This document shows positions 1-64,000 of a stretch of 64,000 bases of DNA, piece by piece. Within the stretch, counting starts at the first letter, position 1, and each line of letters starts with the position of its first letter. The DNA comes from an uncultured Bacilli bacterium. GTDB taxonomy: Bacteria; Bacillota_I; Bacilli_A; RFN20; CAG-826. The notes below the pieces were generated by a model. The model saw nothing but the letters and a program-made list of their open reading frames with translations. It was not told the DNA's origin and made no database searches. Location: the NCBI GenBank assembly GCA_944375905.1, contig CALWAS010000027.1, positions 57,679 through 121,678 of the forward strand, written 5' to 3'. Both the position numbers and the translations under genes were made by a program.

Positions 1-1979
1 TTGATGTACTCCACCGAGATATCCTGGTCTTTGTCGAGCAAAGTGATAATGAGCTGAGAGCAATTTTGCGGCAAAACTTGGCATGCCCGAGTGACGTTGT
101 CCTTATCGAAGTTTGAGAAAGGCGCGTCAAGAACTAGCGGGAATTCTTCAGATTCATCGTCATCGGCATCCCTCAAAACGTCGTTCCGATGGCGGGCCAT
201 ATAAACCAGACTTGAAACGAAAGCAAGGTTTTTCATGCCGCTCTCGGCTTGAGATAAAACTTTCTTGTCTCTCGCCCCCATGGCGTAATAGGGCGTGACA
301 TTGAAATTGGCTTCCCCAATCTTAAAAGTCACAGTCTTATCTCCGCTTAGGTATTGATAGACCTCATTAACGCGTTTTTGCAGATTTTCCACAACCGATT
401 TTCGAGCCGACTCGCGCCTAGATTCTGCAAATTCCCTAACGTCGTCTAGACATTCGAGGCAAGCATTCAAATATTTATTTTTTTCGTTCGAAGCTTCAAA
501 ACTACTGATGTTCTTATTGATGCTGTCCAATTGTTTATCAATATCAGAAATGTCATGCTCAGACAGCCTTTTAATTGACTCGTTCCTGGCACCGATTAGC
601 GTGGAAAGCCGCATAACATCATCATTCCAGACAGACACATCGCCAGTAAAGTTTCTCAGTTTCTGGTCACATTCCTTTATCGTGTCCCTGCACGAATCGA
701 TGTCTTTCTGACATTTCCAAATCGTCCTAAGGTGCCGGCTAACATTGGAGGCACTGTTTTTTGCTACGGGCTCAAAGGCCAATAACTCGTTTTTTAGCCC
801 GCTGAGCAAACCGGAATTGTCATTTGGCGATACATGTTTTTCCAATTCTTTTAGTTTGTTATAGATGTCGCCGCGCCCTGGAATCGGGGTTCCACAAATG
901 CAAACGCCATTATTCAAAATTTCTTCAATGGTAGCTGCCGTCAAATGTTCATAATGAACTTGACCGTCTTTTTTAATCTCTTCAAGTTTGTCAATTATCC
1001 CGGTCGTTCTGACGGCCTTTGACGCGCCCCACAAAGCAAGGAAACCTACGGTTCCTAAATCGCCGCTTAGATCATTTAGCATATATTGCATTTCCGTCTC
1101 AATTGAATCTTGCAATCTTTCTAAGTCGCGTTCGGATTCACGCCTTTGGGTTTGCCATTGTCCGGCTTCCTTATGGGCTTCTATCTGCGCTTTTTTCTCA
1201 TCTCTTTGCGCCTCAAGGAGATCTCGATCCTTTATTGTGTCAGCAAGCTGTTTTTCAAAATCTTGTTTTTTTGATACTAGTTGCTCCCTTTTGGCTTCAA
1301 GCTGTGCTTGATTCTCGAAGGAAGTTGAATCTTTTTGTTTTTCGAAGTCCTTCCAAATGGGCCCGTTTTTCTTGAGGAGATTAATAAGTTGGTCGCGCGC
1401 ATCGAAATTCATGATCCGGCTGACCGATTTTCCCAGCTCTCTTTTATCGGCAACCTCATCGATACGATTAGCCTCGCCGTCGTAAAAGAAATAATCTTTC
1501 AGGTCTTGTGGGAGAATGCTTTCTATTTCGCTTGCAGCTCTGAAATTATCAAGGATGTCAGCTTTTCCGCTCGGGTCTGATTTAAGATTGCGGAAAATGA
1601 TTTGAGTCGGCTTAGGAGAAGTCTTTTCCAGACTAGGTCCCCCGCTGCCACGTGAAACGAAATTGTATTTTTGGCTGGTACTAACAAGGTAATGGTAAGC
1701 ACCATGCTCAAGTTCAATAGTTACCTTAGCCTCGTATTGTTTGCCTAGGGCCGAGATTGGCAATGAATTTAAAACGTCTTTGTTAAAAAGGTCATCGCCT
1801 TTACCGAAAATCTCGCTATCGGGGTAAAGGCACCAGATGATTGACTTGACGAAAGTCGTTTTCCCTACGTGGTTAGAACCATATATTACGGTGACGTTCT
1901 TGCCATCTTTGCTCGAGAGGTCGACAGTTTGATCTTTGAATTGTCGAAAATTACTATAGGAAATTGACAAGATTTTCAT
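1..1979 (-). CDS. DndD/SspC-like SMC-family ATPase, truncated by the window edge (C-terminus lies beyond position 1)
   Basis: Minus-strand ORF starting at the ATG at 1979-1977, with GGAG 9 nt upstream. It stays open to position 1 and is absent from the ORF track only because no stop lies in the window. My by-eye translation gives an N-terminus MKILSISYSNFRQFKDQTVDLSSKDGKNVTVIYGSNHVGKTTFVKSII, which is an RecF/SMC/DndD-type N-terminal Walker A. Long coiled-coil-like K/E/Q-rich middle segments follow. The C-terminus reads FPLVLDAPFSNFD, a Walker B/D-loop. The AT-rich codon usage matches the island. Confidence 0.6.
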   Translation of the reverse strand, partial: MKILSISYSNFRQFKDQTVDLSSKDGKNVTVIYGSNHVGKTTFVKSIIWCLYPDSEIFGKGDDLFNKDVLNSLPISALGKQYEAKVTIELEHGAYHYLVSTSQKYNFVSRGSGGPSLEKTSPKPTQIIFRNLKSDPSGKADILDNFRAASEIESILPQDLKDYFFYDGEANRIDEVADKRELGKSVSRIMNFDARDQLINLLKKNGPIWKDFEKQKDSTSFENQAQLEAKREQLVSKKQDFEKQLADTIKDRDLLEAQRDEKKAQIEAHKEAGQWQTQRRESERDLERLQDSIETEMQYMLNDLSGDLGTVGFLALWGASKAVRTTGIIDKLEEIKKDGQVHYEHLTAATIEEILNNGVCICGTPIPGRGDIYNKLKELEKHVSPNDNSGLLSGLKNELLAFEPVAKNSASNVSRHLRTIWKCQKDIDSCRDTIKECDQKLRNFTGDVSVWNDDVMRLSTLIGARNESIKRLSEHDISDIDKQLDSINKNISSFEASNEKNKYLNACLECLDDVREFAESRRESARKSVVENLQKRVNEVYQYLSGDKTVTFKIGEANFNVTPYYAMGARDKKVLSQAESGMKNLAFVSSLVYMARHRNDVLRDADDDESEEFPLVLDAPFSNFDKDNVTRACQVLPQNCSQLIITLLDKDQDISVEYI

Positions 1980-2126
1980 CTTTAGTGCTCCCCAGAACTC
2001 TCCCGAACGGTTTTTTCTATCATTTTCTCGAAGTCGGAGCTAAGCGATTTAACTTCGCCACGCTGGGCCTGCACTTTCATGATCTTCCGAAGGAAATCCT
2101 GATAGAGTGCAGAAACCATCTCGTTA

Positions 2127-4295
2127 TCAATACCCATTGTCGCCAGAATCCTCCCAAAGCGAGACCTGATCTAAGCGATAAGCTTCCATGATTTGGCTTC
2201 GCAAGGCCTCGCTATCAGATGCATTGTCTGCTTCGTTTGCAAATTCTTCAACCCTTTGCAATTCGCGCTTTGCCAATCCCTGCTCAAGGCGCATTGCATC
2301 ATCATCTAAAAACTTGAGTTGTGAAAGGGGCCGAGTGATTGTCACGAAATCGTAAATTTCTGCAATTCGTTTGCCACTGCGGTAATCTTGCCGAAGCAGC
2401 CTGCCTCTCCTTTGAATGTACTCTTTGGGGTTAGTCGTCGAGGCCAAAATGAACGCCGTCCTGATGCACGGGATATCGATTCCTTCGTCAAGACAGCGAA
2501 TGGCAACGAGAGTGTCGATTGTTCCGTCTTTGAAAAGCGAAATCAACTTCTCCCTTTCTTCGGGATCCTCTTGGGCCGTAAAGCGGAAAGCTTTCATTTT
2601 GTGCACGCCATTTAGCAATTGAAGGACGTCACTTATTTGCTTTTGGGACTCGCCTGGGTCTCGGTCCTTATAAGTAACCGACCCGCAATAAACAAGGTTG
2701 AACTTTGATTTTTCATAATTGGTTATCGCCTCATCAAGCGCGCCTAGCTTGTTTCTTGCCCCCGCTACCACAATTGACCGCTTGATCAAATCACGGCGAA
2801 GCTGATTATCTTCATCTGCAGAAAGATAGGATGCCTCAGCCATTATTTTCTTTGTTAGTTTTAAATACTCATAACGCTCATCATCGTCGAGAGCGACAAG
2901 AATTGGGTAATAGCGATAGTGGCATAGAACGCCATTTTCTATTGCCTCTGGAAGCGTATATCGGATAAGGCACGTGCCAAAGAAATTAAGAATCTTATCC
3001 GTACCGAGAGCATCGTGATGACGAGTTATCGTCGCCGAAAGTCCGAGTCGGTAGCGAAAGTCGATCGAAAGGACCTGGCTAGTTTGAGAGGCTCCCAGAT
3101 TATGGCACTCGTCAGCTAGGAAAATCGTCCGCTTTTTAACCGTCTCCAAAATGCTGAGAACCTCAGGCTTGATGAGACTTGATGAAGTAATGATAGCGGC
3201 TTCGAACTTGCTGTAGCCGCCTTTTACGGCCGCTGCGTATTCTTGAAAGCTAGTGAGCCATGTACGCGAATTTCCGCAGCAAATCAGCGGTTTGATCTTA
3301 TATTTTTCGCAATTTTCATTCCACTGATAAACAAGGTTGATCTGAGGAACAACGATAAGCAGGAAGAACGATTTTGAGCTCTTTTCAGGATCTTCGACTA
3401 GCGAAACGACGGCTCCCAATGATGTAATTGTCTTGCCTGTCCCGGTAGCCATATCGAAATAGCCCCTGTAATCATTTTCCTTCCACGCTTGGATGGCTTT
3501 TCTTTGATAGTCGTAATATTTAATGTTTGCGTTTCCCAGACGCGTGTTTAATAGGCGTTGCTTGAACTTCTGCCTCGCATACTCGCGATCAAGATTTTCA
3601 AGTTCTTCTTTGCTAAAGGAGTCTTTGTAAACAAGGATTTTTTCCTTTACTGCTTCCGGAAATTCGATGATTTGCATCCTACTATCGTGATTTGTCCATT
3701 TTCGATTGAACAATATCTTGTGTTCTTGGCATCTAGTCGATGTGTCAGAACCATTCCAAGAGCAGAAAACTTCGGTCGACTCGCGGTTCAAAAGCAAGCC
3801 ATTTGCAGTCAGATTTCCCGAAGAATGGGCAAGGACAACATTTCCAACGCAGTCGGTAAATATATTGATTTTTTCATGAAGCATTTGTTCAGGGCCACCC
3901 GAATTAAGAACGCCGATCTTGATGTCGAGAATGCCATGGCTCACTAGATAAGACAGAAGAGAGAGATACCCTTTTTCAAATTCGTCGCGAGGATCTTCCC
4001 AGGTTGTAAGAAGACGCTTTTCAATTGTTTCCCTAAGTTCATAGCCCTTCGAAATGGCCTCGGCTTCATCCTCCTTCAAGGCCGTCGAAAGGATGAGGTG
4101 AATACGACCATAGTTGTTCGAAATCATTGGGCAAAGCCCGGCCGCTAGCATTTTGAGACTGACGGCCGAGAAGAATCCGGAGATCCCTTCATAGAGCACC
4201 GACTCTTTAAGACACGGAACATAAAGGTCGTCGATGACATCGTCGACCTGCGTCTCATAATGCATTCTCAACTCAAGATCCGATAATGCCATCAA
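2127..4295 (-). CDS. Superfamily-2 DECH-box helicase (ResIII/SNF2-like) with a roughly 270-aa N-terminal domain; candidate restriction/effector component
   Basis: 722-aa ORF. Helicase motifs are Walker A DMATGTGKT, motif II FLADECHNLG, motif III LSATITR and motif VI QRRGRLLR. The N-terminal region contains HEKINIFTD...SSGNLT, a degenerate HxK(x5)D...SGN arrangement reminiscent of PLD/HKD nuclease motifs but with non-canonical spacing. A 4-bp ATGA overlap joins it to the upstream cysteine desulfurase gene. Confidence 0.75.
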   Translation of the reverse strand: MMALSDLELRMHYETQVDDVIDDLYVPCLKESVLYEGISGFFSAVSLKMLAAGLCPMISNNYGRIHLILSTALKEDEAEAISKGYELRETIEKRLLTTWEDPRDEFEKGYLSLLSYLVSHGILDIKIGVLNSGGPEQMLHEKINIFTDCVGNVVLAHSSGNLTANGLLLNRESTEVFCSWNGSDTSTRCQEHKILFNRKWTNHDSRMQIIEFPEAVKEKILVYKDSFSKEELENLDREYARQKFKQRLLNTRLGNANIKYYDYQRKAIQAWKENDYRGYFDMATGTGKTITSLGAVVSLVEDPEKSSKSFFLLIVVPQINLVYQWNENCEKYKIKPLICCGNSRTWLTSFQEYAAAVKGGYSKFEAAIITSSSLIKPEVLSILETVKKRTIFLADECHNLGASQTSQVLSIDFRYRLGLSATITRHHDALGTDKILNFFGTCLIRYTLPEAIENGVLCHYRYYPILVALDDDERYEYLKLTKKIMAEASYLSADEDNQLRRDLIKRSIVVAGARNKLGALDEAITNYEKSKFNLVYCGSVTYKDRDPGESQKQISDVLQLLNGVHKMKAFRFTAQEDPEEREKLISLFKDGTIDTLVAIRCLDEGIDIPCIRTAFILASTTNPKEYIQRRGRLLRQDYRSGKRIAEIYDFVTITRPLSQLKFLDDDAMRLEQGLAKRELQRVEEFANEADNASDSEALRSQIMEAYRLDQVSLWEDSGDNGY

Positions 4296-5419
4296 AAAGC
4301 CTCCACCGCCTTTAATAATGTAATGATATCTTCTTCATTATTAAACACGCCGAGACTAACGCGAACCGTGCCTCCAAAGACCTTCGACCCAATGAAATCA
4401 TGTATGAGCGGCGCACAATGATAGCCAGTCCGCACCGAAATCCCTTCGTTAGCTAGAATCGTCCCTATATCGTCGGACTTATAGCCATCAATGGCAAAGG
4501 AAACAATGCCGTTGTATTTGCAATTTGGTGCAAAGAATAAATGCGTTTTTGGCATCTTACTTAAGCCGTCAATAAGCATCTTTGTTTCTTTTGAAATGGT
4601 TTCGGCTATCTTTGAACGGTTTTCTCTAACAAATCTTGCGCCAGGTATCAAAGAGGCAATCGCCGAAACATTGCGGCTGCCCGCTTCATATCGATAGGGA
4701 AGATCAGCCGGCATTTCCGGATTCAAAGAATCAGATCCCGTGCCGCCGCATATGACAGGAGGCAAATCGCGGTCTCTCATAACGATGAAGCCCCCGACCC
4801 CAAAGCAGCCATAAAGCGTTTTGTGGCCCGCAAAGACAACATAATCCGCATCAGCTAGCCCGCACAACGGATGGATTCCGTAGGCCTGGGCAGCATCAAG
4901 GACATTCACTGAATCGTATTTTCTTCCCAAAGCGAAAATTGCCTCATGCGATATCCTCGCCCCGGTAACGTTGGAAATAGCGCTGAGGAAGATGGCTAGA
5001 GGGTGATCTAGAACGAACATTCGTTCAATTGTTGGAAGATCGGGTTCCCAGTTTTCATCGAAGGGAAGAACCTTGACCTTTACGCCATCATCCTTCAGCC
5101 TTTCTAAGGGCCGGATGATCGCGTTATGCTCGAAGGGAGAAATATAAATCGTGTCGCCCTCCACCGCACCAAGTCCAAGAATGAGGATATTCAAGGCTTC
5201 GGTCGCCGACGAAGCAAAAACGACATGGGACGGATCGATGCCGTTCTCTAGAGAGGCAACGGCCACTCTGGCCTCTTCCACGATGTCGCTTGCCGCTTGG
5301 CTCTCTTTCGATTCGCCACGGCCAGCGTTGAAAGCCAACGTCCGGTTTATCTTGTCGACAAAGTCATAAACTTCTTTCGGTTTGGGAAAAGTCGTTGCTG
5401 CATTGTCCAAATAGATCAT
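4292..5419 (-). CDS. Cysteine desulfurase, class V aminotransferase family (DndA/SspA/IscS-like)
   Basis: 375 aa. N-terminal MIYLDNAATTFPKP is the NifS/IscS signature start. The PLP-lysine motif is FAGHKTLYG, with a glycine-rich loop containing Cys (VICGGTGSD). Start and stop overlap both neighbours, placing it inside the operon. Confidence 0.8.
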   Translation of the reverse strand: MIYLDNAATTFPKPKEVYDFVDKINRTLAFNAGRGESKESQAASDIVEEARVAVASLENGIDPSHVVFASSATEALNILILGLGAVEGDTIYISPFEHNAIIRPLERLKDDGVKVKVLPFDENWEPDLPTIERMFVLDHPLAIFLSAISNVTGARISHEAIFALGRKYDSVNVLDAAQAYGIHPLCGLADADYVVFAGHKTLYGCFGVGGFIVMRDRDLPPVICGGTGSDSLNPEMPADLPYRYEAGSRNVSAIASLIPGARFVRENRSKIAETISKETKMLIDGLSKMPKTHLFFAPNCKYNGIVSFAIDGYKSDDIGTILANEGISVRTGYHCAPLIHDFIGSKVFGGTVRVSLGVFNNEEDIITLLKAVEAF

Positions 5420-8400
5420 TTATCGCTCTCCTTCAAAAGATTGCCAAAGACGTAGAGCAAATCGTTTTTGGAAAGGGCTTGGTTGTATTGCGATAGGATT
5501 TCCCGGATCTGGTTCTCGACAATGTTGGATACTGGCGATAGCTTGGATTCATCGACTACCGATAGCATTTCGCTCGCCGCTCCGAAGGCAGATTTAGCTG
5601 TCTTAAATTTGTCTGAGACAAGATAAGCTAGGAACTGCTCGATCGTTTTGAAGAACATTTCCCGGTTTTTGCCGTTCCAATCAGAGAAATGCAAATCAAT
5701 GGCAGCAATAGAAAGCTCATCAATGAGGGTAGGATCAAAATGCGACTTAGATTCATAAATGGCCTTGGCGATTTGGTTGTACCGGAAATCCCCGACGCCT
5801 TCCTCAACGCTGTACCCGGCTTTCCTTTCGATGCCTTGGAGAATCGAGAGCAACGATCCTTTTTTGCCGGCGATGCCAGGCATCGAAAGAAGCCTTGTTG
5901 AAGTTGATTTCGCCAATTTTGTCTCCATCTCTTCGAAAGACTTCTTTTCTTTCTCTAGGGCGGAGAGGAGCTTATCGAGCCCAATGACCTTGAAATTTCG
6001 CGGCAGGAATTCAAAGAAGAAGTCATTGGGCGAAAGATCATACTTGGTGAGCTCGGCCAAAAAGGTTTCTTTCTCCTTGGAAATGACCATCGGAAATCCA
6101 GCGGCCGTCGCAGTTCGAACAACTTGAGGGAGATTCCGAAACCAGTTCTTAAGACAGTCGAGGGCCTTTTTCCCAGCGCTCCGACCGTCGGCCTCGGCTT
6201 TCCCGCCAAACAATGAAATGACACCGGTAATGAAATCGCTCCGCTCTTTGGCACCACGATCGATCTTAATCTTCCATTCATCAATTTTTGGAGAGGAGAT
6301 GGCCTTATTGATGCCAGCTGAAGAAAATTCCTCCTCTTTCTTCCCGAAATAGAGGCCGAAAGCCTTGTCATCGGCAACTCCAAGTCTTAGGACAGCTAGG
6401 GTAATGAAGAGCGGGATGACGCCCTGTCTTATGCCGTAAGGAGGCTCAATGAGCTTTTGAAGGATCGGCGACACGGAAACCATAATCGCATCCTTACCGT
6501 TCAGCATCCCTTCGACTATTTTGGTCGCGGCATTGATGCCATAAGGATCGCCTTCGGCTTTTGCTTTTTCAAAGAAAATACGATAAATGGTGTTTTCCGG
6601 GCTCGATTCGCTCGTTTCCTCAATGACAGCCCTCTGATTGTCCCCTTTCGTAAGGAGGATGTCGATCAGGCGATCGCGCGCTTTCGCGTAGTTTTTCGTC
6701 GGGTGATCGCGGTTAAGCAACTCGTTATTCACGATCGGGGTATCGGAATAAACCTTCTCGAAAACGCTGCTAAGGATTTCGCTCGCGGTTTTTCCACTGA
6801 AGTTGACTGAAGAAAAGAAGCACGATCCACTATCCTTGTACGCTTTGCCGATGACGGCTCTTATATCGGACTGCAAACGGCTTTTCATCACGTGAAGAGC
6901 TGCCTTGTCATTGTTGCTGAGGCCAGCATCGGTCTCCATTCGCTCATAAGCCTTCCATAAGGAAAGGGCGTGCTCCATGGCATCAAGAGGGAGAGAATTT
7001 GGAACTTGGACGATTATCTTTGGGTCATTGATTTCCTTGACCTTTTTCATGATTGAGTCAGGGCTTCCGCTTGCATCGAAGATCCTTACGATTATTCCGT
7101 CGTATGGCCACCCATAGAGATCCTTGAAAGAAGATAGAGCAAGGAAGGATTCAGAATCGATGTAAGTGATTCTTGCATACCTTGTCATTCGCTTTTGAAC
7201 GTTGTAAGCAAAAGAAGCGACATAGTCGTCCTTGAATATTTCCTTAAGGGCATCGACGGGAGAATAACGACGTAATTCCTTCCTGATTATTTTCTCGGCT
7301 CGGGCATTTATTTCTTTGCTTCCGACGAAAGCGAAATCAAGCCCCCCATCGAATCTGTTAACGCGTACGGCGCCTTCCTTCTCGAGCAAACTTATTTTGT
7401 CGAGTACCTCCTCAAGGGGCAAATCGAGAGCGAGAGCCAAGGTCTGGGCGTTTGCCTTAAGCTTTGTTGAAGGTTGGAGCATGAGGCAGACAGCCATGCC
7501 CTTAACAATCTTCTTGATCTCCGCATCATCATATTTCGAGCAAGTAGCATCACAGCTATAGGCTAGGTTTTTCAAACGATGGTCTGGGCTATCAAAAATC
7601 TGTTTTTCGAAGTAATCCCAAACCGAGTCGATGCCGATAAGATGCCCATTGTTATCCTGTTCGACGAGGGAACGTAGGCCATTGGGATCACTCCCATAAA
7701 TAAAAGTGAACAAGGTGCGCTCGTTCTGCGCAACCTCTTCGTTGATTCTAAGCAAGGCAAAAGTGCTCAATGGGTTTAGTGGGAAGACTAGAGAAGAAAG
7801 CTTTTCTGCATCGATGCCATCAGCAGCTTTGCTAAAGACGCCGAGACGATCGATTTGCCCGAAGTAGTCTTTATTTTTTTCAATATAATCTGCAAAGAAG
7901 GCATTGAAAGCCGAGAGCTTCTCAATGGCAAAGTTGATAAGCTCGGCGCTCTCTTTGAGCGCACGATCAAACTGGCGGAATACAAAGCGCCCTTCGACGG
8001 CCTGAAGAATTTCATTGACGCGATCGTCTTTGGAATAAAGGGAGGTCTTTTTGTGGGCTATGCAGCAAAAATGTATCGAGTAGTTACTATCGCTTCGATT
8101 GGAAAGCTCGGCAAAGTCCTGGATGAAACGAAGCTCGTCGCCGTGGTTTTCAGGGCTTGATTCAAGAAACTTAGAAAATTCGTCAAAGACAACAAAAAGC
8201 CCATCGAACCCGCGCTTTTTAAGTGAAGAGGCCACCGCTTTGTACGTACCGATGGGGTCAGAAGCCAGAATCGGGTTGAACTCACCGCCAGATGTAATGC
8301 AACGATAAATATCACCAAATCGTTTAAAGGCTTGCTCCGAATAAGAACGGAGATCATTGATAAGACGATCGACCTCGCCTTTTTTCAGGTTGCACTGGTC

Positions 8401-8913
8401 AAACTTAGTAGATGAAATGATCCTGTCTTTCTTCCAAGACGAAAGAAGGCGGGCGGCTTCCTCGTAAGCGGTATATGGAACGAGGTCTTCACAATGAGCC
8501 AGCATGAGCCCCGAGCGCAGCCCATTCATAAAGGCTTGCTTCATGCTGCCAAAAGAAGGGCTAATTACGATTGGTATGTAACTTTTGTGATTTTTGATCT
8601 TAGACACAAGATCTGGATCAACCACTTCGACTCTAGAGATGAACTTGTCTAGAGATTTCGCGCTCGCCGCGCCGAACAGAATTTGAAGAATAGCCAGCAG
8701 AAGAAACGATTTTCCTTTGCCATACGCCCCAATAAGCTGGGTCGATTGATTCCGGTTATAGGCCACGTCATCTAGGTAGTCCCCGAGAATCTCGCAAACA
8801 TCAGAAGTTGGGAGATATTCCGTTAGTTTATCAGCCGAGTCTAGGTCAAACTCGATGTTTATTGACGGCTCAAATCGCTCATTCACTCGAATAAGATCAG
8901 TTAGCCTAGTCAT
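5416..8913 (-). CDS. Large P-loop NTPase, BrxC/PglY-like in size and architecture (hypothesis)
   Basis: 1165 aa. N-terminal Walker A GAYGKGKSFLL and Walker B-like LFVVFDEF, followed by roughly 900 aa with no other recognisable motifs. The size (about 1200 aa) and the N-terminal ATPase followed by a long helical body resemble BREX BrxC/PglY-type ATPases. Its start overlaps the stop of the 296-aa ORF by 8 bp, and its stop overlaps the start of the cysteine desulfurase by 4 bp. Confidence 0.5.
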   Translation of the reverse strand: MTRLTDLIRVNERFEPSINIEFDLDSADKLTEYLPTSDVCEILGDYLDDVAYNRNQSTQLIGAYGKGKSFLLLAILQILFGAASAKSLDKFISRVEVVDPDLVSKIKNHKSYIPIVISPSFGSMKQAFMNGLRSGLMLAHCEDLVPYTAYEEAARLLSSWKKDRIISSTKFDQCNLKKGEVDRLINDLRSYSEQAFKRFGDIYRCITSGGEFNPILASDPIGTYKAVASSLKKRGFDGLFVVFDEFSKFLESSPENHGDELRFIQDFAELSNRSDSNYSIHFCCIAHKKTSLYSKDDRVNEILQAVEGRFVFRQFDRALKESAELINFAIEKLSAFNAFFADYIEKNKDYFGQIDRLGVFSKAADGIDAEKLSSLVFPLNPLSTFALLRINEEVAQNERTLFTFIYGSDPNGLRSLVEQDNNGHLIGIDSVWDYFEKQIFDSPDHRLKNLAYSCDATCSKYDDAEIKKIVKGMAVCLMLQPSTKLKANAQTLALALDLPLEEVLDKISLLEKEGAVRVNRFDGGLDFAFVGSKEINARAEKIIRKELRRYSPVDALKEIFKDDYVASFAYNVQKRMTRYARITYIDSESFLALSSFKDLYGWPYDGIIVRIFDASGSPDSIMKKVKEINDPKIIVQVPNSLPLDAMEHALSLWKAYERMETDAGLSNNDKAALHVMKSRLQSDIRAVIGKAYKDSGSCFFSSVNFSGKTASEILSSVFEKVYSDTPIVNNELLNRDHPTKNYAKARDRLIDILLTKGDNQRAVIEETSESSPENTIYRIFFEKAKAEGDPYGINAATKIVEGMLNGKDAIMVSVSPILQKLIEPPYGIRQGVIPLFITLAVLRLGVADDKAFGLYFGKKEEEFSSAGINKAISSPKIDEWKIKIDRGAKERSDFITGVISLFGGKAEADGRSAGKKALDCLKNWFRNLPQVVRTATAAGFPMVISKEKETFLAELTKYDLSPNDFFFEFLPRNFKVIGLDKLLSALEKEKKSFEEMETKLAKSTSTRLLSMPGIAGKKGSLLSILQGIERKAGYSVEEGVGDFRYNQIAKAIYESKSHFDPTLIDELSIAAIDLHFSDWNGKNREMFFKTIEQFLAYLVSDKFKTAKSAFGAASEMLSVVDESKLSPVSNIVENQIREILSQYNQALSKNDLLYVFGNLLKESDK

Positions 8914-9796
8914 GGATGCGAACCTCCATCTTGTGGACGATATTCCTTAGATCGATGCTTTCAGCCGGCATTTCTACAACATTGAGTCCTGCCGTCCTAA
9001 CAACATTGATCAAATTCATCGACTTAAGACGATCGAGGACGGTCATAAATTCATCACGATTCAAATTGAATAGGCGGCCGGGTCCGTTTTTTGCCTCTAG
9101 AAGAGAATCAATCGTATCCTCGTGCGACTTAGATGCTTTCAAAAGGAGGTAATAAAAAACGTATGGCTCAATCTTGTCGAGATCGATCGGCTTTTTTTGA
9201 TAAAGCTGCGTTTCCTTTCTTTCTAGAAGCGAAAAGGCGGAAAGAGGACAATTAAGGTTGTTTTCGGGATCATCGATGGGATCCGATACATAGGTTCTAA
9301 CCAAAACGCTAAGATCGTCGCTCACGATCGATTCCTGTGGGGATTCCCCAAAGTGCTCAGCGCACCACTCCCCAAACGAACGAATGAACGTCTCTTTGCT
9401 AAATGATTCATGGGGCAGCATTTCATTGAAGAGGAAATAGAAAAGAGGCGCCTTGGATTCGGAGGCCACAATGTTCGCATGGATCAGCTGCCAGCTGCCG
9501 GCTTTGAGAAGATAAGGATCAGCTTCGAAAATGATGCTTGCTTCCTCTGAAAGTTCAGGCTTTAGCTTTTTGTTGACGTCCAAAAGACCGGCACATTCCA
9601 TCCAATAGCGAAGAGCCGATACCATGTTCGACCCTATTCCGAGGCAGACGGGGCCATCGCTTTTCGAAAATACATTGAAGCGCCCATTGGCGTTAATAAG
9701 CTCACGATAGGCCTTGCTTAACCAACCTTCGCGAATGGAAAAACTCTGGCTAAGCTTGAATTGGGGCTTGGTCATCCGTGATTCATTGTTTTCCAT
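8906..9796 (-). CDS. Hypothetical protein (296 aa), translationally coupled between the DndC-like and BrxC-like genes
   Basis: ORF with AT-rich island codon usage. It overlaps the DndC-like stop by 14 bp and the downstream start by 8 bp. I recognise no catalytic motif; it lacks the DGQHR/ParB-like signature of DndB/SspB. Confidence 0.55.
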   Translation of the reverse strand: MENNESRMTKPQFKLSQSFSIREGWLSKAYRELINANGRFNVFSKSDGPVCLGIGSNMVSALRYWMECAGLLDVNKKLKPELSEEASIIFEADPYLLKAGSWQLIHANIVASESKAPLFYFLFNEMLPHESFSKETFIRSFGEWCAEHFGESPQESIVSDDLSVLVRTYVSDPIDDPENNLNCPLSAFSLLERKETQLYQKKPIDLDKIEPYVFYYLLLKASKSHEDTIDSLLEAKNGPGRLFNLNRDEFMTVLDRLKSMNLINVVRTAGLNVVEMPAESIDLRNIVHKMEVRIHD

Positions 9797-11537
9797 TTTT
9801 GATCCTCAGAACTTTCTTCATGTAGCAACCGCTGTCGAAGTGTGAAACGCACTCAAGACAATGCCGGCACTTGTCGGGATTAATCGTATATATGACAGAA
9901 TCGAGAGAAGCATCGCCTTTCTTTGAATTCGAGACATGCAGCGCTCCAAAACGGCATACAGACTCGCAAGCGCCACAAGCAAGGCAGGTTTGGAACTTGG
10001 TAATCTGTGAGTTAATCAAAAGCTCTCCAAGATGACGGTTTTTGAATCGGCCTTTATTACTTAAAATCGCAACCCTGAGAGTCGTGCTTCCTTTAATTCC
10101 CCTAAGCTGAAGAATCGGCTCTCTTGTCACTGAATCAAGGACATATGCCTCCCCCAGTTTCGGATTCCCCATCGAGAAATCGAGTATCCCAAATGGTTTG
10201 AAAAGGGTATAAAGCATATCGTCAATCGGCCGTGACAACTCAAAATTTATGGCATTCTCGTCAAAAGCACACGGCTTAAACGTAACGATGGTGTTTTTGC
10301 CTAAAGCAAGCCCGTTTCCGCCTTGTCTTGCCTTCCACTTGCCAGTATCGACGTATTCTTTCCAATCAGGTTTTCCAACGCTCTTGGCAAAATCATAAAG
10401 AAGATTTTGAAAATCCCCATAGAGTTCCGGCATATATATCGACGACAGAAAGCCCGACCAAATGCTGTTATTTGGACAACACCAACATCCGACACGAGAA
10501 AAGCCCTGACGGTAGGCGTGGTTGAAATCGAGTTTGTTCGAAATGATGTAAAGCCAGTCGTCAAAGGAAGTCCAATCGATGATTGGGGAGCAGACAACCT
10601 GTTTTGTTATCTTCGAATCAGCACTGTCGCGGGAATAATTGGATCGCGAAACCGATTCCATCCTGCGTACGCCGAAAAATGTCAAAATCCGCGGCGTCTT
10701 GGCAAAAAGAGACTCAATAGTCTTGGTAATGGCACCTGTCTTGAAAACGGTACAGCACCACCGCATGACCCTTGATGGCGGGCCTATCTTGCGACACAGA
10801 TCATTGAAATCCTGATCTTTGTTTTTTGCCTCAATTAGCGGCGTCCCCGGATAACGCTTCCTAAAGCGGGCGACGTATTCATGAGTCGTTGGGTATTCAA
10901 GCGTCGTATCTCCATAAATATGAACGATGGTTTCGCTTCCTAAGGACTTCATGGCAAGATGGCTCACTACCGTCGAATCCTTGCCTCCGGAGAAACTCAC
11001 GAAAGAATTCGCAGCCGTATAGCCCCTTGCCCGCTCTAATATGTAAGCAGTTGCTTCATCTGTAATTTCGGCCAGTCTTGAACGATTCACGCGGCAAAAT
11101 GCCGCGATTTCCTCTGAATCAAGGTACCCATCGACATATGGCTGATTAGCAGATGCAAATTCGGCAAGTTTTTTTCGTATCTCGCTCGGATCTCTCTTTA
11201 TCATCTGACTTTGGGAAAACTTAACGATCTGCCCGTCTATGACGTAAGATCCCGACCCGATAGCCCACACAGAGTGCCCTGCATATTTCATGGGAACATC
11301 GTTTAGGACCTCGATCAATAAACGTTCTTCGGGAAAAACGGGTCGAAGGTCGGTCCCTATCCGATGGCATTTTCCATGGCATTCCGGACAAGTATCGTAA
11401 AAGGACGGCGCGTTGCATTTAGAACACCAAAAAATCGAAGCCGAAAAGACCCTTGCCCGGCTTCCGCAAACAGGGCAGGTACTAGTTTCGCACAGCGTTC
11501 CCTGACACTCTTTTCGTTCGCATTTATATATAATCAT
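9783..11537 (-). CDS. DndC/SspD-like PAPS-reductase-family PP-loop ATP pyrophosphatase with N-terminal Zn-ribbons and a C-terminal 2x[4Fe-4S] ferredoxin-like domain
   Basis: 584 aa. The PP-loop SFSGGKDST is followed by MRWCCTVFK, the DndC/CysH-like cysteine region. The N-terminus has four CxxC pairs (CERKECQGTLCETSTCPVCGS...CSKCNAP...CPECHGKC). The C-terminus reads CLACGACESVCRFGAL...CRHCLECVSHFDSGC, the classic CxxCxxCxxxC + CxxCxxC ferredoxin pattern. It is the first gene after a roughly 325-bp AT-rich promoter-like gap. Confidence 0.8.
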   Translation of the reverse strand: MIIYKCERKECQGTLCETSTCPVCGSRARVFSASIFWCSKCNAPSFYDTCPECHGKCHRIGTDLRPVFPEERLLIEVLNDVPMKYAGHSVWAIGSGSYVIDGQIVKFSQSQMIKRDPSEIRKKLAEFASANQPYVDGYLDSEEIAAFCRVNRSRLAEITDEATAYILERARGYTAANSFVSFSGGKDSTVVSHLAMKSLGSETIVHIYGDTTLEYPTTHEYVARFRKRYPGTPLIEAKNKDQDFNDLCRKIGPPSRVMRWCCTVFKTGAITKTIESLFAKTPRILTFFGVRRMESVSRSNYSRDSADSKITKQVVCSPIIDWTSFDDWLYIISNKLDFNHAYRQGFSRVGCWCCPNNSIWSGFLSSIYMPELYGDFQNLLYDFAKSVGKPDWKEYVDTGKWKARQGGNGLALGKNTIVTFKPCAFDENAINFELSRPIDDMLYTLFKPFGILDFSMGNPKLGEAYVLDSVTREPILQLRGIKGSTTLRVAILSNKGRFKNRHLGELLINSQITKFQTCLACGACESVCRFGALHVSNSKKGDASLDSVIYTINPDKCRHCLECVSHFDSGCYMKKVLRIKNGKQ

Positions 11538-11862
11538 GTGCGTTCAGAAAGATTGTACCATGTACTTATTGGGACAGTCTTATCGATGCTCCACAAAAGA
11601 GCCAAACACAATCTGTAGGAACCTTTTATTTCTGACATCATTTTGTCTAAATTTCTTGATATTTCGTCAGTCAACGAAGTAATTTACTCGATTATGTCTT
11701 AATCATATAAAATATGTATTCGTAAGTTAAAAAACTGATTGTATGTTCCATTTTGCTTGCCAGGAATAAAAGCCATGCGCGATAACTTAATAAAGAAGGT
11801 TGCCGTTTTTCTTGCTGAACAACAGTTTCGCTGACACTTCTATAGCTGGACGTTGTGAAAAG

Positions 11863-13284
11863 TCAGGCATCGTTGCCATTTAGCGAAAGGTAGAATCTCG
11901 AATCCGAATAAATCGCTCCCGTATCCCTTATCAAAAAGGTCTTTGACAAATATGAACGGACTATTCCAACCAGAAGGTATTTGTTCCATTCATAGTCCAA
12001 TTGGGGCAGATTCCAAAAACTGAAATATTCGTCAACTCTGATTTCTTTTTTCTCTCCAATCTCCGATTTTAAACCTCTGGTTATGGATTCTATCGTTTCT
12101 TCGCTTAACTGAAATTTGCTTTTAGAAACGATGCGATTGGAATCCACTTCCACATAATCGGGCGCAGTAATGTCCAAAAGCCATTTCCTGCTGTCTATAC
12201 CGTTGATATGGATCCTTTGGCAAAATTTATTTATCTCATCGAAAGAAATGATTTCTTTGCTATAAACGAATTCTATGATCAAATCGTCTCCGGTAAGTTT
12301 GATCCGCTTAGTTGCTGAAACATATGGCTCCTTAAAGAAATATTTTCTTCCATAGTAACAAGCGGCAAGAAAATACAAGCCCTGCTCATTTGCAAAAGAT
12401 CCTAATTCTTTCAAGAAAGTCGGATGGGCGATAGCAAAAGACGAATACAACTTACCTCTTGCAACAACTCCCACTGGGCTGCTTGAAATGATTTTCCGTA
12501 ACGTAGAGCCGATGCAAATAATAGCTGCTTCGCTGATTTTTTCATCGGCAAGGCGACGATAAGAAGAACGATTGCGCAAAAAGTCCTCATAGTAAGAAAG
12601 ATATCTCTCAACCAGTTCGATCTTCTTTTGATCGAAGAATTCACCCTTTGCTTTGGCTATTGTTTTGTCCCTTAAGGAACAAAAATTGTTGAGAGAGTCC
12701 AGAAGGAAGAAGTCGGTAAATGACTTGCTGACCTTTCGAAGCAATCCGTTGATTATCTGGAAACTGTCAATGACAGCCTTAACTGATGCCGGGGAAAACC
12801 GCCTGATGGTCAATGCTTGGACAAATTCATCCTTTGTTTCCTTGGCGAAATGAGCCTTAGCTTCCTCGGGTTCCGCGACCGGATGGCAATGATAAAGGAA
12901 AAAGCACTCCTTTAAATCGACGCCATAGGCTTCCAAAAGACATTGAATGTTCATCATCGAATGGCTAGACGTGTGGTTGGTGTCGAGATAAAGGTCGCGA
13001 AACGGAGAATAGTTGGTCCTTCGAGTCCGGGAGAAAACTACGCACTTGCTCCACTTGTAACGGATGGAGAGCAGTTCTTCATCGCTTTTTGGATTGCGGC
13101 GGTCTAATTCGGAAAGAATACCAAGTGTCATTCGGTTCCAGCTTCCGGCACAGACCAAAATATCACGGTAGCTAAACAAATAAGGGGTTGTGTTTTCCAA
13201 ACACGGCAGCGGATTCGTCATGTCGAATTCGTAGTAGCGCCTACCATCGATATATCGAATTTTATATTTCTCTTCTATTCCCAC
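11863..13284 (-). CDS. Hypothetical protein (473 aa), first gene of the AT-rich island inside the boundary
   Basis: Long ORF with island-like AT-rich codon usage and no recognisable motifs. It has the same orientation as the modification operon and lies directly inside the GC-content transition. Confidence 0.5.
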   Translation of the reverse strand: MGIEEKYKIRYIDGRRYYEFDMTNPLPCLENTTPYLFSYRDILVCAGSWNRMTLGILSELDRRNPKSDEELLSIRYKWSKCVVFSRTRRTNYSPFRDLYLDTNHTSSHSMMNIQCLLEAYGVDLKECFFLYHCHPVAEPEEAKAHFAKETKDEFVQALTIRRFSPASVKAVIDSFQIINGLLRKVSKSFTDFFLLDSLNNFCSLRDKTIAKAKGEFFDQKKIELVERYLSYYEDFLRNRSSYRRLADEKISEAAIICIGSTLRKIISSSPVGVVARGKLYSSFAIAHPTFLKELGSFANEQGLYFLAACYYGRKYFFKEPYVSATKRIKLTGDDLIIEFVYSKEIISFDEINKFCQRIHINGIDSRKWLLDITAPDYVEVDSNRIVSKSKFQLSEETIESITRGLKSEIGEKKEIRVDEYFSFWNLPQLDYEWNKYLLVGIVRSYLSKTFLIRDTGAIYSDSRFYLSLNGNDA

Positions 13285-13411
13285 GTTTTGTAAATGATAA
13301 CGCAGATCCCGACCGACGAATATTTATTTACAAATTGAACAAACTGAGTCCCCTTCTCCTTCACTTTGCCATAAAAAACTGTCTCTAAAATTGTCTTATG
13401 CAATATGGAAA

Positions 13412-13452
13412 CCGCAGCAAAAAGCCCGGCTTCGATAAGAAACCGGGCTCTC
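13412..13452. terminator. Bidirectional rho-independent terminator at the island/host junction
   Basis: AAAAAGCCCGGCTTCGATAAGAAACCGGGCTCTCTTTTT has a GCCCGG/CCGGGC stem flanked by an A-run and a T-run. On the minus strand it lies just downstream of the stop of the 770-aa lipoprotein gene. Confidence 0.5.
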
Positions 13453-13466
13453 TTTTTCGTTTTACC

Positions 13467-15779
13467 CTATTCGACGATGTCGAAGTAGATGCCGCCGACG
13501 AGAATCCAGGCCAGGCGCATCGTTACATGTCCCTTCGTGTAGATCTGGGCCCCGGGGTAAGGCGGATCCGGGTCGAGGACATAGCCGTTTTCGACCAGTA
13601 GCTCCTTGTAGGCCGCGTACCACTCGTCGTCGCAGCCCGACTTGGTGCTATTGGAGATATCGACCGTGTAGAGATAGACCGAATCCCACTTGCGGTAGGT
13701 CTCGGGGTGATAGAGATAAGGAATCGTCGCGGCGTCTTCTTCCCCATAGAAGGCCACGAAATCGGCATAGACCTCAGGGCTATCCTCTTCCCAAGTGGTC
13801 GGTTCGACCCAGGCTGGAAGGGACGATAGCTCGTCTACGAGGCCATCGGGAAGAACTACATCTTCATCGTAAAGGAACGTGCAGACGTCATGTCCCTCCA
13901 TCGTGAGGCCGTCGTCGGTATCGTAACTCATCTCGGCGATCCTTCCTTCCGCGTCGAGGCGGAGGCGGAGGGTCGAGATGACGATGTCGCTCCCGTTCCG
14001 CCCGAGGATCATCCGGTCCTTGACGCCGGTCAGGACGAAGTCGCGGATGACGTAGGAGCCGTCATCGTCCTTCTCGAAGAGAAGGGGCGAGACGTCGAAG
14101 CGGAAATGGGAGGAAAGCGCCTCGTCGAGAGCAACGTCGACCCGCGAGGCATCTTCCCCGTTCGGCTTGATGAAGCGCTGGCTTTTGCCGCCGTCGAGGT
14201 AATAGCCCTCGTAATCGGTCGAGATCGTTCCCGAGAAACGCTGGGAGATGTCCTCGTAGACGAGGTGTTCCCGGTCGTAATAGATGTTGAGCTGGTTTTC
14301 CTCCGTCCTTTCCTCGTGGGAAAGCATGGCGAAGGCGTGGCTTCCGTCGAAATAGGCGAAGGCCCTTTCGAGGGCTTCTTGGTCCTCACTATCGAGGCCG
14401 GTCGCCGGCACGACGTCGACGAACTCGCCTTCGGGGTCGAGCTCGACGGTGATGACGACCGAGTAATGGAGGAGACCATCCACCATCTCGGGATAGGTGA
14501 CGACGAGATGGTCGAAGAGCCCGTTTTCGTCGAGATAGACATAGACGCTCTCCGGGCTCGAGAGGGCACCCATGAAGGAAATCTCGCCCATCTCGTCCCC
14601 GCGCGTGCCAAGGTAGCGGTAGCCATCGCCTTCCTTGCGGAAGGCCGTTAGGTCGGAAGCGAGGACCGCGTAAGGCGTCGGGTAGTCGTCTTCCCATTCG
14701 TAGTACTCGCCAAGCCGCTCGGAAGAGACGGCGTTATCAGCATTGAGTCCGCGGACGGCCGTCCAGCCATCGTCGTTGAAATAGACGGCCTCTTCCTTTT
14801 CCCCGCCGGCCTCCTCTTGATAGAGGCGGACCTCGTCGATGAGGCGGTCGGACCTCGTCTTGGCAACGAAGGTCTTATTGCCGCTCCCGGTCTCCACCAT
14901 TTCCATCGTCGAGACGAGGGAGACGCATTTCGTCTCGCTCGGCATAAGGTCGGAGATGGAAGTCTCGGAAAGGGGCTCGCCGCTCGGGGTGAGGAAGGAA
15001 GCGAGATAGTCGTCGGCTTCCTTGATCGAGGCGCTTCCGACGTCGCGGAATACCCCTTGGCAGTCTTTGACCTCGGCGTATTCCTGCTTCAATGGGTCGT
15101 AGATCTGAAGCGAGAAGGCGAGATCGCCGCCGTCGAGGTAGAAGCGGGCTTGCCCGAAGGTCTTGTCGATGGCGTCCTGCCCATAGCCAAGTCCCGTCGC
15201 GAGGGCATAGATGATCTTCTCGTTTCTAGTGTAGGCGTAATCGCCTTCCTCGAAGAAGTTCTGGACCTGCAGGGTGTTTTCGAGCGGCGAGAAGAAGTCG
15301 AAATCGGAAAGATCCGTCTTCAAGACACCGTTCGCCACATAGGGATAGCCGAGGCGGAAGGCCCCGGTCGAATCGAAATAGAAGAGGTAGACGATTTTGT
15401 CGGCAATCGCCTTGTCGTAGCTATCGATCAGTGCATAGCCGGTGTTCGAAAGGGATTGATAGAAATAGCTGCCCCGATGGACATCCCGGGCAAAGACGCC
15501 TTCGTAGGTCGACTCGATGGCGTAGTCGTCGTTTTCGGCGACGTCGAGGAGGAGCTCGAAGGCTTCCTTCGCCGTCACCGGCTCCTCGACTTCGACGGAC
15601 GAGGAGGAACCGGAACTAGAGGAGGCTGACGATGACGACGAGGCTGAAGATGAGGAAACGGACTCTGATCCCGAAGTGGAGCCAGCGCCCGAACTAGAGC
15701 TGGACGACGAAAGCCCCGTCTCCCCGCAGGAAGCGAGGAGAAGGGACAGCAGAATGGCAGGAAAGCACTTAAATCTCAT
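13467..15779 (-). CDS. Lipoprotein with a serine-rich linker (770 aa), function unknown
   Basis: N-terminal MRFKCFPAILLSLLLASCGE has the lipobox LLASC, followed by a roughly 50-residue run of S/G/A. High-GC codon usage. The long antisense ORFs on the plus strand are GC artefacts. Confidence 0.7.
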   Translation of the reverse strand: MRFKCFPAILLSLLLASCGETGLSSSSSSSGAGSTSGSESVSSSSASSSSSASSSSGSSSSVEVEEPVTAKEAFELLLDVAENDDYAIESTYEGVFARDVHRGSYFYQSLSNTGYALIDSYDKAIADKIVYLFYFDSTGAFRLGYPYVANGVLKTDLSDFDFFSPLENTLQVQNFFEEGDYAYTRNEKIIYALATGLGYGQDAIDKTFGQARFYLDGGDLAFSLQIYDPLKQEYAEVKDCQGVFRDVGSASIKEADDYLASFLTPSGEPLSETSISDLMPSETKCVSLVSTMEMVETGSGNKTFVAKTRSDRLIDEVRLYQEEAGGEKEEAVYFNDDGWTAVRGLNADNAVSSERLGEYYEWEDDYPTPYAVLASDLTAFRKEGDGYRYLGTRGDEMGEISFMGALSSPESVYVYLDENGLFDHLVVTYPEMVDGLLHYSVVITVELDPEGEFVDVVPATGLDSEDQEALERAFAYFDGSHAFAMLSHEERTEENQLNIYYDREHLVYEDISQRFSGTISTDYEGYYLDGGKSQRFIKPNGEDASRVDVALDEALSSHFRFDVSPLLFEKDDDGSYVIRDFVLTGVKDRMILGRNGSDIVISTLRLRLDAEGRIAEMSYDTDDGLTMEGHDVCTFLYDEDVVLPDGLVDELSSLPAWVEPTTWEEDSPEVYADFVAFYGEEDAATIPYLYHPETYRKWDSVYLYTVDISNSTKSGCDDEWYAAYKELLVENGYVLDPDPPYPGAQIYTKGHVTMRLAWILVGGIYFDIVE

Positions 15780-17371
15780 TTTTGATATGGATACATCGAA
15801 AGGCCGACGCCGGATCCGACGAATGAATAATCAAAGTTGACGACTTCAAGCACCGCAACTTCGCCGATTTGGAAATGGTAACCTTCTTCCTCCATATAGG
15901 GCCACAGCGAATATTCATAGAAATCATCGAGAGACATAGGCGTCACATTCTCGCTATCGAGAAGCTTGGCCCTATAGGAATTGACCGCGGCTTCGGTTTC
16001 GTCGCTAGGAACGTCGGGGCAATCGATTTCCGTGCTGCCATCGCCCGTGTCGATAAGTTCCCAAGCGTATCCCGTATCCCAGTAAGGAAGGAGATTCAGG
16101 TCGCCGAGAAGATCCATGAGGGCATCTTGCACGTCCTGGCTTTCGTTTTCCCATTCGCTCGGGAGCGAGTAGGACATGTCGACCGGGATTTCCGTCGTGC
16201 CGATCGCAGTGACGGTGATCTCGTCATCGCCCGATACGAGCCGGTAGCCGCCTTCGATTTGGTAAAGGGAGATTCCTTCGGAGAGCGTCACATCGAGGAA
16301 ATCGTAGGCATCGAACGAGAAGTGCTCGGCCACGCCATGGGCAAATGGGAGCTGTTCGAGATGGTTGTCGACTATTTCGAAGACGCGCCCGTCGACATCG
16401 AAGTCGGGAAGGTAGGTCCGGAGAGCGTTTTCGCTCGAGCCGGTAAGAGTCATTCCGCCTTTGTCCGCATCCCAAGAGAGGATGTCGGTGCCTTCGGCGG
16501 TCGCGACGATGCCGCCCTTGCCAGTCGGCGTCTCGATGTAGACCTTGTCCGCGGTCGCGTAGAGTTTCGAAGCGGTCGCGCCTTCCCCGATCGTCAAGGT
16601 GTAATTCTGATCGAGAAGGGAATCGAGCGCGGCATCCACCGTCTTGCTAGCCTCGCTTTCGGCAGGGACCGCAAAGCGCCCTCCCTCGGCCTTTTCGTCT
16701 GGCGTAATCTCCGCCTCAGTCTCGAAAGCCGTTCCGTCCCCTGCTTCGAGTTTAAGGACGAGGGTAAGTTTCTCGCCATCGCGAACGAGCTTGGCCTCGT
16801 TTATTTTCAACGCCGCATCGGTCGGGTCGCCGAAAGCCATGCCGCTAAGCAGGTGGGCAAGGTAGACGATGTCGGTCTTGTTCTTCTCCGTATCGAGCGG
16901 GTAGTCTCCGTCTTCAATGATCTCGACTTCGTAGAAGCCGAGCGGAGAATCAAGCGGAAGGGCCGAGTAGTCGTCGGCCATGACGCTTTCGATTTCCCTC
17001 GCGTCGCTATCGAGGCTGAGTTCCACCGCCTTTCCCTCGCGGTTCTCGAAATAGCGGGCTTCCCTTTTGCCTTCGGTGGCCTTTCCTAGATAGGTGAAGA
17101 AATCCTTTCCGACGAAGATCGTGGCATCCTTCTTCCCTTCGCCGATCGTGACGGCGGCATTCATCCGGTAGCCGTTTTCAAGGGTCGCCAGGATGTCGGT
17201 CCGCGGCTCGCTCGAACTGCTGATCTCGCTTGAGGATTCTTCACCCGAGACTTCGGAAGAAGTCGATGTTTCCTCGCTAGAGGCGATCGATGAAGAAGTA
17301 TTGTTTGGCGTGGGCGCGCAAGCGCCAAGGAGGAGGGCGGCCGCAAGGCCAAGCAGGATTTTCTTATCCAT
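15776..17371 (-). CDS. Lipoprotein with a serine-rich linker (531 aa), function unknown; operon partner of the 770-aa lipoprotein
   Basis: N-terminal MDKKILLGLAAALLLGACAPT (lipobox) followed by an S/T/E-rich linker. Its stop overlaps the downstream lipoprotein start (ATGA). Confidence 0.7.
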   Translation of the reverse strand: MDKKILLGLAAALLLGACAPTPNNTSSSIASSEETSTSSEVSGEESSSEISSSSEPRTDILATLENGYRMNAAVTIGEGKKDATIFVGKDFFTYLGKATEGKREARYFENREGKAVELSLDSDAREIESVMADDYSALPLDSPLGFYEVEIIEDGDYPLDTEKNKTDIVYLAHLLSGMAFGDPTDAALKINEAKLVRDGEKLTLVLKLEAGDGTAFETEAEITPDEKAEGGRFAVPAESEASKTVDAALDSLLDQNYTLTIGEGATASKLYATADKVYIETPTGKGGIVATAEGTDILSWDADKGGMTLTGSSENALRTYLPDFDVDGRVFEIVDNHLEQLPFAHGVAEHFSFDAYDFLDVTLSEGISLYQIEGGYRLVSGDDEITVTAIGTTEIPVDMSYSLPSEWENESQDVQDALMDLLGDLNLLPYWDTGYAWELIDTGDGSTEIDCPDVPSDETEAAVNSYRAKLLDSENVTPMSLDDFYEYSLWPYMEEEGYHFQIGEVAVLEVVNFDYSFVGSGVGLSMYPYQK

Positions 17372-17576
17372 GGGGTGTTCCTTTCTTATCAGAAATGTAA
17401 CGCCTCAGAGCCATTTGTCACTAGAAAATTTAATGAATTTCCAATATCAGCCTATTTGATATTTACAGTGTAAAGATTACCAAATGGCGATTAACACCGA
17501 AGACTTTTGATATATCGATGCAAAATCGCCTGAATCGAAAGCAAAAAAGAGATGTCGAGACAAGACAAATGTTACT

Positions 17577-18311
17577 TCAAGCGAGCTTTTTGCGGAGTTC
17601 GTACATGAGGATGCCGCCGGCAACTCCGACGTTGAGGGAATCGATGTTCCCCATCTCGATCCGGACCCGGGCATCGCTCAACGAGCGGATCTCATCGCTG
17701 ATCCCATGGGATTCGCTTCCGAGGACGAGGGCAAGTTTCTCTTTTAGAAGGAAAGAAGACGGGGGAAGCGAGGAAGAAAGGTCGCTAGCAAGGAGGAAAT
17801 AGCCGTCCTTTTTAAGGGCGTCCGCCGCTTCCTTCCGCATAAGGAAATGGAGGGAAAGCTGGAAGATGGCCCCTTGGCTCGCCATGAGGGCCTTCGAGGA
17901 ATAGGGCGTGGCCGTCCCGGGAAGGAAGACGACGTCGAAGTAGGAAAAGGCGAGGGCCGTCCTCAAGATGGTGCCGAGGTTCCCGGGATCGCCCACCCCA
18001 TCGAGGACAAGGACGCGGCCCGAGGAAAAAGGAACTTCCTTCTTTCTTTCGCAAACCCCGAGTATCCCTTCCGGATGGACGAGGGAAGTTACCTTCTTGT
18101 AGGCCCGCTCGCTTAGTAGTGTCGCCTTCGTCTCGGGATACGGCGGCTCGTAGGTCGAATAGATCTCAAGCAAGGAGCCATGGCGATGCGCCTCCTCGAC
18201 GAGGTGCTTGCCCTCGACGAGGAAAAGGGCGCCTTTCCCGTCCTTCAGGCGGACGAGGGACTTCACCTTCGGGTTGTCCGGGCTATCGATGAATGGAAGC
18301 GTCTTTCCCAT
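17577..18311 (-). CDS. rlmB: TrmH/SpoU-family RNA 2'-O-methyltransferase (RlmB-like)
   Basis: 244 aa. SpoU motifs LVLDGVGDPGNLGTILRTALAF and LVLGSESHGISDE, with an IGMxGxxxSLNV-like C-terminal motif (IEMGNIDSLNVGVAGGI). Confidence 0.8.
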   Translation of the reverse strand: MGKTLPFIDSPDNPKVKSLVRLKDGKGALFLVEGKHLVEEAHRHGSLLEIYSTYEPPYPETKATLLSERAYKKVTSLVHPEGILGVCERKKEVPFSSGRVLVLDGVGDPGNLGTILRTALAFSYFDVVFLPGTATPYSSKALMASQGAIFQLSLHFLMRKEAADALKKDGYFLLASDLSSSLPPSSFLLKEKLALVLGSESHGISDEIRSLSDARVRIEMGNIDSLNVGVAGGILMYELRKKLA

Positions 18312-18392
18312 CGCAATGGATTTTCGCGCCGATTGGTAAGAAAGGGAACAAGAAAAGGCGCCTTTCGCTTAGATAAGGCGCCTTGGAACCGT

Positions 18393-21044
18393 TTAGGAGA
18401 GGGACTCGCCCCAGTAGACCGCAATCGAGGGGTCGCACCACTCCTCGTCCCAGAGAGCGGGCCGGCTATCCGCCTCGCAATGGATTTCCTTCTGGACGGT
18501 GAAGGCCCGGCGCCCCACTTCAAGGACGGAGGAAGGGATGTGGACTTCATTGAGCCCGCGCGTTCCAAGGAAGGCGCATTCCCCGATCTTGAGGAGAGTC
18601 GGCGGCAGGCTTGCCCCGACGATCTTCTCGTTGCCGCATAGGGCGTTCGGGCCGATTTCCTCGAGCCCGTAGGGAAGCAAGAGCTCGAATTCCCACTCCC
18701 GGTAATCAAAGGGACCGTCGTCGGTAAGCGAGCCGAGGGGAAGCCTTTCCTCGAGGAAGGGAACGCTTTGGGGAAGCTCATGCCGCCCTTCTTTGTCGGG
18801 AAGGGAAAGAAGGGAGGCCTTTTTCGTTCCTGGGCCGTCGAGATAGGTGGCAAAAACCATGTCCCCGTAGTCGAAGATGTCGCCGGCGAAATGCTCGAGG
18901 CGCGGCAGATTGGGGAAGATATCGGGCAAAGACGGGCATTCGCCTTCGAAAAGGAGAACCGCCTGGTCGCAACGGTAGAATGTCCCGTAAATCTCCTCGA
19001 TTTCGGATGGGAAGACAATGTAACGCAGCTCGTCGCAATAGACGAAGGCTTCGTCGCAAACCCGCTTGAGGCCAGAAGGGAGGCTCACTTTCCTAACGGA
19101 AGTCCAGGCAAAGGAATAGGAGGCTAGCTCCTCGACCCTATAGGCTTTCCCCGAGAAGAAGATTTCCTCGGGCACCGCCACTTCCTCGTCATCGCCGAAG
19201 TAATCGACGATCGTTGCGTACTCGCCCTCGCCCCGGTCGGCAATGGCGAAGGCAAAGCCGTCGTACTCCCCATAGAGGCCGGTCCCGCAGGTCGCGGCCG
19301 GGTTGGAATCGTTTCCGGGAGAGGAAGAGGGGTCGGTCGAGGCCCCAAAGACGATCCGGCAGCTCGTAGAACCGCCGAGGAAGTCGTCGCTGAGTATCCC
19401 AGCCGATTTCGGGACGAAGAGCCACTCGAGGAGCGGGCAGTTGGCGAAGGCCCCCGCCCCGATGGAGGCGAGGCCGTCCGGAAGGTGGACTTCCTTGAGG
19501 GCGGGGCTATCCTCGAAGGCCCTTTCCCCGATCGTCCTCAGCCCCTCCTTGAGGTCGACCCTCGAAAGCCCGGTCGACGAGAAAGCCACATCGCCGATGC
19601 TAACGAGGGAAGCGGAAAAATCGACTTCCCCAAGCCCGGTGCAGCCGCTCAAGGCAAACGGCGAAACGACAGCGATTCGATCGGCCATGTCGAGGGAGCG
19701 CAGCCTCCGGTTGCCGTAAAAGGCCCCGGTAGCGATTTCCGAGCCTTCTTTGAGAATAGAAAGATCGAGTTCCCGGTAGTACTCGTTGCATCCCATGAGG
19801 ACGTTGCCCCGGCTGGAATCGAAGGAATCGGCGTAAAGAAGCGTCCCGTCGGAATAGCGCTCGAAAAGCAAGCCGAAGCCATAGGCGTGGGGGATCTCGA
19901 GGAAGGGAACCCGGATCCGGTAATCGCTTTCGAGCCCGAGGAAGTAGACGGCCTCGATCGGCGAGTCGAGGAAGACGTCCGAGCCGATATCGACGTCGTA
20001 ATCGTCGTCGTTATAGGGAACGAGGGCATATTCGAGCTTGCTATTGGCGAAGGCCCGGTCGTCGATCGAGCGCAGCGAGTCGCTCTCCTCGAGGGGCAAA
20101 TAGTTTAGGGCGGTCCCCTCAAAGGCGGAGGCCCCGATGTCGCTCAGGCGGCCCGACCAATAGAAGGAAACGAGGGAAGAGTCCTCGAAAGCACTTTCCC
20201 CGATCGTCTCGATGTAGGGGGCGGCGACGGAAAGGAGGGACGAGTCTTCGAAGGCCCCGGGGGCGATGCCGTCGTAGCCTTCGGGGATGTACACGTTCCT
20301 TTCCTCCCCCCGGTAGCCGCTGACAAGCTTTTTCCCTTCCGTTTCCTCAAAGAGGATCTCACCCGCGTTCTCCCCTTCCACCGCGATGGTGAGGTAGTCG
20401 TGGTTCCCGTCTTCGTCAGTGGCCTTGAGAACGGCCGCTCCCGGGGAAAGGGCCCGATAGCCCTCGAGGCCGTTCACCTCGACGACCTCGGGGTTGAGCG
20501 AAACGACTTCCGTTATCTTCTCCGCGTGGATGAAGTCGCCGAAAAAGGAGTAGTCCTTCCCTTCCTCGACGAGATCCTGGCTCTTGTTGAAGAGGCTCAC
20601 CGCGAAGCTTTTCCTCATTCCCCGCACCTCGATGTCGATGACGGCATCGTTCACGCAGTAATAAGGGTCCGCGGAAGAGCAGGTCACCCTCGCGATGCCG
20701 GGGGAAAGGGCCTCGACATTGCCGTTTTCGTCGACCGAAAGGACGGACGGGTCGCTGCTTTTGAAGAAAGGAGGGTATTCCGCGCCGGGGTAATCGACGA
20801 CGATACGGCTTTTCTCCCCGATGTAGAGGACATCCTCGTTTCCTTCGAGCCTAAGCGTGCCCGACGGGACGCTCGTAAACTGTCCCGGACTCGATGTCGC
20901 TTCCTCCGAGCTTGAAAAAGGGGAAGAAGAGCTTTCCGAGGAGGGGCCGCCGCTTGTAGACGATTGGCCAACAAGGGCGTCTAGGAAAGAGCAACCGGCC
21001 AATAGGCAAGCGAGGGGCAAGGCAAGCAACAACGATTTTCTCAT
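18393..21044 (-). CDS. BspA-type leucine-rich-repeat surface lipoprotein with Ig-like (Big_2-type) N-terminal domains
   Basis: The ORF track lists the start at 21188. The likely true start is the internal MRKSLLLALPLACLLAGCSF (lipobox) at 21044, which removes the overlap with the neighbouring gene. The N-terminal part has Ig-like beta-rich segments. The C-terminal two-thirds carry repeated ~23-residue units of the form IPEGxxxIGxxAFxxCxxLxxV, typical of BspA/Treponema LRRs. Confidence 0.7.
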   Translation of the reverse strand: MRKSLLLALPLACLLAGCSFLDALVGQSSTSGGPSSESSSSPFSSSEEATSSPGQFTSVPSGTLRLEGNEDVLYIGEKSRIVVDYPGAEYPPFFKSSDPSVLSVDENGNVEALSPGIARVTCSSADPYYCVNDAVIDIEVRGMRKSFAVSLFNKSQDLVEEGKDYSFFGDFIHAEKITEVVSLNPEVVEVNGLEGYRALSPGAAVLKATDEDGNHDYLTIAVEGENAGEILFEETEGKKLVSGYRGEERNVYIPEGYDGIAPGAFEDSSLLSVAAPYIETIGESAFEDSSLVSFYWSGRLSDIGASAFEGTALNYLPLEESDSLRSIDDRAFANSKLEYALVPYNDDDYDVDIGSDVFLDSPIEAVYFLGLESDYRIRVPFLEIPHAYGFGLLFERYSDGTLLYADSFDSSRGNVLMGCNEYYRELDLSILKEGSEIATGAFYGNRRLRSLDMADRIAVVSPFALSGCTGLGEVDFSASLVSIGDVAFSSTGLSRVDLKEGLRTIGERAFEDSPALKEVHLPDGLASIGAGAFANCPLLEWLFVPKSAGILSDDFLGGSTSCRIVFGASTDPSSSPGNDSNPAATCGTGLYGEYDGFAFAIADRGEGEYATIVDYFGDDEEVAVPEEIFFSGKAYRVEELASYSFAWTSVRKVSLPSGLKRVCDEAFVYCDELRYIVFPSEIEEIYGTFYRCDQAVLLFEGECPSLPDIFPNLPRLEHFAGDIFDYGDMVFATYLDGPGTKKASLLSLPDKEGRHELPQSVPFLEERLPLGSLTDDGPFDYREWEFELLLPYGLEEIGPNALCGNEKIVGASLPPTLLKIGECAFLGTRGLNEVHIPSSVLEVGRRAFTVQKEIHCEADSRPALWDEEWCDPSIAVYWGESLS

Positions 21045-21073
21045 GGAGAGATTGTAACGAGCGAAAAGATGGC

Positions 21074-21667
21074 TCACCAAACGAAATCGCCCTTGATGAG
21101 CTTTTTCCGGCACCGCTCGTAATCGGGGAACTCGCTTTTGAGGAGGATGTGGAAGCCCCGTCCGTGGTCGAAATAGAAATGATGGCAAAGCTCATGGACG
21201 ACGACGCTATCGATGATATGGGGATCGTAGCTCGACAAAGAGAGGGCGAAAGTGAGGGCGTGGCTCCTCCGGGAGTTCGAGCCAAGGCGGGTCTTCATCT
21301 TCCTCACCTTGACCGCATAGGGCGGGAAGACCCCGATTTTCCCTTCGTAAGAGGCAACGGCCTCCCGAAGGTAGGCGAGCAATAGCCGCTTCCTTTCCGC
21401 TTCGCCCGGTTCGGCTTCGACCTTCTTCCCAAAGAGGTAGCACCCGTCTTCTTTCTTCGAACGCTCAAGCAAGGAGAGAATCGACCGCTCGCTTTTCTTT
21501 ATCAAGGAGAGGACGTCCGAAAATCTCATGGCATAGGGTGCGGAAACCGCGATTCCCCCGTCCCTAGCGGGCCGGAAATACACCCTTTTGATTCTCTTGA
21601 AGCGGACCTCGACGCGGATTTCCCTCCCGCCAAGGACGATCCTTCCCTCTTCGAGCCGCTCTTTCAT
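21074..21667 (-). CDS. DUF45/YgjP-like metal-dependent hydrolase (HExxH)
   Basis: 197 aa. C-terminal VVHELCHHFYFDHGRGFHILLKSEFPDY is the YgjP/WLM-type zinc-hydrolase motif. The remaining sequence context also fits the family. Confidence 0.7.
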   Translation of the reverse strand: MKERLEEGRIVLGGREIRVEVRFKRIKRVYFRPARDGGIAVSAPYAMRFSDVLSLIKKSERSILSLLERSKKEDGCYLFGKKVEAEPGEAERKRLLLAYLREAVASYEGKIGVFPPYAVKVRKMKTRLGSNSRRSHALTFALSLSSYDPHIIDSVVVHELCHHFYFDHGRGFHILLKSEFPDYERCRKKLIKGDFVW

Positions 21668-21779
21668 CGCTAGAAGATTAGCCGTAAATCCCCGCCTTTG
21701 CCAATCTTTCCCCTAAGGGGAAGTTGGAAAATGCCCGCAATAGGGATATCCTAACCGCTAGTTTGGAGGGAATGACAGC

Positions 21780-22559
21780 ATGGAAAAGATCCTCGTCTCG
21801 GCGTGCCTGCTCGGCGAAAAGACCCGTTACGACGGGAAGGACAACCTTTGCGCTTCCCTCTCCCGCCTCATGGACGAGTACGAACTCGTCCCCTTCTGCC
21901 CCGAGGTCGAGGGCGGACTCCCGGTTCCCCGCGAGCCGAGCGAAATCAAGGGCGGCTCCGTCATCCATAGGGACGGGAGCGACGTCACCAAGTACTTCGT
22001 CGACGGGGCCGAGAAGGCCCTCAACCTTTGCCGTTACCTCGGGATCGGCATCGCCATTTTGAAGGACGGCTCCCCTTCCTGCGGCTCGAGGAGAATCCAC
22101 GACGGAAGCTTCTCTTCCCTTTTGAAGGACGGGCAGGGCATCACGGCCGCCCGCCTCATCGCCGCCGGGATCCGCGTCTATAGCGAAAACGATGCCCTCG
22201 ATTTCCTCCTAAAGGGTAAAGAGGAACGGAAGTCCCCGCGCCATAAGCCCTACCGCCGCTTTAGGAAAGACGGGGCGAAAGAGGGCAAGGAAGCCGGGGA
22301 GCGGAGCTACCGCCGCCGCGAAGAGAAGGAAGGCGGCAAGCGCCATTACGTCAAAGCGGAGGGCGAAAAAGGCCGCCCCTATGGCAAAAAGCCCTTCAAA
22401 AAGGGCGGATTTGCGCATAAAAAGCCCGGCGAACGCTCCTTCGAGAAACGAGGAAAGGGACCGCGCAAGCCCTTCTACAAGAAAGGCGAAGGCAAGACGA
22501 ACGCCCGCAAGGGCTACTTCGCCCGCCGCGGGAAGGCCAACGATGGGCGAAAGGAATAG
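21780..22559 (+). CDS. DUF523 (YbbK/TudS-like) protein with a roughly 110-aa Lys/Arg/Gly-rich C-terminal tail
   Basis: N-terminal MEKILVSACLLGEKTRYDGKDN...FCPEVEGGLPVPR...SPSCGS matches DUF523 (thiouracil desulfurase-like Cys-rich fold). From about residue 150 the ORF continues as a K/R/G/E/Y-rich low-complexity tail (KPYRRFRKDGAKEGKEAG...KKGEGKTNARKGYFARRGK) encoded by purine-rich DNA. Confidence 0.65.
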   Translation: MEKILVSACLLGEKTRYDGKDNLCASLSRLMDEYELVPFCPEVEGGLPVPREPSEIKGGSVIHRDGSDVTKYFVDGAEKALNLCRYLGIGIAILKDGSPSCGSRRIHDGSFSSLLKDGQGITAARLIAAGIRVYSENDALDFLLKGKEERKSPRHKPYRRFRKDGAKEGKEAGERSYRRREEKEGGKRHYVKAEGEKGRPYGKKPFKKGGFAHKKPGERSFEKRGKGPRKPFYKKGEGKTNARKGYFARRGKANDGRKE

Positions 22560-23049
22560 GGTCTTCGTCCTGGCCCTGACCGCCGTCTTCAGCGCCATCG
22601 CCTTCGTCGCCACCGCCTTTTTGGCCATTCCCTACCCCGGAGGCGGCTATTTCAACTTCGGCGATGCCGCAATCATCCTTTCAAGCGCCTTCCTCGGGCC
22701 GCTTCCCTCCCTTTTCGTCGCCTTCTTCGGAGGGGCGATGGCCGACATCTTCCTCGGAATGGCGATGTACGCCCCCTTCTCGCTCCTCGCGAAGTTCCTT
22801 TTGTCCCTCTCTTCTTCCCTTTTCTTCCGCCTCTTCAAGAGAAAATGGGGCGGGCTTCTATTAGGAAGCGCCCTCGGGGGCATCCTCGAAGTCCTTTCCT
22901 ATATGCTTTGCTACTACGTTCTTCTCGGAACGCTCACCGTTTCCTCCCTTTTCGACTTGATCCAGGCCGCGGTATCGATTGCCGTTTCCATACCTCTTTA
23001 CCTTGCCATCAATAGAGCCGTCGCCTTCCGCCTCCACCGAAAGGCGTAG
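22543..23049 (+). CDS. Small polytopic membrane protein, ECF-transporter S-component-like
   Basis: I take the start as the internal MGERNRVFVLALTAVFSAIAFVATAFLAIPYPGGGYFNFGDAAIILSS. The upstream part of the listed ORF overlaps the basic tail of the preceding gene. It has 5-6 hydrophobic helices and is about 168 aa, typical of ECF substrate-capture proteins. Confidence 0.45.
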   Translation: MGERNRVFVLALTAVFSAIAFVATAFLAIPYPGGGYFNFGDAAIILSSAFLGPLPSLFVAFFGGAMADIFLGMAMYAPFSLLAKFLLSLSSSLFFRLFKRKWGGLLLGSALGGILEVLSYMLCYYVLLGTLTVSSLFDLIQAAVSIAVSIPLYLAINRAVAFRLHRKA

Positions 23050-23249
23050 GCAAAGGGCCTTCGTTTCTACTTCGTCAACGGCTCCGCCGGCATCCCCTAG
23101 CAGGCGGGCTTTTTCTTTTAAGCCCGTATCATCGTGCCCCCCTTCCCCGCTTCGGCGAGGCAAAAGGAAAAAGCCCCTCCTGTTGGTTTGCCCAACATTT
23201 GGGGCTCACTTCAAAGCGGGATGGGGCTTCTTTTTTCCAAGCGCCTCAA

Positions 23250-24611
23250 TTAGTAGATGCGCTTTTCGGTCGCCTTGTCGAAGATATGGGCCTTCGAGAT
23301 GTCGAAGAGGATCTTCATCTGGTCGCCGATCTTGATCTCATGGGTAAGCGGGATCTTGGCGACGAGGTCGCCGCCGGCGAAATCGCTATGGACGTAGTAT
23401 TCGTGTCCGAGGAGCTCGGCCACGGCAACGGCGATCTCATAGGGCTCGCCGCCATAGCGCTTGACGTGCTCTTCGTCGCCCTCGTGGATGTCCTCCGGAC
23501 GGATGCCGAAGATGATCTCGTGGGCGCCGCCGATGGCCTCGATGTCCTGATGGAGCTTCTTCTTGGCCGCGGCCAGCCGGGCTTCGGAGGCCTCGTCCTT
23601 GGTGGCCTTGCCTTCTTCCTCGAGCTTGGCGATCGCGAGCTTGTCGCTTTCTTCCTCGGCCTTGTAGAAGGCGTCGTGGGCCTTGACCCACTCCTCCGGG
23701 CACTTGATCTTCTTGCCATTGCCAAGGATGACGGTGCCCTTTTCGTAGGTGGCCTTCATGAGGTTCATCGACGGGGAGCCGATGAAGCCGGCGACGAAGA
23801 CGTTCGCTGGCTTGTTGTAGATCTCGATCGGGGAGCCGATCTGCTGGATGTGGCCGAGCTTCATGACGACGATGCGGCTCGCCATGGTCATGGCCTCGGT
23901 CTGGTCGTGGGTGACGTAGATGGTCGTCGCCCCGAGGGCTTCGTGGAGCTTGATGATCTCCGAACGCATCTGGACGCGGAGCTTCGCGTCGAGGTTGGAG
24001 AGCGGCTCGTCCATGAGGAAGACCTTGGCGTTGCGGACGATGGCCCGTCCAAGGGCGACGCGCTGACGCTGGCCACCAGAGAGGGCCTTCGGCTTCCGGT
24101 CGAGGTATTCCTCGATCTGGAGGATCTTGGCGGCGTTATGGACGCGCTCGTCGATCTCGCTCTTCGGAAGGTGGCGGATCTTGAGGCCGAACGCCATGTT
24201 GTTGTAGACGGTCATGTGCGGGTAAAGGGCGTAGGACTGGAAGACCATCGCGATGTCGCGGTCCTTCGGGCTCCGGTCGTTGCTGTACTCGCCGTCGATG
24301 TAGAGCTCGCCGCTCGAGATGTCCTCGAGGCCGGCGATCATGCGGAGGGTCGTCGACTTGCCGCACCCGGACGGGCCGACGAAGACGATGAATTCCTTCT
24401 TCTTGATGTCGAGGGTGAAGTCGAAGACGGCCTGAACGCCGTTTTCGTAGATCTTGTCGACGTGGCGGAGGGAAACGTAGGCGAGGTCATTGGGTACTTC
24501 GCGCTTGCCCTCGGCTTTCTTTTCTTCCTTCTTGGCTTCGGCTTTGCTTTCGGCCTTGGCTTCGGGGAGCTTCTCCCCTGCCTCGGCCTTCTTCTTGAAT
24601 AGTGCCATCAT
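23250..24611 (-). CDS. Sugar ABC transporter ATP-binding protein (MalK/MsmK/UgpC family) with an N-terminal Lys/Glu/Ala-rich extension
   Basis: Walker [19 protein letters not shown], signature [14 protein letters not shown], Walker [13 protein letters not shown] and a C-terminal TOBE-like regulatory domain. A 45-aa N-terminal extension [36 protein letters not shown] is present. No alternative start codon exists near the conserved core start, so the extension appears genuine. Confidence 0.85.
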
Positions 24612-24677
24612 TGCTCCTTATTGAACGCGGTTTCCCGCTTGGCTACGGCGATTATATGAAAGCGCTAACAAGTTGTC

Positions 24678-24694
24678 TTGTGCACGGTGCACAA
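24678..24694. promoter_or_regulatory. Perfect 17-bp palindrome TTGTGCAC-G-GTGCACAA upstream of the MalK-like gene; candidate operator
   Basis: Seen directly in the sequence, 67-83 bp upstream of the MalK-like start codon (minus strand), in the gap between the MalK-like and PucR-like genes. Confidence 0.35.
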
Positions 24695-24789
24695 ATCGAT
24701 TTGGCCAAGCGGCGCGCGGCCATTTCGACCCGTCCCCGATTCGCGAAGAACGGGGGGCGGACCGCCGCATTCGGATTTTCCAAGGCGAG

Positions 24790-24830
24790 AAAAGAAAAAG
24801 CGGGCACGTCTTTCCTAAGCCCGCCCGCCG
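24790..24830 (-). terminator. Rho-independent terminator downstream of the PucR-like gene
   Basis: Minus-strand reading is GGGCGGGCTTAGGAAAGACGTGCCCGC followed by TTTTTCTTTTCT. Confidence 0.45.
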
Positions 24831-24844
24831 CGCTTGCCCGCCGC

Positions 24845-25438
24845 TTACCGGCGCCCGTAGGCTTCGTATATTTCGATGAGAAGGGCGTTATGGTAGTCCC
24901 GGGGGTCGATGCCGGTCGCCTCCACGAACTTCTGGAGGCGGTAGGAAAAGGTATTGCGATGGACGAAGATGGCCTCGGCGGCCTTCTTGGCGTCGAGCCC
25001 GCTCCTAAGGTAGGCGATGGCCGTGAGGTAGGTCTCGCGGTCGAGGCCGGAGAAGTCCTGCCGGAGGAGTGGGATCGAGGAAAAGTCCTGGTAGTAGAAC
25101 TCCCTTAGGAGAACGTCGCTCGGGAAAAAGGCGCTATTGGGGAAATAGGAAAGCCCCTCCCGCACGAGCTTCCGGGCCAAGGGCGTATCGAGGTGCGAGC
25201 GGAGGAAGGAAAGGTTGTGCCCGAGGTCGTCGCGCATTGCCATGAGGGCGCTCGAAAGCGGGAGGAAGAAGTCGCTCCCGGCGTAGACGATGCCGGAAGT
25301 CGGCGTTTCCTTCTCAAGGCGAAAGGGCACGTCGAAGGACGAGAAGGCGCCCTCGAGGCCCCTTTCGTCGAGGGGTCCGTCAGCGAGATATAGGTAAAGG
25401 TAGTCGCGTCCCATCACCTGATCTTGAGCAAGTAGCAC
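24845..25438 (-). CDS. PucR/CdaR-family transcriptional regulator (short form, C-terminal HTH)
   Basis: 197 aa. C-terminal AIFVHRNTFSYRLQKFVEATGIDPRDYHNALLIEIY matches the PucR C-terminal helix-turn-helix. Its start overlaps the stop of the upstream glucosidase gene by about 25 bp. Confidence 0.55.
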   Translation of the reverse strand: MLLAQDQVMGRDYLYLYLADGPLDERGLEGAFSSFDVPFRLEKETPTSGIVYAGSDFFLPLSSALMAMRDDLGHNLSFLRSHLDTPLARKLVREGLSYFPNSAFFPSDVLLREFYYQDFSSIPLLRQDFSGLDRETYLTAIAYLRSGLDAKKAAEAIFVHRNTFSYRLQKFVEATGIDPRDYHNALLIEIYEAYGRR

Positions 25439-27108
25439 TCGAAGGGACGGAGGGTGAAGACGTGGTTGCTAAGAAGGACGCCGTCGTAGTTATGGAGGAC
25501 GATGTCCGCGAGCTCGTAATTGAAGGTGAAATAGACCTGATAGGGGCGGAAGTTCGAAATGCACATGATCGTCGAGCTGCCCCGGTGGAGATAGGCGAAG
25601 ACATCGGGGTGATTGTAGTCGACGATCTCGAGCCTTCCGTTATTGACGATGTCGTTGTAGGTGGCCGATTTGCGGAAGGAAATCGCGTACTGGAAGTAGT
25701 TGAGGATCGAATAGGGATCCTCCATTTCCTCTTGCACGTTCACGCCTTCGCGGTAGTTGTCGTTGACCTTGACCCAGGGCTTGGCATGCGAGAAGCCGGC
25801 GTTTTCGTGGCGGTTCCACTGCATCGGGGTCCGGGCGTTGATCCGGTTGGCCCTTCGCCAGAAGCGGAGGATCGTCTCGTCGTCGTAGCCGGCCGCGCGT
25901 AGTTCCTTGAGGGAATCGCGGTTCGCGTCGTCGAAAAGGAAATCCTCGATCTTCGAATAGGTGACGTTGCTCATCCCGATTTCGTCGCCATAGTGGATGA
26001 ACGGGGTGCCGTATAGGAAGAGGAGGGTCGTGAATAGCATCTTGGCCGACTCGCTCCGGTACTCGACCGAGCCGTATTGGCTAAGGACCCGCGGATGGTC
26101 GTGGTTGCACCAATATAGCGGCATGTCGCTCGTCGCGGCATTCGGGTACCACCGCATGAAGTTGTTCTTGAGCGAGATGACGTCGGTCCTTATCTCGTCG
26201 TCGCGCTTGTCGATCGAGCCGTAGGCGCCGTTGTTCCAGACGGTGTCGAAATTGAAGACGAGGTTGACCGGACCCCGCCCGCGGTCGCTATAAAGCCGGG
26301 CCTCCCCCGGTTGGAGGCTACCCCCGAATTCACCGACGAGGAGAGTGTTTTCGTCGACCCCCTTCTCGCGGAATTCGCGGAGATAGGAAAGGATTTCCGG
26401 GCGGTTGGAGAAGCGGTCCGGGTCAAGGACGTAGCCCTCCTTCCCGGCGGGAAGCGGGCTATCGGCATAGCTCGGGTCCTTGGCGAGATGGGAAATGGCA
26501 TCGAGGCGGAAGCCGTCGACGCCCATCTCGACGTAATGGCGGGCGATTTTGAAATACTCGTTCCTGAGCTCGGGGTTTTCCCAGTTGGTATCGGGCATTG
26601 CCGGCGAAAAGACATGGAGGTAGAAACTGTCATCGGTCCCGGGCATCCTTTCCCAGGCCGACGTCGAGAAGAAGGAGCCCCAGTTATTGGGAGGGAGGAG
26701 CTTTCCGTCCGCCCACCGGCCCTTCTTGATGATGTAATAGCCGGCTTCCTTCGAGTTTATGTCCGCCTTGGCCTTCATGAACCACGGATGGAGGTCGCTC
26801 GTGTGGTTCATCGTGAGGTCGAGGAGGACGCGGATGCCGCGGAGATGGGCCTCGTGAAGGAGCTTCGAGAGATCCTCGTCCGTCCCGAAGCGGGGATCGA
26901 CGTGGTAGTAGTCGCTCACGTCGTAGCCCGAGTCGTGCATCGGGGTCTTGAAAATGGGGCAAATCCAAAGCAAATCGACTCCGAGTTCCCTTAAGTAATC
27001 GAGTTTCTCGACGATGCCTCCGAGGTCACCGTAGCCATCCCCGTTCGAGTCCTTGAACGAGGCCGGGTAGATGATGTAGCCGATCGAGTTCCGCCACCAC
27101 GCTTCCAT
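25414..27108 (-). CDS. GH13 alpha-glucosidase / oligo-1,6-glucosidase-type glycoside hydrolase
   Basis: Likely true start MEAWWRNSIGYIIYPASFKDSNGDGYGDLGGIVEKLDYLRELGVDLLWICPIF, a canonical GH13 N-terminus. Conserved regions GFRLDAISH and LVGEFGG, and the NHD catalytic-region motifs (WCNHDHPR), are present. The ORF-track start at 27144 adds 12 Arg-rich codons. Confidence 0.9.
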   Translation of the reverse strand: MEAWWRNSIGYIIYPASFKDSNGDGYGDLGGIVEKLDYLRELGVDLLWICPIFKTPMHDSGYDVSDYYHVDPRFGTDEDLSKLLHEAHLRGIRVLLDLTMNHTSDLHPWFMKAKADINSKEAGYYIIKKGRWADGKLLPPNNWGSFFSTSAWERMPGTDDSFYLHVFSPAMPDTNWENPELRNEYFKIARHYVEMGVDGFRLDAISHLAKDPSYADSPLPAGKEGYVLDPDRFSNRPEILSYLREFREKGVDENTLLVGEFGGSLQPGEARLYSDRGRGPVNLVFNFDTVWNNGAYGSIDKRDDEIRTDVISLKNNFMRWYPNAATSDMPLYWCNHDHPRVLSQYGSVEYRSESAKMLFTTLLFLYGTPFIHYGDEIGMSNVTYSKIEDFLFDDANRDSLKELRAAGYDDETILRFWRRANRINARTPMQWNRHENAGFSHAKPWVKVNDNYREGVNVQEEMEDPYSILNYFQYAISFRKSATYNDIVNNGRLEIVDYNHPDVFAYLHRGSSTIMCISNFRPYQVYFTFNYELADIVLHNYDGVLLSNHVFTLRPFECYLLKIR

Positions 27109-27320
27109 CCTTGCTCTTCTCCTTGCGCGCTTACGTTGTCCCATTATAGCGCATCGCCCGCGCGAGCCGTCTTCAAATGCTACGAATGTAATAGATTTGG
27201 CGCTTTTCCTGCTTCGTGCCGCTGCTCATATGTCAAATGCCCGCAAAACCCGCTTCCTTTTCCCTATTTCGCACGATTGTCGCCTTGCCTATGCCACGCG
27301 TCCTTCCTACAATCCCCCAT

Positions 27321-29117
27321 ATGGGGAATTTCGTCAGGACGCTCAGGCGGATGACAAAGGGCTATGGCTGGCTTCTTTTCTTCTCGCTCCTCGCCCAGGT
27401 CGTCATGATCTTCTTCAACGTCCTCGCCGTCTTCCTCCTCCAGCTCCTCGTCGATAGCATCGAGGGGCTTTCATCATTGGAAAGTTCATCTTTCCTCGAG
27501 CAGTGGCTCATTTTCATCCTGACCGGAGGAAAGGGGGCTTCCTTCCTTTTCGATAACCGCGGCTACATCATGCCGCTTGCCATCTTCGCGGCCGGGGCGC
27601 TCCTCGCCGCCTCGAGTTCCCTCCGAATGAGCCTCCGCGCCTATCTTTCAAGCGGCGTCAACGGCTCGATGCAGTACACCCTCTTCTCCCATCTCGAGCG
27701 CCTGCCCTATCCCTATTACAAACGGAGCAAGTCGGGCGACCTCATCCAGACGGCGACCCGGGACATCGACGTCCTCCGCCGCTTCCTCGTCCTCGACATC
27801 GGCAATTTCAACTACACGTTCTGGATGGTGCTTTTCTGCCTGAGCGTCCTGGCCATCCTTTCCTGGAAGCTCGCCCTCGTTTCCATCGCCCTCTTCCCGG
27901 CGATGTTCGTCTATTCCTTCTTCCTCATCAAGAAGGTGCGGGCCCGCTACCGCAAAACCGACGATGCCGAGGCCGTCCTAACCGACCGAATCAACGAGAA
28001 CCTCTTGGCCACCCGCATCGTCAAGGCCTACGGGGCCGAGCGGCGCGAGATCGCACGCTTCGACACCTTCCTCGACGACTACAAGGCCAAGTTCATTTCC
28101 TGGAGCCGCCTCCGGGGCTTCTTCTTCGCCTCGACCGACATCTTCGTCTTCGGCAGCAAGCTCCTTTCCCTCATCTTCAGCGCCTATCTCGTCTTCCTTG
28201 GGGAAATCGGCCCCGGGACCCTCGTCGTCGCCTTCCTTTTCATCGACATGATCGTCTGGCCCGTCCGCGATACCGCGACCTCCCTTTCCAACATGGGGCG
28301 CTATTTCGCCTCGGCCGACCGGGTAAGGGAAATCCTCGACGAGGAAATCGAGGACGTCGATAGCGGGCTCACCCCCGAAATCAAGGGCGAGATCCGCTTC
28401 GAGGACGTCCATTTCCACTATCCCGACAGCGACATCGAGACGATTTCCGGGGTTTCTTTCGTCCTCCCGGCGGGCAAAAGCCTCGCCATCATGGGCAAGA
28501 CCGGCTCCGGGAAGAGCACCCTCGCCTATCTTCTCACCCGGCTATACGAGCCGACCTCGGGTCACATTTACCTCGATGGAATCGACATCACCAAGATAAG
28601 CAAGCACCATCTTAGGCGGAACGTCATGCCCGTCCTCCAAGACCCCTTCCTCTTCTCGAAGTCGGTAAGCGAGAACATCAGGATGGGCAAGAAGGACGCC
28701 TCGATGGAGGAAGTGAGGAAGGCGGCCCGGATGGCCTCCCTCGAACGGACGGTCGAGCGCCTCGAGAAGGGCTACGACACGGCCGTCGGGGAAAAGGGAA
28801 CCTCCCTTTCGGGCGGGCAGAAGCAAAGGGTCGCGATCGCCCGCACCCTCGTCGCCTCTTCCCCGGTCCTCATCCTCGACGACTCCCTCTCCGCGGTCGA
28901 CACGGCGACCGACCGCCGGATCAGGACCAACCTCGCCTCCGAGAAGGATAGGCCCACCACCATCATCGTCACCCACCGGGTCATGACGGCCAAGGACTGC
29001 GACGAGATCATCGTCCTCGACCGCGGCCGGGTAAGCGAGCACGGAAGCCACGAGGAGCTTCTCTCGAAACCCGGGCTTTATAGGGAAATCGCCGCCATCC
29101 AGGGGAAAATGCAATGA
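27321..29117 (+). CDS. ABC exporter, fused permease/ATPase (type I exporter, heterodimer subunit A)
   Basis: Six N-terminal TM helices, then Walker A GKTGSGKSTL, signature LSGGQKQRVAIAR and Walker B LILDDSLSAVD. The start was chosen at the internal MGNFVRTLRRMTKGYGW; an alternative start is at 27351. Its stop overlaps the start of the next ABC gene (ATGA). Confidence 0.85.
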   Translation: MGNFVRTLRRMTKGYGWLLFFSLLAQVVMIFFNVLAVFLLQLLVDSIEGLSSLESSSFLEQWLIFILTGGKGASFLFDNRGYIMPLAIFAAGALLAASSSLRMSLRAYLSSGVNGSMQYTLFSHLERLPYPYYKRSKSGDLIQTATRDIDVLRRFLVLDIGNFNYTFWMVLFCLSVLAILSWKLALVSIALFPAMFVYSFFLIKKVRARYRKTDDAEAVLTDRINENLLATRIVKAYGAERREIARFDTFLDDYKAKFISWSRLRGFFFASTDIFVFGSKLLSLIFSAYLVFLGEIGPGTLVVAFLFIDMIVWPVRDTATSLSNMGRYFASADRVREILDEEIEDVDSGLTPEIKGEIRFEDVHFHYPDSDIETISGVSFVLPAGKSLAIMGKTGSGKSTLAYLLTRLYEPTSGHIYLDGIDITKISKHHLRRNVMPVLQDPFLFSKSVSENIRMGKKDASMEEVRKAARMASLERTVERLEKGYDTAVGEKGTSLSGGQKQRVAIARTLVASSPVLILDDSLSAVDTATDRRIRTNLASEKDRPTTIIVTHRVMTAKDCDEIIVLDRGRVSEHGSHEELLSKPGLYREIAAIQGKMQ

Positions 29118-31048
29118 GAGCCCTCGAAGAAGAGAAACTGCCAAGCAAGCTGAATCTCCGGATTTGGCTTCGGATGGGACGCTACATCCTCGATAGCCTC
29201 CCGGTCCTCATTACCATCGTCGTGGCGATGCTTTTCACCGCCTTCTACGACTCGAGCTTCGTCCCGGTGATGAATGCCGCCTTGACCGGCGGGGTTCCGG
29301 CCCTAAGCGCCTCCAAGGACTTTTTCGCGACCGAGCTAAGCATCGTCTTCGTATCCGGGCTCATCGAGATAAAGACGAGCATGGGGGTCTTCCTGATCCT
29401 CGAGATCGTGGCCATCCTCCTCCGCTCGGCCTCGATCTTCCTCACCTTCTATCTCACGAGCTACCTCGGGATGAAGATCATGGTGGGGCTCAGGAAGGAC
29501 AGCTTTGCCCACGTCCAGGAACTTTCCTTCTCCTATTTCGACAAGAACAATTCCGGCTGGCTCATCGCAAGGATGAACAACGACACCTCGGCCATCGGAG
29601 ACGTCCTCTCCAACGACATCGTCAACATCTTCTGGGCCCTTTTCGACATCGCCTTCACCCTCATCACGATGTTCGGGCGGGACATCGTCCTTTCCCTCGT
29701 CCTCCTCGCCTCCGTCCCCGTGATGTGCATCTTCGTCCCCCTTTTCGAGCGGGCGGTGCTCAAAAGATGGCGCGAGGCGCGGAACGCCTATAGCTATTTC
29801 GTCGGCTGGCTCGCCGAGGCCATCAACGGGGCCAAGACGATCAAGACCCTTGCGATCGAAGGCGAAGTCGCCGCCGAGGCAGAAACGATCGTCGAGGACA
29901 TCAAGGGGAAGCGCTTGAGGGCCAACCGGCTCGATGCCCTCTTCGGGCCCTTCGTCACCGTGATAAGCCAAAGCATGGTCGCCATCGTCGCGGCGGTCGG
30001 GATCTACCTCATCGGGGCGAGCGAAAGCGAGGCCGAGACGATCGCGACCGTCGTGATGTTCATCGGCTTCGTCGGGCAGATCTACAACCCGATCCAGCGC
30101 CTTAGCGAGATCTTCTCCGACTTCATGGCCAACCAGGCCGGGGCCGAGAAGGTGGCCCAGCTCCTCGACGCGAAGATCGACGTCGTCGATTCGCCCGAGG
30201 TCGTGGCCAAATACGGCACCGTCCTTGACCCGAAGGAAGAAGCCTACGCCCCGCTTGCCGGGGACATCGTCTTCGACAAGGTCTCCTTCTCCTACGTCGA
30301 GGGGACCGAGGTCATCCATTCCCTTTCCCTCACCGTGAAGGAAGGGACTTCTTTAGCCATCGTCGGGGAGACGGGAAGCGGGAAGACGACCCTCGTCAAC
30401 CTCCTCTGCCGCTTCTATGAGCCGAGCGGGGGGAAGATCCTCATCGGGGGCAAGGACTACCTTTCCTATTCGCTTGGCTATCTACGCAATAGCATCGGCT
30501 ACGTCCAGCAGACCCCCTTCGTCTTCGCCGCGACCTATTTCGAGAACATCGCCTATGGCGTCCCGGGCGCTTCCCTCGAGGAAGTGAGGAAAGCCGCGCG
30601 CTTCGTCGGGATCGACGATTTCATCATGGCCCAGGAAAAGGGCTACGACACCTTCCTCGTCGACGGCGGATCTTCCCTCAGCGAAGGGCAGAAGCAGCTC
30701 ATTTCCTTCGCCCGGGCGATTCTTAGGAACCCGCGCCTATTAATCCTCGACGAGGCGACGAGCTCGATCGACACGATGAGCGAGCAGTCGATCCAGAAGG
30801 CGTTAGGAAAGCTTCTCAAGGGACGGACCTCGATTACCATCGCCCACCGCCTCTCGACCATCGTCGACAGCGACCGGATCCTCGTGATGGACAAGGGAAA
30901 GATCGTCGAGGACGGGAACCACCGCGAGCTCATCGAGAAAAAAGGCGTCTATTACCGTCTCTATATGAACCAGTTCCAGGATCTCAACCTTTCCGATCAG
31001 CTCGAGGTCTACGAGAGGGACATCGTAAAGAAAGGGATAAAGCTTTAA
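29114..31048 (+). CDS. ABC exporter, fused permease/ATPase (heterodimer subunit B)
   Basis: TM domain followed by Walker A GETGSGKTTL, signature LSEGQKQLISFARA and Walker B LILDEATSSID. Translationally coupled to the preceding gene. Confidence 0.85.
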   Translation: MRALEEEKLPSKLNLRIWLRMGRYILDSLPVLITIVVAMLFTAFYDSSFVPVMNAALTGGVPALSASKDFFATELSIVFVSGLIEIKTSMGVFLILEIVAILLRSASIFLTFYLTSYLGMKIMVGLRKDSFAHVQELSFSYFDKNNSGWLIARMNNDTSAIGDVLSNDIVNIFWALFDIAFTLITMFGRDIVLSLVLLASVPVMCIFVPLFERAVLKRWREARNAYSYFVGWLAEAINGAKTIKTLAIEGEVAAEAETIVEDIKGKRLRANRLDALFGPFVTVISQSMVAIVAAVGIYLIGASESEAETIATVVMFIGFVGQIYNPIQRLSEIFSDFMANQAGAEKVAQLLDAKIDVVDSPEVVAKYGTVLDPKEEAYAPLAGDIVFDKVSFSYVEGTEVIHSLSLTVKEGTSLAIVGETGSGKTTLVNLLCRFYEPSGGKILIGGKDYLSYSLGYLRNSIGYVQQTPFVFAATYFENIAYGVPGASLEEVRKAARFVGIDDFIMAQEKGYDTFLVDGGSSLSEGQKQLISFARAILRNPRLLILDEATSSIDTMSEQSIQKALGKLLKGRTSITIAHRLSTIVDSDRILVMDKGKIVEDGNHRELIEKKGVYYRLYMNQFQDLNLSDQLEVYERDIVKKGIKL

Positions 31049-31099
31049 AAATCCTCACTCCTTCTCCTTTTGCGCGCATAATAGCCTACGAAAGAGGGA

Positions 31100-33334
31100 A
31101 TGGAAATGAAAAGCAGATCCTTTATTGCCCTTGGGGCCTTGCTCCTCGGGCTTTCTTCGTGCACGGGGTTCACGCAAAGGGCCGTCGCGGGGATCGAGAA
31201 GACCGGAACCGAGGGGAACGTCGACACTTACACGATAACCTACACCGACGGAACGACGGAGACCTTCACGGTCACCAATGGGACCGACGGGGAGGACGGC
31301 GCCTCCCCCACCGTCGAGATCGGTGAGAACGGGAACTGGTACATTGACGGCGAGGACACCGGGATAGCCGCGGAGGGTCCCCAAGGGCCACAGGGCGAGC
31401 AAGGGACGCAAGGCGAAACCGGTTCTCAAGGGCCTCAGGGCGAGACGGGGCCGCAGGGCCCCGAGGGGGAACAAGGCCCCCAGGGCGAGCAGGGACCCCA
31501 GGGCCCCGAGGGGGAACAAGGCCCCCAGGGCGAGCAGGGACCCCAGGGCGAAGCCGGTGATACCCCATACATCGGGGAAAACGGGAACTGGTGGGTTGAT
31601 GGCAAAGATACCGGAACCGCCGCGCAGGGCCCGCAAGGTGAAGGCTCGACCATCGAAATAGGGGCGAACGGAAACTGGTGGATCGACGGCGTCGACAGCG
31701 GCGTTTCAGCCTACGGATCGGCCTCCGTCTGCACAGTCACCCTCGACCCCAGGGGCGGGACGATGCCGGCCGGCTCCTTTGGGTCCTACGAAGTCAAGTT
31801 CGGCGCGACTATTCCGTCGCTCCCGGAGCCGGAGAAGGAAGGCTACGAATTCCTCGGCTGGTACACGGGCGAAGGGGAAAGCGACGGCGAGTTCACGACC
31901 ACCACTCCCGTCACCGGCGACCTCAACCTCATCGCGAAATGGGATTCGATCGAGGAGTACACATATACGATAACGTGGGTCGATTACGACATGACCGTCC
32001 TCGAGATCGACCGGGATGTAAATGCCGGCGAGATGCCGCGTTACAACGGGCGGGAGCCGGAAAGGGATCCCGACGTCGGCGTCGTCTACACGTTCGCGGG
32101 TTGGACGCCGGAGATCGAGCCGGTTTCCTCGGATGCGGTCTACATGGCAACGTACGAAGCGGAGGCGGCAAGCGTCCTCGTCAGCTTCGACCTCGGGGAA
32201 TACGGCAGCCTCAACCAGAGCCAATTTGCAGTTCCCTACGGTGGGACAGTCGACGAGCCGGAAATAGACAAATCCGAAGTTCCGGCGAACTACGGCTTCG
32301 TCGGGTGGTACCTCGACCCCGGCTTCACGGACCCGGCCTCCTTCCCCTTTGATGTGACCGAGGACACGACTTTCTACGGACGCTGGGAGGAGGCGAGCGA
32401 CCAGCTCACCTACTACTACGATTCAAGCTACGACGGCTACGTGGTCAGGAGCTACAACGAACGCGTGGTCGTGGATTCGGTCGTCGTCCCTTCCTCCTAC
32501 GACGACGGTATAAACGGCGAGAAGCCGGTCGTCGGCATCCAGAACGCCTTCGCATCCAGCAATAACGTCAAGTCGATCATACTTCCGGAAGGCATCCGCT
32601 TCATCGGGGACCGGGCCTTCTACGGAAGTTCGCTAGAGATAATAAATTTTCCATCGTCCCTCGAGGAAATAGGACCAAGCGCCTTCGAATCGTCTAATAT
32701 AAAGACATCCGACCTTTCTGCGACATCCATCGCGGAAATCCCGGAAAGCGCCTTCAAAAAGTCTCTGCTAGAAAACATCTCGCTGCCGGAAAGCCTAAAG
32801 AGAATCGGGGACAACGCATTCGATACGTGTCGCGTCCTGAGCATATGGCTTCCAGAAGGTCTTATTAGCATTGGGGAGAACGCTTTCATCAGTTGCTTCT
32901 CCCTTAGGAATATCTCTGTGCCAAATGGATTGCAGAGCATCGGAGATGGCGCTTTCTTCAACTGCTGGGCCTTGGAAAGCTTCTCTTTGCCTGACGGGCT
33001 AAAAAGAATTGAGGCTGGCACATTTAACGGCTGCGGTTCTCTCAAGAACATAACGCTACCAGAAGGCCTTGAGTACATCGATTCTAACGCATTCTCGGGT
33101 TGTGCTTCCCTAAATAGTATTGTCATTCCATCCAGCGTTCAGACATTAATCCAAAACGCCTTCTACAACTGTTCATCGCTCACTATCTATTCGATGACAT
33201 CCTCCAAGCCCGGAGGATGGGATCCAGCGTGGAACGCTTCTTGTCCCGTCTACTGGTACTCGGAGGAGAATCCGGGCAACATTCCCGGCAACTTCTGGCA
33301 CTACGACGAGGAAGGGCTGCCGACCAAGTGGTAG
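31100..33334 (+). CDS. Surface lipoprotein with a collagen-like Gly-X-Y segment, Listeria-Bacteroides (Flg_new-type) repeats and C-terminal BspA-type LRRs
   Basis: N-terminal [24 protein letters not shown] (lipobox). Residues about 95-150 form the collagen-like repeat [40 protein letters not shown]. Repeated VTLDPRGG...GYEFLGWY / YTFAGWTPE / [12 protein letters not shown] units follow. The C-terminal third consists of IPEGLxxIGxxAFxxCxSL LRR units. Confidence 0.75.
31454..31543 (+). repeat. Perfect 45-bp tandem duplication inside the collagen-like coding segment
   Basis: CAGGGCCCCGAGGGGGAACAAGGCCCCCAGGGCGAGCAGGGACCC occurs twice in tandem, encoding the 15-aa unit [15 protein letters not shown]. 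Confidence 0.8.
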
Positions 33335-33348
33335 GCTAAGATATGAAC

Positions 33349-33378
33349 AAAGGGTCTTCGGACCCTTTTTTCATTGAA
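33349..33378 (+). terminator. Rho-independent terminator after the collagen-like/LRR gene
   Basis: AAAGGGTCTTCGGACCCTTTTTTC: a GGGTC/GACCC stem followed by T6, 15 bp past the stop. Confidence 0.6.
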
Positions 33379-33946
33379 AGGAAGAGGGCTTTGCCATCAA
33401 TTTTCCTTCCTTAACTCTAAAATTTAGGTTTCTTTGACTAGCAAAAAGCCCGGCCTCATCGAGCGGCCGGGTGAAGAGAGTTAGCGATGATGCCCTAGGC
33501 GGCAATCTGGTTGCAAAGGCTTTGAAATAGTCGTCTAAAAGATCGAAAGAGAGCCAGTAGCCGGCCTCTTGGCTAACGGACTAAATGCAGCAGACGGTCG
33601 GCTTATCCTATGGAAGGGCGAAATCGGATTTTTCATCGATGGCAGAAAAAATAAGCTTGGAGTCCATAGGCATCCCAATTAAAAAGGCATCGCCCCTAAG
33701 AAAATAGACAATGAGGGCTAGGTCGCGACGAGACGCCGGGTTTATGGCCAATTGCCGGTCCCTAGCGGATATCGAACTCGCTGGAAGCAAGTTCATCTAA
33801 GCTTCCGCCGCCCCGAGGGCAGAAGCCCACCTGATAAATGGAGAAAGGCGACCAAGAAAGAAAACTAGACGGATAGCAAGGCAAATTCATAGCATCCGGG
33901 CATAGGGTCTTTTACTGCCGTTCATCGGTAAAAAGGGATAAAAGTA

Positions 33947-33975
33947 CGAAAAAGCCCCGCGTTTGGGGCTTTTAT
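33947..33975. terminator. Bidirectional terminator downstream of the minus-strand glgB-glgP-...-membrane-protein operon
   Basis: AAAAGCCCCGCGTTTGGGGCTTTTAT: a GCCCC/GGGGC stem flanked by an A-run and a T-run, immediately after the stop of the 147-aa membrane-protein gene. Confidence 0.55.
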
Positions 33976-34418
33976 CACTTCTTTCCCCTTTTTTCGTCGG
34001 GGTCGCCGTAATCGCGCTGGGCAAACTTCTGGTCGAAGACCGCGTCGGCCAAGGGGATGGCCGCGAGCAACGGGAAGACGTAGAGGAAGGCCACGTTCCC
34101 ACCCTGGGAAAGAACGAAGATCGATGCTGAGAGCCCGAAGGCGAGCTGGACAAGATCGGTGACGATGATCTTCGTCCAGGGCTTGTTCGGGAAGAAAAGA
34201 TAGAAAGAGGCGCGGACGAGGGCAACAACGGCACATGGCAGGCTCAAGATGAGCGAGAGGGCGACCATGAGCGAGGCGTTCGACTCGTAGGAGGCGAAGA
34301 AATCGAGGGCGGAAAGGAAGCCGCCCGAGGCCTCGAAGAGGGGAACGATTGGGAAGAACGCCGCTCCAAGAACCGCGAACAGGCTCGTGAAGAGGACGAA
34401 TAGCTGCCGATTCGACAT
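33975..34418 (-). CDS. Small integral membrane protein (147 aa), unknown function
   Basis: Four predicted hydrophobic helices (LFVLFTSLFAVLGAAFFPIVPLF and others). Its start overlaps the stop of the upstream gene by 1 bp. Confidence 0.55.
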   Translation of the reverse strand: MSNRQLFVLFTSLFAVLGAAFFPIVPLFEASGGFLSALDFFASYESNASLMVALSLILSLPCAVVALVRASFYLFFPNKPWTKIIVTDLVQLAFGLSASIFVLSQGGNVAFLYVFPLLAAIPLADAVFDQKFAQRDYGDPDEKRGKK

Positions 34419-34933
34419 CAGTATCCGGTCTCCTGCCGGCGGTAGTTGACCGCCAGCTTCTTCTTATAGGCCTCCACCGCCTCTTCGGGCTCGTAGCCGA
34501 GGAGGGGGAGGATGTTGAGGAAGCTCGAGAAAGCCTTCGCGTAGGACTTCGGCTCGTAGGAAGCGGCGAGGTTCACCGCATTGTAGTAGGCGACGAGGAT
34601 CTGCTTGGTGAGCGTGTCCTGGTCCTTCTTGAAATGGTGGGTGTAGCTCTCGACCCCGAGGGGAATCCCGAGCGAGAGGAAGAAATGGAGGGCGTCCGCG
34701 TACTCGTCGAGGATCTTTTCCTTGCTTGAAGGCGGCTTGTTCGACCAATACTTGAAGCAGCGCGTCTCGTTGGCCATCTCCCCGAGCTCGACGAGGAGGG
34801 CGAGAAGGCGTTCGTGGAACGTCGTCTCGTAGCTCACCTTGTGGAGGGAAGCGATTTCCTTGTCGAGCTCGGCTTGAAGGGCGAAGAGAGGCGTGAGGAC
34901 GATCTTGTCGCTCACTTTCCTTCCTCGAAGCAC
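34418..34933 (-). CDS. All-alpha NTP pyrophosphohydrolase, dimeric-dUTPase/MazG-like (tentative)
   Basis: 171 aa. The helical HERLLALLVELGEMANETRCFKYWS and EYADALHFFLSLG segments resemble dimeric dUTPase (dUTPase_2) / MazG-type folds. It overlaps the glgP stop by 22 bp. Confidence 0.4.
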   Translation of the reverse strand: MLRGRKVSDKIVLTPLFALQAELDKEIASLHKVSYETTFHERLLALLVELGEMANETRCFKYWSNKPPSSKEKILDEYADALHFFLSLGIPLGVESYTHHFKKDQDTLTKQILVAYYNAVNLAASYEPKSYAKAFSSFLNILPLLGYEPEEAVEAYKKKLAVNYRRQETGY

Positions 34934-37335
34934 GGAGTAAGGTGCCAGATGTCGCGGTTGTATTCCTCGATCGTGCGGTCGCTCGAGAAGAAGCCGCTAT
35001 TGGCGATGTTGTGGATGCAGCTTTCGGCCCACCGCGCCTTGTCTTCATAGAAGCGGTCGGCCTTCTCGCAAGCCTCGCAATAGGAAGCGAAGTCCTTGAG
35101 GATGAGGAACTGGTCCCCGCGGTTCATGACCTCGTCGAAGATGAGGCGGAAGCGGTCGGGATGGCGCTCGGCCCACGGGCCGTTGAATAGCGAATCGAGG
35201 ACGTTCTTGACCCGGGGGTCGCTATTGTAGACGTCCCACGGGTTGTAGCGTCCGGAGGCGAGAAGCGACTCGACCTCGTCGGCGGTAAGGCCGAAGATGA
35301 TCTCGTTGTCCCTTCCAGCCCGGTCGGCGATCTCGATGTTGGCGCCGTCGAGGGTGCCGATCGTGATGGCCCCGTTCATCATGAGCTTCATGTTCGAGGT
35401 GCCGCTCGCTTCCTTCCCTGCCGTCGAGATCTGCTCGGAGAGGTCGCTCGCCGGGATGATCTTCTCGGCCAAGGAGACGCCATAGTCCTCGACGAAGCAG
35501 ATCTTCATGAGCTTCGAGGCGCCCGGGTCGTTGTTGACGACGTCGGCAACCGCGAGGATGAGCTCGATGATGCGCTTGGCATACTCGTAGCTCGGCGCGG
35601 CCTTGGCCCCGAAGATGTAGGTATGGGGAACCATCTTGAAGTTCTTCGGATCGGCCTTGTAGATGAGGTAGTTGCTCATGATGTGGAAGAGATTCATGAG
35701 CTGGCGCTTATAGGCGTGGAGACGCTTGATCTGGGTGTCGAAGATCGTCTTCGGGTCGATTTCGAGGCCGTATTTGCGGTAGACGAAGGCAGCGAAATCC
35801 TTCTTGTTTTCTTCCTTGACCTTCATGACGGCTTTCTGGAAAGCCTTGTCGCTAGCATAGGCATCGAGTTTCCTGATGTCCTCGAAATGCCTGATCCAGG
35901 AATCGCCGATCTTGCTCGTGATGAGCTCGGCGAGCCGCGGGTTGGCGTAGACGAGCCATCTCCGGTGGGTGACGCCGTTGGTCTTGTTGTTGAATTTCTC
36001 CGGGAAGAGCTCGTAGAAGTCCTTGAAGGTGTAGTTCTCGAGGATCCCGGTATGGATCTTGGCGACGCCGTTCACCGAATAGCCGGCATAGATCGCCATG
36101 TTCGTCATGTGGATCTGGCCGTCTTTGATGATCGACATCCGGTAGCGGCGGCTTTCGTCGATGCCCTTCTCGAGGAGAAGGAGGTTAAACCGGCGGTTGA
36201 TCTCCTCGATGATCATGTAGACGCGCGGGAGGAGGTCCCGGACGTAGTTGACCGGCCACCGCTCGAGGGCTTCCGGCATGACGGTGTGGTTGGTGTAGGC
36301 GATCGTGTGGGTGACGACGTCCCAGGCCTCGTCCCAGCCGTATCCGTGCTCGTCCATGAGAAGGCGCATCATCTCGGGGATCGAGAGGATCGGGTGGGTG
36401 TCGTTGAGCTGGAAGGCCCAGTGGTCCTTGAAGTGGTCGAGGTTGCCATAGTGGCCGATTTCGCTATTGATGGCGCTCTGGAGCCCGGCCGAGACGAGGA
36501 AGTACTGCTGGCGGAGCCGGAGGAGGCGCCCATGCTCGGTGCTATCGTCCGGATAAAGCCCGTAGGAGAGTTCCTTGAGGGTCGAGAGATACTCGTTGAA
36601 GGAGCAATCGGTCGGGAGGTTTTCCTCCGAGGGCTCGGCGCTCCAAAGGCGGAGGAGGTTGGCCTCGCCGTTTTTGTAGCCGACGACGGTGACGTCGTAA
36701 GGAACGGCCCGGATCGAGCGAGCATTGACGAGCCGCATCGCGTAGGAGCCGTCGGGCTTTAGATAGGTCTCGCTATTGCCATAGAACTTGACTTCCACCG
36801 CATGCTTCGGCTTCCTCACTTCGAAGACGAAGCCGTTGGATAGCCACTGGTCGGGGAGCTCGACTTGCTTCCCGTCGACGAATTTCTGGCGGAAGAAGCC
36901 GTATTCGTAGCGGATGGTGTCCCCGTGGACGGGGAGGGCAAGGGAGGCGGCGCTATCGAGGAAGCAAGCCGCGAGGCGGCCGAGGCCGCCGTTGCCGAGG
37001 CCGGCATCGCGCTCCTGGTCCTCGAGCTCGCTGATGTCGATCCCGTATTCGGCAAGCCCTTTCTTGGCAACGTCATAGACGCCGAGGTTCTGCATGTTGT
37101 TGAGTAAGAGCCTCCCGATGAGGAATTCCATCGAGAAGTAGACGAGCTGCTTCCGCCCGTGCTTGTTGATGTCCTCCATCGAGTCGCGGAGGGAATAGCC
37201 GGCGTAGTCGCGCACCATCTCGCCGAGGACGTCGTAACGCTCGGTGATGTGGCTCTCCTCGACGGTGCGGCCGAATTTCTCGCTGAGCCGCCTCGCGAAT
37301 TCCTCTTTGAAGGCTTTGACGCTGTCGAACATCAT
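34912..37335 (-). CDS. glgP: Glycogen/maltodextrin phosphorylase
   Basis: 807 aa. PLP-site motif EASGTSNMKLMMNGAITIGTLDGANIEI with family-wide conservation (LGNGGLGRLAACFLDS). Confidence 0.95.
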   Translation of the reverse strand: MMFDSVKAFKEEFARRLSEKFGRTVEESHITERYDVLGEMVRDYAGYSLRDSMEDINKHGRKQLVYFSMEFLIGRLLLNNMQNLGVYDVAKKGLAEYGIDISELEDQERDAGLGNGGLGRLAACFLDSAASLALPVHGDTIRYEYGFFRQKFVDGKQVELPDQWLSNGFVFEVRKPKHAVEVKFYGNSETYLKPDGSYAMRLVNARSIRAVPYDVTVVGYKNGEANLLRLWSAEPSEENLPTDCSFNEYLSTLKELSYGLYPDDSTEHGRLLRLRQQYFLVSAGLQSAINSEIGHYGNLDHFKDHWAFQLNDTHPILSIPEMMRLLMDEHGYGWDEAWDVVTHTIAYTNHTVMPEALERWPVNYVRDLLPRVYMIIEEINRRFNLLLLEKGIDESRRYRMSIIKDGQIHMTNMAIYAGYSVNGVAKIHTGILENYTFKDFYELFPEKFNNKTNGVTHRRWLVYANPRLAELITSKIGDSWIRHFEDIRKLDAYASDKAFQKAVMKVKEENKKDFAAFVYRKYGLEIDPKTIFDTQIKRLHAYKRQLMNLFHIMSNYLIYKADPKNFKMVPHTYIFGAKAAPSYEYAKRIIELILAVADVVNNDPGASKLMKICFVEDYGVSLAEKIIPASDLSEQISTAGKEASGTSNMKLMMNGAITIGTLDGANIEIADRAGRDNEIIFGLTADEVESLLASGRYNPWDVYNSDPRVKNVLDSLFNGPWAERHPDRFRLIFDEVMNRGDQFLILKDFASYCEACEKADRFYEDKARWAESCIHNIANSGFFSSDRTIEEYNRDIWHLTPCFEEGK

Positions 37336-37372
37336 AGTTGGTCGTGGTTCCTTTCTAATTTGCGCGGGTCCT

Positions 37373-39478
37373 TTACTCGGCCTTCGCGGCCGCCTTCTTC
37401 CCCGCTTTTTTCGCCGCCGGCTTCTTGGGGGTGGCTTTCTTGGCAGCCTTTTTCGCGGCTGCCGGCTTCTTCGTAGGCGCCTTCTTGGGGGCGGCGGCCT
37501 TTTTCCGGGCCGGGGCCTTCTTCGCCGCCTTTTCTTCTTCGGGCTTCGAAGCCTCTTCGATCGTCACCGGGGCGGGCGCTTCCTCCTTTTTGTGGAGGGA
37601 AGCGTAGTAGTCCATTTCCTCCTTGCCGACGATCCGCTTGAAGATCATCGCCCCGTAGGAGGGGATCCTGATCGTCAGGTGGTAAGGCTTGTTCTCGGGT
37701 CCGCCTTCGCCCGTCCAGACGTTCCACTCGTTGTGGTTGTTCCAGCCGCCATAGACGTCCTTGTCGCTATTGAAGAGCTCGTAGTACTCGCCATAGCGGA
37801 GGACCGGCACGTCGTAGGCGTCGTAGTAGTTCGGCGTCATGTTGTAGACGAAGAGGAGGTCGCTATCCTCGTATTGGCGCTGGAAGCAGAACACCGACTG
37901 GTCGCTATTGTCGACCATCGTCCAGGAGAAGCGCGCCGGGTTGTGCTCCTCGACGTGCATCGCCTTCTCGCTCCGGTAGATGAGATTGAGGTCGCGCATG
38001 AGGCGCTTTACCGAATCGTGCTTCGGGAAGGAGAGAAGCTCCCACGGGAGGGAACGCTGCTCGTTCCATTCGTCGAAGGAAGCGAGCTCGTTGCCCATGA
38101 AGTTGAGCTTCTTGCCCGGGTGGCCGAACTGGTAGGCGTAGAGATTCCTGAGGAGGGCGAACTTAGTGTCGTAGTCCCCGTACATCTTGTTGATGAGGGT
38201 GCCCTTCCCGTGGACGACCTCGTCGTGGGAGAGCGGGAGCAGGAAGTTGTCGCTATAGAAGTAGGCCATCGAGAAGGTGAGCTTGTTATGCTCCCACTTC
38301 TTGTAGACCGGGTCCTTGGAATAGTACTTGAGGGTATCGTTCATCCAGCCGAGGTCCCACTTGTAGTCGAAGCCGAGCCCGCCCCATTCGACCGGACGGG
38401 TGACGCCCGGGAAGTCGGTCGAGTCCTCGGCGATCATCATGACGTCGGGGTGCTCGTAGTGGATCTTGCCGTTGAGGCGCTTGATGAATTCGGTCGCCCC
38501 GGTGTTCTCCCCGTTTTGCTTGTTTCCGTCCCAGTAGACGATGTTGCTAACCGCGTCGATGCGGAGCCCGTCGAAGTGGAACTCGCTCACGAAGTAGTTC
38601 ATGGCCGACATGAGGAAGCTCCTGACCGGGTCCTTCCCGAGGTCGAAGAGGAGGCTCCCCCACTGGCTGTAGGTATGGGGCTCCCCATATTCATATAGAT
38701 GGGTGCCGTCGAATTCCTTGAGGGCCCAATAGTCGCTTGCGAAGTGGACCGGAGCGAAGTCGAGGATGACGCCGATCCCGGCCCGGTGGAGGCGGTCGAC
38801 GAAACTCATGAGCTGCTTCGGGTTGCCATAGCGGCTGTCGACGCTATAGAAGCCGGTGGCCTGATATCCCCAGCTTCCGTCGAAGGGGTATTGGACGATC
38901 GGCATGATCTCGACGTGGGTGAAGCCGGTCTCGAGGATATAGGGAATGAGGTAGTCGGCGACTTCCTCGTAGCTCGGGAAGCGGCCGTCGATCTTTCCCT
39001 TCCAGCTCCCGAGGTGGAGCTCGTAGATCGACATCGGCTTATCGAAGTTGCGGTCGCGGCCCTTCATCCATTCATCGTCGGCCCAGGGGAAGCCCCGATA
39101 ATCGAAGAGACGGGAGCAGGTCTGGGGACGGAGCTCGCTATAGAAGGCGAAGGGGTCGGCCTTGTCGACGTATTCGCCCCAGCAGTTCCGGAAGTGGAAC
39201 TTGTAGGACTGATAGTCCATGAGCCCCTCGACGAACTTCTCGAAAACGCCGGAATCGTCGACTTTCTCCATCTTGTCGACCCGGACGTCCCAGCCGTTCC
39301 ATTCGCCGATGACCGAGACGTCGCTCGCCATCGGGGCGTAAAGGCGGAAGACCACGCCTTTTACCTTTCTCTTTTTATCGCCTTCGAGGACCGTCCTCTC
39401 CTCGAAATGGGCGCCGAAGTACTTGTAGGCGTCGATGGTCTGGCCCATCAAATAGTCGTAAAGAATGCCGTATGCCAT
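37373..39478 (-). CDS. glgB: 1,4-alpha-glucan branching enzyme with a roughly 70-aa Ala/Lys/Pro-rich C-terminal tail
   Basis: 701 aa. GH13 branching-enzyme regions are GFRIDAVSNIVYWD, the HDEVVHGKG catalytic region and the N-terminal CBM48-like MAYGILYDYLMGQTIDAYKYFGAHF. The C-terminus reads KKEEAPAPVTIEEASKPEEEKAAKKAPARKKAAAPKKAPTKKPAAAKKAAKKATPKKPAAKKAGKKAAAKAE, a histone-H1-like AKP repeat. Confidence 0.95.
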   Translation of the reverse strand: MAYGILYDYLMGQTIDAYKYFGAHFEERTVLEGDKKRKVKGVVFRLYAPMASDVSVIGEWNGWDVRVDKMEKVDDSGVFEKFVEGLMDYQSYKFHFRNCWGEYVDKADPFAFYSELRPQTCSRLFDYRGFPWADDEWMKGRDRNFDKPMSIYELHLGSWKGKIDGRFPSYEEVADYLIPYILETGFTHVEIMPIVQYPFDGSWGYQATGFYSVDSRYGNPKQLMSFVDRLHRAGIGVILDFAPVHFASDYWALKEFDGTHLYEYGEPHTYSQWGSLLFDLGKDPVRSFLMSAMNYFVSEFHFDGLRIDAVSNIVYWDGNKQNGENTGATEFIKRLNGKIHYEHPDVMMIAEDSTDFPGVTRPVEWGGLGFDYKWDLGWMNDTLKYYSKDPVYKKWEHNKLTFSMAYFYSDNFLLPLSHDEVVHGKGTLINKMYGDYDTKFALLRNLYAYQFGHPGKKLNFMGNELASFDEWNEQRSLPWELLSFPKHDSVKRLMRDLNLIYRSEKAMHVEEHNPARFSWTMVDNSDQSVFCFQRQYEDSDLLFVYNMTPNYYDAYDVPVLRYGEYYELFNSDKDVYGGWNNHNEWNVWTGEGGPENKPYHLTIRIPSYGAMIFKRIVGKEEMDYYASLHKKEEAPAPVTIEEASKPEEEKAAKKAPARKKAAAPKKAPTKKPAAAKKAAKKATPKKPAAKKAGKKAAAKAE

Positions 39479-39673
39479 GGTTTTCTTCCTTACTTGATCC
39501 TTTTCACTAGGTCATATCCTAAAACAAATGAGGGCGTTAGTCATGCCCTTGCGTGCACGTGAGGGGGATTCCTGCCGTCGTTTCGCCGCTAGGCCCTCAC
39601 AATCAAGGGGCAGAGGCTGTCGGCAAGGAAACGAAACAACCAGCTTCCTCAGATGGGATATCCAAGGTTATGT

Positions 39674-39706
39674 GGTACAAATTGAGAATTTTTTTGAATT
39701 TGTACC
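39674..39706. promoter_or_regulatory. 10-bp inverted repeat GGTACAAATT-N13-AATTTGTACC in the glgB/ackA divergent intergenic region; candidate operator
   Basis: A perfect inverted repeat seen directly in the sequence, with an AT-rich spacer (GAGAATTTTTTTG). It lies about 200 bp upstream of the glgB start and about 665 bp upstream of ackA. Confidence 0.35.
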
Positions 39707-40370
39707 GCTTAGCTATGCATTTCGATTAAGTCATGAAGCATATTGGCTACACGAAAAAAGGAGGACTGTACTCCTCAAAACGGCCTTCTTTTCGAAGCTC
39801 GGTCTTCGATGACGGGCTCCTCCTACCCACGATTAGCCTTTGGCGACAGGCTCATCCAGGCCTATTCAAAGGCTCGGAGACTGCCCCATCGAGCGTTCAA
39901 TCACCAGAGGGAAACGGGACGACGATCGTCGCTTCCGTCGCGCCTTCGAAAGCCGTCCGCTTCCCCTTCGTCAACCTCGAAAGCGCGGATTCTTCCAAGA
40001 TGTAGCAGACCGCAAAGGACCCGCATCCGAGCTCTTTGAGCTCTTGGGCAGAGTTACATTCTTGAGATTTTCGCAGCCCAAAAAGCGGCCTTCCCCGATT
40101 TTCAGGAGTCCTTTGCGGAAATGATCTTCTGGAGATTCGCAAAGTCATCGAGAACACGGCCACCGATCGTTTCGAGACTTGAGGGCAAATCGAGCTTCAC
40201 GAGCCGCGAGTCGAAGTCAAAAGGCTGCCTCGATCAAATGCCTCCGTCCAAAAACTTCCTTTTGACCATTCGGCACATGATAAAGAAGGCACTATCCCCT
40301 TAGGGGAGCGTTAGCCATGGTGTTGAAGGTTAAGTTAGCCTAAAATCCTATCGCTAACGAAAGGAAAGTT

Positions 40371-41582
40371 ATGTCAGACAAATTGGTAATGGCCGTCAAC
40401 GCCGGCTCGAGCTCCCTCAAGTACAAGCTCTATCGCCTCGAGGGTCTCGAAGTCGTCTGCGGAGGCCTCGTCGACCGGATCGGGCACGAGGACGGCATCT
40501 TCAAGCTTGCTTACAAAGGGGAAACGACGAAGGAAGTCCTCCCCATCATGGATCACCACAAGGGCGTCGAACTGATTCTGAACGCCCTTGCCTCGAAAGG
40601 AATCGTCAAGGACAAGAAGGACATCGTGGCCATCGGCCACCGGGTCGTCCAAGGCGGCAAATACTTCAGCAAATCGGCCATCTTCGACGCGGATACGGAA
40701 AAGAAGATCGCCGATCTCACCCCGCTTGACCCGCTTCACGCGCCGGCTCACCTCATGGGTTTCCACGCCTTCAAGGAAGCGATCCCTGACGCGGTCGCCA
40801 TCGCCGTCTTCGACACGGCTTACCACCAGACGATGGAAGAGGAAGACTATCTCTTCCCGATTCCGTATGAGTTGAGCGAGAAATACGACTGCCGCCGCTA
40901 TGGCGCGCATGGCACGAGCCACCGCTACCTGGCCGAGAAGTCGCTAGCCACCTACCTCAAGGGGAGGAAAGACACCAAGATCATCACCTGCCACCTTGGC
41001 AGCGGGGCCTCGCTGGCCGCCATCCACAACGGCAAAGTCGTCGCCACATCGATGGGGCTCACGCCCCTCGGCGGCGTCATGATGGGCACCCGCTCGGGCG
41101 ACTTCGATCCCTCGGTTTCCTATTACCTTTCCGAGCAGATGGGAATCTCGAGCGCCGAAGTCTACGACCTTTTAAATAAAAAGAGCGGCTTCCTCGGCGT
41201 CTCCGGCGTTTCCAACGACACCCGCGACGTCGAAGAGGGCTATATGAAAGGCGACCGCCGCTGCATCATCGCGAGCAACCTCTTCGCCCGCCGCGTCGCC
41301 GATTACATCGGCCAGTACTTCGTCCGCCTTGGAGGGGTCGACCTCATTGTCTTCTCGGCTGGAATCGGGGAGAACTCGCCCTTCTACCGGAAACTCGTCA
41401 TCGACCGGGTGAAAGATGCCCTCGGAATCGAAATCGACGAGAAGAAGAACGAGGAAGCCTTCGGCGGGAAGGAAGCCCTCATCTCGACCCCGAATAGCAA
41501 GGTCATGGTTGCCGTCATCCCGACCGACGAGGAGAAGATGATCGCTTCCGACGCCGTGAAGGCCTACGAGGGGAAACTATGA
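40371..41582 (+). CDS. ackA: Acetate kinase
   Basis: 403 aa. N-terminal MSDKLVMAVNAGSSSLKYKLY and the GHRVVQGG, AHGTSHRY and VHLGSGASL motifs. Confidence 0.95.
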   Translation: MSDKLVMAVNAGSSSLKYKLYRLEGLEVVCGGLVDRIGHEDGIFKLAYKGETTKEVLPIMDHHKGVELILNALASKGIVKDKKDIVAIGHRVVQGGKYFSKSAIFDADTEKKIADLTPLDPLHAPAHLMGFHAFKEAIPDAVAIAVFDTAYHQTMEEEDYLFPIPYELSEKYDCRRYGAHGTSHRYLAEKSLATYLKGRKDTKIITCHLGSGASLAAIHNGKVVATSMGLTPLGGVMMGTRSGDFDPSVSYYLSEQMGISSAEVYDLLNKKSGFLGVSGVSNDTRDVEEGYMKGDRRCIIASNLFARRVADYIGQYFVRLGGVDLIVFSAGIGENSPFYRKLVIDRVKDALGIEIDEKKNEEAFGGKEALISTPNSKVMVAVIPTDEEKMIASDAVKAYEGKL

Positions 41583-42598
41583 CCCTCCCAACCGAGATCA
41601 AGGAATTCGGCCATCGCTTCGCCAAGGAATACCGCGCCATCCGCAAGGCCATCGAGAAGTACGACCGCATCGTGGTCTACCGCCACATCAAGCCGGACTT
41701 CGACGCGATGGGCACCCAGATGGGCCTCTACACCTTCCTAAAAGACAACTTCCCGGCCAAGGACATCCATTTCGTCGGGGACAACCACGTGACGTTTACC
41801 CCGCGGCTCTTCCCGGAAACCGAGCGCCTCAACGACGAGTGGATCGCGAAAGGGCCGTTCCTTGCCATCGTCGTCGACGTCGGCGACCGCGAAAGGATCG
41901 CCGATCCGCGCTTCGAGAAGGCAGAGGCCGTCGTCAAGTTCGACCACCATCCCTTCAAGGGCACGGAAATAGCCAAGTATCCCGTCCTCTTCGAGGAAGC
42001 GGCCGCGGCTAGCGAGATCGTCGCCGACTTCTGCCTTTCCTGGAGCGGAAGGTGGATGAGCAAGGAAGCCGCCCACTACTTCTACATCGGCATCGTCGGC
42101 GATTCGGGACGCTTCATGTACTCGTCGACCTCGACCCACACCTTCGCGGTGGCAATGGAGCTTCTCCGCGAGGGAATCGACCTCCCGCGGCTATACCGCT
42201 CGATGTACGTGAAGAACATCGACGACCTCAAGTCGACCGCCTACGTCCTCTCCCACTTCCGCGTCTCCGAGCACGGCGTGGCCTACTACACCCTCGACGC
42301 GAAGACCCAAGAAGAGCTCAAGATCACCCCCGAGCGTGGGAAGGAGAACGTCAACGTCTTCTCCAACATCGACGGCATCGGCATCTGGTGCTCGATCACC
42401 GAAGACCCGAATCCCAAGGACTACTGCTGGCGGATATCGATCAGGAGCAAGATGCTCGACATCGCCCCCATCGCCTTCAAGTGGGGCGGCGGCGGCCATC
42501 CCCAGGCCTCGGGCGCGAAGATCAAGGACCTCAGCGAGCTCGATGCCTTCATCGGCGACCTCGACGCCCTGCTCAAGGAACATCCGGAAGCTAAGTAA
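41579..42598 (+). CDS. nrnA: DHH-family phosphoesterase, NrnA-like (oligoribonuclease/pAp phosphatase)
   Basis: 339 aa. DHH motifs HIKPDFDAMG, VVDVGDRERIADP and FDHHP, with a DHHA1-like C-terminal GGGGHPQASGA. ATGA-coupled to ackA. Confidence 0.85.
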   Translation: MTLPTEIKEFGHRFAKEYRAIRKAIEKYDRIVVYRHIKPDFDAMGTQMGLYTFLKDNFPAKDIHFVGDNHVTFTPRLFPETERLNDEWIAKGPFLAIVVDVGDRERIADPRFEKAEAVVKFDHHPFKGTEIAKYPVLFEEAAAASEIVADFCLSWSGRWMSKEAAHYFYIGIVGDSGRFMYSSTSTHTFAVAMELLREGIDLPRLYRSMYVKNIDDLKSTAYVLSHFRVSEHGVAYYTLDAKTQEELKITPERGKENVNVFSNIDGIGIWCSITEDPNPKDYCWRISIRSKMLDIAPIAFKWGGGGHPQASGAKIKDLSELDAFIGDLDALLKEHPEAK

Positions 42599-42628
42599 GC
42601 CCCTCCCCAAAAGGGGCTTTTCCTTTTA
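42598..42628 (+). terminator. Rho-independent terminator after nrnA
   Basis: AGCCCCTCCCCAAAAGGGGCTTTTCCTTTT. Confidence 0.5.
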
Positions 42629-42639
42629 GCATTGAGCCT

Positions 42640-43089
42640 ATGAAATACCGCAAGGCAAAAGAGGGGGAACTCCGTGTTCTCCATGAATGCATGTACCTAG
42701 CCGTCCGGGACGGCAGCCATCCCCGCTATAGCGAAGAAGAGCTTCGGGCCTGGTGCCCCGACGAGTATTCCCTAAGCGAATGGGCCGCTTCCTTTTCGGG
42801 GCACGACGTCATCGTGGCCGAGGACGACGGAGGAATCGTCGGCTTCGTCGACGGGGACGGAAAGCACTATGTCGACCGCCTCTACGTGATACCCCTCTAT
42901 CAAGGCCTGGGAGTCGGGAAGAAGCTGCTTGGGGAAATCGAAAAGAAGCTTTTACTCCCCTATGAAGCCGATGTCTCATACACCGCCGCGGAGTTCTTCA
43001 AGAAAGCCGGCTACGAGGAAATCGGCGCCGAAGAAGTCGTTAGGAACGGCATCCGGATCGGGCGTCTAAAAATGGCGAAAAAGGGGTAG
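42640..43089 (+). CDS. GNAT-family N-acetyltransferase
   Basis: 149 aa. Motif A RLYVIPLYQGLGVGKKLL (Q/RxxGxG/A) and the acetyl-CoA-binding region. Confidence 0.8.
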   Translation: MKYRKAKEGELRVLHECMYLAVRDGSHPRYSEEELRAWCPDEYSLSEWAASFSGHDVIVAEDDGGIVGFVDGDGKHYVDRLYVIPLYQGLGVGKKLLGEIEKKLLLPYEADVSYTAAEFFKKAGYEEIGAEEVVRNGIRIGRLKMAKKG

Positions 43090-43358
43090 GCAAGAGGCGC
43101 CCATCCGACGGCATCGCATCTCTTTTTGAAAAAAGATTTCTTTTCTTTTCGCCCTTTTCGCCATTTTCGACCGCCTATTGCGGGGATTTTCGCCTTAGAT
43201 AGAAGAGAGGCTCCTTCAAAGGCGGCTTTCGCACGGAAACTTTCCCTTTTCTTGAGGTTTTGCCAGTGGCAAATCGATAAGGAAAAAGTAAAGGGGGACA
43301 ACCGAAAACGCGAAAGAAAAAAAGGGCGAACGTGCCTAAGCGAAGGCTCGCCCGCCCT

Positions 43359-43400
43359 GGAAAGACCGCGACGGAAAGACCGCGACGGAAAGACCGCGAC
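43359..43400. repeat. 3 x 14-bp perfect tandem repeat GGAAAGACCGCGAC
   Basis: Seen directly in the sequence, immediately 3' of the stop (43408) of the minus-strand AAA ATPase gene, within a purine-rich 300-bp spacer. Confidence 0.8.
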
Positions 43401-43407
43401 CAGTTGA

Positions 43408-44301
43408 TCAATCCCCGTCGAAATCCTTTTCATGGGAAAGGAAGAAATCCCTTAGGAGAACGACGTTCGCTAGCTCCGTCCACTTCTTCTTCCGCGGTGG
43501 CTCTTCGTCGAGGTCGATGACGCTCGCGCCCTCCATCGATAGGAAAATCGGGGAATGGGTCGCGACGAGGAGCTGGGCTTTTTCATGAAAGGCCGCATGG
43601 CGCATGATGTCCGCGACTTTGGCTTGATAAGGAAGGGAAAGGCAATTTTCCGGCTCGTCGATCAAATAGAAGCCATCCTTCTCGAGGATGGAAAGGAAGA
43701 TGTCTACGGCGCTTTCCCCATTGCTTCTTTCTTCCTCGAGATTGCCGCCGTGCCTAAGCCCATAGGAGCGGGCCGTCATCCCTAGGGCCTCGTTTCGCTC
43801 CCGGAGGTCGTCGAGATCGTCGAGGGAATCGAAATGATAAGCGGAACGGGCTAGCTCGCCCCGCTTCTTCCTAAACTCGTCGCGCCGAATCCTCGTGGCC
43901 CTGTTCTCTTCCCTCCGGGCGGCTATTTTCCTAAAAAGGCCATCGGAGGTAAGAAAGGCCCGGGTCCTTGGCGCATCGAGCTTGTCCCCATAGGCATCGA
44001 CGGCCCGCCTTGCTTCCATCATTCCCGCGAAGTCGTGGAAGGGATGATAGGCCCTTCCCTCGAGCTTGTAGGTCGTGTCGTCGTAAAGGGGGACGTCGCG
44101 CTCGGCCTTGAGAAGGAGGCCGATGAGGGAAAGGAGAGTCGACTTTCCGCTGCCGTTATTGCCATAAAGGACCGTGATGTCGCTTAAAGGCAGCTCGAAA
44201 AGGCGCTTCCGCCAGAAAAGGGGAAAGGGATAGGTATCGACGAGATCGTAGGAATCGAGTTCCTCTTCGCTCGGGAAAAGAATCGAGGAATAGTAGACCA
44301 T
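43408..44301 (-). CDS. Standalone ABC-type/AAA ATPase (AAA_21-like), third gene of the sbcDC operon
   Basis: 297 aa. Walker A GNNGSGKSTLL, Walker B FYLIDEPENCLS and H-loop VATHSP. It starts 2 bp after the sbcC stop. Confidence 0.7.
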   Translation of the reverse strand: MVYYSSILFPSEEELDSYDLVDTYPFPLFWRKRLFELPLSDITVLYGNNGSGKSTLLSLIGLLLKAERDVPLYDDTTYKLEGRAYHPFHDFAGMMEARRAVDAYGDKLDAPRTRAFLTSDGLFRKIAARREENRATRIRRDEFRKKRGELARSAYHFDSLDDLDDLRERNEALGMTARSYGLRHGGNLEEERSNGESAVDIFLSILEKDGFYLIDEPENCLSLPYQAKVADIMRHAAFHEKAQLLVATHSPIFLSMEGASVIDLDEEPPRKKKWTELANVVLLRDFFLSHEKDFDGD

Positions 44302-44303
44302 GG

Positions 44304-47300
44304 CTAGGCGATGAGTTTCAAAAGGCTCCTGCCCTCTTCTTTCCGCACCTCGATCTTCTTATCGATGTCCGCCGCAAGGGCTTCGACATGGGAGATGATG
44401 CCCACCATTCTCGTCCCGTCCCGGGTCAAACCGCGGACGGTCTTGATGACGGCGTGGAGCGATTCTTCGTCGAGGGTCCCGAAGCCCTCGTCGATGAAGA
44501 GGCAATCGATTTCGCTAGCCCCGGAAGAAGAGGCGATCACGTCGGAGAAGGAAAGGGCGAGGGCCAAGGCGGCTTTGAAGCATTCGCCGCCCGAGAGAGT
44601 CCTGATGGGGCGGGATTTGCCGCTCAAGGCATCGATTACATCGATGTCGAGGGCAGTATTGCTGCCGATATTGGCCCGCCAATCATGGGGAATGAGCTGG
44701 TAAGTGCCGCCGCACATCGAGGAAAAGCGTTCGGATGCCCGTTCGACGATCGATGAAAAGACAGCCGATTGGTAATACGTCTCGAAATCGACCTTCGGAG
44801 CCCGCGGATAGCGGCCTTTGGCCACGAGGTAAAGGGTATTGACCGCCTGGAATTCCTTAAGGGTGGCTTTGTTGTTCTCGAATAAGGAGAGAAGCGCGGA
44901 ATAGATTCCTTCGGCGGAGGAAAGAAGGGACGAATACTTGCTCGTTTCCTCAATGGCCCTATCGTGGGCCGCCTGGAGCTCGTCCAGTTTGGCCTTCAAG
45001 GCGGCAAGGTCTAAGGGAAGAAGCTTGTCGTAGCCGGCTTTGAGGTGTTCCTCCTTAGCCTTCTGGCAAGAAAGCAGAGCCGCGGCATAAGCTTTGGTTT
45101 CCTCCTTCGAGGCGTCCACTTCTCCTTTTTCCCGAGAGGCGGCCGCTTCGGCCTCTTTAACGTCAATGAATCCGCTATCTTTCAATGTCTTCTCGTCTTC
45201 GAAGACGGCAGCGTTCAGCTTTGCTTTCACCTCGTTTACGGACGTCTCGTCCCGGCTTATGTCGTTTCGAAGGACTTCGAGATCGCTACCGGCTTTCCGG
45301 AATCGGGCTTCGATGGCTTTCGCCTCCTCGGCATTGCGTTCCCGTTCATCCTTTAGAGAGGAAAGGCACGCTTCGACTTCTTCCTTTTCGTGCCCCTCCA
45401 AGCTTTTTTTGACTTCCTGAAGCTTTGACTTCTCGGCCGAAAGACCGGCAATGGCATCCGAAAGGGCACTACGAAGGGCCGGGAGGGCGGCCTCTTTCTC
45501 CGCGGCTTCCTTCTCAAGAAGGGCGGCTTGTTTAAGATCCGATTTCTCTTTAGCCAGGGCCGACTCGACCGCGACCCGATTCTTTTTGAGCGCGGACAAG
45601 GCAATGTCGTTAGCTTCCTTCGCCTCGGCGAGGGAGTAGGGGGCCTCGTCGATCGTTATCTTCTTTCCGATAGCCTCTTCAAACGAACGGAGGAAAGACT
45701 CTTCCTTGGTCTTGGCCTTTCCTTCCGCCGATGAAGCCGCCGACGCGGCTTCCTGGGCCTTTGTTTCCTTTTCAGCCAAGTCGGCCTTGCACTTTTCAAG
45801 GCTTTCCTTGCTTACTTCCCCCGAGGGAACAGCCGGGGAGGGATGGGAGAGGGATCCACAGACGGGACAAGGCGAGCCTTCGACCAGGGCCGTCGCCAAA
45901 AGGCCGGCCTGGGCATCGATGAAGCGTTGGAAAAGGGATTGATACTCCTCGCTCTTATTGGCCTGTTCTTCCCTAGCCTTTAGATAAGCCTTTCGGCAAT
46001 CGGCGGCTTCTTTTTCGGCCTTGAGGAAAGACGCGTGGTCCCCGGCAAGCGATTCCAGGTTCTTTTTCCGGCCGTCGAGATCCTTCTTTTGGATATCGAG
46101 AGCGGCAAGATCGGCCTGGAGGGTGGACCCTTCGTGTTCTTTCCGGAGGCGCGAGGCGTTTTCCCGCCTCGAAGACACTTCTTTTTCCTCTTGATCTAGG
46201 GTCTTCCGGGCCGCCGCCTCGCTTTCTTCCTTATCCTTGAGGGCTTTCTCGAGGAGGGGAATCGACTCAAACGCGGCCGAAAGCAGCTTGAGCGCAGATT
46301 CCTCTTTCACTATTTCGTCGTTCCTCGCATTCAAAGCATTGCGCTTTTCGTTCTCTTGAGCGGCTTTTTGCAGGGCGTTTTCGGCTTCGGGAAGGCTTTT
46401 TTGGTGCCTTTCCAAAAGCTTCTTGGCCTCCGTTAGCCCCTTTTCGGCCTCTAGGCGCGCCCTGTGGGAGCGAACGACAAGAAGGGCCTTGTCGTAGAGG
46501 GCGTTTTCTTTTTCCTTCCGGTCCATTTCCTCCTTCTTGGAAAGAAGAAGGGATAGATCGGACTCGTTTTTCAAATAAGCTGCGCGGTTTTCCTCGTCCT
46601 TCTTGGCCTTCTCGAAGATGGCCTCGGCTTCCTTTTCCTTCTCATGGGCTTCGCCTTGGGCGGCGACGAGGCCAGCCTGGCGTTCCCTTTTCCCCGCCAG
46701 GTCTTTTTCGATGAGGGGGAGAAGCTCTTCGAGGAAATAGCATGGGCGACCATTGTCGTCGCCGGTCCAGACAAGGCGGGAAGAAAGCTCGCTATCGTCG
46801 CTTTGGTATTCCCGGCACTTGGCATCGATGAGGGTCGATTCCCCGCTTAGGCGGGTAGATAGTTCATTGGCTCTCTTTCCGAGGGCATCCTCGAAGTCAG
46901 CAAACGGCTTCGTATGGAGGACGTCGCGGAGAAGGGCGCTCCGATCGCTCGACTTGGCGGTGATGAGATCCATGAATTTCCCTTGGGGGATCATGGAGGT
47001 GATTACGAACTGCTCTTTGCTAAGGGAAAGGATCTCGAGGATCTTCTTGTTGACTTGCCGGAGTGCCGTGATGGGATGCTGGAGGTCACCGCCGGAAAGG
47101 AGGGCCGTCGGCTCTTGGTAAACGGTTTTGTTCCCCCGCTTCGCCTTTCTCTCCTGACCGGGCTTGCGTTCTACCTCGTAGATTTTTCCGTGCGCGGAAA
47201 AGGAGAAGCGAACATAGGTCTCTAGATCGTCGGGGGCGGAAAGGGAGCGGAGATCGTCAGCTTTCCTGAGCCCGCCCGACGAATCGCCATATAGGGCAAA

Positions 47301-47444
47301 GCAGATAGCGTCGAAGATCGTGGTCTTCCCGGCTCCCGTCTCCCCGTCGATGAGGAAAAGTGAGCCATCGAAGAGACTAAAGTCGATTTCCGTCTTCTTC
47401 TCGTAGGAGAGGAAGGCCTGCATCGTGAGTTGGAGCGGCTTCAT
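44304..47444 (-). CDS. sbcC: SbcC/Rad50-family exonuclease ATPase
   Basis: 1046 aa. N-terminal MKPLQLTMQAFLSYEKKTEIDFS...LFLIDGETGAGKTTIFDAICFALYG, a long coiled coil with a central CPVCGS zinc hook, and C-terminal LSGGECFKAALALAL...LFIDEGFGTLD. Confidence 0.9.
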   Translation of the reverse strand: MKPLQLTMQAFLSYEKKTEIDFSLFDGSLFLIDGETGAGKTTIFDAICFALYGDSSGGLRKADDLRSLSAPDDLETYVRFSFSAHGKIYEVERKPGQERKAKRGNKTVYQEPTALLSGGDLQHPITALRQVNKKILEILSLSKEQFVITSMIPQGKFMDLITAKSSDRSALLRDVLHTKPFADFEDALGKRANELSTRLSGESTLIDAKCREYQSDDSELSSRLVWTGDDNGRPCYFLEELLPLIEKDLAGKRERQAGLVAAQGEAHEKEKEAEAIFEKAKKDEENRAAYLKNESDLSLLLSKKEEMDRKEKENALYDKALLVVRSHRARLEAEKGLTEAKKLLERHQKSLPEAENALQKAAQENEKRNALNARNDEIVKEESALKLLSAAFESIPLLEKALKDKEESEAAARKTLDQEEKEVSSRRENASRLRKEHEGSTLQADLAALDIQKKDLDGRKKNLESLAGDHASFLKAEKEAADCRKAYLKAREEQANKSEEYQSLFQRFIDAQAGLLATALVEGSPCPVCGSLSHPSPAVPSGEVSKESLEKCKADLAEKETKAQEAASAASSAEGKAKTKEESFLRSFEEAIGKKITIDEAPYSLAEAKEANDIALSALKKNRVAVESALAKEKSDLKQAALLEKEAAEKEAALPALRSALSDAIAGLSAEKSKLQEVKKSLEGHEKEEVEACLSSLKDERERNAEEAKAIEARFRKAGSDLEVLRNDISRDETSVNEVKAKLNAAVFEDEKTLKDSGFIDVKEAEAAASREKGEVDASKEETKAYAAALLSCQKAKEEHLKAGYDKLLPLDLAALKAKLDELQAAHDRAIEETSKYSSLLSSAEGIYSALLSLFENNKATLKEFQAVNTLYLVAKGRYPRAPKVDFETYYQSAVFSSIVERASERFSSMCGGTYQLIPHDWRANIGSNTALDIDVIDALSGKSRPIRTLSGGECFKAALALALSFSDVIASSSGASEIDCLFIDEGFGTLDEESLHAVIKTVRGLTRDGTRMVGIISHVEALAADIDKKIEVRKEEGRSLLKLIA

Positions 47445-48583
47445 TGCGCATTCCTCCCGAGCGTCTCGTCGAGCAATTCGGAGACGGTTTCCCCTTGAGT
47501 CTCATCCATCCTCGAACCGGTCGTTTCCTCATAGAAGCGGGCGAATAGCTCCTTTGGGTCGATGGAGGCGACGTCGATGTCCCCACCCTTCGAATAGGAA
47601 GAGGCAATTCCCTTGTACTCGAGGGAGACGGCCAAGGGAAAGCGGGACTTCAGCCGGGCCATCGGCTCGTCTTGGTAGGTAGTGTCCAAGAGGGTGAAAT
47701 AGACGTAGTCGTTCCGGTGGTCTTCCCTTTTGAGAAGCTCCTCGAGATATCCTTCCATCCTAACCACGTCGTGGAGGGGGACAAAGGGGGCTTCTTTGAC
47801 AAAAACGCCTTTTTCGCTTATGTCAACGATACTGAATGTTTTCTTGTATTTGGCCTCTTGGCGGTCGAATTTTAGAAGGGCTCCCGGATAACGCATCTTC
47901 TCGCTTAGGGGGATGGCCTTGTGGATATGGCCGAGCGCCACGTAGTCAAAGGGGGCGAAGACGCTTCCCGGAAGAACGTCGCTTCCCCCGATCGATAGCT
48001 CGGCCCCGGACATCGCCGGCTGGGTCTCGCTGCCCGAGCCAGTAAGCATTCCCGAGGAAGGAAGGACGCTTTGGTGGGCGACGAGGACGTGCGGATGATC
48101 GCTAGCAAGATCCATTCGGGAAACGATGTCCCCTACCGCTTCCTCAAGGCTCCCATAGTCGACGCCCATCTCGTCTTTTGCAACATGGTAATTCACGTAG
48201 GGAAGTAAGAAAAAGTCGACCGCATTGACCGTAATCGGAGCCAAAGAGTCCTTGATGTCCGTCACGATGTAAACATGGTGGCGGGCGGCCAACCCGGATA
48301 AGTAATGGAGTTTTTCCGGGGAGTCGTGGTTTCCGCTGATCATAAGGAGCGGAATTCCATTCTCCTCAACGTCCGCGATAAAAGAATCGAGGATTTCCAT
48401 CGAAAGGGAGGAGGGAGCCGCCGAATCGTAGATGTCCCCGGCGACGACGATTGCATCGAGCTTCTCCTTCAGAGCCAAGTCGAGGGCTTCCTTGAGGGCA
48501 TGGCGATGCTCAAGCGAAAGGTCGTAGTTTCCAAGTTTCTTCCCAAGGTGGATGTCCGAAAGGTGAAGGAAGCGCATGGTCAT
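47441..48583 (-). CDS. sbcD: SbcD/Mre11-family nuclease
   Basis: Likely start MTMRFLHLSDIHLGKK; the ORF-track start at 48685 adds 34 Cys/Arg-rich codons. Phosphoesterase motifs are DIHLG, GDIYD, GNHD and GHIH. Its stop overlaps the sbcC start. Confidence 0.9.
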   Translation of the reverse strand: MTMRFLHLSDIHLGKKLGNYDLSLEHRHALKEALDLALKEKLDAIVVAGDIYDSAAPSSLSMEILDSFIADVEENGIPLLMISGNHDSPEKLHYLSGLAARHHVYIVTDIKDSLAPITVNAVDFFLLPYVNYHVAKDEMGVDYGSLEEAVGDIVSRMDLASDHPHVLVAHQSVLPSSGMLTGSGSETQPAMSGAELSIGGSDVLPGSVFAPFDYVALGHIHKAIPLSEKMRYPGALLKFDRQEAKYKKTFSIVDISEKGVFVKEAPFVPLHDVVRMEGYLEELLKREDHRNDYVYFTLLDTTYQDEPMARLKSRFPLAVSLEYKGIASSYSKGGDIDVASIDPKELFARFYEETTGSRMDETQGETVSELLDETLGRNAQ

Positions 48584-48713
48584 ATGATATGGCCTTTCGA
48601 GGCAGCTTCCCATGGATGAGCGAAAAAAGGGACAAAATCGTTTTTGACAAATCCGGCATGGGAAAAACGAAAAGCCGGTCTTCAACGTAGATAGCCGGCT
48701 TTTGCAGGAGATT

Positions 48714-50786
48714 TTAGATTTTCATTGCCGCCTCGTAGGCGCCCCAGATGACGGTCCGAAGGTTACCTACCTTCTTGCAGTCGCCAACGTAATGGATCTT
48801 CTTTCCCTTCCCTTCGAGCGGCGTCGGGATGTAGCCGACAGACGTAATGACGCTATCGACGGGAATCTCAACGGTCGAGCCGTCCTTTTTCTTGATCGTA
48901 GCCGTTCCATCGCCGATGGCGGCCAAGGTGCTCTCAAGGTAAACAGGAACCCCGTGGAGCTTGAAATAGTCGCGAAGATAAGTGGAATTGGCCATGCAGA
49001 CGCCCTTTTGCTTGATGATGTCGTCGGCCATCTCGACGATAATCGGCTTTTTGCCCTCGAGATGGAGCTCATAGGCTATTTCACAGCCGGTAAGGCCGCC
49101 GCCGATGACGGCCACCCTTTCCCCTACTTCCTTCTCGCCCGAGAGGAATTCGAGGGCTTCCACCGCCTTTTCCCCGCCTTCGACGTGGAGGCGGCGCGGC
49201 TTCGAGCCGGTCGCGACGACGATGTCTTTTTCTGGGAGGGCGGCAAGATCCTTTATCTCGGTATCAAGATGGATTTCGACGCCCATCTCCTTCATCTGGA
49301 GCTCATACCAGGCCTCGAGTTCCCTAAGCTTTCCCTTGTAGGAGCACTTCCCGGCATCGACGAAGACGCCGCCGAGGCGCGATGACTTTTCATATATAAC
49401 CGGCGTGTGTCCCCTCAGCTTCAGCACCCGGGCGGCTTCCATGCCGCCGATGCCGCCGCCGATGACGGCGACTCGACGCGGATGCTTTGTAGGGACGATA
49501 TGGTGGACGTTCGTCTGCATCGTCTCGGCGTTGACCGCGCAGCGCGACATATGGAGGGTGTCGTGAAGGTCTTGGTCGTTGGCCACACCCTTGTAATGGG
49601 CGAAGTTGAAGCACCCGGCATGGCAGCAGATGCAGGGCCTGATTTCCTCGGGATGGCCTGCCTTAAGCTTACTCACCCAAGCCCCGTCGGCAAGGAACTG
49701 CCTGGCGACGCCCATCGCGTCGATTTTGCCTTCCTCGATGGCCTTGGCCGCCGTGTAGGGGTCCATCCTCCCGGCCGCGACGAGCGGCACGTCGACATAG
49801 GGCTTCAAAGCCTCGACGTCCGCGAGATTGCAGTTCTCCGGCATGTAGATCGGCGGGTGCGACCAATACCAGGCGTCGTAGGTCCCGTTGTCGCAGTTGA
49901 GCATGTCGTAACCGGCCTCTTCGAGGAGGCGGGCCGCTTCCTTGCTCTCCTCGAAGTCGCGGCCGACTTCCTCGTAGGATTCGCCCGGCATGGCCCCTTC
50001 ACGGTAGCCCTTGGTCTTGGAGACCACGGAATAGCGGAGGGAAACGGGGAAGTCCTCCCCGCATTCCTTCTTGATGGCCCTCACGATCTCGATCGGGAAG
50101 CGAAGGCGGTTCTCGAGGCTTCCGCCGTATTCGTCGGTCCGCCTATTCGTGTACTTCATCGCGAATTGGTCGAGGAGGTAGCCTTCGTGCACGGCATGGA
50201 CCTCGATGCCGTCGACGTCCGCGTCCTTGCAAAGCTTGCTGACGAGGGCAAAAGTGTCGATGAAATGGTCAATTTCCTTCTTCGTAAGCGCCCGGGATGG
50301 GGTTTTGTCGGACCATCGGTTCGGGTTTTCGCTAGCGGAGGCGAGGATGAAATCGACATCCATGAATGGCTTGGCGAGCACCTTCAACGCTTTGTTGCAA
50401 TAGACGGCCTCCATGAGGCTCGTGACGGCCATCGAGCGGCCGAAGCCGGCCGTCAGCTGGATGAACATCTTGGCCCCGTAGGAATGGATCTCGGCCATGA
50501 ACGCCTTGAGCTTTTTGTACATTCCCTTGTTCTGGTAGAGCCATTGGCCGCCCAGCGGGTTGTAAAGGGGGGCGATTCCCGGAAGGATTAGGCCGACGTC
50601 GTTCTTGGCCTTGTCGAGGAGGAACTTGGCGGCTTCCCTATCGAAATGGGGAGCCTCCATCCAGCCGAAGATGGAAGTCCCGCCCATCGAGGTCATGACG
50701 ATGCGGTTCTTGATCTCGCATTTCCCGATGTGCCAGGGAGTGAATAGTGGTTCGAGGCGCTTGTCCATTTCTATAAAACCTTTCAT
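48714..50786 (-). CDS. Old-Yellow-Enzyme-family NADH:flavin oxidoreductase fused to an FAD/NAD(P)-binding domain (2,4-dienoyl-CoA reductase / enoate reductase-like)
   Basis: 690 aa. N-terminal OYE TIM-barrel (LFTPWHIGKCEIKNRIVMTSMGG, HAVHEGYLLDQF), a 4Fe-4S Cys cluster CICCHAGCF...C, and the C-terminal dinucleotide-binding motifs VAVIGGGIGGMEAA and VAVIGGGLTGCE. Confidence 0.85.
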   Translation of the reverse strand: MKGFIEMDKRLEPLFTPWHIGKCEIKNRIVMTSMGGTSIFGWMEAPHFDREAAKFLLDKAKNDVGLILPGIAPLYNPLGGQWLYQNKGMYKKLKAFMAEIHSYGAKMFIQLTAGFGRSMAVTSLMEAVYCNKALKVLAKPFMDVDFILASASENPNRWSDKTPSRALTKKEIDHFIDTFALVSKLCKDADVDGIEVHAVHEGYLLDQFAMKYTNRRTDEYGGSLENRLRFPIEIVRAIKKECGEDFPVSLRYSVVSKTKGYREGAMPGESYEEVGRDFEESKEAARLLEEAGYDMLNCDNGTYDAWYWSHPPIYMPENCNLADVEALKPYVDVPLVAAGRMDPYTAAKAIEEGKIDAMGVARQFLADGAWVSKLKAGHPEEIRPCICCHAGCFNFAHYKGVANDQDLHDTLHMSRCAVNAETMQTNVHHIVPTKHPRRVAVIGGGIGGMEAARVLKLRGHTPVIYEKSSRLGGVFVDAGKCSYKGKLRELEAWYELQMKEMGVEIHLDTEIKDLAALPEKDIVVATGSKPRRLHVEGGEKAVEALEFLSGEKEVGERVAVIGGGLTGCEIAYELHLEGKKPIIVEMADDIIKQKGVCMANSTYLRDYFKLHGVPVYLESTLAAIGDGTATIKKKDGSTVEIPVDSVITSVGYIPTPLEGKGKKIHYVGDCKKVGNLRTVIWGAYEAAMKI

Positions 50787-50855
50787 CTGATTGTATTTAT
50801 TTTTTCAATATGCTCTCAAGAATCTCCATCGGGAAGAGATACGACGAGAAAAAGA

Positions 50856-52751
50856 TCAGTCAATCGTCCCATTGTCTATAAAGTCGGTGGTGACCCAGCC
50901 GGTGGCGCTCACGAGAGCGCGGAGAGCGCCCTTGGCGCCATCGAGGCCGGTGCCGTAGTCGCCCCAATTACCGGTTTCGACGTTCGTCCAGAAGGTCTCC
51001 ATCGGCGACCAGAAGTCGCTGGTGACGCTGCAGCCCTGCGGGACGACGTTCGGGAGCTGCGCGTTGATGGCGTTCATGAACGGGTTGTCGGAGAGATCGG
51101 CCTCTTCCATGACATCGAGGTTGGTCATGCCGTAGCCGAGTTCGGCCTGGTAGGTCTTCTGGTTATCTTCGTTCGTCATGAACTTCGCGAAGGCGCGGGC
51201 GGCAGCGACGTACTCGTCGCCGCGGGATTCGACGTAGTTGTTGATGACGACGGCCTTGTAGCCGAGGAACGGCGTGAGCTGCGCCGCGGTCGTCCCGACG
51301 GTCAGGGTCGGGAGCTCGGCGACGGCGATGTTCTTGTTCCAGGCGATGAAGGTGTTGTAGGCGTTCCAGAGGATCGTCGCGCCCATCGTCCCGTTGGCCA
51401 AGCCTTTCTCGACTTTGGAGATGGAGGCGTCGAAGACCCAGGTCGCGCCGTATTCGTTGCGGAGGTCCATGACCTGCTGCGCGATCTGGGCGCCCTTGGT
51501 GGAATAGAAGTCGGTGTCCATGTAGATCTTGCCGTCTTCGCCGGTCTTGACTCCCACGCTGAGGCCGTGGCCGACGAGCGGGGAGATGGAATACCACCCT
51601 TCGGTGAGGTCGAAGTTGAAGGTCTTGCCGGCGGCCTTGCAGGCGGCGAGGATGCCCTCGACGCTCTTGGCCTGATCGGCGCTCACGACGGTCGTGTCGT
51701 AGAAGAGCATGTAGCTGTTGTCGCCGCGGTAGGGGTAGCCGTAGAGGGTGCCGTCGATCGAGCAGGCGTCCACCGCTTCCTGGCCGTCGCTCGCGACGAT
51801 CGCGGCCTTCTCCTCATCGGTGAGTGCGAGGAGGGCTTCGCCCTGGACCGCGGCGCGGATGAAGTCGTCGGCCATGCAGATGATGTCGGCCGAGTTCGCC
51901 TTATCGGCGGTCAGGAGTCTCTGAGTGTCGCCTTCGCCGAGGGTCTGGCTGACTTCGATGGTCCAGTCCGCATAGTCCGGGTTGGTCTCCTTGAAGTCGT
52001 CGATGATCGCTTCGACGATTTCCTTGTCGGCCGGCGGGCACCAGACAGAAAGCCGATTGGAATTATCCTCGACCGTGAAATTCAGATAGTCGAAGAATCC
52101 ATCTTCGCGAAAAGCCAAAACCGTGGCGTTTCCTTCGCCAATCAACTTCACTTTGCCATCTGCGGTGACCTCCAGCGAAGTCGCCGATCCCGCCGTTGGA
52201 GCAATGGCGAAGAAGACGTCGCTAGGGATGTCGGAAACAAGAGGCAAATCGACCTCCCCTTCCTCTATTCCGACCGTCATTGAGCGAGTCGTGAAATATT
52301 GCGGCGCCTTTTCGTATGTCTCTCTTCTATAGAGAATGTCGACGCTCACGAAATAGTCTCCGCAGGCAAAATATGACGGATTCGGACTCTGTGGAATATA
52401 GCGTGGCAAGTAATAGTAGACATCGCCAAAGTTCGCAATCTCGTAGAAATCAGATAACGGGACGATCTCGCCTTCAATCCCTTCCTTGACGAATTCGATT
52501 TTCGCAAGTTGGTTCAGATATAGAAGCGTCTCCGGGGCGCTTTTCACGTAGAGGCCCGGGGCCATTCCTTCACTCTCTTCCAAACTGGAACCAAGGCTGA
52601 GAGAGGATTCGCTCTCTAAACGGCTGCCCGACGACTCGGCCTCCGAGCTAGCGAATATCGAAGACGATTCCAAAGTAGGCTTGGCGCCGCCGACACAGCC
52701 ACTCAAAAAGATGGCCACGACGCCGATAAATGCCACAGCACGTCTATTCAT
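50856..52751 (-). CDS. Lipoprotein: sugar ABC transporter substrate-binding protein (family 1, MalE-like) with an extra roughly 230-aa N-terminal domain
   Basis: Likely start MNRRAVAFIGVVAIFLSGCVGG (lipobox). Residues about 245-630 carry LSVWCPPADKEIVEAIIDDFKE...DIICMADDF, a MalE-like SBP pattern. The N-terminal region is an S-rich linker plus a beta-rich domain. Confidence 0.65.
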   Translation of the reverse strand: MNRRAVAFIGVVAIFLSGCVGGAKPTLESSSIFASSEAESSGSRLESESSLSLGSSLEESEGMAPGLYVKSAPETLLYLNQLAKIEFVKEGIEGEIVPLSDFYEIANFGDVYYYLPRYIPQSPNPSYFACGDYFVSVDILYRRETYEKAPQYFTTRSMTVGIEEGEVDLPLVSDIPSDVFFAIAPTAGSATSLEVTADGKVKLIGEGNATVLAFREDGFFDYLNFTVEDNSNRLSVWCPPADKEIVEAIIDDFKETNPDYADWTIEVSQTLGEGDTQRLLTADKANSADIICMADDFIRAAVQGEALLALTDEEKAAIVASDGQEAVDACSIDGTLYGYPYRGDNSYMLFYDTTVVSADQAKSVEGILAACKAAGKTFNFDLTEGWYSISPLVGHGLSVGVKTGEDGKIYMDTDFYSTKGAQIAQQVMDLRNEYGATWVFDASISKVEKGLANGTMGATILWNAYNTFIAWNKNIAVAELPTLTVGTTAAQLTPFLGYKAVVINNYVESRGDEYVAAARAFAKFMTNEDNQKTYQAELGYGMTNLDVMEEADLSDNPFMNAINAQLPNVVPQGCSVTSDFWSPMETFWTNVETGNWGDYGTGLDGAKGALRALVSATGWVTTDFIDNGTID

Positions 52752-53080
52752 TTGTGATCCCCCCGCATTAGCGATTTTTATCATAGCACTCCTGAGCGAT
52801 GTGTCGTTCCCCTATGCGGAAATCTCCCTCATATTCCCGTTGCCAAAGCGCTGGAGAACCGCCGTCTTTGACAACCAGGCCTTTTGAAATGGCAGCCAAA
52901 AATAGAGTTGCTTTTTTTCTGATCGCATCCCGCGAACTGCGACTTTGGTCGTTGCCGCTCGAATAGAGTCGGTTGAGAATTGCTTGGCATGGCACTTGCT
53001 TGTCATGTACAAAAGTGCCTTTTTCATTGCCACTTACATTGCTTTCATTGTTAAATTGAAACGATAACAGGAGGAACGAA

Positions 53081-55204
53081 ATGAAGAAACGGAGTCTGGG
53101 CCCCATCGCCCTCACCCTGGCTTTCCTTCTTTCCGGTTGCTCGTTAGGCGACGGCTCGTCTTTTTCAAGCGGCCTCGGCTCGAGCGCGGAAAGCTCGCTT
53201 TCAAGCGAAGAAACATCATCCCAATCGAGTCCGAGCCAAGACTCGTCCTCATCGAGCGAAGAGACCCCTTCCTCCGAGAGCCAGCCCTCGACCAGCGAAG
53301 GAACCTCCTCTTCTTCGGAGAGCCAGCCATCGACCAGCGAAGGAACTTCTTCCTCAGAGAGTCAGCCCTCGAGCAGCGAGAGCGCTTCCGATTCCGAAAG
53401 CTCGTCGGAACATGGCGAAACTTCTGAGGGCGAAGAAGAAGGGCAGAATGCCGCTATTCAAAAGGCCATCGAGGCATTTGATCTCACGATGGGGGCTAAG
53501 GGATTTATCTCTGCTAAGTCGGAAGCCCCAGCCGGTCCTGACGGTGAAGTAGTCCCCGTGGAAATGAGGCTCGACATAGAGGCTACCTACCAGCGGGGAT
53601 CCGACGTAGCCTTTGCCTCAAGTGTCATTCAGACGACAAGCATGGGTGATCAGTCCATGACCTCCGGCCTAAACGAAGAAGGCCCGTATTTCCGCGATGA
53701 AAGGGGACTATCCTATCGGGAAGGCCATAAGATGGACGGGACCGTCGAAAGATTCTATGACGTTCCCTTCCCTTCCTTCGATTCAGCCTACATGTCGCCC
53801 TTCTCGATCCTCACTGTCCGGGACCTTATTTTCGTCGAGGACGGGGTATTCAGGCTCCCGAAAGGAATTGCTAGCGCGATTTCCTACGCCTTCATCGACC
53901 AGGCATTCGGCGGCCCAGCCATCAATCGAGGACCCGACGAGATGCTCCTCTATCTCGACGGGGAACGTTTCTCCCGCGTCGAATATGAGATACCCTACCC
54001 GGAAATGGGCGCTGCCTACGTGGCTTCGTTCGATCTTTCCTATGAAGATGAGGTGGAGGCCATTTCCCATCTCGACGATCTTTCGGGCCTTGAGCCGACG
54101 GAAGATTCGATTCGCCTAGAGAAAGCTTTCGAAGCTCTCTCCTCCCCCATTGCCTTCGACATTGAATGGGGAAGCGGCGACGTCACGAGCTATTATCGCG
54201 GCGAGAACGCGGTTTATTTCTCCTATCATGGCGAACCGCGTTACTACGCCCCGATGAAAGAGGGGGACGAATTGCTATACCCGTACTACGGGGAGCCTGG
54301 GTTTGGCGAATTCGACACCAATTCCCCGGTTTCGATCGATCGTCTCGTGCCGAACGGCAACGGGATCAACACCACTCTCTTCAGCCCCGTCGATGGCAAG
54401 GCGTCGACTTACCGCATCGAAGGAAGCGACCTCGCCGAAGCCGTTTTCGACCTCCTCGTTCCTGCCGATGTCCTGTCCTTCTACCTGGGCGGCCTCGAAG
54501 CAGTCGAGGTGGTCCTCAATGACGATGGGACAGTCGATATGGTCGATTTCCTTTCCTCCTCTTCTTCCCACGTCTTAATTCGCTACAGGCAATACGAGGG
54601 CATGCCATCCGGCTATGACGACAGCCCCATCTTGAATATCGAATTGCTCGGACTCTCCAATTTCCTCGACTCCCTCGTCGAAGGGCCGGACGGGATTGCC
54701 TACACGGTCAAAAGCCCGTTCCTTGAGGGGTCGCTTTCCCTTTATCTCACCGAACGCTCGCTCTTCCTTGAGGGAAACGGGCGCAAAAGCTGGTATACGG
54801 CCGTCGAGGGAATGGATGGAATCCAAGAACTGGACCTCTATTCCGGGACACCCGCTATAACCGGGGCCTCCTTTGACTCGATGGATCACCTGCTTCCGGG
54901 CTTCTTCGTGGACAAAAATCCCATTTATTCCTTCTTCCCCATAAGCAAATCGGCATATGAATCCGATAGCATCGACGCGATGAGCTTCCTCTTCCCCGCC
55001 CCGCAAGTCCTCAACGACATGGGGTTCAACGTCTACGACGTCGTCTCTCTCAAAATAGAGATAGACGCCTCAAACAATTCGTTCATCATCTCCGGACAGG
55101 ACGAGAGCGGCACGACGGTCGTCGACGTCTACGGGGAGAAAAAGCCGCGGGAGGACGGCTTGGACGACAGCGTTCCATATCCTCTCCCGGATAAGGAAGG
55201 ATAG
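53081..55204 (+). CDS. Lipoprotein with a serine-rich linker (707 aa), function unknown
   Basis: MKKRSLGPIALTLAFLLSGCSLGDG followed by a roughly 100-aa S/E/T-rich linker with internal SSESQPSTSEGTS repeats. Confidence 0.7.
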   Translation: MKKRSLGPIALTLAFLLSGCSLGDGSSFSSGLGSSAESSLSSEETSSQSSPSQDSSSSSEETPSSESQPSTSEGTSSSSESQPSTSEGTSSSESQPSSSESASDSESSSEHGETSEGEEEGQNAAIQKAIEAFDLTMGAKGFISAKSEAPAGPDGEVVPVEMRLDIEATYQRGSDVAFASSVIQTTSMGDQSMTSGLNEEGPYFRDERGLSYREGHKMDGTVERFYDVPFPSFDSAYMSPFSILTVRDLIFVEDGVFRLPKGIASAISYAFIDQAFGGPAINRGPDEMLLYLDGERFSRVEYEIPYPEMGAAYVASFDLSYEDEVEAISHLDDLSGLEPTEDSIRLEKAFEALSSPIAFDIEWGSGDVTSYYRGENAVYFSYHGEPRYYAPMKEGDELLYPYYGEPGFGEFDTNSPVSIDRLVPNGNGINTTLFSPVDGKASTYRIEGSDLAEAVFDLLVPADVLSFYLGGLEAVEVVLNDDGTVDMVDFLSSSSSHVLIRYRQYEGMPSGYDDSPILNIELLGLSNFLDSLVEGPDGIAYTVKSPFLEGSLSLYLTERSLFLEGNGRKSWYTAVEGMDGIQELDLYSGTPAITGASFDSMDHLLPGFFVDKNPIYSFFPISKSAYESDSIDAMSFLFPAPQVLNDMGFNVYDVVSLKIEIDASNNSFIISGQDESGTTVVDVYGEKKPREDGLDDSVPYPLPDKEG

Positions 55205-55216
55205 GAGGAAAGCACA

Positions 55217-57127
55217 ATGAAAAAGGAAAAACTACTGGTCGTATCGCTGCTGCTTCCCTTGCTTTCGGCTTGCGTCGGCGGGGTCGGAAACGACCGTCGC
55301 CTGCCAGCCCAGGGGGAAACAGGCGACTCCGGATCCATTCCGGCGGATCCAATCGGAATCGACGAAGCGCTCGCTTTGTTCAACGATGACCTGAGCCTTT
55401 CGCTCACCTTTTCCCTCGGAGTCGAGGGGAATTCCACCACGGAAACGGCTTCCTTTTACTATGACGAGACCGCTTCCCGTTTCGATCTCAATAAGGGGAG
55501 CGACTCGACGGTTTTCTCCAACGACGCCGGCCTAGCCGTTACCTATGAGGTCGGAATCGACAATGTGGTGACCGAACAAGCCATCTCCTCGCCCCTCGTC
55601 TCCTTCGATTACTACTACGCAAACCCGTTTGCCAGGATCGGAATCGAGGATTTGGGAGAGGAAAAGGAAGGCGTTTATCCCCTTAGTGGGACGATGGCTT
55701 CCTATGTCCTTAGCCGCCTTCTCATACCGGCAAACGGCTTCCGCCTCATGCCGCTTGGGACATCGACGGGATCCATCGCCTTAAGCGACGGCGGCTTTTC
55801 TTCCTTCTCCCTCGCCGGTACGGCCTACATAACGATTGCCGGCGCTTCCGTCCCCGGCATCATCGACATCGCGATTGCCGGCGACTTCTCCTACGAAGAA
55901 CTGCAAATCGAGCCGCCAAAGGGCATCGAAGGCGAACTCACCGAGGATCTAGCGGCCCTCGGCCGTGCCTTCGAGGAAATGAGAACCAAAAACTATGGGG
56001 TTTCCCTTCTCTCAAAAGGGACTCCCGTCCTCCGGGCCGACATCTTCGAAAAGGTGACCTGCCTTACTTTTGGCGAAAAGTGGAAAAACGATGCCTACCT
56101 CGTGAGGACGGACAAGGACATTGAACGTTACGAATTCGACGAGGCGGGAGGAGAGTACATCCACGTCGCCGGCTTCTCTGGCGAAGGCGATGGACTCCCC
56201 CTCATCCGCCCGCGTTTCTCGCTTACGCCTCTTCTTTTCGAGGGTACCATCGAGGGCGGATTCTCCTTTAAGGGAACGCAAAATCAGCTTTTCGAGGTGC
56301 TTGAGGACATTCTCCCGAACAACCTGGGCGGCGACGATATCCAAATCAACGCCGATTTCGATTCGCTTCGCATTCTTCTCGATGCCGACGGATCGCTCAG
56401 CTCCATCGACTTCACGAAGGAAGGCGAAGCCTCGCTCTCGCTTATCTTCGACGAGCCGCAGAGCTTCGCTTACGGAATCAGTTTGGACGACTTCGTGAGC
56501 GCGGCGGAGAGGGGCGAGCCCCTGCCCCGCCCGAGCGAGGATCTGGCCGCGAAATACGTCGACCAGCTGCAAAGCCCAAACAGCCATTTCGCCGTCTATT
56601 CGCCCGACAATACCCATTTCTTCGAGTTCTACTTCGGCTCCGACTTCCTCTTCCAAATCGAAGGACAAATGGATGGGTCGTCGAACTACTACCGCCTCTA
56701 TGAGCCTAGTGAGGACGGAAAATGCAACGTTCATAGTTTTTACGATGAAGGAAGCGGGCTCGTGCACGAAAATTCGACGGTATACGACAACTCGTTCGAG
56801 GACATGCTTTTACCTGATCCCTCCTTCCTTGAAGGACGGCAAAGCCCATACTACGAGTGGCTCGACGAGTCGGAAGTCGCCCTCTATGGCATCGATCTGA
56901 ATCGCTACTTCGGCCGGGCCGTCTCCGACTCCGGCGCCGTCAAGCAGAGCGAAGCAACGACGATGGTCATCGGAATAGACCCATCGAGCCAAGCCATGAC
57001 CCATCTCGAGATGAGGATTCCCGGCATGAACGTCGAGCCAAGGCTCAGCTTCAAGTGCGATACCTTCTCCGAGCTTCCTCTTTCCTATCAGGAAATCGTC
57101 TCCATCCTCGAAGGAACGAGCAACTGA
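55217..57127 (+). CDS. Lipoprotein (636 aa), function unknown; operon partner of the 707-aa lipoprotein
   Basis: [22 protein letters not shown] (lipobox). It starts 12 bp after the preceding gene. Confidence 0.7.
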
Positions 57128-57128
57128 G

Positions 57129-57170
57129 GAGAAGCGAACGGAGGCCCCTTTTGGGCCTCCTTTTCTTTTT
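57129..57170 (+). terminator. Rho-independent terminator
   Basis: GGAGGCCCCTTTTGGGCCTCC followed by TTTTCTTTTTTT, directly after the lipoprotein stop. Confidence 0.55.
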
Positions 57171-57210
57171 TTCCTTTGCGAAAGGCCGTCCCAAAGGCAA
57201 ACTATCGACG

Positions 57211-59718
57211 ATGAGAAAGCCAATCGAAGTACCGGACCATATCGAAATAAGGGGCGCGCGCGTCCATAACCTCAAGGGGATCGATGTCGACATCCCCCTC
57301 AACCGGCTCGTCGGGATTGCCGGCGTCTCCGGCTCGGGGAAATCCTCGCTCGCCCTCGGCGTCCTCTATAGCGAAGGCTCGCGCCGCTATCTCGAGGCCC
57401 TATCGACCTATACGCGGAGGAGGATCAGCCAGGAAGGGCGGAGCGACGTCGATCTCGTAAGGAACGTCCCCTCGGCCATTGCCCTCCATCAGCGGCCCAA
57501 CGTCCCGGGCATCCGCTCGACCTTCGGGACGATGTCGGAGCTCAATAACATCCTCCGCCTCATCTATTCCCGGCTCGGGTGCCACCTCTGCCCGAATGGG
57601 CACCACTGCCCGCCCTCGATGGACGTCGCCCTCATGAAGGAGACGGTTTGTCCCGTCTGCGGGGCCTCTTTCTACGGCCCCTCGGCCGAGGAGCTTGCCT
57701 TCAACTCGGCCGGGGCCTGCCCCTCGTGCGGGGGAACCGGCTTCAAGCTCACGGTCGACCGTTCAAGCCTCGTGCCCGACGAGAACCTGAGCCTAGAAGA
57801 AGGCGCGGTCGCCCCGTGGAACTCCCTCATGTGGAGCCTCATGGTCGACGTCGCCCGGGCGATGGGCGTCAGGACCGATGTCCCTTTCAAGGACCTAAGC
57901 GAGGAAGAAAGGCGGATCGTCTACGACGGGCCGATGGAAAAGAAGCACATCCTCTACAAATCGAAGAAGGGCGATGACTTCGCCGAGCTCGACTTCACCT
58001 ACTATTCGGCCGTCAATACCGTCCTCAATGCCCTCTCGAAGGCCAAGGACGAAAAGGGCATGAAGCGGGTCAGCCGCTTCCTCAAGGAAGAGCCCTGTCC
58101 CGCTTGCCATGGGACGCGGCTTTCGGAAAGGGCCCGTTCGTCCCTCGTGAGGGGAATAAGCCTCGACGCGGCCTCGGAAATGCCGCTGGGCCAGCTCATC
58201 GATTGGGTAAAGGGCATTCCCGAATCGATGCCCGAGGCGATGAGGGAGATGGCGAGCGGGCTTACGAGGGAATTCCTCCATATGGCTAAGCGCCTCGTCG
58301 ACCTCGGGCTCGACTATCTATCCCTTTCGAGAGCCGGAAGCACCCTTTCGACCGGGGAACGCCAAAGGGTCGAATTGGCCCGGGCCGTCCGGAGCGAGAC
58401 AACCGGGGTCCTCTACGTCCTCGACGAGCCATCGATCGGCCTCCATCCCCATAATGTCGACGGCCTCTTCCTTCTTTTCGACGACCTTCTTTCCCAGGGC
58501 AACTCCATCGTCATGGTCGATCACGACGAGCGGATCCTCGCCCGGTGCGACTATCTCGTCGAACTCGGGCCGAAAGCCGGGAAGGAAGGCGGGGAAATCG
58601 TCGCGAAGGGGAATCTAGCGGAAGTGGAAAGCGATCCCCGTTCCATGATCGGCCCCTTCCTTTCGGGGAAGGAGGAAACCGTCGTCCGGAAAAGGGCGGA
58701 AAAAGAAAGGATGTTCGAAAACGGGGAGATCCACCTTTCGACCGGGGCCATCCATACCGTCCGTCCCCTCGACATCCATATCCCCAAAGGACGCCTCGTC
58801 GCGGTGACGGGAGTGTCGGGATCCGGGAAGACGACGATGGTTCTCGAGTCGCTCGTGCCGGCTTTGCGGGCGAAAATCGCGGGGACTCCCCTCCCAAACC
58901 ATGTCATTTCCATCGAGGCGGAAGGCCTAAGGAGGGTCAATCTCATCGACGCGACCCCGATCGGGGCGAACGTCCGTTCGACGGTCGCGACCTATAGCGG
59001 GGTCCTCGACGACTTGAGGAGCGCCTACGCGAGGACGGAAGGGGCCAAGTCCCTCGGGCTGAAGGCCGGGGACTTCTCCTACAACAGCGGCTCCCTCCGC
59101 TGCCCCGAATGCGACGGGACGGGAACGATCACCCTCGACGTCCAGTTCCTCCCGGACATGGACATAGCGTGCCCGAAGTGCCATGGGGGCCGTTACAAGG
59201 AAGAGGCGAGGAAAGTCAAATGGCCGGACGGAAACGGGCTTTCGATCGTCGAGATGATGGGCCTAACCGTCGACGAGGCCCTCGAGAAGACGAAAGGCCT
59301 CCGCAAGTGCCACGAAAAACTCGAAGTGCTCTCCAAGCTCGGGCTTGGCTACCTGACCCTCGGGGAGGCAACCCCTTCCCTTTCCGGCGGCGAGGCCCAG
59401 CGCCTCAAGCTGGCCTTCGAGATGGGACGCCTTCAAAACGATGCCCTCTTCGTCTTCGACGAGCCGACGATCGGGCTCCACCCCCTCGACGTGAGGAGAC
59501 TGCTATCCGTCTTCGACTCGCTTTTAAAGATGGGGGCCTCCATCGTCGTCATCGAGCACGACCTCGACTTCATAGCGAATAGCGACTACGTCGTCGACCT
59601 CGGGCCCGGGGGCGGCGTCTATGGCGGGCAGCTCGTCTACGAGGGGCCGACGGAAGGAATATTGGACGCGAAGCAAAGCCTGACGGCTCCTTATTTAAAA
59701 GAAGTCCTCCAAAAATAG
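57211..59718 (+). CDS. UvrA-like ABC ATPase (class II UvrA paralog, 835 aa)
   Basis: Likely start [48 protein letters not shown] (the track start at 56857 adds a basic-rich 118 aa). Zn-finger Cys pairs (CPVCGASF...CPSCGGTG; CPECDGTG...CPKCHGG), two ABC modules ([27 protein letters not shown]). Shorter than canonical UvrA (about 940 aa). Confidence 0.85.
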
Positions 59719-60162
59719 CAAAGTCCCTCATTTCCATGAAGAAAAGTAGGTTTTGCGGGAAAAATCTCTGCGTTCTATGGGCGTTTTAACTAATCTCAGG
59801 CAGCTTGGCCTTTCGACCGTCCGCCTTTTTTGACGGCTGTTCCATTGTCGGACGGAGGCGATGGCGAAACCTCTTCCCATGGTTGCTCATGCCGCATGCA
59901 AGTCAATTTGAAAGCTGCTTTTTCAAGGAAGCGGATTATACCCTTTATGTATACGTAGGTCACGTTTTAGGCCTTTTGGAAAAAATCCTTGTAAATCGCC
60001 CGTTTTCTTCGCCAAAATGCCATTTTGCTTAACGAATTGCATTAAACTTTTCTTTTAGATTGACGTTTTATCGGGTTTTCTTTCGATTTTGTTAAGGCGC
60101 TTAAGGAACCGATAATCGGAAATCGCGAACGTCAATCGTCCTTTGGGAAGGCTCTTGGGCTA

Positions 60163-60195
60163 GGAAAAAGAAAGCCCCTTCAAAGGGGGCTTGGC
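60163..60195 (-). terminator. Rho-independent terminator after the MukB-like gene
   Basis: Minus-strand GCCAAGCCCCCTTTGAAGGGGCTTTCTTTTTCC. Confidence 0.45.
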
Positions 60196-60213
60196 TGAAG
60201 TCCAAAACCGCTA

Positions 60214-63200
60214 TCAGTCGGCGGCCCGGCTCCGGATGATGGGGGAAGGAACGACCCGGCTCCCCTGCTTCACCAAGGCGATCTTGGTGTCGACGTAGGG
60301 GGCGATGGCCTTCGCCTGGTTTCCCGGGACGGCGAGAATCGGCTGGATCGAGAGTTCCTGGAAGTAGCGCATCATGCTCTCGACGTGGGACTGGTCCATC
60401 TTCTCGAAGGCTTCGTCGAACATGACGAGGCAACCCGGGGAAGTGCGGCCGTATCCGGGGCGGCAGAGCTGATCGAAGCTCGCGGCGATGATGACGTAGA
60501 ACGGGGTCTGTGTCTCGCCGCCGGACTTCGACTTGCTGATCTCGGAGAAGCGGTAGGTCTTGCCGTTCTTGTCGCGGATCTTGATGTCGTAGTCCATGAA
60601 GTTCCGGTAGTCGGTGAAGCTCTGGAGGAGCTTTTCGTCGGCATCCTCGCTCGTGAAGCGGTCGTAGAGGCTATTCATGAGGGCCTCGTTCTTGCTCGAG
60701 AGCTGCTCGGTGAAGAGGGTCGTCTGGTCGTAGTCCTGCTTGCTCGCGAAGATCTCGTAGTAATCCTTGAAGGTCGAGTCCTTCGAGGCCGAGACGACGA
60801 ATTCGTAAACGTCGCCCTCGGAGCCGAAGGGACGGCCGGCGAGGATTTCGTTGAGCTTCTTGATGTGGCGCTTCTCTTCCTCGATCGATTCGCGGATCTT
60901 GGCGATGTAGTCGTTCTGGAAGCTTTCGGCCGCCTTCTTCCTTGCCCGTTCGAGCTTGTCGATGTTCTCGACGAGGTCGTGGTTGGCGACTTTGTCGTAT
61001 TCCTTCACGAAGTGCGGGAGGGCGTCGAGCTCGCTCGTCTCGTCGAAGGAGAACTTCCGGATGTAGCTCGCCATGAGGGTGCGGAGGTCGCGCTCAAGGC
61101 GGGAGAGCTCCTTCGAGAGGCGCTCGACCTGGGCCTCGGCCTCCTTGGAGGCCATTTCCTTGTTGGACTTCCAGTCCTCGTAGGCGAGCTTGAGGCCTTC
61201 CTTCTTAAGGAGTTCGTCTAGCTCCTTTTCCTTGCTTGCCACGTCCCCCTGGAGGGAGGCGAGGCGGCTCGAGGCGGCCCCGAGGGAGGAAGAAGTGGCC
61301 TTGATGGCGTCGGCGGCCTTGCTCGAGGCGGCGACGGCCTCTTCCCGCTCGAGGCGGAGGGCCGAGAGGCGGCTCGACTTGGCGATGAGGTCGCTATCTT
61401 CCCCTTCGAGGGAAGATTTCTTGGCTTTCAGGGCCTCGAGGGACCGGCGGGCCGTCTCGTAAACGGCCCAGTGGTTGTCTTCCTCGAGGAGGGAGGAAAC
61501 GTAGCTGTGGTCGCTTTGCTCGACGAGGCGGTAGGTGGAACGGGCTTCCTCCTCTTCCATCTCGATGTCGCTCGAAAGCCCAGCCAAGGTGCTTTCGACT
61601 TCCTCGAGGCGGAGGCGGCGGGCGCTCGCGCCGATGTAGGGCGCTTCCTTTTCGCCATGCGTCTTCCTGACCGAGCGGAAGCCGTAGTAGAGGCCGTCGA
61701 TCGTCGCTCCCTCGTCCTTTCCGACGAAGAGGAGCGGATCGTCCACCGCCTCAACCGTCCCGAGGAGGAGATCGAGGTAGCGTTCGGCGTCGTAAGTGAG
61801 GGCCGTGAGCTTGGCGGCGAGGCTACTATCCTTATGAACGGCGTTTTCCGGGAGCCTCGCGAGGTCGACGATGCCGATCCCGGCGAACTGCTCCTTGTCC
61901 CTAGCTTCGTTGAGGGCCCTAAGAGCCGTCTCGAAGTGGCTTTCGTCGACGAAGAGGTCGAATCTCCTCTCGGCGAGGAGGGATTCGATGGCGTAGCGCC
62001 AGTTCTCCTCGCCTTCCTTGATGTCGATGAGCTCGGCGAAGGGACGGGCATCGATTTCGTCGCCCGTCTCGTCCTTCACTTTCTTCACGATGTAGGCGCG
62101 GAGCTTCGTCATGGCCTCCGGATAGACGGTCCTTCCGGCCTCGAGCTCTTCCTTCTCCTTTTGGAGGGCGAGGGCTTCCTTCTTGTCGCTCCTCAGGCGG
62201 TTTCGCACTTCGTTATAGGAAGCGGAAAGCTCGTCTTTCTTCTTCTTGAGGGCGCTTTGATAAAGCGGCAGGTATTTCCTTAGTCCCTCGTAATCGCGGT
62301 GCTCGAGATAGTCGAGGAGGGAGTTCCCGACCGAGAGGGAATGCTCGAGGCTCGCTTCCTTGGCGAGGCGCGCCTCGTAGGAATGGACGCGGGACTCGGC
62401 GTCGGAAAGCTTCTTCTCGCCTTCGGCGATCTGCTCGTCGATGGTGCGGAGCTCGAGGTAGGAGGAATCGTTTTCGAGGGCGTAGATGTCGCGTGAGACC
62501 CGTTCCTTGTCCGCCTCGGCTTTCTTTTGCTCTTCCTCGAGGTCCTTCTCGCGGCGCTTGAGCGATTCAATCTCGGCCCCGAGCTTCTCCTTCTCCTCCT
62601 CGATTGAGGAGGAGGCGAGGTTGAGGGCGAGGGCCTGGTAAAGGGAGGCTTCCTTCTTGCTCTTGTTATAGAGATCGGCCTTCTCGGCGATCGAGCGGAG
62701 GGCTTCCTTCTTCGCTTCCTCGTTCTTCACGGTGCGGGTGAGCTCGTTGAGCGAGTGGACGACGGTCCGCATGTTGGCGATGTTCACGTCCTTCTCCGGC
62801 ATGAGGAAGCGGTAGACGAACTCGTGGACGTCGTCGATCGGCTTGAAGGAGACGGCCTTCGGGAGAAGGTCGAGGTACTTCTTGCCGTCGATCTGGAGGA
62901 TGTCGTTATAAAGGGTCGCGCGGACTTTCTTCTGGGAATCGCCGAGGAGATGGAAGGTCCCTTCCGGGGCTTTCTGCTCCATGAGGCGGTAATTGAGGAT
63001 GTTCCCGTCCTCGTCTTTGAATAGGGAATCGTCGAGGACGTGGTTCGGGACGTAATAGAAGGTCTTGAGGATGTCGCGGACCCCTTCCTGGATCTCGAGG
63101 ACGACCCCGATGAGGAAGGATTCGAGCGTCTTTTCGTCGAGGAACTGGAGGCAGATGTGCGAAATGATGTTCGGGTCGCTCCGGAGATAGGGGTGGCTCG

Positions 63201-63432
63201 ATTCGCCCGTCCGGCCCCGCATGTAGGTCTCGACGGTCCGGTCGGTCTTTTCGTTGGCGGCCGCGTTGAACTTCGATTGGTCGCCGCCGGAAAGGAGATA
63301 GTAGATGGCGTCGATGAGCGAGCTCTTGCCAGAGCCGTTGTCGCCCGCGACGAGGACGGAGCCGTCCACCGGGATGCTCTCGTCGTAGAATCCGTGCCAA
63401 TTGATGAGGCGGATATCAGTCAGCTTCTTCAT
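60214..63432 (-). CDS. MukB-like SMC ATPase (Wadjet JetC / MksB family)
   Basis: 1072 aa. N-terminal MKKLTDIRLINWHGFYDESIPVDGSVLVAGDNGSGKSSLIDAIYY (MukB/MksB LINWNGF-type head), long coiled-coil K/E/L-rich arms, and C-terminal SGGETQTPFYVIIAASF...LVMFDEAFEKMD (signature plus Walker B). Confidence 0.75.
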   Translation of the reverse strand: MKKLTDIRLINWHGFYDESIPVDGSVLVAGDNGSGKSSLIDAIYYLLSGGDQSKFNAAANEKTDRTVETYMRGRTGESSHPYLRSDPNIISHICLQFLDEKTLESFLIGVVLEIQEGVRDILKTFYYVPNHVLDDSLFKDEDGNILNYRLMEQKAPEGTFHLLGDSQKKVRATLYNDILQIDGKKYLDLLPKAVSFKPIDDVHEFVYRFLMPEKDVNIANMRTVVHSLNELTRTVKNEEAKKEALRSIAEKADLYNKSKKEASLYQALALNLASSSIEEEKEKLGAEIESLKRREKDLEEEQKKAEADKERVSRDIYALENDSSYLELRTIDEQIAEGEKKLSDAESRVHSYEARLAKEASLEHSLSVGNSLLDYLEHRDYEGLRKYLPLYQSALKKKKDELSASYNEVRNRLRSDKKEALALQKEKEELEAGRTVYPEAMTKLRAYIVKKVKDETGDEIDARPFAELIDIKEGEENWRYAIESLLAERRFDLFVDESHFETALRALNEARDKEQFAGIGIVDLARLPENAVHKDSSLAAKLTALTYDAERYLDLLLGTVEAVDDPLLFVGKDEGATIDGLYYGFRSVRKTHGEKEAPYIGASARRLRLEEVESTLAGLSSDIEMEEEEARSTYRLVEQSDHSYVSSLLEEDNHWAVYETARRSLEALKAKKSSLEGEDSDLIAKSSRLSALRLEREEAVAASSKAADAIKATSSSLGAASSRLASLQGDVASKEKELDELLKKEGLKLAYEDWKSNKEMASKEAEAQVERLSKELSRLERDLRTLMASYIRKFSFDETSELDALPHFVKEYDKVANHDLVENIDKLERARKKAAESFQNDYIAKIRESIEEEKRHIKKLNEILAGRPFGSEGDVYEFVVSASKDSTFKDYYEIFASKQDYDQTTLFTEQLSSKNEALMNSLYDRFTSEDADEKLLQSFTDYRNFMDYDIKIRDKNGKTYRFSEISKSKSGGETQTPFYVIIAASFDQLCRPGYGRTSPGCLVMFDEAFEKMDQSHVESMMRYFQELSIQPILAVPGNQAKAIAPYVDTKIALVKQGSRVVPSPIIRSRAAD

Positions 63433-64000
63433 CGTCGTCCTCCTTCTCGCCCGCGCTGGACTTGGCCAAAAGGGCGATGCGCTGGTCGATCTCGTCGAAT
63501 TCCTCCTCGGGGACGAGGAGGGCGATCGAGGGGTAGATCTCCACCGTCGATTCCTCGCTTATCTCGCTCGGGCAATCGACGATCTTGTGCCGCTTGAGCT
63601 TCCGGAGCGCCTCCCGGTAATAGGAGATGCGCTGGCTCCCGGGGATCGGGCAGATGGCCTTCATTTCCTTGATGGCATCGCCGAGCGGGACGAGGATCTT
63701 GTCGCTCGAGGAGGCCTCGCGGGCCTTCTTGATGAACATCTTGCGGAGAACGAGGAGGAAGCAGGTCTCGAACTTCGAGAGGCGGACGCGGTTGCGCCCG
63801 GCCCGGTTGGCGATGTAGACGACTTCCTTCTCGCGGTCGACGCCGAGCTCGAAGTCGGCCATCGATAGGTAGGTCTCGAAGAGGGGGCGGTTGCTCACGA
63901 CGGCGAAATAGTCGCCGGCATCCTCCCCTTTCTTGCGGACGATGTAGGTGTCGCGGAGCAATTTGTCGACGAGGCGCGCGAACTCGTTGCGCCTCGTGTC
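63416..64000 (-). CDS. JetB/MksE-like small acidic partner protein (5' end possibly beyond the window)
   Basis: The ORF overlaps the MukB-like start by 17 bp. It has an acidic C-terminus (EKEDDDEEAD). The frame stays open upstream of the TTG listed as start to position 64000, so the true start may lie beyond the window. Its small size and acidic, kleisin-partner-like character match a JetB/MksE-type partner. Confidence 0.45.
   Translation of the reverse strand, partial: DTRRNEFARLVDKLLRDTYIVRKKGEDAGDYFAVVSNRPLFETYLSMADFELGVDREKEVVYIANRAGRNRVRLSKFETCFLLVLRKMFIKKAREASSSDKILVPLGDAIKEMKAICPIPGSQRISYYREALRKLKRHKIVDCPSEISEESTVEIYPSIALLVPEEEFDEIDQRIALLAKSSAGEKEDDDEEAD

What the first reader, a model, noticed from the sequence alone, without database searches (positions are those of the whole stretch)
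9783..11537. DndC-like PP-loop enzyme with added N-terminal Zn-ribbons and C-terminal double [4Fe-4S] ferredoxin domain
The protein has the PAPS-reductase PP-loop (SFSGGKDS) and the DndC-type Cys region (RWCC). It is flanked by four N-terminal CxxC pairs and a C-terminal CxxCxxCxxxC...CxxCxxC ferredoxin signature. Canonical DndC/SspD carry a single intrinsic Fe-S cluster, not a bacterial-ferredoxin module. The extra redox domain suggests a different electron-transfer or sulfur-relay mechanism, or a different substrate (possibly RNA rather than DNA, as in TtuA/TtcA-type thiolases that pair PP-loops with Zn-fingers and Fe-S).
Basis: seen in the sequence. Interest (0 to 1): 0.7.

Follow-up and report, generated by a model that had tools for sequence, protein, structure and literature searches.

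The report
Ordinary long-form SspD phosphorothioation enzyme
This gene encodes the sulfur-inserting enzyme (SspD) of a DNA phosphorothioate defence system, and its extra zinc-ribbon and ferredoxin domains are real but are the normal, already reported architecture of a very large family rather than a new invention.

Summary

The protein is not an oddity.
- It is the first gene of a tightly overlapping sspD-sspB-sspC-sspA operon. That operon is followed by a PbeA/B/C restriction cassette, all in a low-GC island.
- Its best defence-family match is BrxP, the PAPS-reductase enzyme of type 4 BREX (4e-77, residues 59-583).
- Among 92 full-length relatives at 50% identity or less, the eight ferredoxin Cys are 95-98% conserved. 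The APS-reductase-type CC...CxxC site is 96-100% conserved and one Zn ribbon 77-80%.
- Only the first of the two ribbons is specific to the nearest clade.

A 2026 NAR paper already describes the PAPS reductase + alpha/beta + ferredoxin-like arrangement in BrxP and in "a subset of SspD", with role unknown. An RNA substrate is not supported, because gene context and fold point to DNA phosphorothioation.

The ferredoxin module probably relays electrons to the catalytic cluster, but this is an inference. Verdict: a new member of a known kind, of low interest. The role of the ferredoxin domain remains an open question for the whole family.

The parts
9783..11537 (-). sspD: 584-aa long-form (BrxP-like) SspD, a PP-loop sulfurtransferase
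   Evidence: ORF. Pfam PAPS_reduct plus Fer4. PADLOC BrxP 4.4e-77, SspD 2e-12, DndC 4e-8. AF2 model with pLDDT 86 and pTM 0.84.
11439..11537 (-). Zn ribbon 1 (residues 1-33: C6, C11, C21, C24, plus C16); specific to the nearest clade
   Evidence: Cys positions. Invariant among the >=55% identity relatives. Absent from most of the 92 distant representatives. Modelled as beta-hairpins, pLDDT about 88-90.
11358..11438 (-). Zn ribbon 2 (residues 34-60: WCxxC...CPxC; C38, C41, C50, C53); typical of the family
   Evidence: Cys present in 77-80% of 92 representatives and in >=90% of alignment A2.
11022..11357 (-). N-terminal beta/alpha domain and helical linker (residues 61-172; RPVFxEE motif)
10458..11021 (-). 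PP-loop ATP-pyrophosphatase (PAPS-reductase) domain, with SFSGGKDS at residue 181 and a predicted catalytic-site [4Fe-4S] (C261, C262, C351, C354)
10038..10457 (-). Helical segment plus alpha+beta domain (residues 361-500; WKxRxGG motif; C423)
   Evidence: Secondary structure and conservation. PMC12839542 calls the equivalent BrxP domain Mog1p/PsbP-like; I did not test this independently.
9786..10037 (-). C-terminal 2x[4Fe-4S] ferredoxin domain (residues 501-584; C518, C521, C524, C528, C557, C560, C563, C571)
   Evidence: Pfam Fer4 and Fer4_7. Cys conserved 95-98%. Family profile matches ferredoxins 1fdn, 1clf and 1fca. Aligns with complex I NuoI/TYKY.
8906..9796 (-). sspB (DUF4007, 296 aa); overlaps sspD by 14 nt
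   Evidence: Pfam DUF4007 3.6e-61. PADLOC SspB 1e-42.
5416..8913 (-). sspC (1165-aa BrxC/ORC-type ATPase); overlaps sspB by 8 nt
   Evidence: PADLOC SspC 3.4e-72.
4292..5419 (-). sspA (PLP cysteine desulfurase, 375 aa); overlaps sspC by 4 nt
   Evidence: Pfam Aminotran_5 4.6e-66. PADLOC SspA 1e-33 and DndA 4.5e-33.
2127..4295 (-). pbeA-like restriction component (SF2 helicase with an N-terminal HKD-type region)
   Evidence: PADLOC PbeA 1e-203. NCBIfam TIGR04095 dnd_restrict_1 3e-140, 468 bits, below its 600-bit cut-off. An HxK motif, LHEKINIFTD, can be read in the sequence.
1982..2137 (-). 51-aa ORF in the position of PbeB (the small, rapidly evolving protein)
   Evidence: Translation. Called as a gene in L001. 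PbeB is described this way in PMC10853773.
1..1982 (-). pbeC-like CxC ABC ATPase (first 660 of about 683 aa; cut by the window start)
   Evidence: PADLOC PbeC 1.5e-73. Pfam AAA_15 and AAA_23. Full length seen in L001.
11863..13284 (-). 473-aa ORF upstream of sspD, inside the low-GC island; whether it belongs to the system is uncertain
   Evidence: No family match. Found only in contigs of this same element.

Best explanation
**Identity.** The ORF encodes the SspD subunit, in its long, BrxP-like form, of an SspABCD DNA phosphorothioation module. That module is paired with a PbeABC(D)-type restriction cassette on a horizontally acquired low-GC island.

**Anatomy.**
- Two N-terminal Zn ribbons.
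- A small beta/alpha domain and a helical linker.
- A PP-loop ATP-pyrophosphatase domain of the PAPS/APS-reductase fold, with an APS-reductase-type [4Fe-4S] site (C261, C262, C351, C354).
- An alpha+beta domain.
- A clostridial-type 2x[4Fe-4S] ferredoxin domain.

**Shown here.** The domains, the conservation of their Cys, the operon, and the recurrence of the synteny.

**Taken from the literature on homologues.**
- SspA makes a persulfide and binds SspD.
- SspD and DndC are ATP pyrophosphatases.
- SspB and SspC select and handle the DNA.
- ssp and brxPC systems make CpsC-type phosphorothioates in gut bacteria.

**Inferred mechanism.** ATP activates the target phosphodiester at the PP-loop site. 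Sulfur from SspA is delivered to the catalytic [4Fe-4S]. The two ferredoxin clusters act as a built-in wire. They bring low-potential electrons to that site to reduce the persulfide to cluster-bound sulfide, which replaces the non-bridging oxygen. The Zn ribbons most likely serve as docking or DNA-contact modules.

Identity and role as the PT sulfurtransferase: about 0.85-0.9. The electron-relay role of the ferredoxin domain: about 0.4-0.5.
For: **Family matches**
- Pfam PAPS_reduct 1.5e-33 plus Fer4 and Fer4_7.
- PADLOC BrxP 4.4e-77 over residues 59-583. The neighbours score SspB 1e-42, SspC 3e-72, SspA 1e-33 and PbeA 1e-203; PbeC scores 1.5e-73.

**Operon and synteny**
- Genes overlap by 14, 8 and 4 nt.
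- tblastn of the window proteins against the 80 species-level loci found SspB next to the homologue in 60, SspC in 58, SspA in 48 and PbeA in about 28-30.

**Conservation of Cys**
- In 92 representatives at <=50% identity: C261 100%, C262 96%, C351 and C354 99%, the ferredoxin Cys 95-98%.
- All of these are invariant in alignment A2.
- C261, C262, C351 and C354 align with the CC...CxxC cluster ligands of APS reductases.

**Structure**
- The family profile matches 2[4Fe-4S] ferredoxins.

**Literature**
- BrxP = SspD+SspB, and brxP+brxC give PT; 34 gut isolates with ssp genes carry CpsC (PMC12914056).
- The same PAPS reductase + alpha/beta + ferredoxin-like arrangement is found in BrxP and a subset of SspD (PMC12839542).
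- An SspA-SspD complex has been shown (PMC7188994).
- DndC cluster ligands are shared with APS reductase (PMC12193691).
Against: - No biochemical data exist for this protein or any close relative.
- The match to the PADLOC SspD model is weak and partial (2e-12, residues 180-311). The protein therefore belongs to the BrxP-like branch rather than the branch that model represents.
- I could not obtain the sequence of the reference V. cyclitrophicus SspD for comparison.
The distances between the three predicted clusters, and hence the feasibility of an electron relay, were not measured.
- The published PT chemistry for DndC is itself disputed (a SAM-radical claim, noted in PMC10853773).
- The ferredoxin domain could be structural or a redox/oxygen sensor rather than a relay.
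Confidence: 0.85

Rival explanations
1. A tRNA/RNA thiolase of the TtuA/TtcA/Ncs6 type. These enzymes also combine a PP-loop, Zn fingers and an Fe-S cluster, and this one would act on RNA rather than DNA.
Against: - The cluster motif is the APS-reductase CC...CxxC, not the TtuA arrangement.
- No TtcA/TtuA family appears in the Pfam table or among the 25 NCBIfam matches listed (of 27).
- The gene is translationally coupled to SspB, SspC, SspA and a DNA restriction cassette, and that synteny recurs in dozens of species.
- The fused homologue BrxP is genetically tied to DNA PT (PMC12914056).
Confidence: 0.02
2. A metabolic, ferredoxin-dependent APS/PAPS reductase for sulfate assimilation. The fused ferredoxin would replace thioredoxin as electron donor, and the gene's position next to defence genes would be coincidental.
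For: - The catalytic core is structurally closest to APS/PAPS reductases and keeps their CC...CxxC cluster ligands.
- The nearest NCBIfam models are archaeal PAPS-reductase-plus-ferredoxin hypothetical proteins: PRK13795, 5e-61 over residues 139-565.
Against: - Scores are far below the cut-offs for every CysH/APS reductase model, for example TIGR02055 at 50.6 bits against 235.
- No C-terminal ECG[LI]H catalytic motif follows the CxxC (sequence).
- The conserved operon is with SspB/C/A, not with sulfate-assimilation genes.
- The gene lies on a low-GC island.
Confidence: 0.03
3. It is the PT sulfurtransferase, but the ferredoxin domain and Zn ribbons are not redox-active in catalysis. They would serve as structural scaffolds, as protein or DNA docking surfaces, or as an oxygen/redox sensor that switches modification off. 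This is comparable to the Fe-S clusters of DNA repair glycosylases and helicases.
For: - The roles of these elements are stated to be unclear (PMC12839542).
- The Vibrio, Shewanella and E. coli Ssp systems studied in the papers read here come from organisms that can live in air (my own knowledge).
- The PADLOC SspD model has only 277 positions and starts at the PP-loop. This hints that other SspD may be shorter, but I could not verify it.
- BrxP fusions mostly lack the Zn ribbon (13 of 16 representatives of >=700 aa). This fits a docking role that covalent fusion to DUF4007 makes redundant.
Against: - All eight cluster ligands are conserved 95-98% across 28-46% identity. That fits functional clusters, though it does not show what they do.
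- Persulfide-derived sulfur needs two electrons to reach the sulfide level, and no other reductant is encoded in the operon.
Confidence: 0.3

Closest known systems
BrxP of type 4 BREX (for example Bacteroides salyersiae; PADLOC PDLC02510)
   Same: It has the same enzymatic half: PAPS-reductase PP-loop domain, alpha+beta domain and Cys-rich 2x[4Fe-4S] ferredoxin-like region. It is the best HMM match (4.4e-77, residues 59-583). Its partner ATPase BrxC is homologous to SspC. brxP+brxC make PT (PMC12914056).
   Different: BrxP is fused to DUF4007 (about 780 aa), whereas here DUF4007 is the separate next gene. Most BrxP representatives lack the N-terminal Zn ribbon. The system here has no PglZ or BrxL and instead carries SspA plus a Pbe cassette.
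SspD of SspABCD (Vibrio cyclitrophicus FF75, Shewanella frigidimarina)
   Same: It occupies the same position and has the same partners (SspA, SspB, SspC). It has a PAPS-reductase PP-loop domain. PMC12839542 states that a subset of SspD has the BrxP-like arrangement.
   Different: The match to the PADLOC SspD model is only partial and weak (2e-12, model positions 4-132 of 277). The gene order here is D-B-C-A. The restriction partner is Pbe-like rather than SspE or SspFGH. I could not retrieve the architecture of the reference Vibrio protein.
DndC of DndABCDE (TIGR03183)
   Same: It is a PP-loop ATP pyrophosphatase with an APS-reductase-like [4Fe-4S] site. The RW-C motif that follows a Pro-rich loop corresponds to the FRW-C146 'specificity loop' region of E. 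coli B7A DndC (PMC12193691).
   Different: It scores 32 bits against a cut-off of 290. According to the papers read, DndC has one intrinsic [4Fe-4S] (PMC12193691) and a Cys dyad of its own, whereas the alpha+beta and ferredoxin-like regions are features BrxP has in addition (PMC12839542). DndC works with DndD/DndE rather than SspB/SspC.
Assimilatory APS reductase (P. aeruginosa 2GOY, M. tuberculosis 7LHR)
   Different: This protein has no C-terminal catalytic Cys tail. It scores far below the family cut-offs. It also has extra N- and C-terminal domains and sits in a defence operon.
Archaeal PAPS-reductase-ferredoxin hypothetical proteins (NCBIfam PRK13795 group)
   Same: The PAPS-reductase core plus C-terminal ferredoxin region align over residues 139-565 (5e-61). 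The fusion of this core to a di-cluster ferredoxin is therefore old and widespread.
   Different: The score is below the cut-off (207 bits against 456). The N-terminal region does not align. The function of those proteins is unknown, and I did not examine their gene context.
TtuA/TtcA/NcsA [4Fe-4S]-dependent tRNA thiolases
   Same: They share the PP-loop, Zn-binding Cys pairs and a catalytic [4Fe-4S] that carries sulfide. They are a useful mechanistic analogy.

Membership tests
SspD (Ssp phosphorothioation system) | PAPS-reductase-type PP-loop ATP-pyrophosphatase domain with an SGGKDS motif | tested here: met
   PF01507 at 1.5e-33, residues 179-356. SFSGGKDS at residue 181.
SspD (Ssp phosphorothioation system) | Encoded next to sspB (DUF4007) and sspC (ATPase), with sspA or another cysteine desulfurase available | tested here: met
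   The genes are overlapping neighbours: DUF4007 3.6e-61, SspC 3.4e-72, SspA 1e-33. The synteny recurs in 58-60 of 80 species loci.
SspD (Ssp phosphorothioation system) | Match to the SspD sequence model | tested here: inconclusive
   PADLOC SspD gives 2.1e-12 over residues 180-311 only, whereas BrxP gives 4.4e-77. 35 of 36 diverse relatives also hit SspD weakly, the best at 3e-22.
SspD (Ssp phosphorothioation system) | ATP pyrophosphatase activity, binding to SspA, and a requirement for PT formation | not testable with these tools
   Known only for the Vibrio and Shewanella proteins (PMC7188994).
BrxP (type 4 BREX) | PAPS-reductase + alpha/beta + ferredoxin-like enzymatic region | tested here: met
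   PADLOC BrxP 4.4e-77, model positions 23-518 of 779. Ferredoxin Cys are conserved.
BrxP (type 4 BREX) | Fusion to DUF4007 in one polypeptide | tested here: not met
   The protein ends at residue 584. DUF4007 is the next ORF, which matches BrxP model positions 528-769 on its own.
BrxP (type 4 BREX) | Operon with BrxC, PglZ (BrxZ) and BrxL | tested here: not met
   None of the operon proteins matches PglZ or a Lon-like BrxL. The downstream genes are SspA, PbeA, PbeB-like and PbeC.
DndC (TIGR03183) | Score above the curated cut-off of the DndC model | tested here: not met
   32 bits against a cut-off of 290.4. PADLOC DndC gives 4e-8 over residues 179-339 only.
DndC (TIGR03183) | Works with a DndD ABC ATPase and DndE in the modification module | tested here: not met
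   The modification partners here are SspB and SspC. The only ABC ATPase is the CxC-type PbeC of the restriction cassette.
2[4Fe-4S] bacterial-type ferredoxin domain (Pfam Fer4 / Fer4_7) | Two Cys motifs supplying eight cluster ligands, and a score above the gathering threshold | tested here: met
   PF00037 at 27.5 bits (cut-off 21.1) and PF12838 at 27.6 bits (cut-off 27). CxxCxxCxxxC plus CxxCxxC(x7)C, all invariant in A2. Profile matches to 1fdn, 1clf and 1fca. Cluster binding itself was not tested.
Assimilatory APS reductase | CC...CxxC [4Fe-4S] ligands | tested here: met
   They align with the ligands of 2goy and 7lhr and are conserved 96-100%.
Assimilatory APS reductase | Family model score, and a C-terminal catalytic Cys (ECG[LI]H) tail | tested here: not met
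   TIGR02055 scores 50.6 bits against 235.3. No such motif follows CWCCP (sequence).
TtuA/TtcA tRNA thiolases | Closest fold and sequence family, and an RNA-modification context | tested here: not met

The most novel reading that the evidence does not exclude
In this large BrxP/long-SspD clade, phosphorothioate synthesis would be a redox-driven reaction.
- The fused di-cluster ferredoxin would feed low-potential electrons to an APS-reductase-type catalytic [4Fe-4S].
- That cluster would reductively cleave the SspA persulfide and carry sulfide (a [4Fe-5S]-like intermediate) onto an ATP-activated DNA phosphodiester.
- DNA backbone marking would then be coupled to the cell's redox state.
- The N-terminal Zn ribbon(s) would be the docking element for SspB/SspC that covalent fusion replaces in BrxP.
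Probability: 0.35. Interest if true: 0.6.

Novelty: new member of a known kind. Interest (0 to 1): 0.25.

Why it matters
For this locus, the result is mainly a correct annotation. It is a complete SspABCD phosphorothioation module with a Pbe-type restriction cassette, on an acquired island in a gut or rumen-type anaerobe.

The wider point concerns the family, not this gene. The chemistry of the oxygen-to-sulfur swap in DNA phosphorothioation is still unsettled. Most members of the BrxP/long-SspD family carry a strictly conserved di-cluster ferredoxin whose role the literature calls unclear.

A well-behaved member such as this one has a confident model, three predicted clusters and a compact operon. 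It could serve as a test case for whether PT synthesis needs an electron supply.

Tried and rejected
- **AlphaFold database search (afdb50).** I wanted annotated full-length relatives, including Vibrio SspD, but the library was not available.
- **Reference V. cyclitrophicus SspD.** No supplementary files are held for PMC12914056. tblastn against plasmids found no proteobacterial SspD; the only full-length relative was on Treponema saccharophilum pTS1. Whether the reference SspD has the ferredoxin domain therefore rests on the 'subset of SspD' statement in PMC12839542.
- **Solved structures.** Sequence and fold searches of the PDB found no solved SspD, BrxP or DndC, only the PAPS/APS reductase core and ferredoxins.
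- **Inter-cluster distances.** Model coordinates are not exposed to scripts, so distances could not be measured.
- **Host identification.** The exact-sequence cluster look-up returned no names. There is no tRNA or Rfam hit in the window.
- **Promoter scan upstream of sspD.** It gave no more sites than the shuffled controls.
- **Rejected readings.** RNA thiolase, metabolic APS reductase, bona fide DndC and bona fide BrxP (see the rival explanations and membership tests).
Full report
**1. The observation**

The coordinates 9783..11537 correspond exactly to a 584-aa ORF on the minus strand. A script confirmed each motif:
- SFSGGKDS at residue 181.
- RWCC at 259 (C261, C262).
- CWCC at 351.
- CLACGACESVC at 518, then CRHCLEC at 557 and a further Cys at 571.
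- Ten Cys in the first 57 residues.

The protein has 27 Cys in all. One detail needs correcting. It has three N-terminal CxxC pairs plus one Cx4C, although the consensus of its close relatives does have four CxxC pairs.

Pfam finds PAPS_reduct at residues 179-356 (E 1.5e-33). It also finds Fer4 and Fer4_7 at 517-565, both above their gathering scores, Fer4_7 only just (27.6 against 27).

**2. The gene and its neighbourhood**

The gene heads a run of minus-strand genes whose ends overlap:

| Gene | Coordinates | Evidence |
|---|---|---|
| sspD | 9783..11537 | this ORF |
| sspB | 8906..9796 | DUF4007, 3.6e-61 |
| sspC | 5416..8913 | PADLOC SspC 3.4e-72 |
| sspA | 4292..5419 | class-V aminotransferase / cysteine desulfurase |
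| pbeA-like | 2127..4295 | PADLOC PbeA 1e-203; TIGR04095 'DNA phosphorothioation system restriction enzyme' 3e-140 |
| PbeB-like | 1982..2137 | 51-aa ORF |
| pbeC-like | 1..1982 | CxC ABC ATPase, PADLOC PbeC 1.5e-73, cut by the window start |

- PMC10853773 defines PbeA as an HKD nuclease fused to an SF2 helicase, PbeB as a small, rapidly evolving protein, PbeC as the CxC ABC ATPase, and PbeD as a DndE cognate.
- The stretch 1..14000 has GC 0.44-0.48, against 0.52-0.61 for the rest of the window, so it is an acquired island.
- The rest of the window carries ordinary chromosomal genes: glycogen phosphorylase, branching enzyme, SbcC and LRR adhesins.
- The same element occurs in several metagenome contigs.

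**3. How the protein compares with its relatives**

- *Best family match.* Among defence-system models the best match is BrxP, the PAPS-reductase enzyme of type 4 BREX. It scores 4.4e-77 and covers residues 59-583, so the match includes the ferredoxin region. SspD scores 2e-12 and DndC 4e-8, and both cover only the PP-loop core.
- *Word-indexed search.* It returned 7387 relatives. The best 120 are nearly all about 580 aa and are pre-annotated PAPS_reduct + Fer4.
- *Exhaustive search of 50%-identity representatives.* It found 2970 clusters at E<1e-3 and 346 at E<1e-30.
- *Cys conservation in 92 full-length representatives*: C261 100%, C262 96%, C351 and C354 99%, the eight ferredoxin Cys 95-98%, and the second Zn ribbon (C38, C41, C50, C53) 77-80%. 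The first ribbon (C6..C24) is confined to the nearest clade.
- *Curated alignment of 36 members at 28-46% identity.* It shows the same pattern, with the PP-loop, CC, CxxC and all eight ferredoxin Cys invariant.
- *Fused forms.* Representatives of about 780 aa are PAPS_reduct + Fer4 + DUF4007, that is, BrxP fusions. 13 of the 16 representatives of >=700 aa lack the N-terminal CxxC pairs.

The terminal Cys motifs are therefore separate domains relative to DndC, but they are ordinary conserved features of this family.

**4. Structure**

- An AlphaFold2 model built on 59 sequences is confident (pLDDT 86, pTM 0.84).
- No solved SspD, BrxP or DndC was found.
- Pairwise alignments place C261/C262 on the CC, and C351/C354 on the CxxC, that are the [4Fe-4S] ligands of the P. 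aeruginosa and M. tuberculosis APS reductases. These are the same ligands reported as shared with E. coli DndC (PMC12193691).
- A family profile matches solved clostridial 2[4Fe-4S] ferredoxins (1fdn, 1clf, 1fca; E about 4e-8 to 1e-7) and polyferredoxins. The single sequence aligns with complex I subunit NuoI/TYKY.
- The prediction is three [4Fe-4S] clusters and two Zn sites per chain. I could not measure cluster-to-cluster distances because the coordinates are not exposed.

**5. Context across species**

- A scan of one genome per species confirmed 395 relatives among the first 600 pattern matches. The best 80 come from gut and rumen Clostridia, Treponema, Methanobrevibacter, Bacteroidales and Fibrobacter, and also from Chloroflexi, Poribacteria and a Heimdallarchaeote.
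- tblastn of the window proteins against those loci shows SspB adjacent in 60, SspC in 58 and SspA in 48. A PbeA-like gene lies directly after SspA in about 28, and these counts are limited by the 8-kb flank.
- The 473-aa ORF upstream of sspD is unique to this element.
- Treponema saccharophilum pTS1 carries a 42% homologue followed by DUF4007, an SspC-sized protein, a desulfurase, a helicase, an ATPase and a PLD protein.

**6. Literature**

- PMC12914056 (Nat Commun 2026) shows that BrxP is in effect an SspD-SspB fusion. It shows that brxP+brxC with a host desulfurase suffice for PT in Bacteroides, and that 34 gut isolates with ssp genes carry CpsC.
- PMC12839542 (NAR 2026, section 34) states that the type 4 BREX PAPS reductase lacks the DndC Cys dyad. 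Instead it has a Mog1p/PsbP-like alpha+beta domain followed by a conserved Cys-rich 4Fe-4S ferredoxin-type region. The paper says the roles are unclear and that the arrangement also occurs in a subset of SspD. Its main text does not mention an N-terminal Zn ribbon.
- PMC7188994 shows an SspA-SspD complex and describes SspD as an ATP pyrophosphatase.

**7. Mechanism**

- *Shown here:* the domain anatomy, the conserved ligands, and the operon and its recurrence.
- *From the literature on homologues:* the desulfurase-to-SspD sulfur hand-off, ATP pyrophosphatase activity, and PT as the product.
- *Inferred:* the PP-loop site activates the phosphodiester with ATP, the catalytic [4Fe-4S] receives sulfur, and the two ferredoxin clusters supply the electrons needed to bring persulfide sulfur to the sulfide level. 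The ribbons would serve docking or DNA contact. That idea fits their frequent absence where DUF4007 is fused.
- *Alternatives:* a structural or redox-sensing role for the ferredoxin (about 0.3), an RNA thiolase (about 0.02), or a metabolic APS reductase (about 0.03).

**8. Verdict**

The domains are real and absent from DndC, but they are family-typical and the C-terminal part is already published. The RNA idea is not supported.

This is a new member of a known kind. Interest is low (0.25). The open question, what the ferredoxin domain does in PT synthesis, belongs to the whole family rather than to this locus.

Noticed in passing
window 1-5419 (pbeC 1..1982, small ORF 1982..2137, pbeA 2127..4295, after sspA 4292..5419); loci L005-L076: The ssp modification genes are followed directly by a PbeA/PbeB-like/PbeC cassette. 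The same SspD-B-C-A-PbeA order recurs in about 28 of the 48 species-level loci where SspA was detected. The papers I read describe Pbe with Dnd systems or standing alone, not paired with Ssp.
   Followed up: partly
window 11863-13284 (-): A 473-aa ORF lies immediately upstream of sspD inside the low-GC island. It has no Pfam, PADLOC or NCBIfam match and no counterpart next to the sspD homologue in any of the 80 species loci.
   Followed up: partly
window 1-14000 versus 14001-64000: There is a sharp GC shift (0.44-0.48 against 0.52-0.61) marking an acquired island. Its right edge lies near 13.3-13.5 kb and its left edge is outside the window. No tRNA or Rfam match occurs in the window, and none of the island ORFs scanned matched an integrase.
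   Followed up: partly
L035 (Methanobrevibacter sp. MAG), match at 6904-8640: The closest species-level homologue (58-59% identity) is in a rumen methanogen and sits in the same SspD-B-C-A-PbeA-PbeC cassette. This suggests transfer of the whole system between bacteria and archaea in gut habitats.
   Followed up: no
representatives P0121-P0270: Most stand-alone long SspD of about 525-590 aa keep an N-terminal Zn ribbon. 13 of the 16 representatives of >=700 aa, which include the DUF4007-fused BrxP forms, lack it. The ribbon may therefore be the docking element for the DUF4007 partner.
   Followed up: partly
L061, L062, L065, L067, L068, L069: A more distant branch (35-37% identity) has a different gene order: SspB-SspC upstream of SspD, then SspA, with PbeA following in five of the six loci (not detected in L067).
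   Followed up: no
L004 (Treponema saccharophilum pTS1), 12001-13689: The 42% sspD homologue has no CDS in the plasmid gene table, although its DUF4007, ATPase and desulfurase neighbours are listed. It is possibly a pseudogene or simply missing from the incomplete table.
   Followed up: no
window 13467-15779 (-) and 15776-17371 (-): Two adjacent, overlapping genes for Ser-rich putative lipoproteins (signal peptide followed by a Cys, then long poly-Ser linkers) flank the island on the host side.
   Followed up: no
window 18393-21188 (-) and 31100-33334 (+): These are large leucine-rich-repeat adhesin-like proteins. The second also has a collagen-like Gly-rich region.
   Followed up: no

What the first reader, a model, noticed from the sequence alone, without database searches (positions are those of the whole stretch)
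60214..64000. Partial Wadjet/MksBEF-type condensin locus (JetB-like + MukB-like JetC) with no JetD downstream
The MukB-like ATPase (LINWHGF head, SGGE signature) is overlapped at its start by a small acidic partner ORF. That ORF's frame remains open to the window edge, so it, and probably a JetA/MksF-like gene, continue beyond position 64000. Downstream of jetC there is only a terminator and a 450-bp AT-rich spacer, then the UvrA-like gene; no Toprim/JetD gene is present. The locus is therefore either a three-gene MksBEF condensin or a Wadjet system with non-canonical placement or loss of the nuclease subunit.
Basis: partly seen in the sequence, partly recalled or inferred. Interest (0 to 1): 0.55.

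Follow-up and report, generated by a model that had tools for sequence, protein, structure and literature searches.

The report
Wadjet SMC operon without its nuclease
This is the end of a three-gene jetABC operon, a Wadjet-type DNA-looping SMC complex, whose whole lineage of uncultured Bacilli has lost the JetD nuclease yet keeps the other three genes under strong selection, so it most likely acts as a nuclease-free MksBEF-like condensin rather than a plasmid-cutting defence system.

Summary
Window 60214-63432(-) encodes a 1072-aa type I JetC (PADLOC E 1e-225). Window 63416-64000(-) holds the last 194 codons of JetB (DUF4194), cut by the window edge.

Contigs from the same species (98.5% nt identity) show that a 463-aa JetA lies just beyond position 64000. 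No JetD is detectable in the 64-kb window or in any related locus, including a 209-kb contig with 10 kb on each side.

The JetD-less state is fixed in a monophyletic clade (JetC 64-100% identical; at least 68 member sequences in the collection). This clade is nested among type I systems that all carry jetD directly after jetC.

JetA, JetB and JetC stay intact, keep all ATPase motifs, and show dN/dS of 0.02-0.06 between close strains. The locus is therefore functional, not decaying.

The AT-rich spacer is not a jetD remnant. It is the junction of a 4.1-kb indel of two envelope-protein genes that other strains carry.

At least three further JetD-less JetABC groups turned up in metagenomes, two of them beside housekeeping genes.

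Best reading: a domesticated, nuclease-free, MksBEF-like loop extruder. This is a new member of a known kind. A JetD encoded elsewhere in the genome could not be excluded.

The parts
60214..63432 (-). jetC: a 1072-aa SMC-like ATPase (type I JetC, MksB/MukB-like). It has intact Walker A, signature and Walker B/D-loop motifs.
   Evidence: PDLC00519, E 1.3e-225, model positions 1-1081 of 1097; solved JetC chain 8as8, E 2.6e-25, full length; motif alignment.
63416..64000 (-). jetB: the 3' 194 codons of a 213-codon KITE subunit (DUF4194). It is cut by the window edge and overlaps the jetC start by 17 nt.
   Evidence: DUF4194, E 1e-22; JetB1, E 1.7e-36. The full 213-aa protein is seen in L005 and L098.
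60172..60192 (-). Intrinsic-terminator-like hairpin (7 pairs, 5 G-C) followed by a T-run. It lies about 20 nt after the jetC stop and probably marks the end of the operon.
   Evidence: The element is conserved in L005 (sequence shown).
59719..60213 (.). 495-bp AT-rich spacer (45% GC) in the position where jetD sits in relatives. It holds an indel junction at about 59921-59937. Strain L098 carries a 4.1-kb two-gene envelope-protein module there, and L005 carries a third variant.
   Evidence: There is no Rfam family at or near a gathering score and no JetD-like reading frame.
57214..59718 (+). Context only, not part of the system: a convergent 834-aa UvrA paralogue. It scores below the equivalog cutoffs and lacks roughly 110 residues relative to the UvrA model (class II-like). 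It serves as a synteny marker shared with L003 and L098.
   Evidence: (PRK00349 733 bits against cutoff 1147; protein 141-833 matches model 250-942).

Best explanation
The window holds the distal two-thirds of a three-gene operon, jetA-jetB-jetC. It descends from a type I Wadjet (JetABCD) system but has lost the JetD Toprim nuclease.

By homology to solved type I JetABC complexes, JetC dimers would be bridged by the kleisin JetA and bound by JetB KITE dimers. This would form an ATP-driven, DNA-entrapping loop extruder. Without JetD the complex cannot carry out the extrusion-then-cleavage reaction that defines Wadjet.

It therefore most likely acts as a nuclease-free MksBEF/MukBEF-like condensin that loads on and folds cellular DNA.

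Shown here:
- the identity of the three subunits;
- the absence of jetD in cis across the whole clade;
- intact catalytic motifs;
- strong purifying selection.

Inferred, not shown:
- complex formation and loop extrusion (from homology);
- the cellular role, whether chromosome organisation or non-nucleolytic handling of plasmids.
For: **Subunit identity.**

**JetA beyond the edge.** Same-species contigs L005, L006 and L098 carry it.

**No JetD.**
- tblastn found nothing.
- A JetD HMM with filters off hit nothing at E up to 10 in the window or in L001-L003 and L005-L009. It scored the seven JetD copies of the five JetD+ systems it was built from at E about 1e-204 to 1e-213.
- Downstream coverage is 60 kb in the window. 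L003 gives 10 kb on both sides, with no JetD by HMM. For L098 there is no JetD/Toprim Pfam family on any called gene within 10 kb on either side; L098 was not scanned with the JetD HMM.

**Loss is derived and clade-wide.**
- The lineages of the window (with L005, L006, L098), of L001/L007/L002 and of L003/L008/L009 have JetC 64-100% identical. They form one clade in NJ trees.
- Every sampled neighbour has jetD abutting jetC: L004, L010, L011, L013, L014 and L018.
- So do 60 of 80 metagenome relatives.

**Function is retained.**
- All ORFs are intact.
- dN/dS is 0.024 for jetC between the window and L005 (dS 0.049).
- dN/dS is 0.055, 0.050 and 0.036 for jetA, jetB and jetC between L007 and L001.
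- Walker A, signature and Walker B/D-loop motifs are invariant.

**The lineage is widespread.** The two 90%-identity clusters hold 12 and 56 members, on contigs up to 306 kb.

**Partial synteny points to vertical chromosomal inheritance.** The uvrA-like gene and the 327-338-aa upstream gene are shared between lineages.

**Precedent in the literature.**
[quoted passage not shown] **Independent JetD-less groups.** Other JetD-less JetABC groups sit directly beside ptsI, pepC, rsmE-miaB-like genes and groEL.
Against: - No complete genome of this lineage could be scanned, so a jetD gene elsewhere (in trans) is not excluded.
- JetC keeps the Leu-Phe (SLFTEQ, window residues 906-907). This aligns with E. 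coli JetC F919, the residue that docks into JetD (bioRxiv 10.1101/2023.11.03.565488). JetB keeps its N-terminal MSDR peptide, as in JetD+ relatives. Both are compatible with a JetD partner still existing. However, the LF is also present in MukB, which has no JetD.
- Deep-branch dN/dS is moderate (0.32-0.47).
- The neighbourhood is not purely housekeeping. A LlaJI-type restriction enzyme lies upstream in L007, and a candidate phosphorothioation cluster lies in the same window.
- No experiment shows what a JetD-less type I JetABC does in cells.
Confidence: 0.6

Rival explanations
1. This is a canonical Wadjet defence system with a split operon. JetD would be encoded elsewhere in the genome and join JetABC in trans to cleave circular plasmids.
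For: The JetD-docking Phe equivalent on JetC (LF at residues 906-907) is retained, and so is the JetB N-terminal peptide. The locus shares a window with other candidate defence genes, and L007 has a restriction enzyme upstream.
Against: In all 67 JetD-bearing loci examined, jetD directly follows jetC, so no split arrangement was seen. There is no JetD within 60 kb on one side (window) or 10 kb on the other (L098, L003). The retained LF motif is also present in MukB, which has no JetD, so it may be structural.
Confidence: 0.15
2. This is a decaying remnant. A Wadjet system recently lost jetD by deletion, and jetABC are non-functional leftovers on their way to pseudogenisation.
For: A structural breakpoint sits about 280 bp after jetC, and three different arrangements exist among near-identical strains. 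The site is therefore recombinationally active.
Against: The loss predates divergence to 64% JetC identity, yet all three genes remain full-length in every lineage. dN/dS is 0.02-0.06 between close strains, and the catalytic motifs are invariant. The indel concerns an envelope-protein module, not jetD, and no jetD fragment is detectable.
Confidence: 0.03
3. JetD was replaced by another effector. The two genes that follow jetC on the same strand in L003, L098 and L002 would be the new effector. They encode a small protein of about 150-240 aa and a large Big_2/Hint protein of about 1130 aa.
For: The pair occupies the JetD position on the same strand in three lineages of the clade.
Against: Both proteins begin with hydrophobic signal or anchor segments, and the large one carries Big_2 (Ig-like) and Hint domains. 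They look like envelope proteins. They evolve far faster than JetC: 27% identity between L003 and L098, against 64% for JetC. They are absent from the window and from L005, although jetABC there is intact and under selection. A terminator-like hairpin separates them from jetC. They have no PADLOC hit.
Confidence: 0.04
4. This is nuclease-free immunity. JetABC alone would still recognise small circular DNA by loop extrusion and restrain it by entrapment or compaction, interfering with replication or segregation without cleavage, by analogy with Smc5/6.
For: In type I systems JetABC is the sensor, and it stalls on plasmids in a defined state without JetD (bioRxiv 10.1101/2023.11.03.565488, read). 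The genes keep strong constraint outside a clearly housekeeping context.
Against: In the systems tested, all four subunits are needed for plasmid restriction (PMC10586767). In C. glutamicum, mksG deletion phenocopies mksB deletion (PMC10123090). There is no direct evidence here.
Confidence: 0.15

Closest known systems
Type I Wadjet / JET nuclease (JetABCD; E. coli GF4-3, P. aeruginosa PA14; equivalent to MksBEFG/EptABCD)
   Same: JetA, JetB and JetC are clear type I family members. The gene order is A-B-C, with overlapping B/C reading frames. JetC aligns over its full length to the solved JetC structures 8as8 and 8dk2, and its ATPase motifs are intact. The nearest relatives are complete JetABCD operons.
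   Different: The defining fourth subunit, the JetD Toprim nuclease, is absent in cis throughout the clade. The extrusion-cleavage reaction cannot be carried out by the genes present.
MksBEF three-gene condensin (P. aeruginosa MksBEF; mycobacterial MksB)
   Same: It is a three-gene kleisin-KITE-SMC operon without a nuclease. [quoted passage not shown] It is chromosomally encoded and maintained by selection.
   Different: Sequence affiliation is with type I Wadjet of Firmicutes rather than with the proteobacterial or actinobacterial Mks lineages. Pfam MksE matches only weakly (E 0.025, 15.4 bits against a cutoff of 27). This is therefore an independent loss event. No chromosome-organisation phenotype is known for it.
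MukBEF
   Same: The architecture is distantly homologous. The JetC C-terminal head aligns to MukB heads (E about 1e-8), including the LF motif of the head-proximal region.
   Different: MukB_N is below the Pfam cutoff (16.6 against 23 bits). JetC is about 400 residues shorter than MukB (1072 against 1482 aa). The partner proteins belong to the JetA and JetB families, not MukF and MukE.
Smc-ScpAB
   Same: It is an SMC-kleisin-KITE loop extruder.
   Different: TIGR02168 SMC_prok_B scores 29.9 bits against a cutoff of 567. The partners are not ScpA and ScpB.

Membership tests
Wadjet type I (JetABCD) defence system | JetC: MukB-like SMC ATPase | tested here: met
   PADLOC JetC1 PDLC00519 (E 1.3e-225, full length). 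Solved JetC chain 8as8 (E 2.6e-25).
Wadjet type I (JetABCD) defence system | JetB: DUF4194 KITE subunit directly upstream of jetC | tested here: met
   PF13835 (E 1e-22, 81 bits against a cutoff of 32.7). PADLOC JetB1 (E 1.7e-36). The gene is truncated by the window edge; the full 213 aa are seen in L005.
Wadjet type I (JetABCD) defence system | JetA: kleisin (PF18982/DUF5716) upstream of jetB | tested here: met
   JetA is not inside the window. Same-species contigs L005, L006 and L098 (98.5% nt identity to the window) carry a 463-aa JetA, PF18982 E 8.4e-66.
Wadjet type I (JetABCD) defence system | JetD: Toprim/CAP nuclease (DUF2220/DUF3322/JetD_C) in the operon | tested here: not met
   There is no tblastn hit. 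There is no hit of a JetD HMM (filters off, six frames) in the window or in nine related loci (L001-L003, L005-L009), whereas the seven JetD copies of the five JetD+ systems the model was built from score E about 1e-204 to 1e-213. L098 was not scanned with the HMM, but none of its called genes within 10 kb on either side carries a JetD/Toprim Pfam family. A jetD gene elsewhere in the genome was not testable.
Wadjet type I (JetABCD) defence system | Restriction (cleavage) of small circular plasmids | not testable with these tools
   This needs a plasmid transformation or stability assay, or in vitro cleavage.
MksBEF-type three-gene condensin | Operon of kleisin, KITE and MukB-like SMC with no nuclease gene | tested here: met
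   jetA-jetB-jetC is followed by a terminator-like hairpin and then unrelated genes.
MksBEF-type three-gene condensin | Sequence membership in the MksE/MksB families as modelled in Pfam | tested here: inconclusive
   PF21980 MksE scores E 0.025, 15.4 bits, below the cutoff of 27. The Wadjet-named models fit far better. Mks and Jet families are homologous and the naming overlaps.
MksBEF-type three-gene condensin | Role in chromosome organisation or segregation | not testable with these tools
   This needs Hi-C, a deletion phenotype, or synthetic interaction with smc.
Smc-ScpAB / MukBEF housekeeping condensins | Match to the SMC or MukB equivalog/domain models at their cutoffs | tested here: not met
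   TIGR02168 scores 29.9 bits against 567. TIGR02169 scores 17.4 against 729. PF04310 MukB_N scores 16.6 against 23.

The most novel reading that the evidence does not exclude
This clade may be a comparatively young, still Wadjet-like intermediate in the proposed domestication route from plasmid-cutting Wadjet to housekeeping condensin (the route suggested for MksBEF and MukBEF). Its JetABC would have been re-purposed for chromosome folding, or for nuclease-free restraint of circular DNA. JetD loss would have been followed by altered constraint on the hinge, the part of Wadjet-I needed for obstacle bypass but not for loop extrusion. Together with the other JetD-less groups found beside ptsI, pepC, rsmE and groEL, it would show that such domestication has happened repeatedly in Firmicutes.
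Probability: 0.3. Interest if true: 0.65.

Novelty: new member of a known kind. Interest (0 to 1): 0.38.

Why it matters
Defence-system finders need all four Wadjet genes, so loci like this one go uncalled.

Reviews of SMC evolution propose that MksBEF and MukBEF arose when a Wadjet system lost its nuclease. That proposal rests on very old, highly diverged examples.

A clade whose JetA, JetB and JetC still score as bona fide type I Wadjet proteins, whose nearest relatives all keep JetD, and whose three remaining genes are under strong selection gives a close matched pair (JetD+ against JetD-). Such a pair allows a direct test of what changes when the nuclease goes. The questions include:
- Does JetABC alone fold the chromosome?
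- Does it still sense plasmids?
- Which interfaces relax?

On its own the locus is an expected variant, not a new mechanism.

Tried and rejected
1. **Exact look-up of the window's JetC.** It found nothing. A 99.8%-identical cluster representative, P0001, gave the extending contigs instead.

2. **JetB N-terminal 'IFDR' motif.** I tried to use this JetD-binding motif as a marker of JetD dependence.
   - JetB is too diverged from the solved PA14 JetB to map it. A single-sequence search gave no PDB hit, and a profile search gave only E 0.067 over the C-terminal part.
   - The N-terminal peptide (MSDR/MSDK) is equally present in JetD+ and JetD- relatives.
   - The test is uninformative.

3. **JetC 'larynx' Phe (E. 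coli F919).** It is retained as LF in the JetD-less clade, but also in MukB. It does not discriminate.

4. **Hinge relaxation as a signature of JetD loss.**
   - The hinge (residues 471-610) is 68% identical among the JetD+ sister group.
   - It is only 35% identical between the window and that group, and 57% identical within the JetD-less clade. This makes it the least conserved region within the clade.
   - The hinge/head conservation ratio is 0.73, the lowest of 10 clades. Two JetD+ clades come close, at 0.75 and 0.78.
   - The result is suggestive only.

5. **A jetD remnant or RNA element in the spacer.** None was found. The spacer turned out to be an indel junction.

6. **The downstream Big_2/Hint gene pair as a substitute effector.** Rejected: these are envelope proteins, fast evolving, and dispensable.

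7. **The UvrA-like neighbour as a functional partner.** It is a synteny marker shared with L003 and L098, but it is separated from jetC by variable inserts and is replaced in L005. No link is supported. Its PADLOC 'mad3' hit covers only the ABC ATPase half.

8. **Papers not held.** Deep et al. 2022 and Petrushenko et al. 2011 were unavailable. Statements about them come from reviews that cite them.


Full report
**1. What is in the window**

ORF listing and translation confirm a 1072-aa ORF at 60214-63432(-). A second ORF in another frame ends at 63416, overlaps the first by 17 nt, and stays open to base 64000.

The large protein has these matches:
- Pfam AAA_29 and SbcC_Walker_B.
- PADLOC JetC1 model PDLC00519 from end to end (E 1.3e-225).
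- The solved JetC chains of E. coli GF4-3 (8as8) and P. aeruginosa PA14 (8dk2) over its whole length.

The housekeeping models fail badly. SMC_prok_B scores 29.9 bits against a cutoff of 567, and MukB_N scores 16.6 against 23.

The partial upstream protein is DUF4194/JetB (Pfam E 1e-22; PADLOC JetB1 E 1.7e-36).

After the jetC stop comes a terminator-like hairpin (60192-60172). A 495-bp spacer of 45% GC follows, then a convergent 834-aa UvrA paralogue. That paralogue scores below the UvrA equivalog cutoffs and lacks about 110 residues of the model.

**2. Extending the locus**

The exact protein is not on record. A homologue search found a 99.8%-identical JetC (P0001) and relatives at 75% and 65% identity.

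Contigs carrying P0001 (L005, L006) match window 59931-64000 at 98.5% nucleotide identity. They show what lies beyond the window edge:
- the remaining 19 codons of jetB;
- a 463-aa JetA (PF18982, E 8e-66);
- a divergent 744-aa gene without domains.

A 209-kb contig of the same species (L098) gives 10 kb on each side. The operon is therefore jetA-jetB-jetC.

**3. JetD is absent, and not only here**

tblastn with the JetD of a relative finds nothing in the 64-kb window or in loci L001-L003 and L005-L009. A profile HMM built from five JetDs and run with all filters off over six-frame translations finds nothing there either. The seven JetD copies of the five JetD+ systems the model was built from score E about 1e-204 to 1e-213. 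L098 was not scanned with this HMM, but none of its called genes within 10 kb on either side carries a JetD/Toprim Pfam family.

The JetD-less loci form three lineages with JetC 64-100% identical:
- the window with L005, L006 and L098;
- L001, L007 and L002;
- L003, L008 and L009.

They form one clade in neighbour-joining trees.

Their nearest neighbours all have jetD abutting or overlapping the jetC stop. These are L004, L010, L011/L012, L013, L014/L015 and L018, with JetC 37-40% identical. The clade sits inside a larger set of JetD+ systems. The parsimonious reading is one loss on the stem of this clade.

**4. The three genes are maintained**

- All copies are full length.
- Between close strains dN/dS is 0.024 for jetC (window against L005; dS 0.049).
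- Between L007 and L001 it is 0.055, 0.050 and 0.036 for jetA, jetB and jetC.
- Deeper pairs give 0.32-0.47. dS there is only 0.55-0.83 by the NG86 method and may be underestimated at this divergence.
- Walker A, signature, Walker B and D-loop motifs are invariant.
- The two 90%-identity clusters contain 12 and 56 member sequences, on contigs up to 306 kb.

This rules out a decaying remnant.

**5. The spacer**

Comparison with L098 shows that the window lacks a 4.1-kb segment (L098 about 13512-17621). That segment encodes a 236-aa protein and a 1139-aa Big_2/Hint protein. Both begin with hydrophobic signal or anchor segments.

- The junction is at window 59921-59937 and shows AATC microhomology.
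- L005 carries a third arrangement from the same point.
- Homologous but very diverged pairs follow jetC in L003 and L002. The large protein is 27-52% identical between lineages, against 64% for JetC.
- They have no PADLOC hit. They are absent here and in L005, where jetABC is intact.

I therefore read them as envelope genes in a variable slot, not a replacement effector. The spacer holds no Rfam family at or near a gathering score.

**6. Could JetD act in trans?**

Two candidate markers of JetD dependence were examined:
- The JetC Phe that docks into JetD (E. coli F919; bioRxiv 10.1101/2023.11.03.565488) aligns with LF at residues 906-907, and it is retained. The same LF is present in MukB.
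- The JetB N-terminal peptide is retained in JetD+ and JetD- relatives alike. It cannot be mapped onto the solved JetB.

Neither marker discriminates. In all 67 JetD-bearing loci seen here, jetD directly follows jetC, so a split system would be unusual. I give this rival 0.15.

**7. A wider pattern**

A metagenome scan seeded with an alignment that deliberately included JetD-less sequences returned 80 loci. The resulting fraction is therefore biased.

- 60 loci have jetD right after jetC.
- 20 loci have no JetD hit, and 16 of these have at least 1.5 kb of downstream sequence.

The JetD-less loci fall into at least two further clades plus singletons:
- In one clade jetC is followed, sometimes with overlap, by ptsI or by aminopeptidase C and a DEAD-box helicase.
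- In the other clade it is followed by rsmE plus a MiaB-like radical-SAM gene, or by groEL.
- L016 and L090 are isolated cases.

Repeated JetD loss with retention of JetABC, often in housekeeping surroundings, fits the published proposal. That proposal holds that MksBEF, and perhaps MukBEF, are domesticated Wadjet systems (PMC10586767; bioRxiv 10.1101/2025.03.10.642339).

**8. A weak extra signal: the hinge**

- In the JetD+ sister group the JetC hinge (residues 471-610) is as conserved as the heads (68% identity).
- Between the window and that group it is 35% identical.
- Within the JetD-less clade it is the least conserved region (57%, against 82-83% for the heads).

[quoted passage not shown] Across ten clades, however, the hinge/head ratio of 0.73 is only marginally lower than that of two JetD+ clades (0.75 and 0.78). 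I record it as suggestive, not as evidence.

**9. Verdict**

The locus is a JetD-less, Wadjet-I-derived jetABC operon. It most likely works as a nuclease-free MksBEF-like loop extruder (confidence about 0.6).

It fails the membership test for a Wadjet defence system, because JetD was tested and not met. It fits the three-gene MksBEF kind by architecture. That kind is known, and the evolutionary route is already hypothesised, so novelty is 'new member of a known kind'.

Its value is as a close JetD- counterpart to JetD+ sister systems, useful for testing the domestication hypothesis. Interest 0.38.

Noticed in passing
window 2127-11537 (-): A co-directional five-gene run looks like an SspABCD/Dnd-type DNA phosphorothioation module with a helicase. 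Its genes are: a ResIII/SNF2 helicase (722 aa), a class-V aminotransferase or cysteine desulfurase (375 aa), a 1165-aa protein with no Pfam hit, DUF4007 (296 aa), and PAPS-reductase with a 4Fe-4S domain (584 aa). The assignment is from memory of the Ssp gene set, not tested against PADLOC.
   Followed up: no
window 59921-59937; L098 13512-17621; L005 8641-8991: There is a strain-level structural polymorphism about 280 bp downstream of jetC. The window joins directly to the uvrA-like flank. L098 has a 4.1-kb insert encoding a 236-aa protein and a 1139-aa Big_2/Hint protein, both with hydrophobic N-terminal anchors. L005 has a different convergent gene. The junction shows AATC microhomology.
   Followed up: yes
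L017, L026, L028/L029, L032, L034/L035, L041, L043 (clade A); L047-L051, L054, L055 and others (clade B): Two further clades of JetC relatives (26-32% identical to the window's JetC) lack JetD and sit next to housekeeping genes. In clade A jetC is followed or overlapped by ptsI, or by aminopeptidase C and a DEAD-box helicase. In clade B it is followed by rsmE plus a MiaB-like radical-SAM enzyme, or by groEL. They look like long-standing chromosomal three-gene condensins in uncultured Firmicutes-like genomes.
   Followed up: partly
L016 5001-8309 (sample ERZ17292900, the same sample as L008); L090 24-3308: These are isolated JetD-less cases. L016 has jetABC followed by an unknown 502-aa gene on the opposite strand and then pstSCAB. 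L090 is nested inside a JetD+ clade, so it is an apparently recent loss, and is followed by a DNA-alkylation-repair-like gene.
   Followed up: partly
window 61603-62022 (JetC residues 471-610, hinge): The hinge is as conserved as the ATPase heads among the JetD+ sister systems (68% identity). It is the least conserved part within the JetD-less clade (57%). It also holds 25 of the 63 positions that are invariant in the sister group but replaced in this clade. The hinge/head ratio of 0.73 is the lowest of 10 clades, although two JetD+ clades reach 0.75-0.78.
   Followed up: partly
window 57214-59718 (+): The UvrA paralogue is 834 aa. It aligns to UvrA models only in two blocks, with protein 141-833 matching model 250-942, and it scores below the equivalog cutoffs. 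It probably lacks the UvrB-binding region (class II UvrA-like). It is syntenic with jetABC in L003 and L098 but not in L005.
   Followed up: partly
window 43408-48685 (-): An SbcD (414 aa) and SbcC (1046 aa) pair is followed by a 297-aa AAA_21/AAA_15 ATPase. L001 also has a 1046-aa ORF 4 kb upstream of its jetA. Homology between the two was not checked.
   Followed up: no
window 53081-57127 (+) and 18393-21188 (-): Two adjacent large lipoprotein-like proteins (707 and 636 aa) have lipobox-like N-termini and a long Ser/Glu/Thr-rich repeat linker, with no Pfam hit. They are conserved next to the uvrA-like gene in L098. Separately, there is a 931-aa BspA-type leucine-rich-repeat protein.
   Followed up: no
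L007 314-1549: A LlaJI-type restriction endonuclease gene lies about 2.6 kb upstream of jetA in the 75%-identity lineage. The flank is therefore partly defence-like in that lineage.
   Followed up: no
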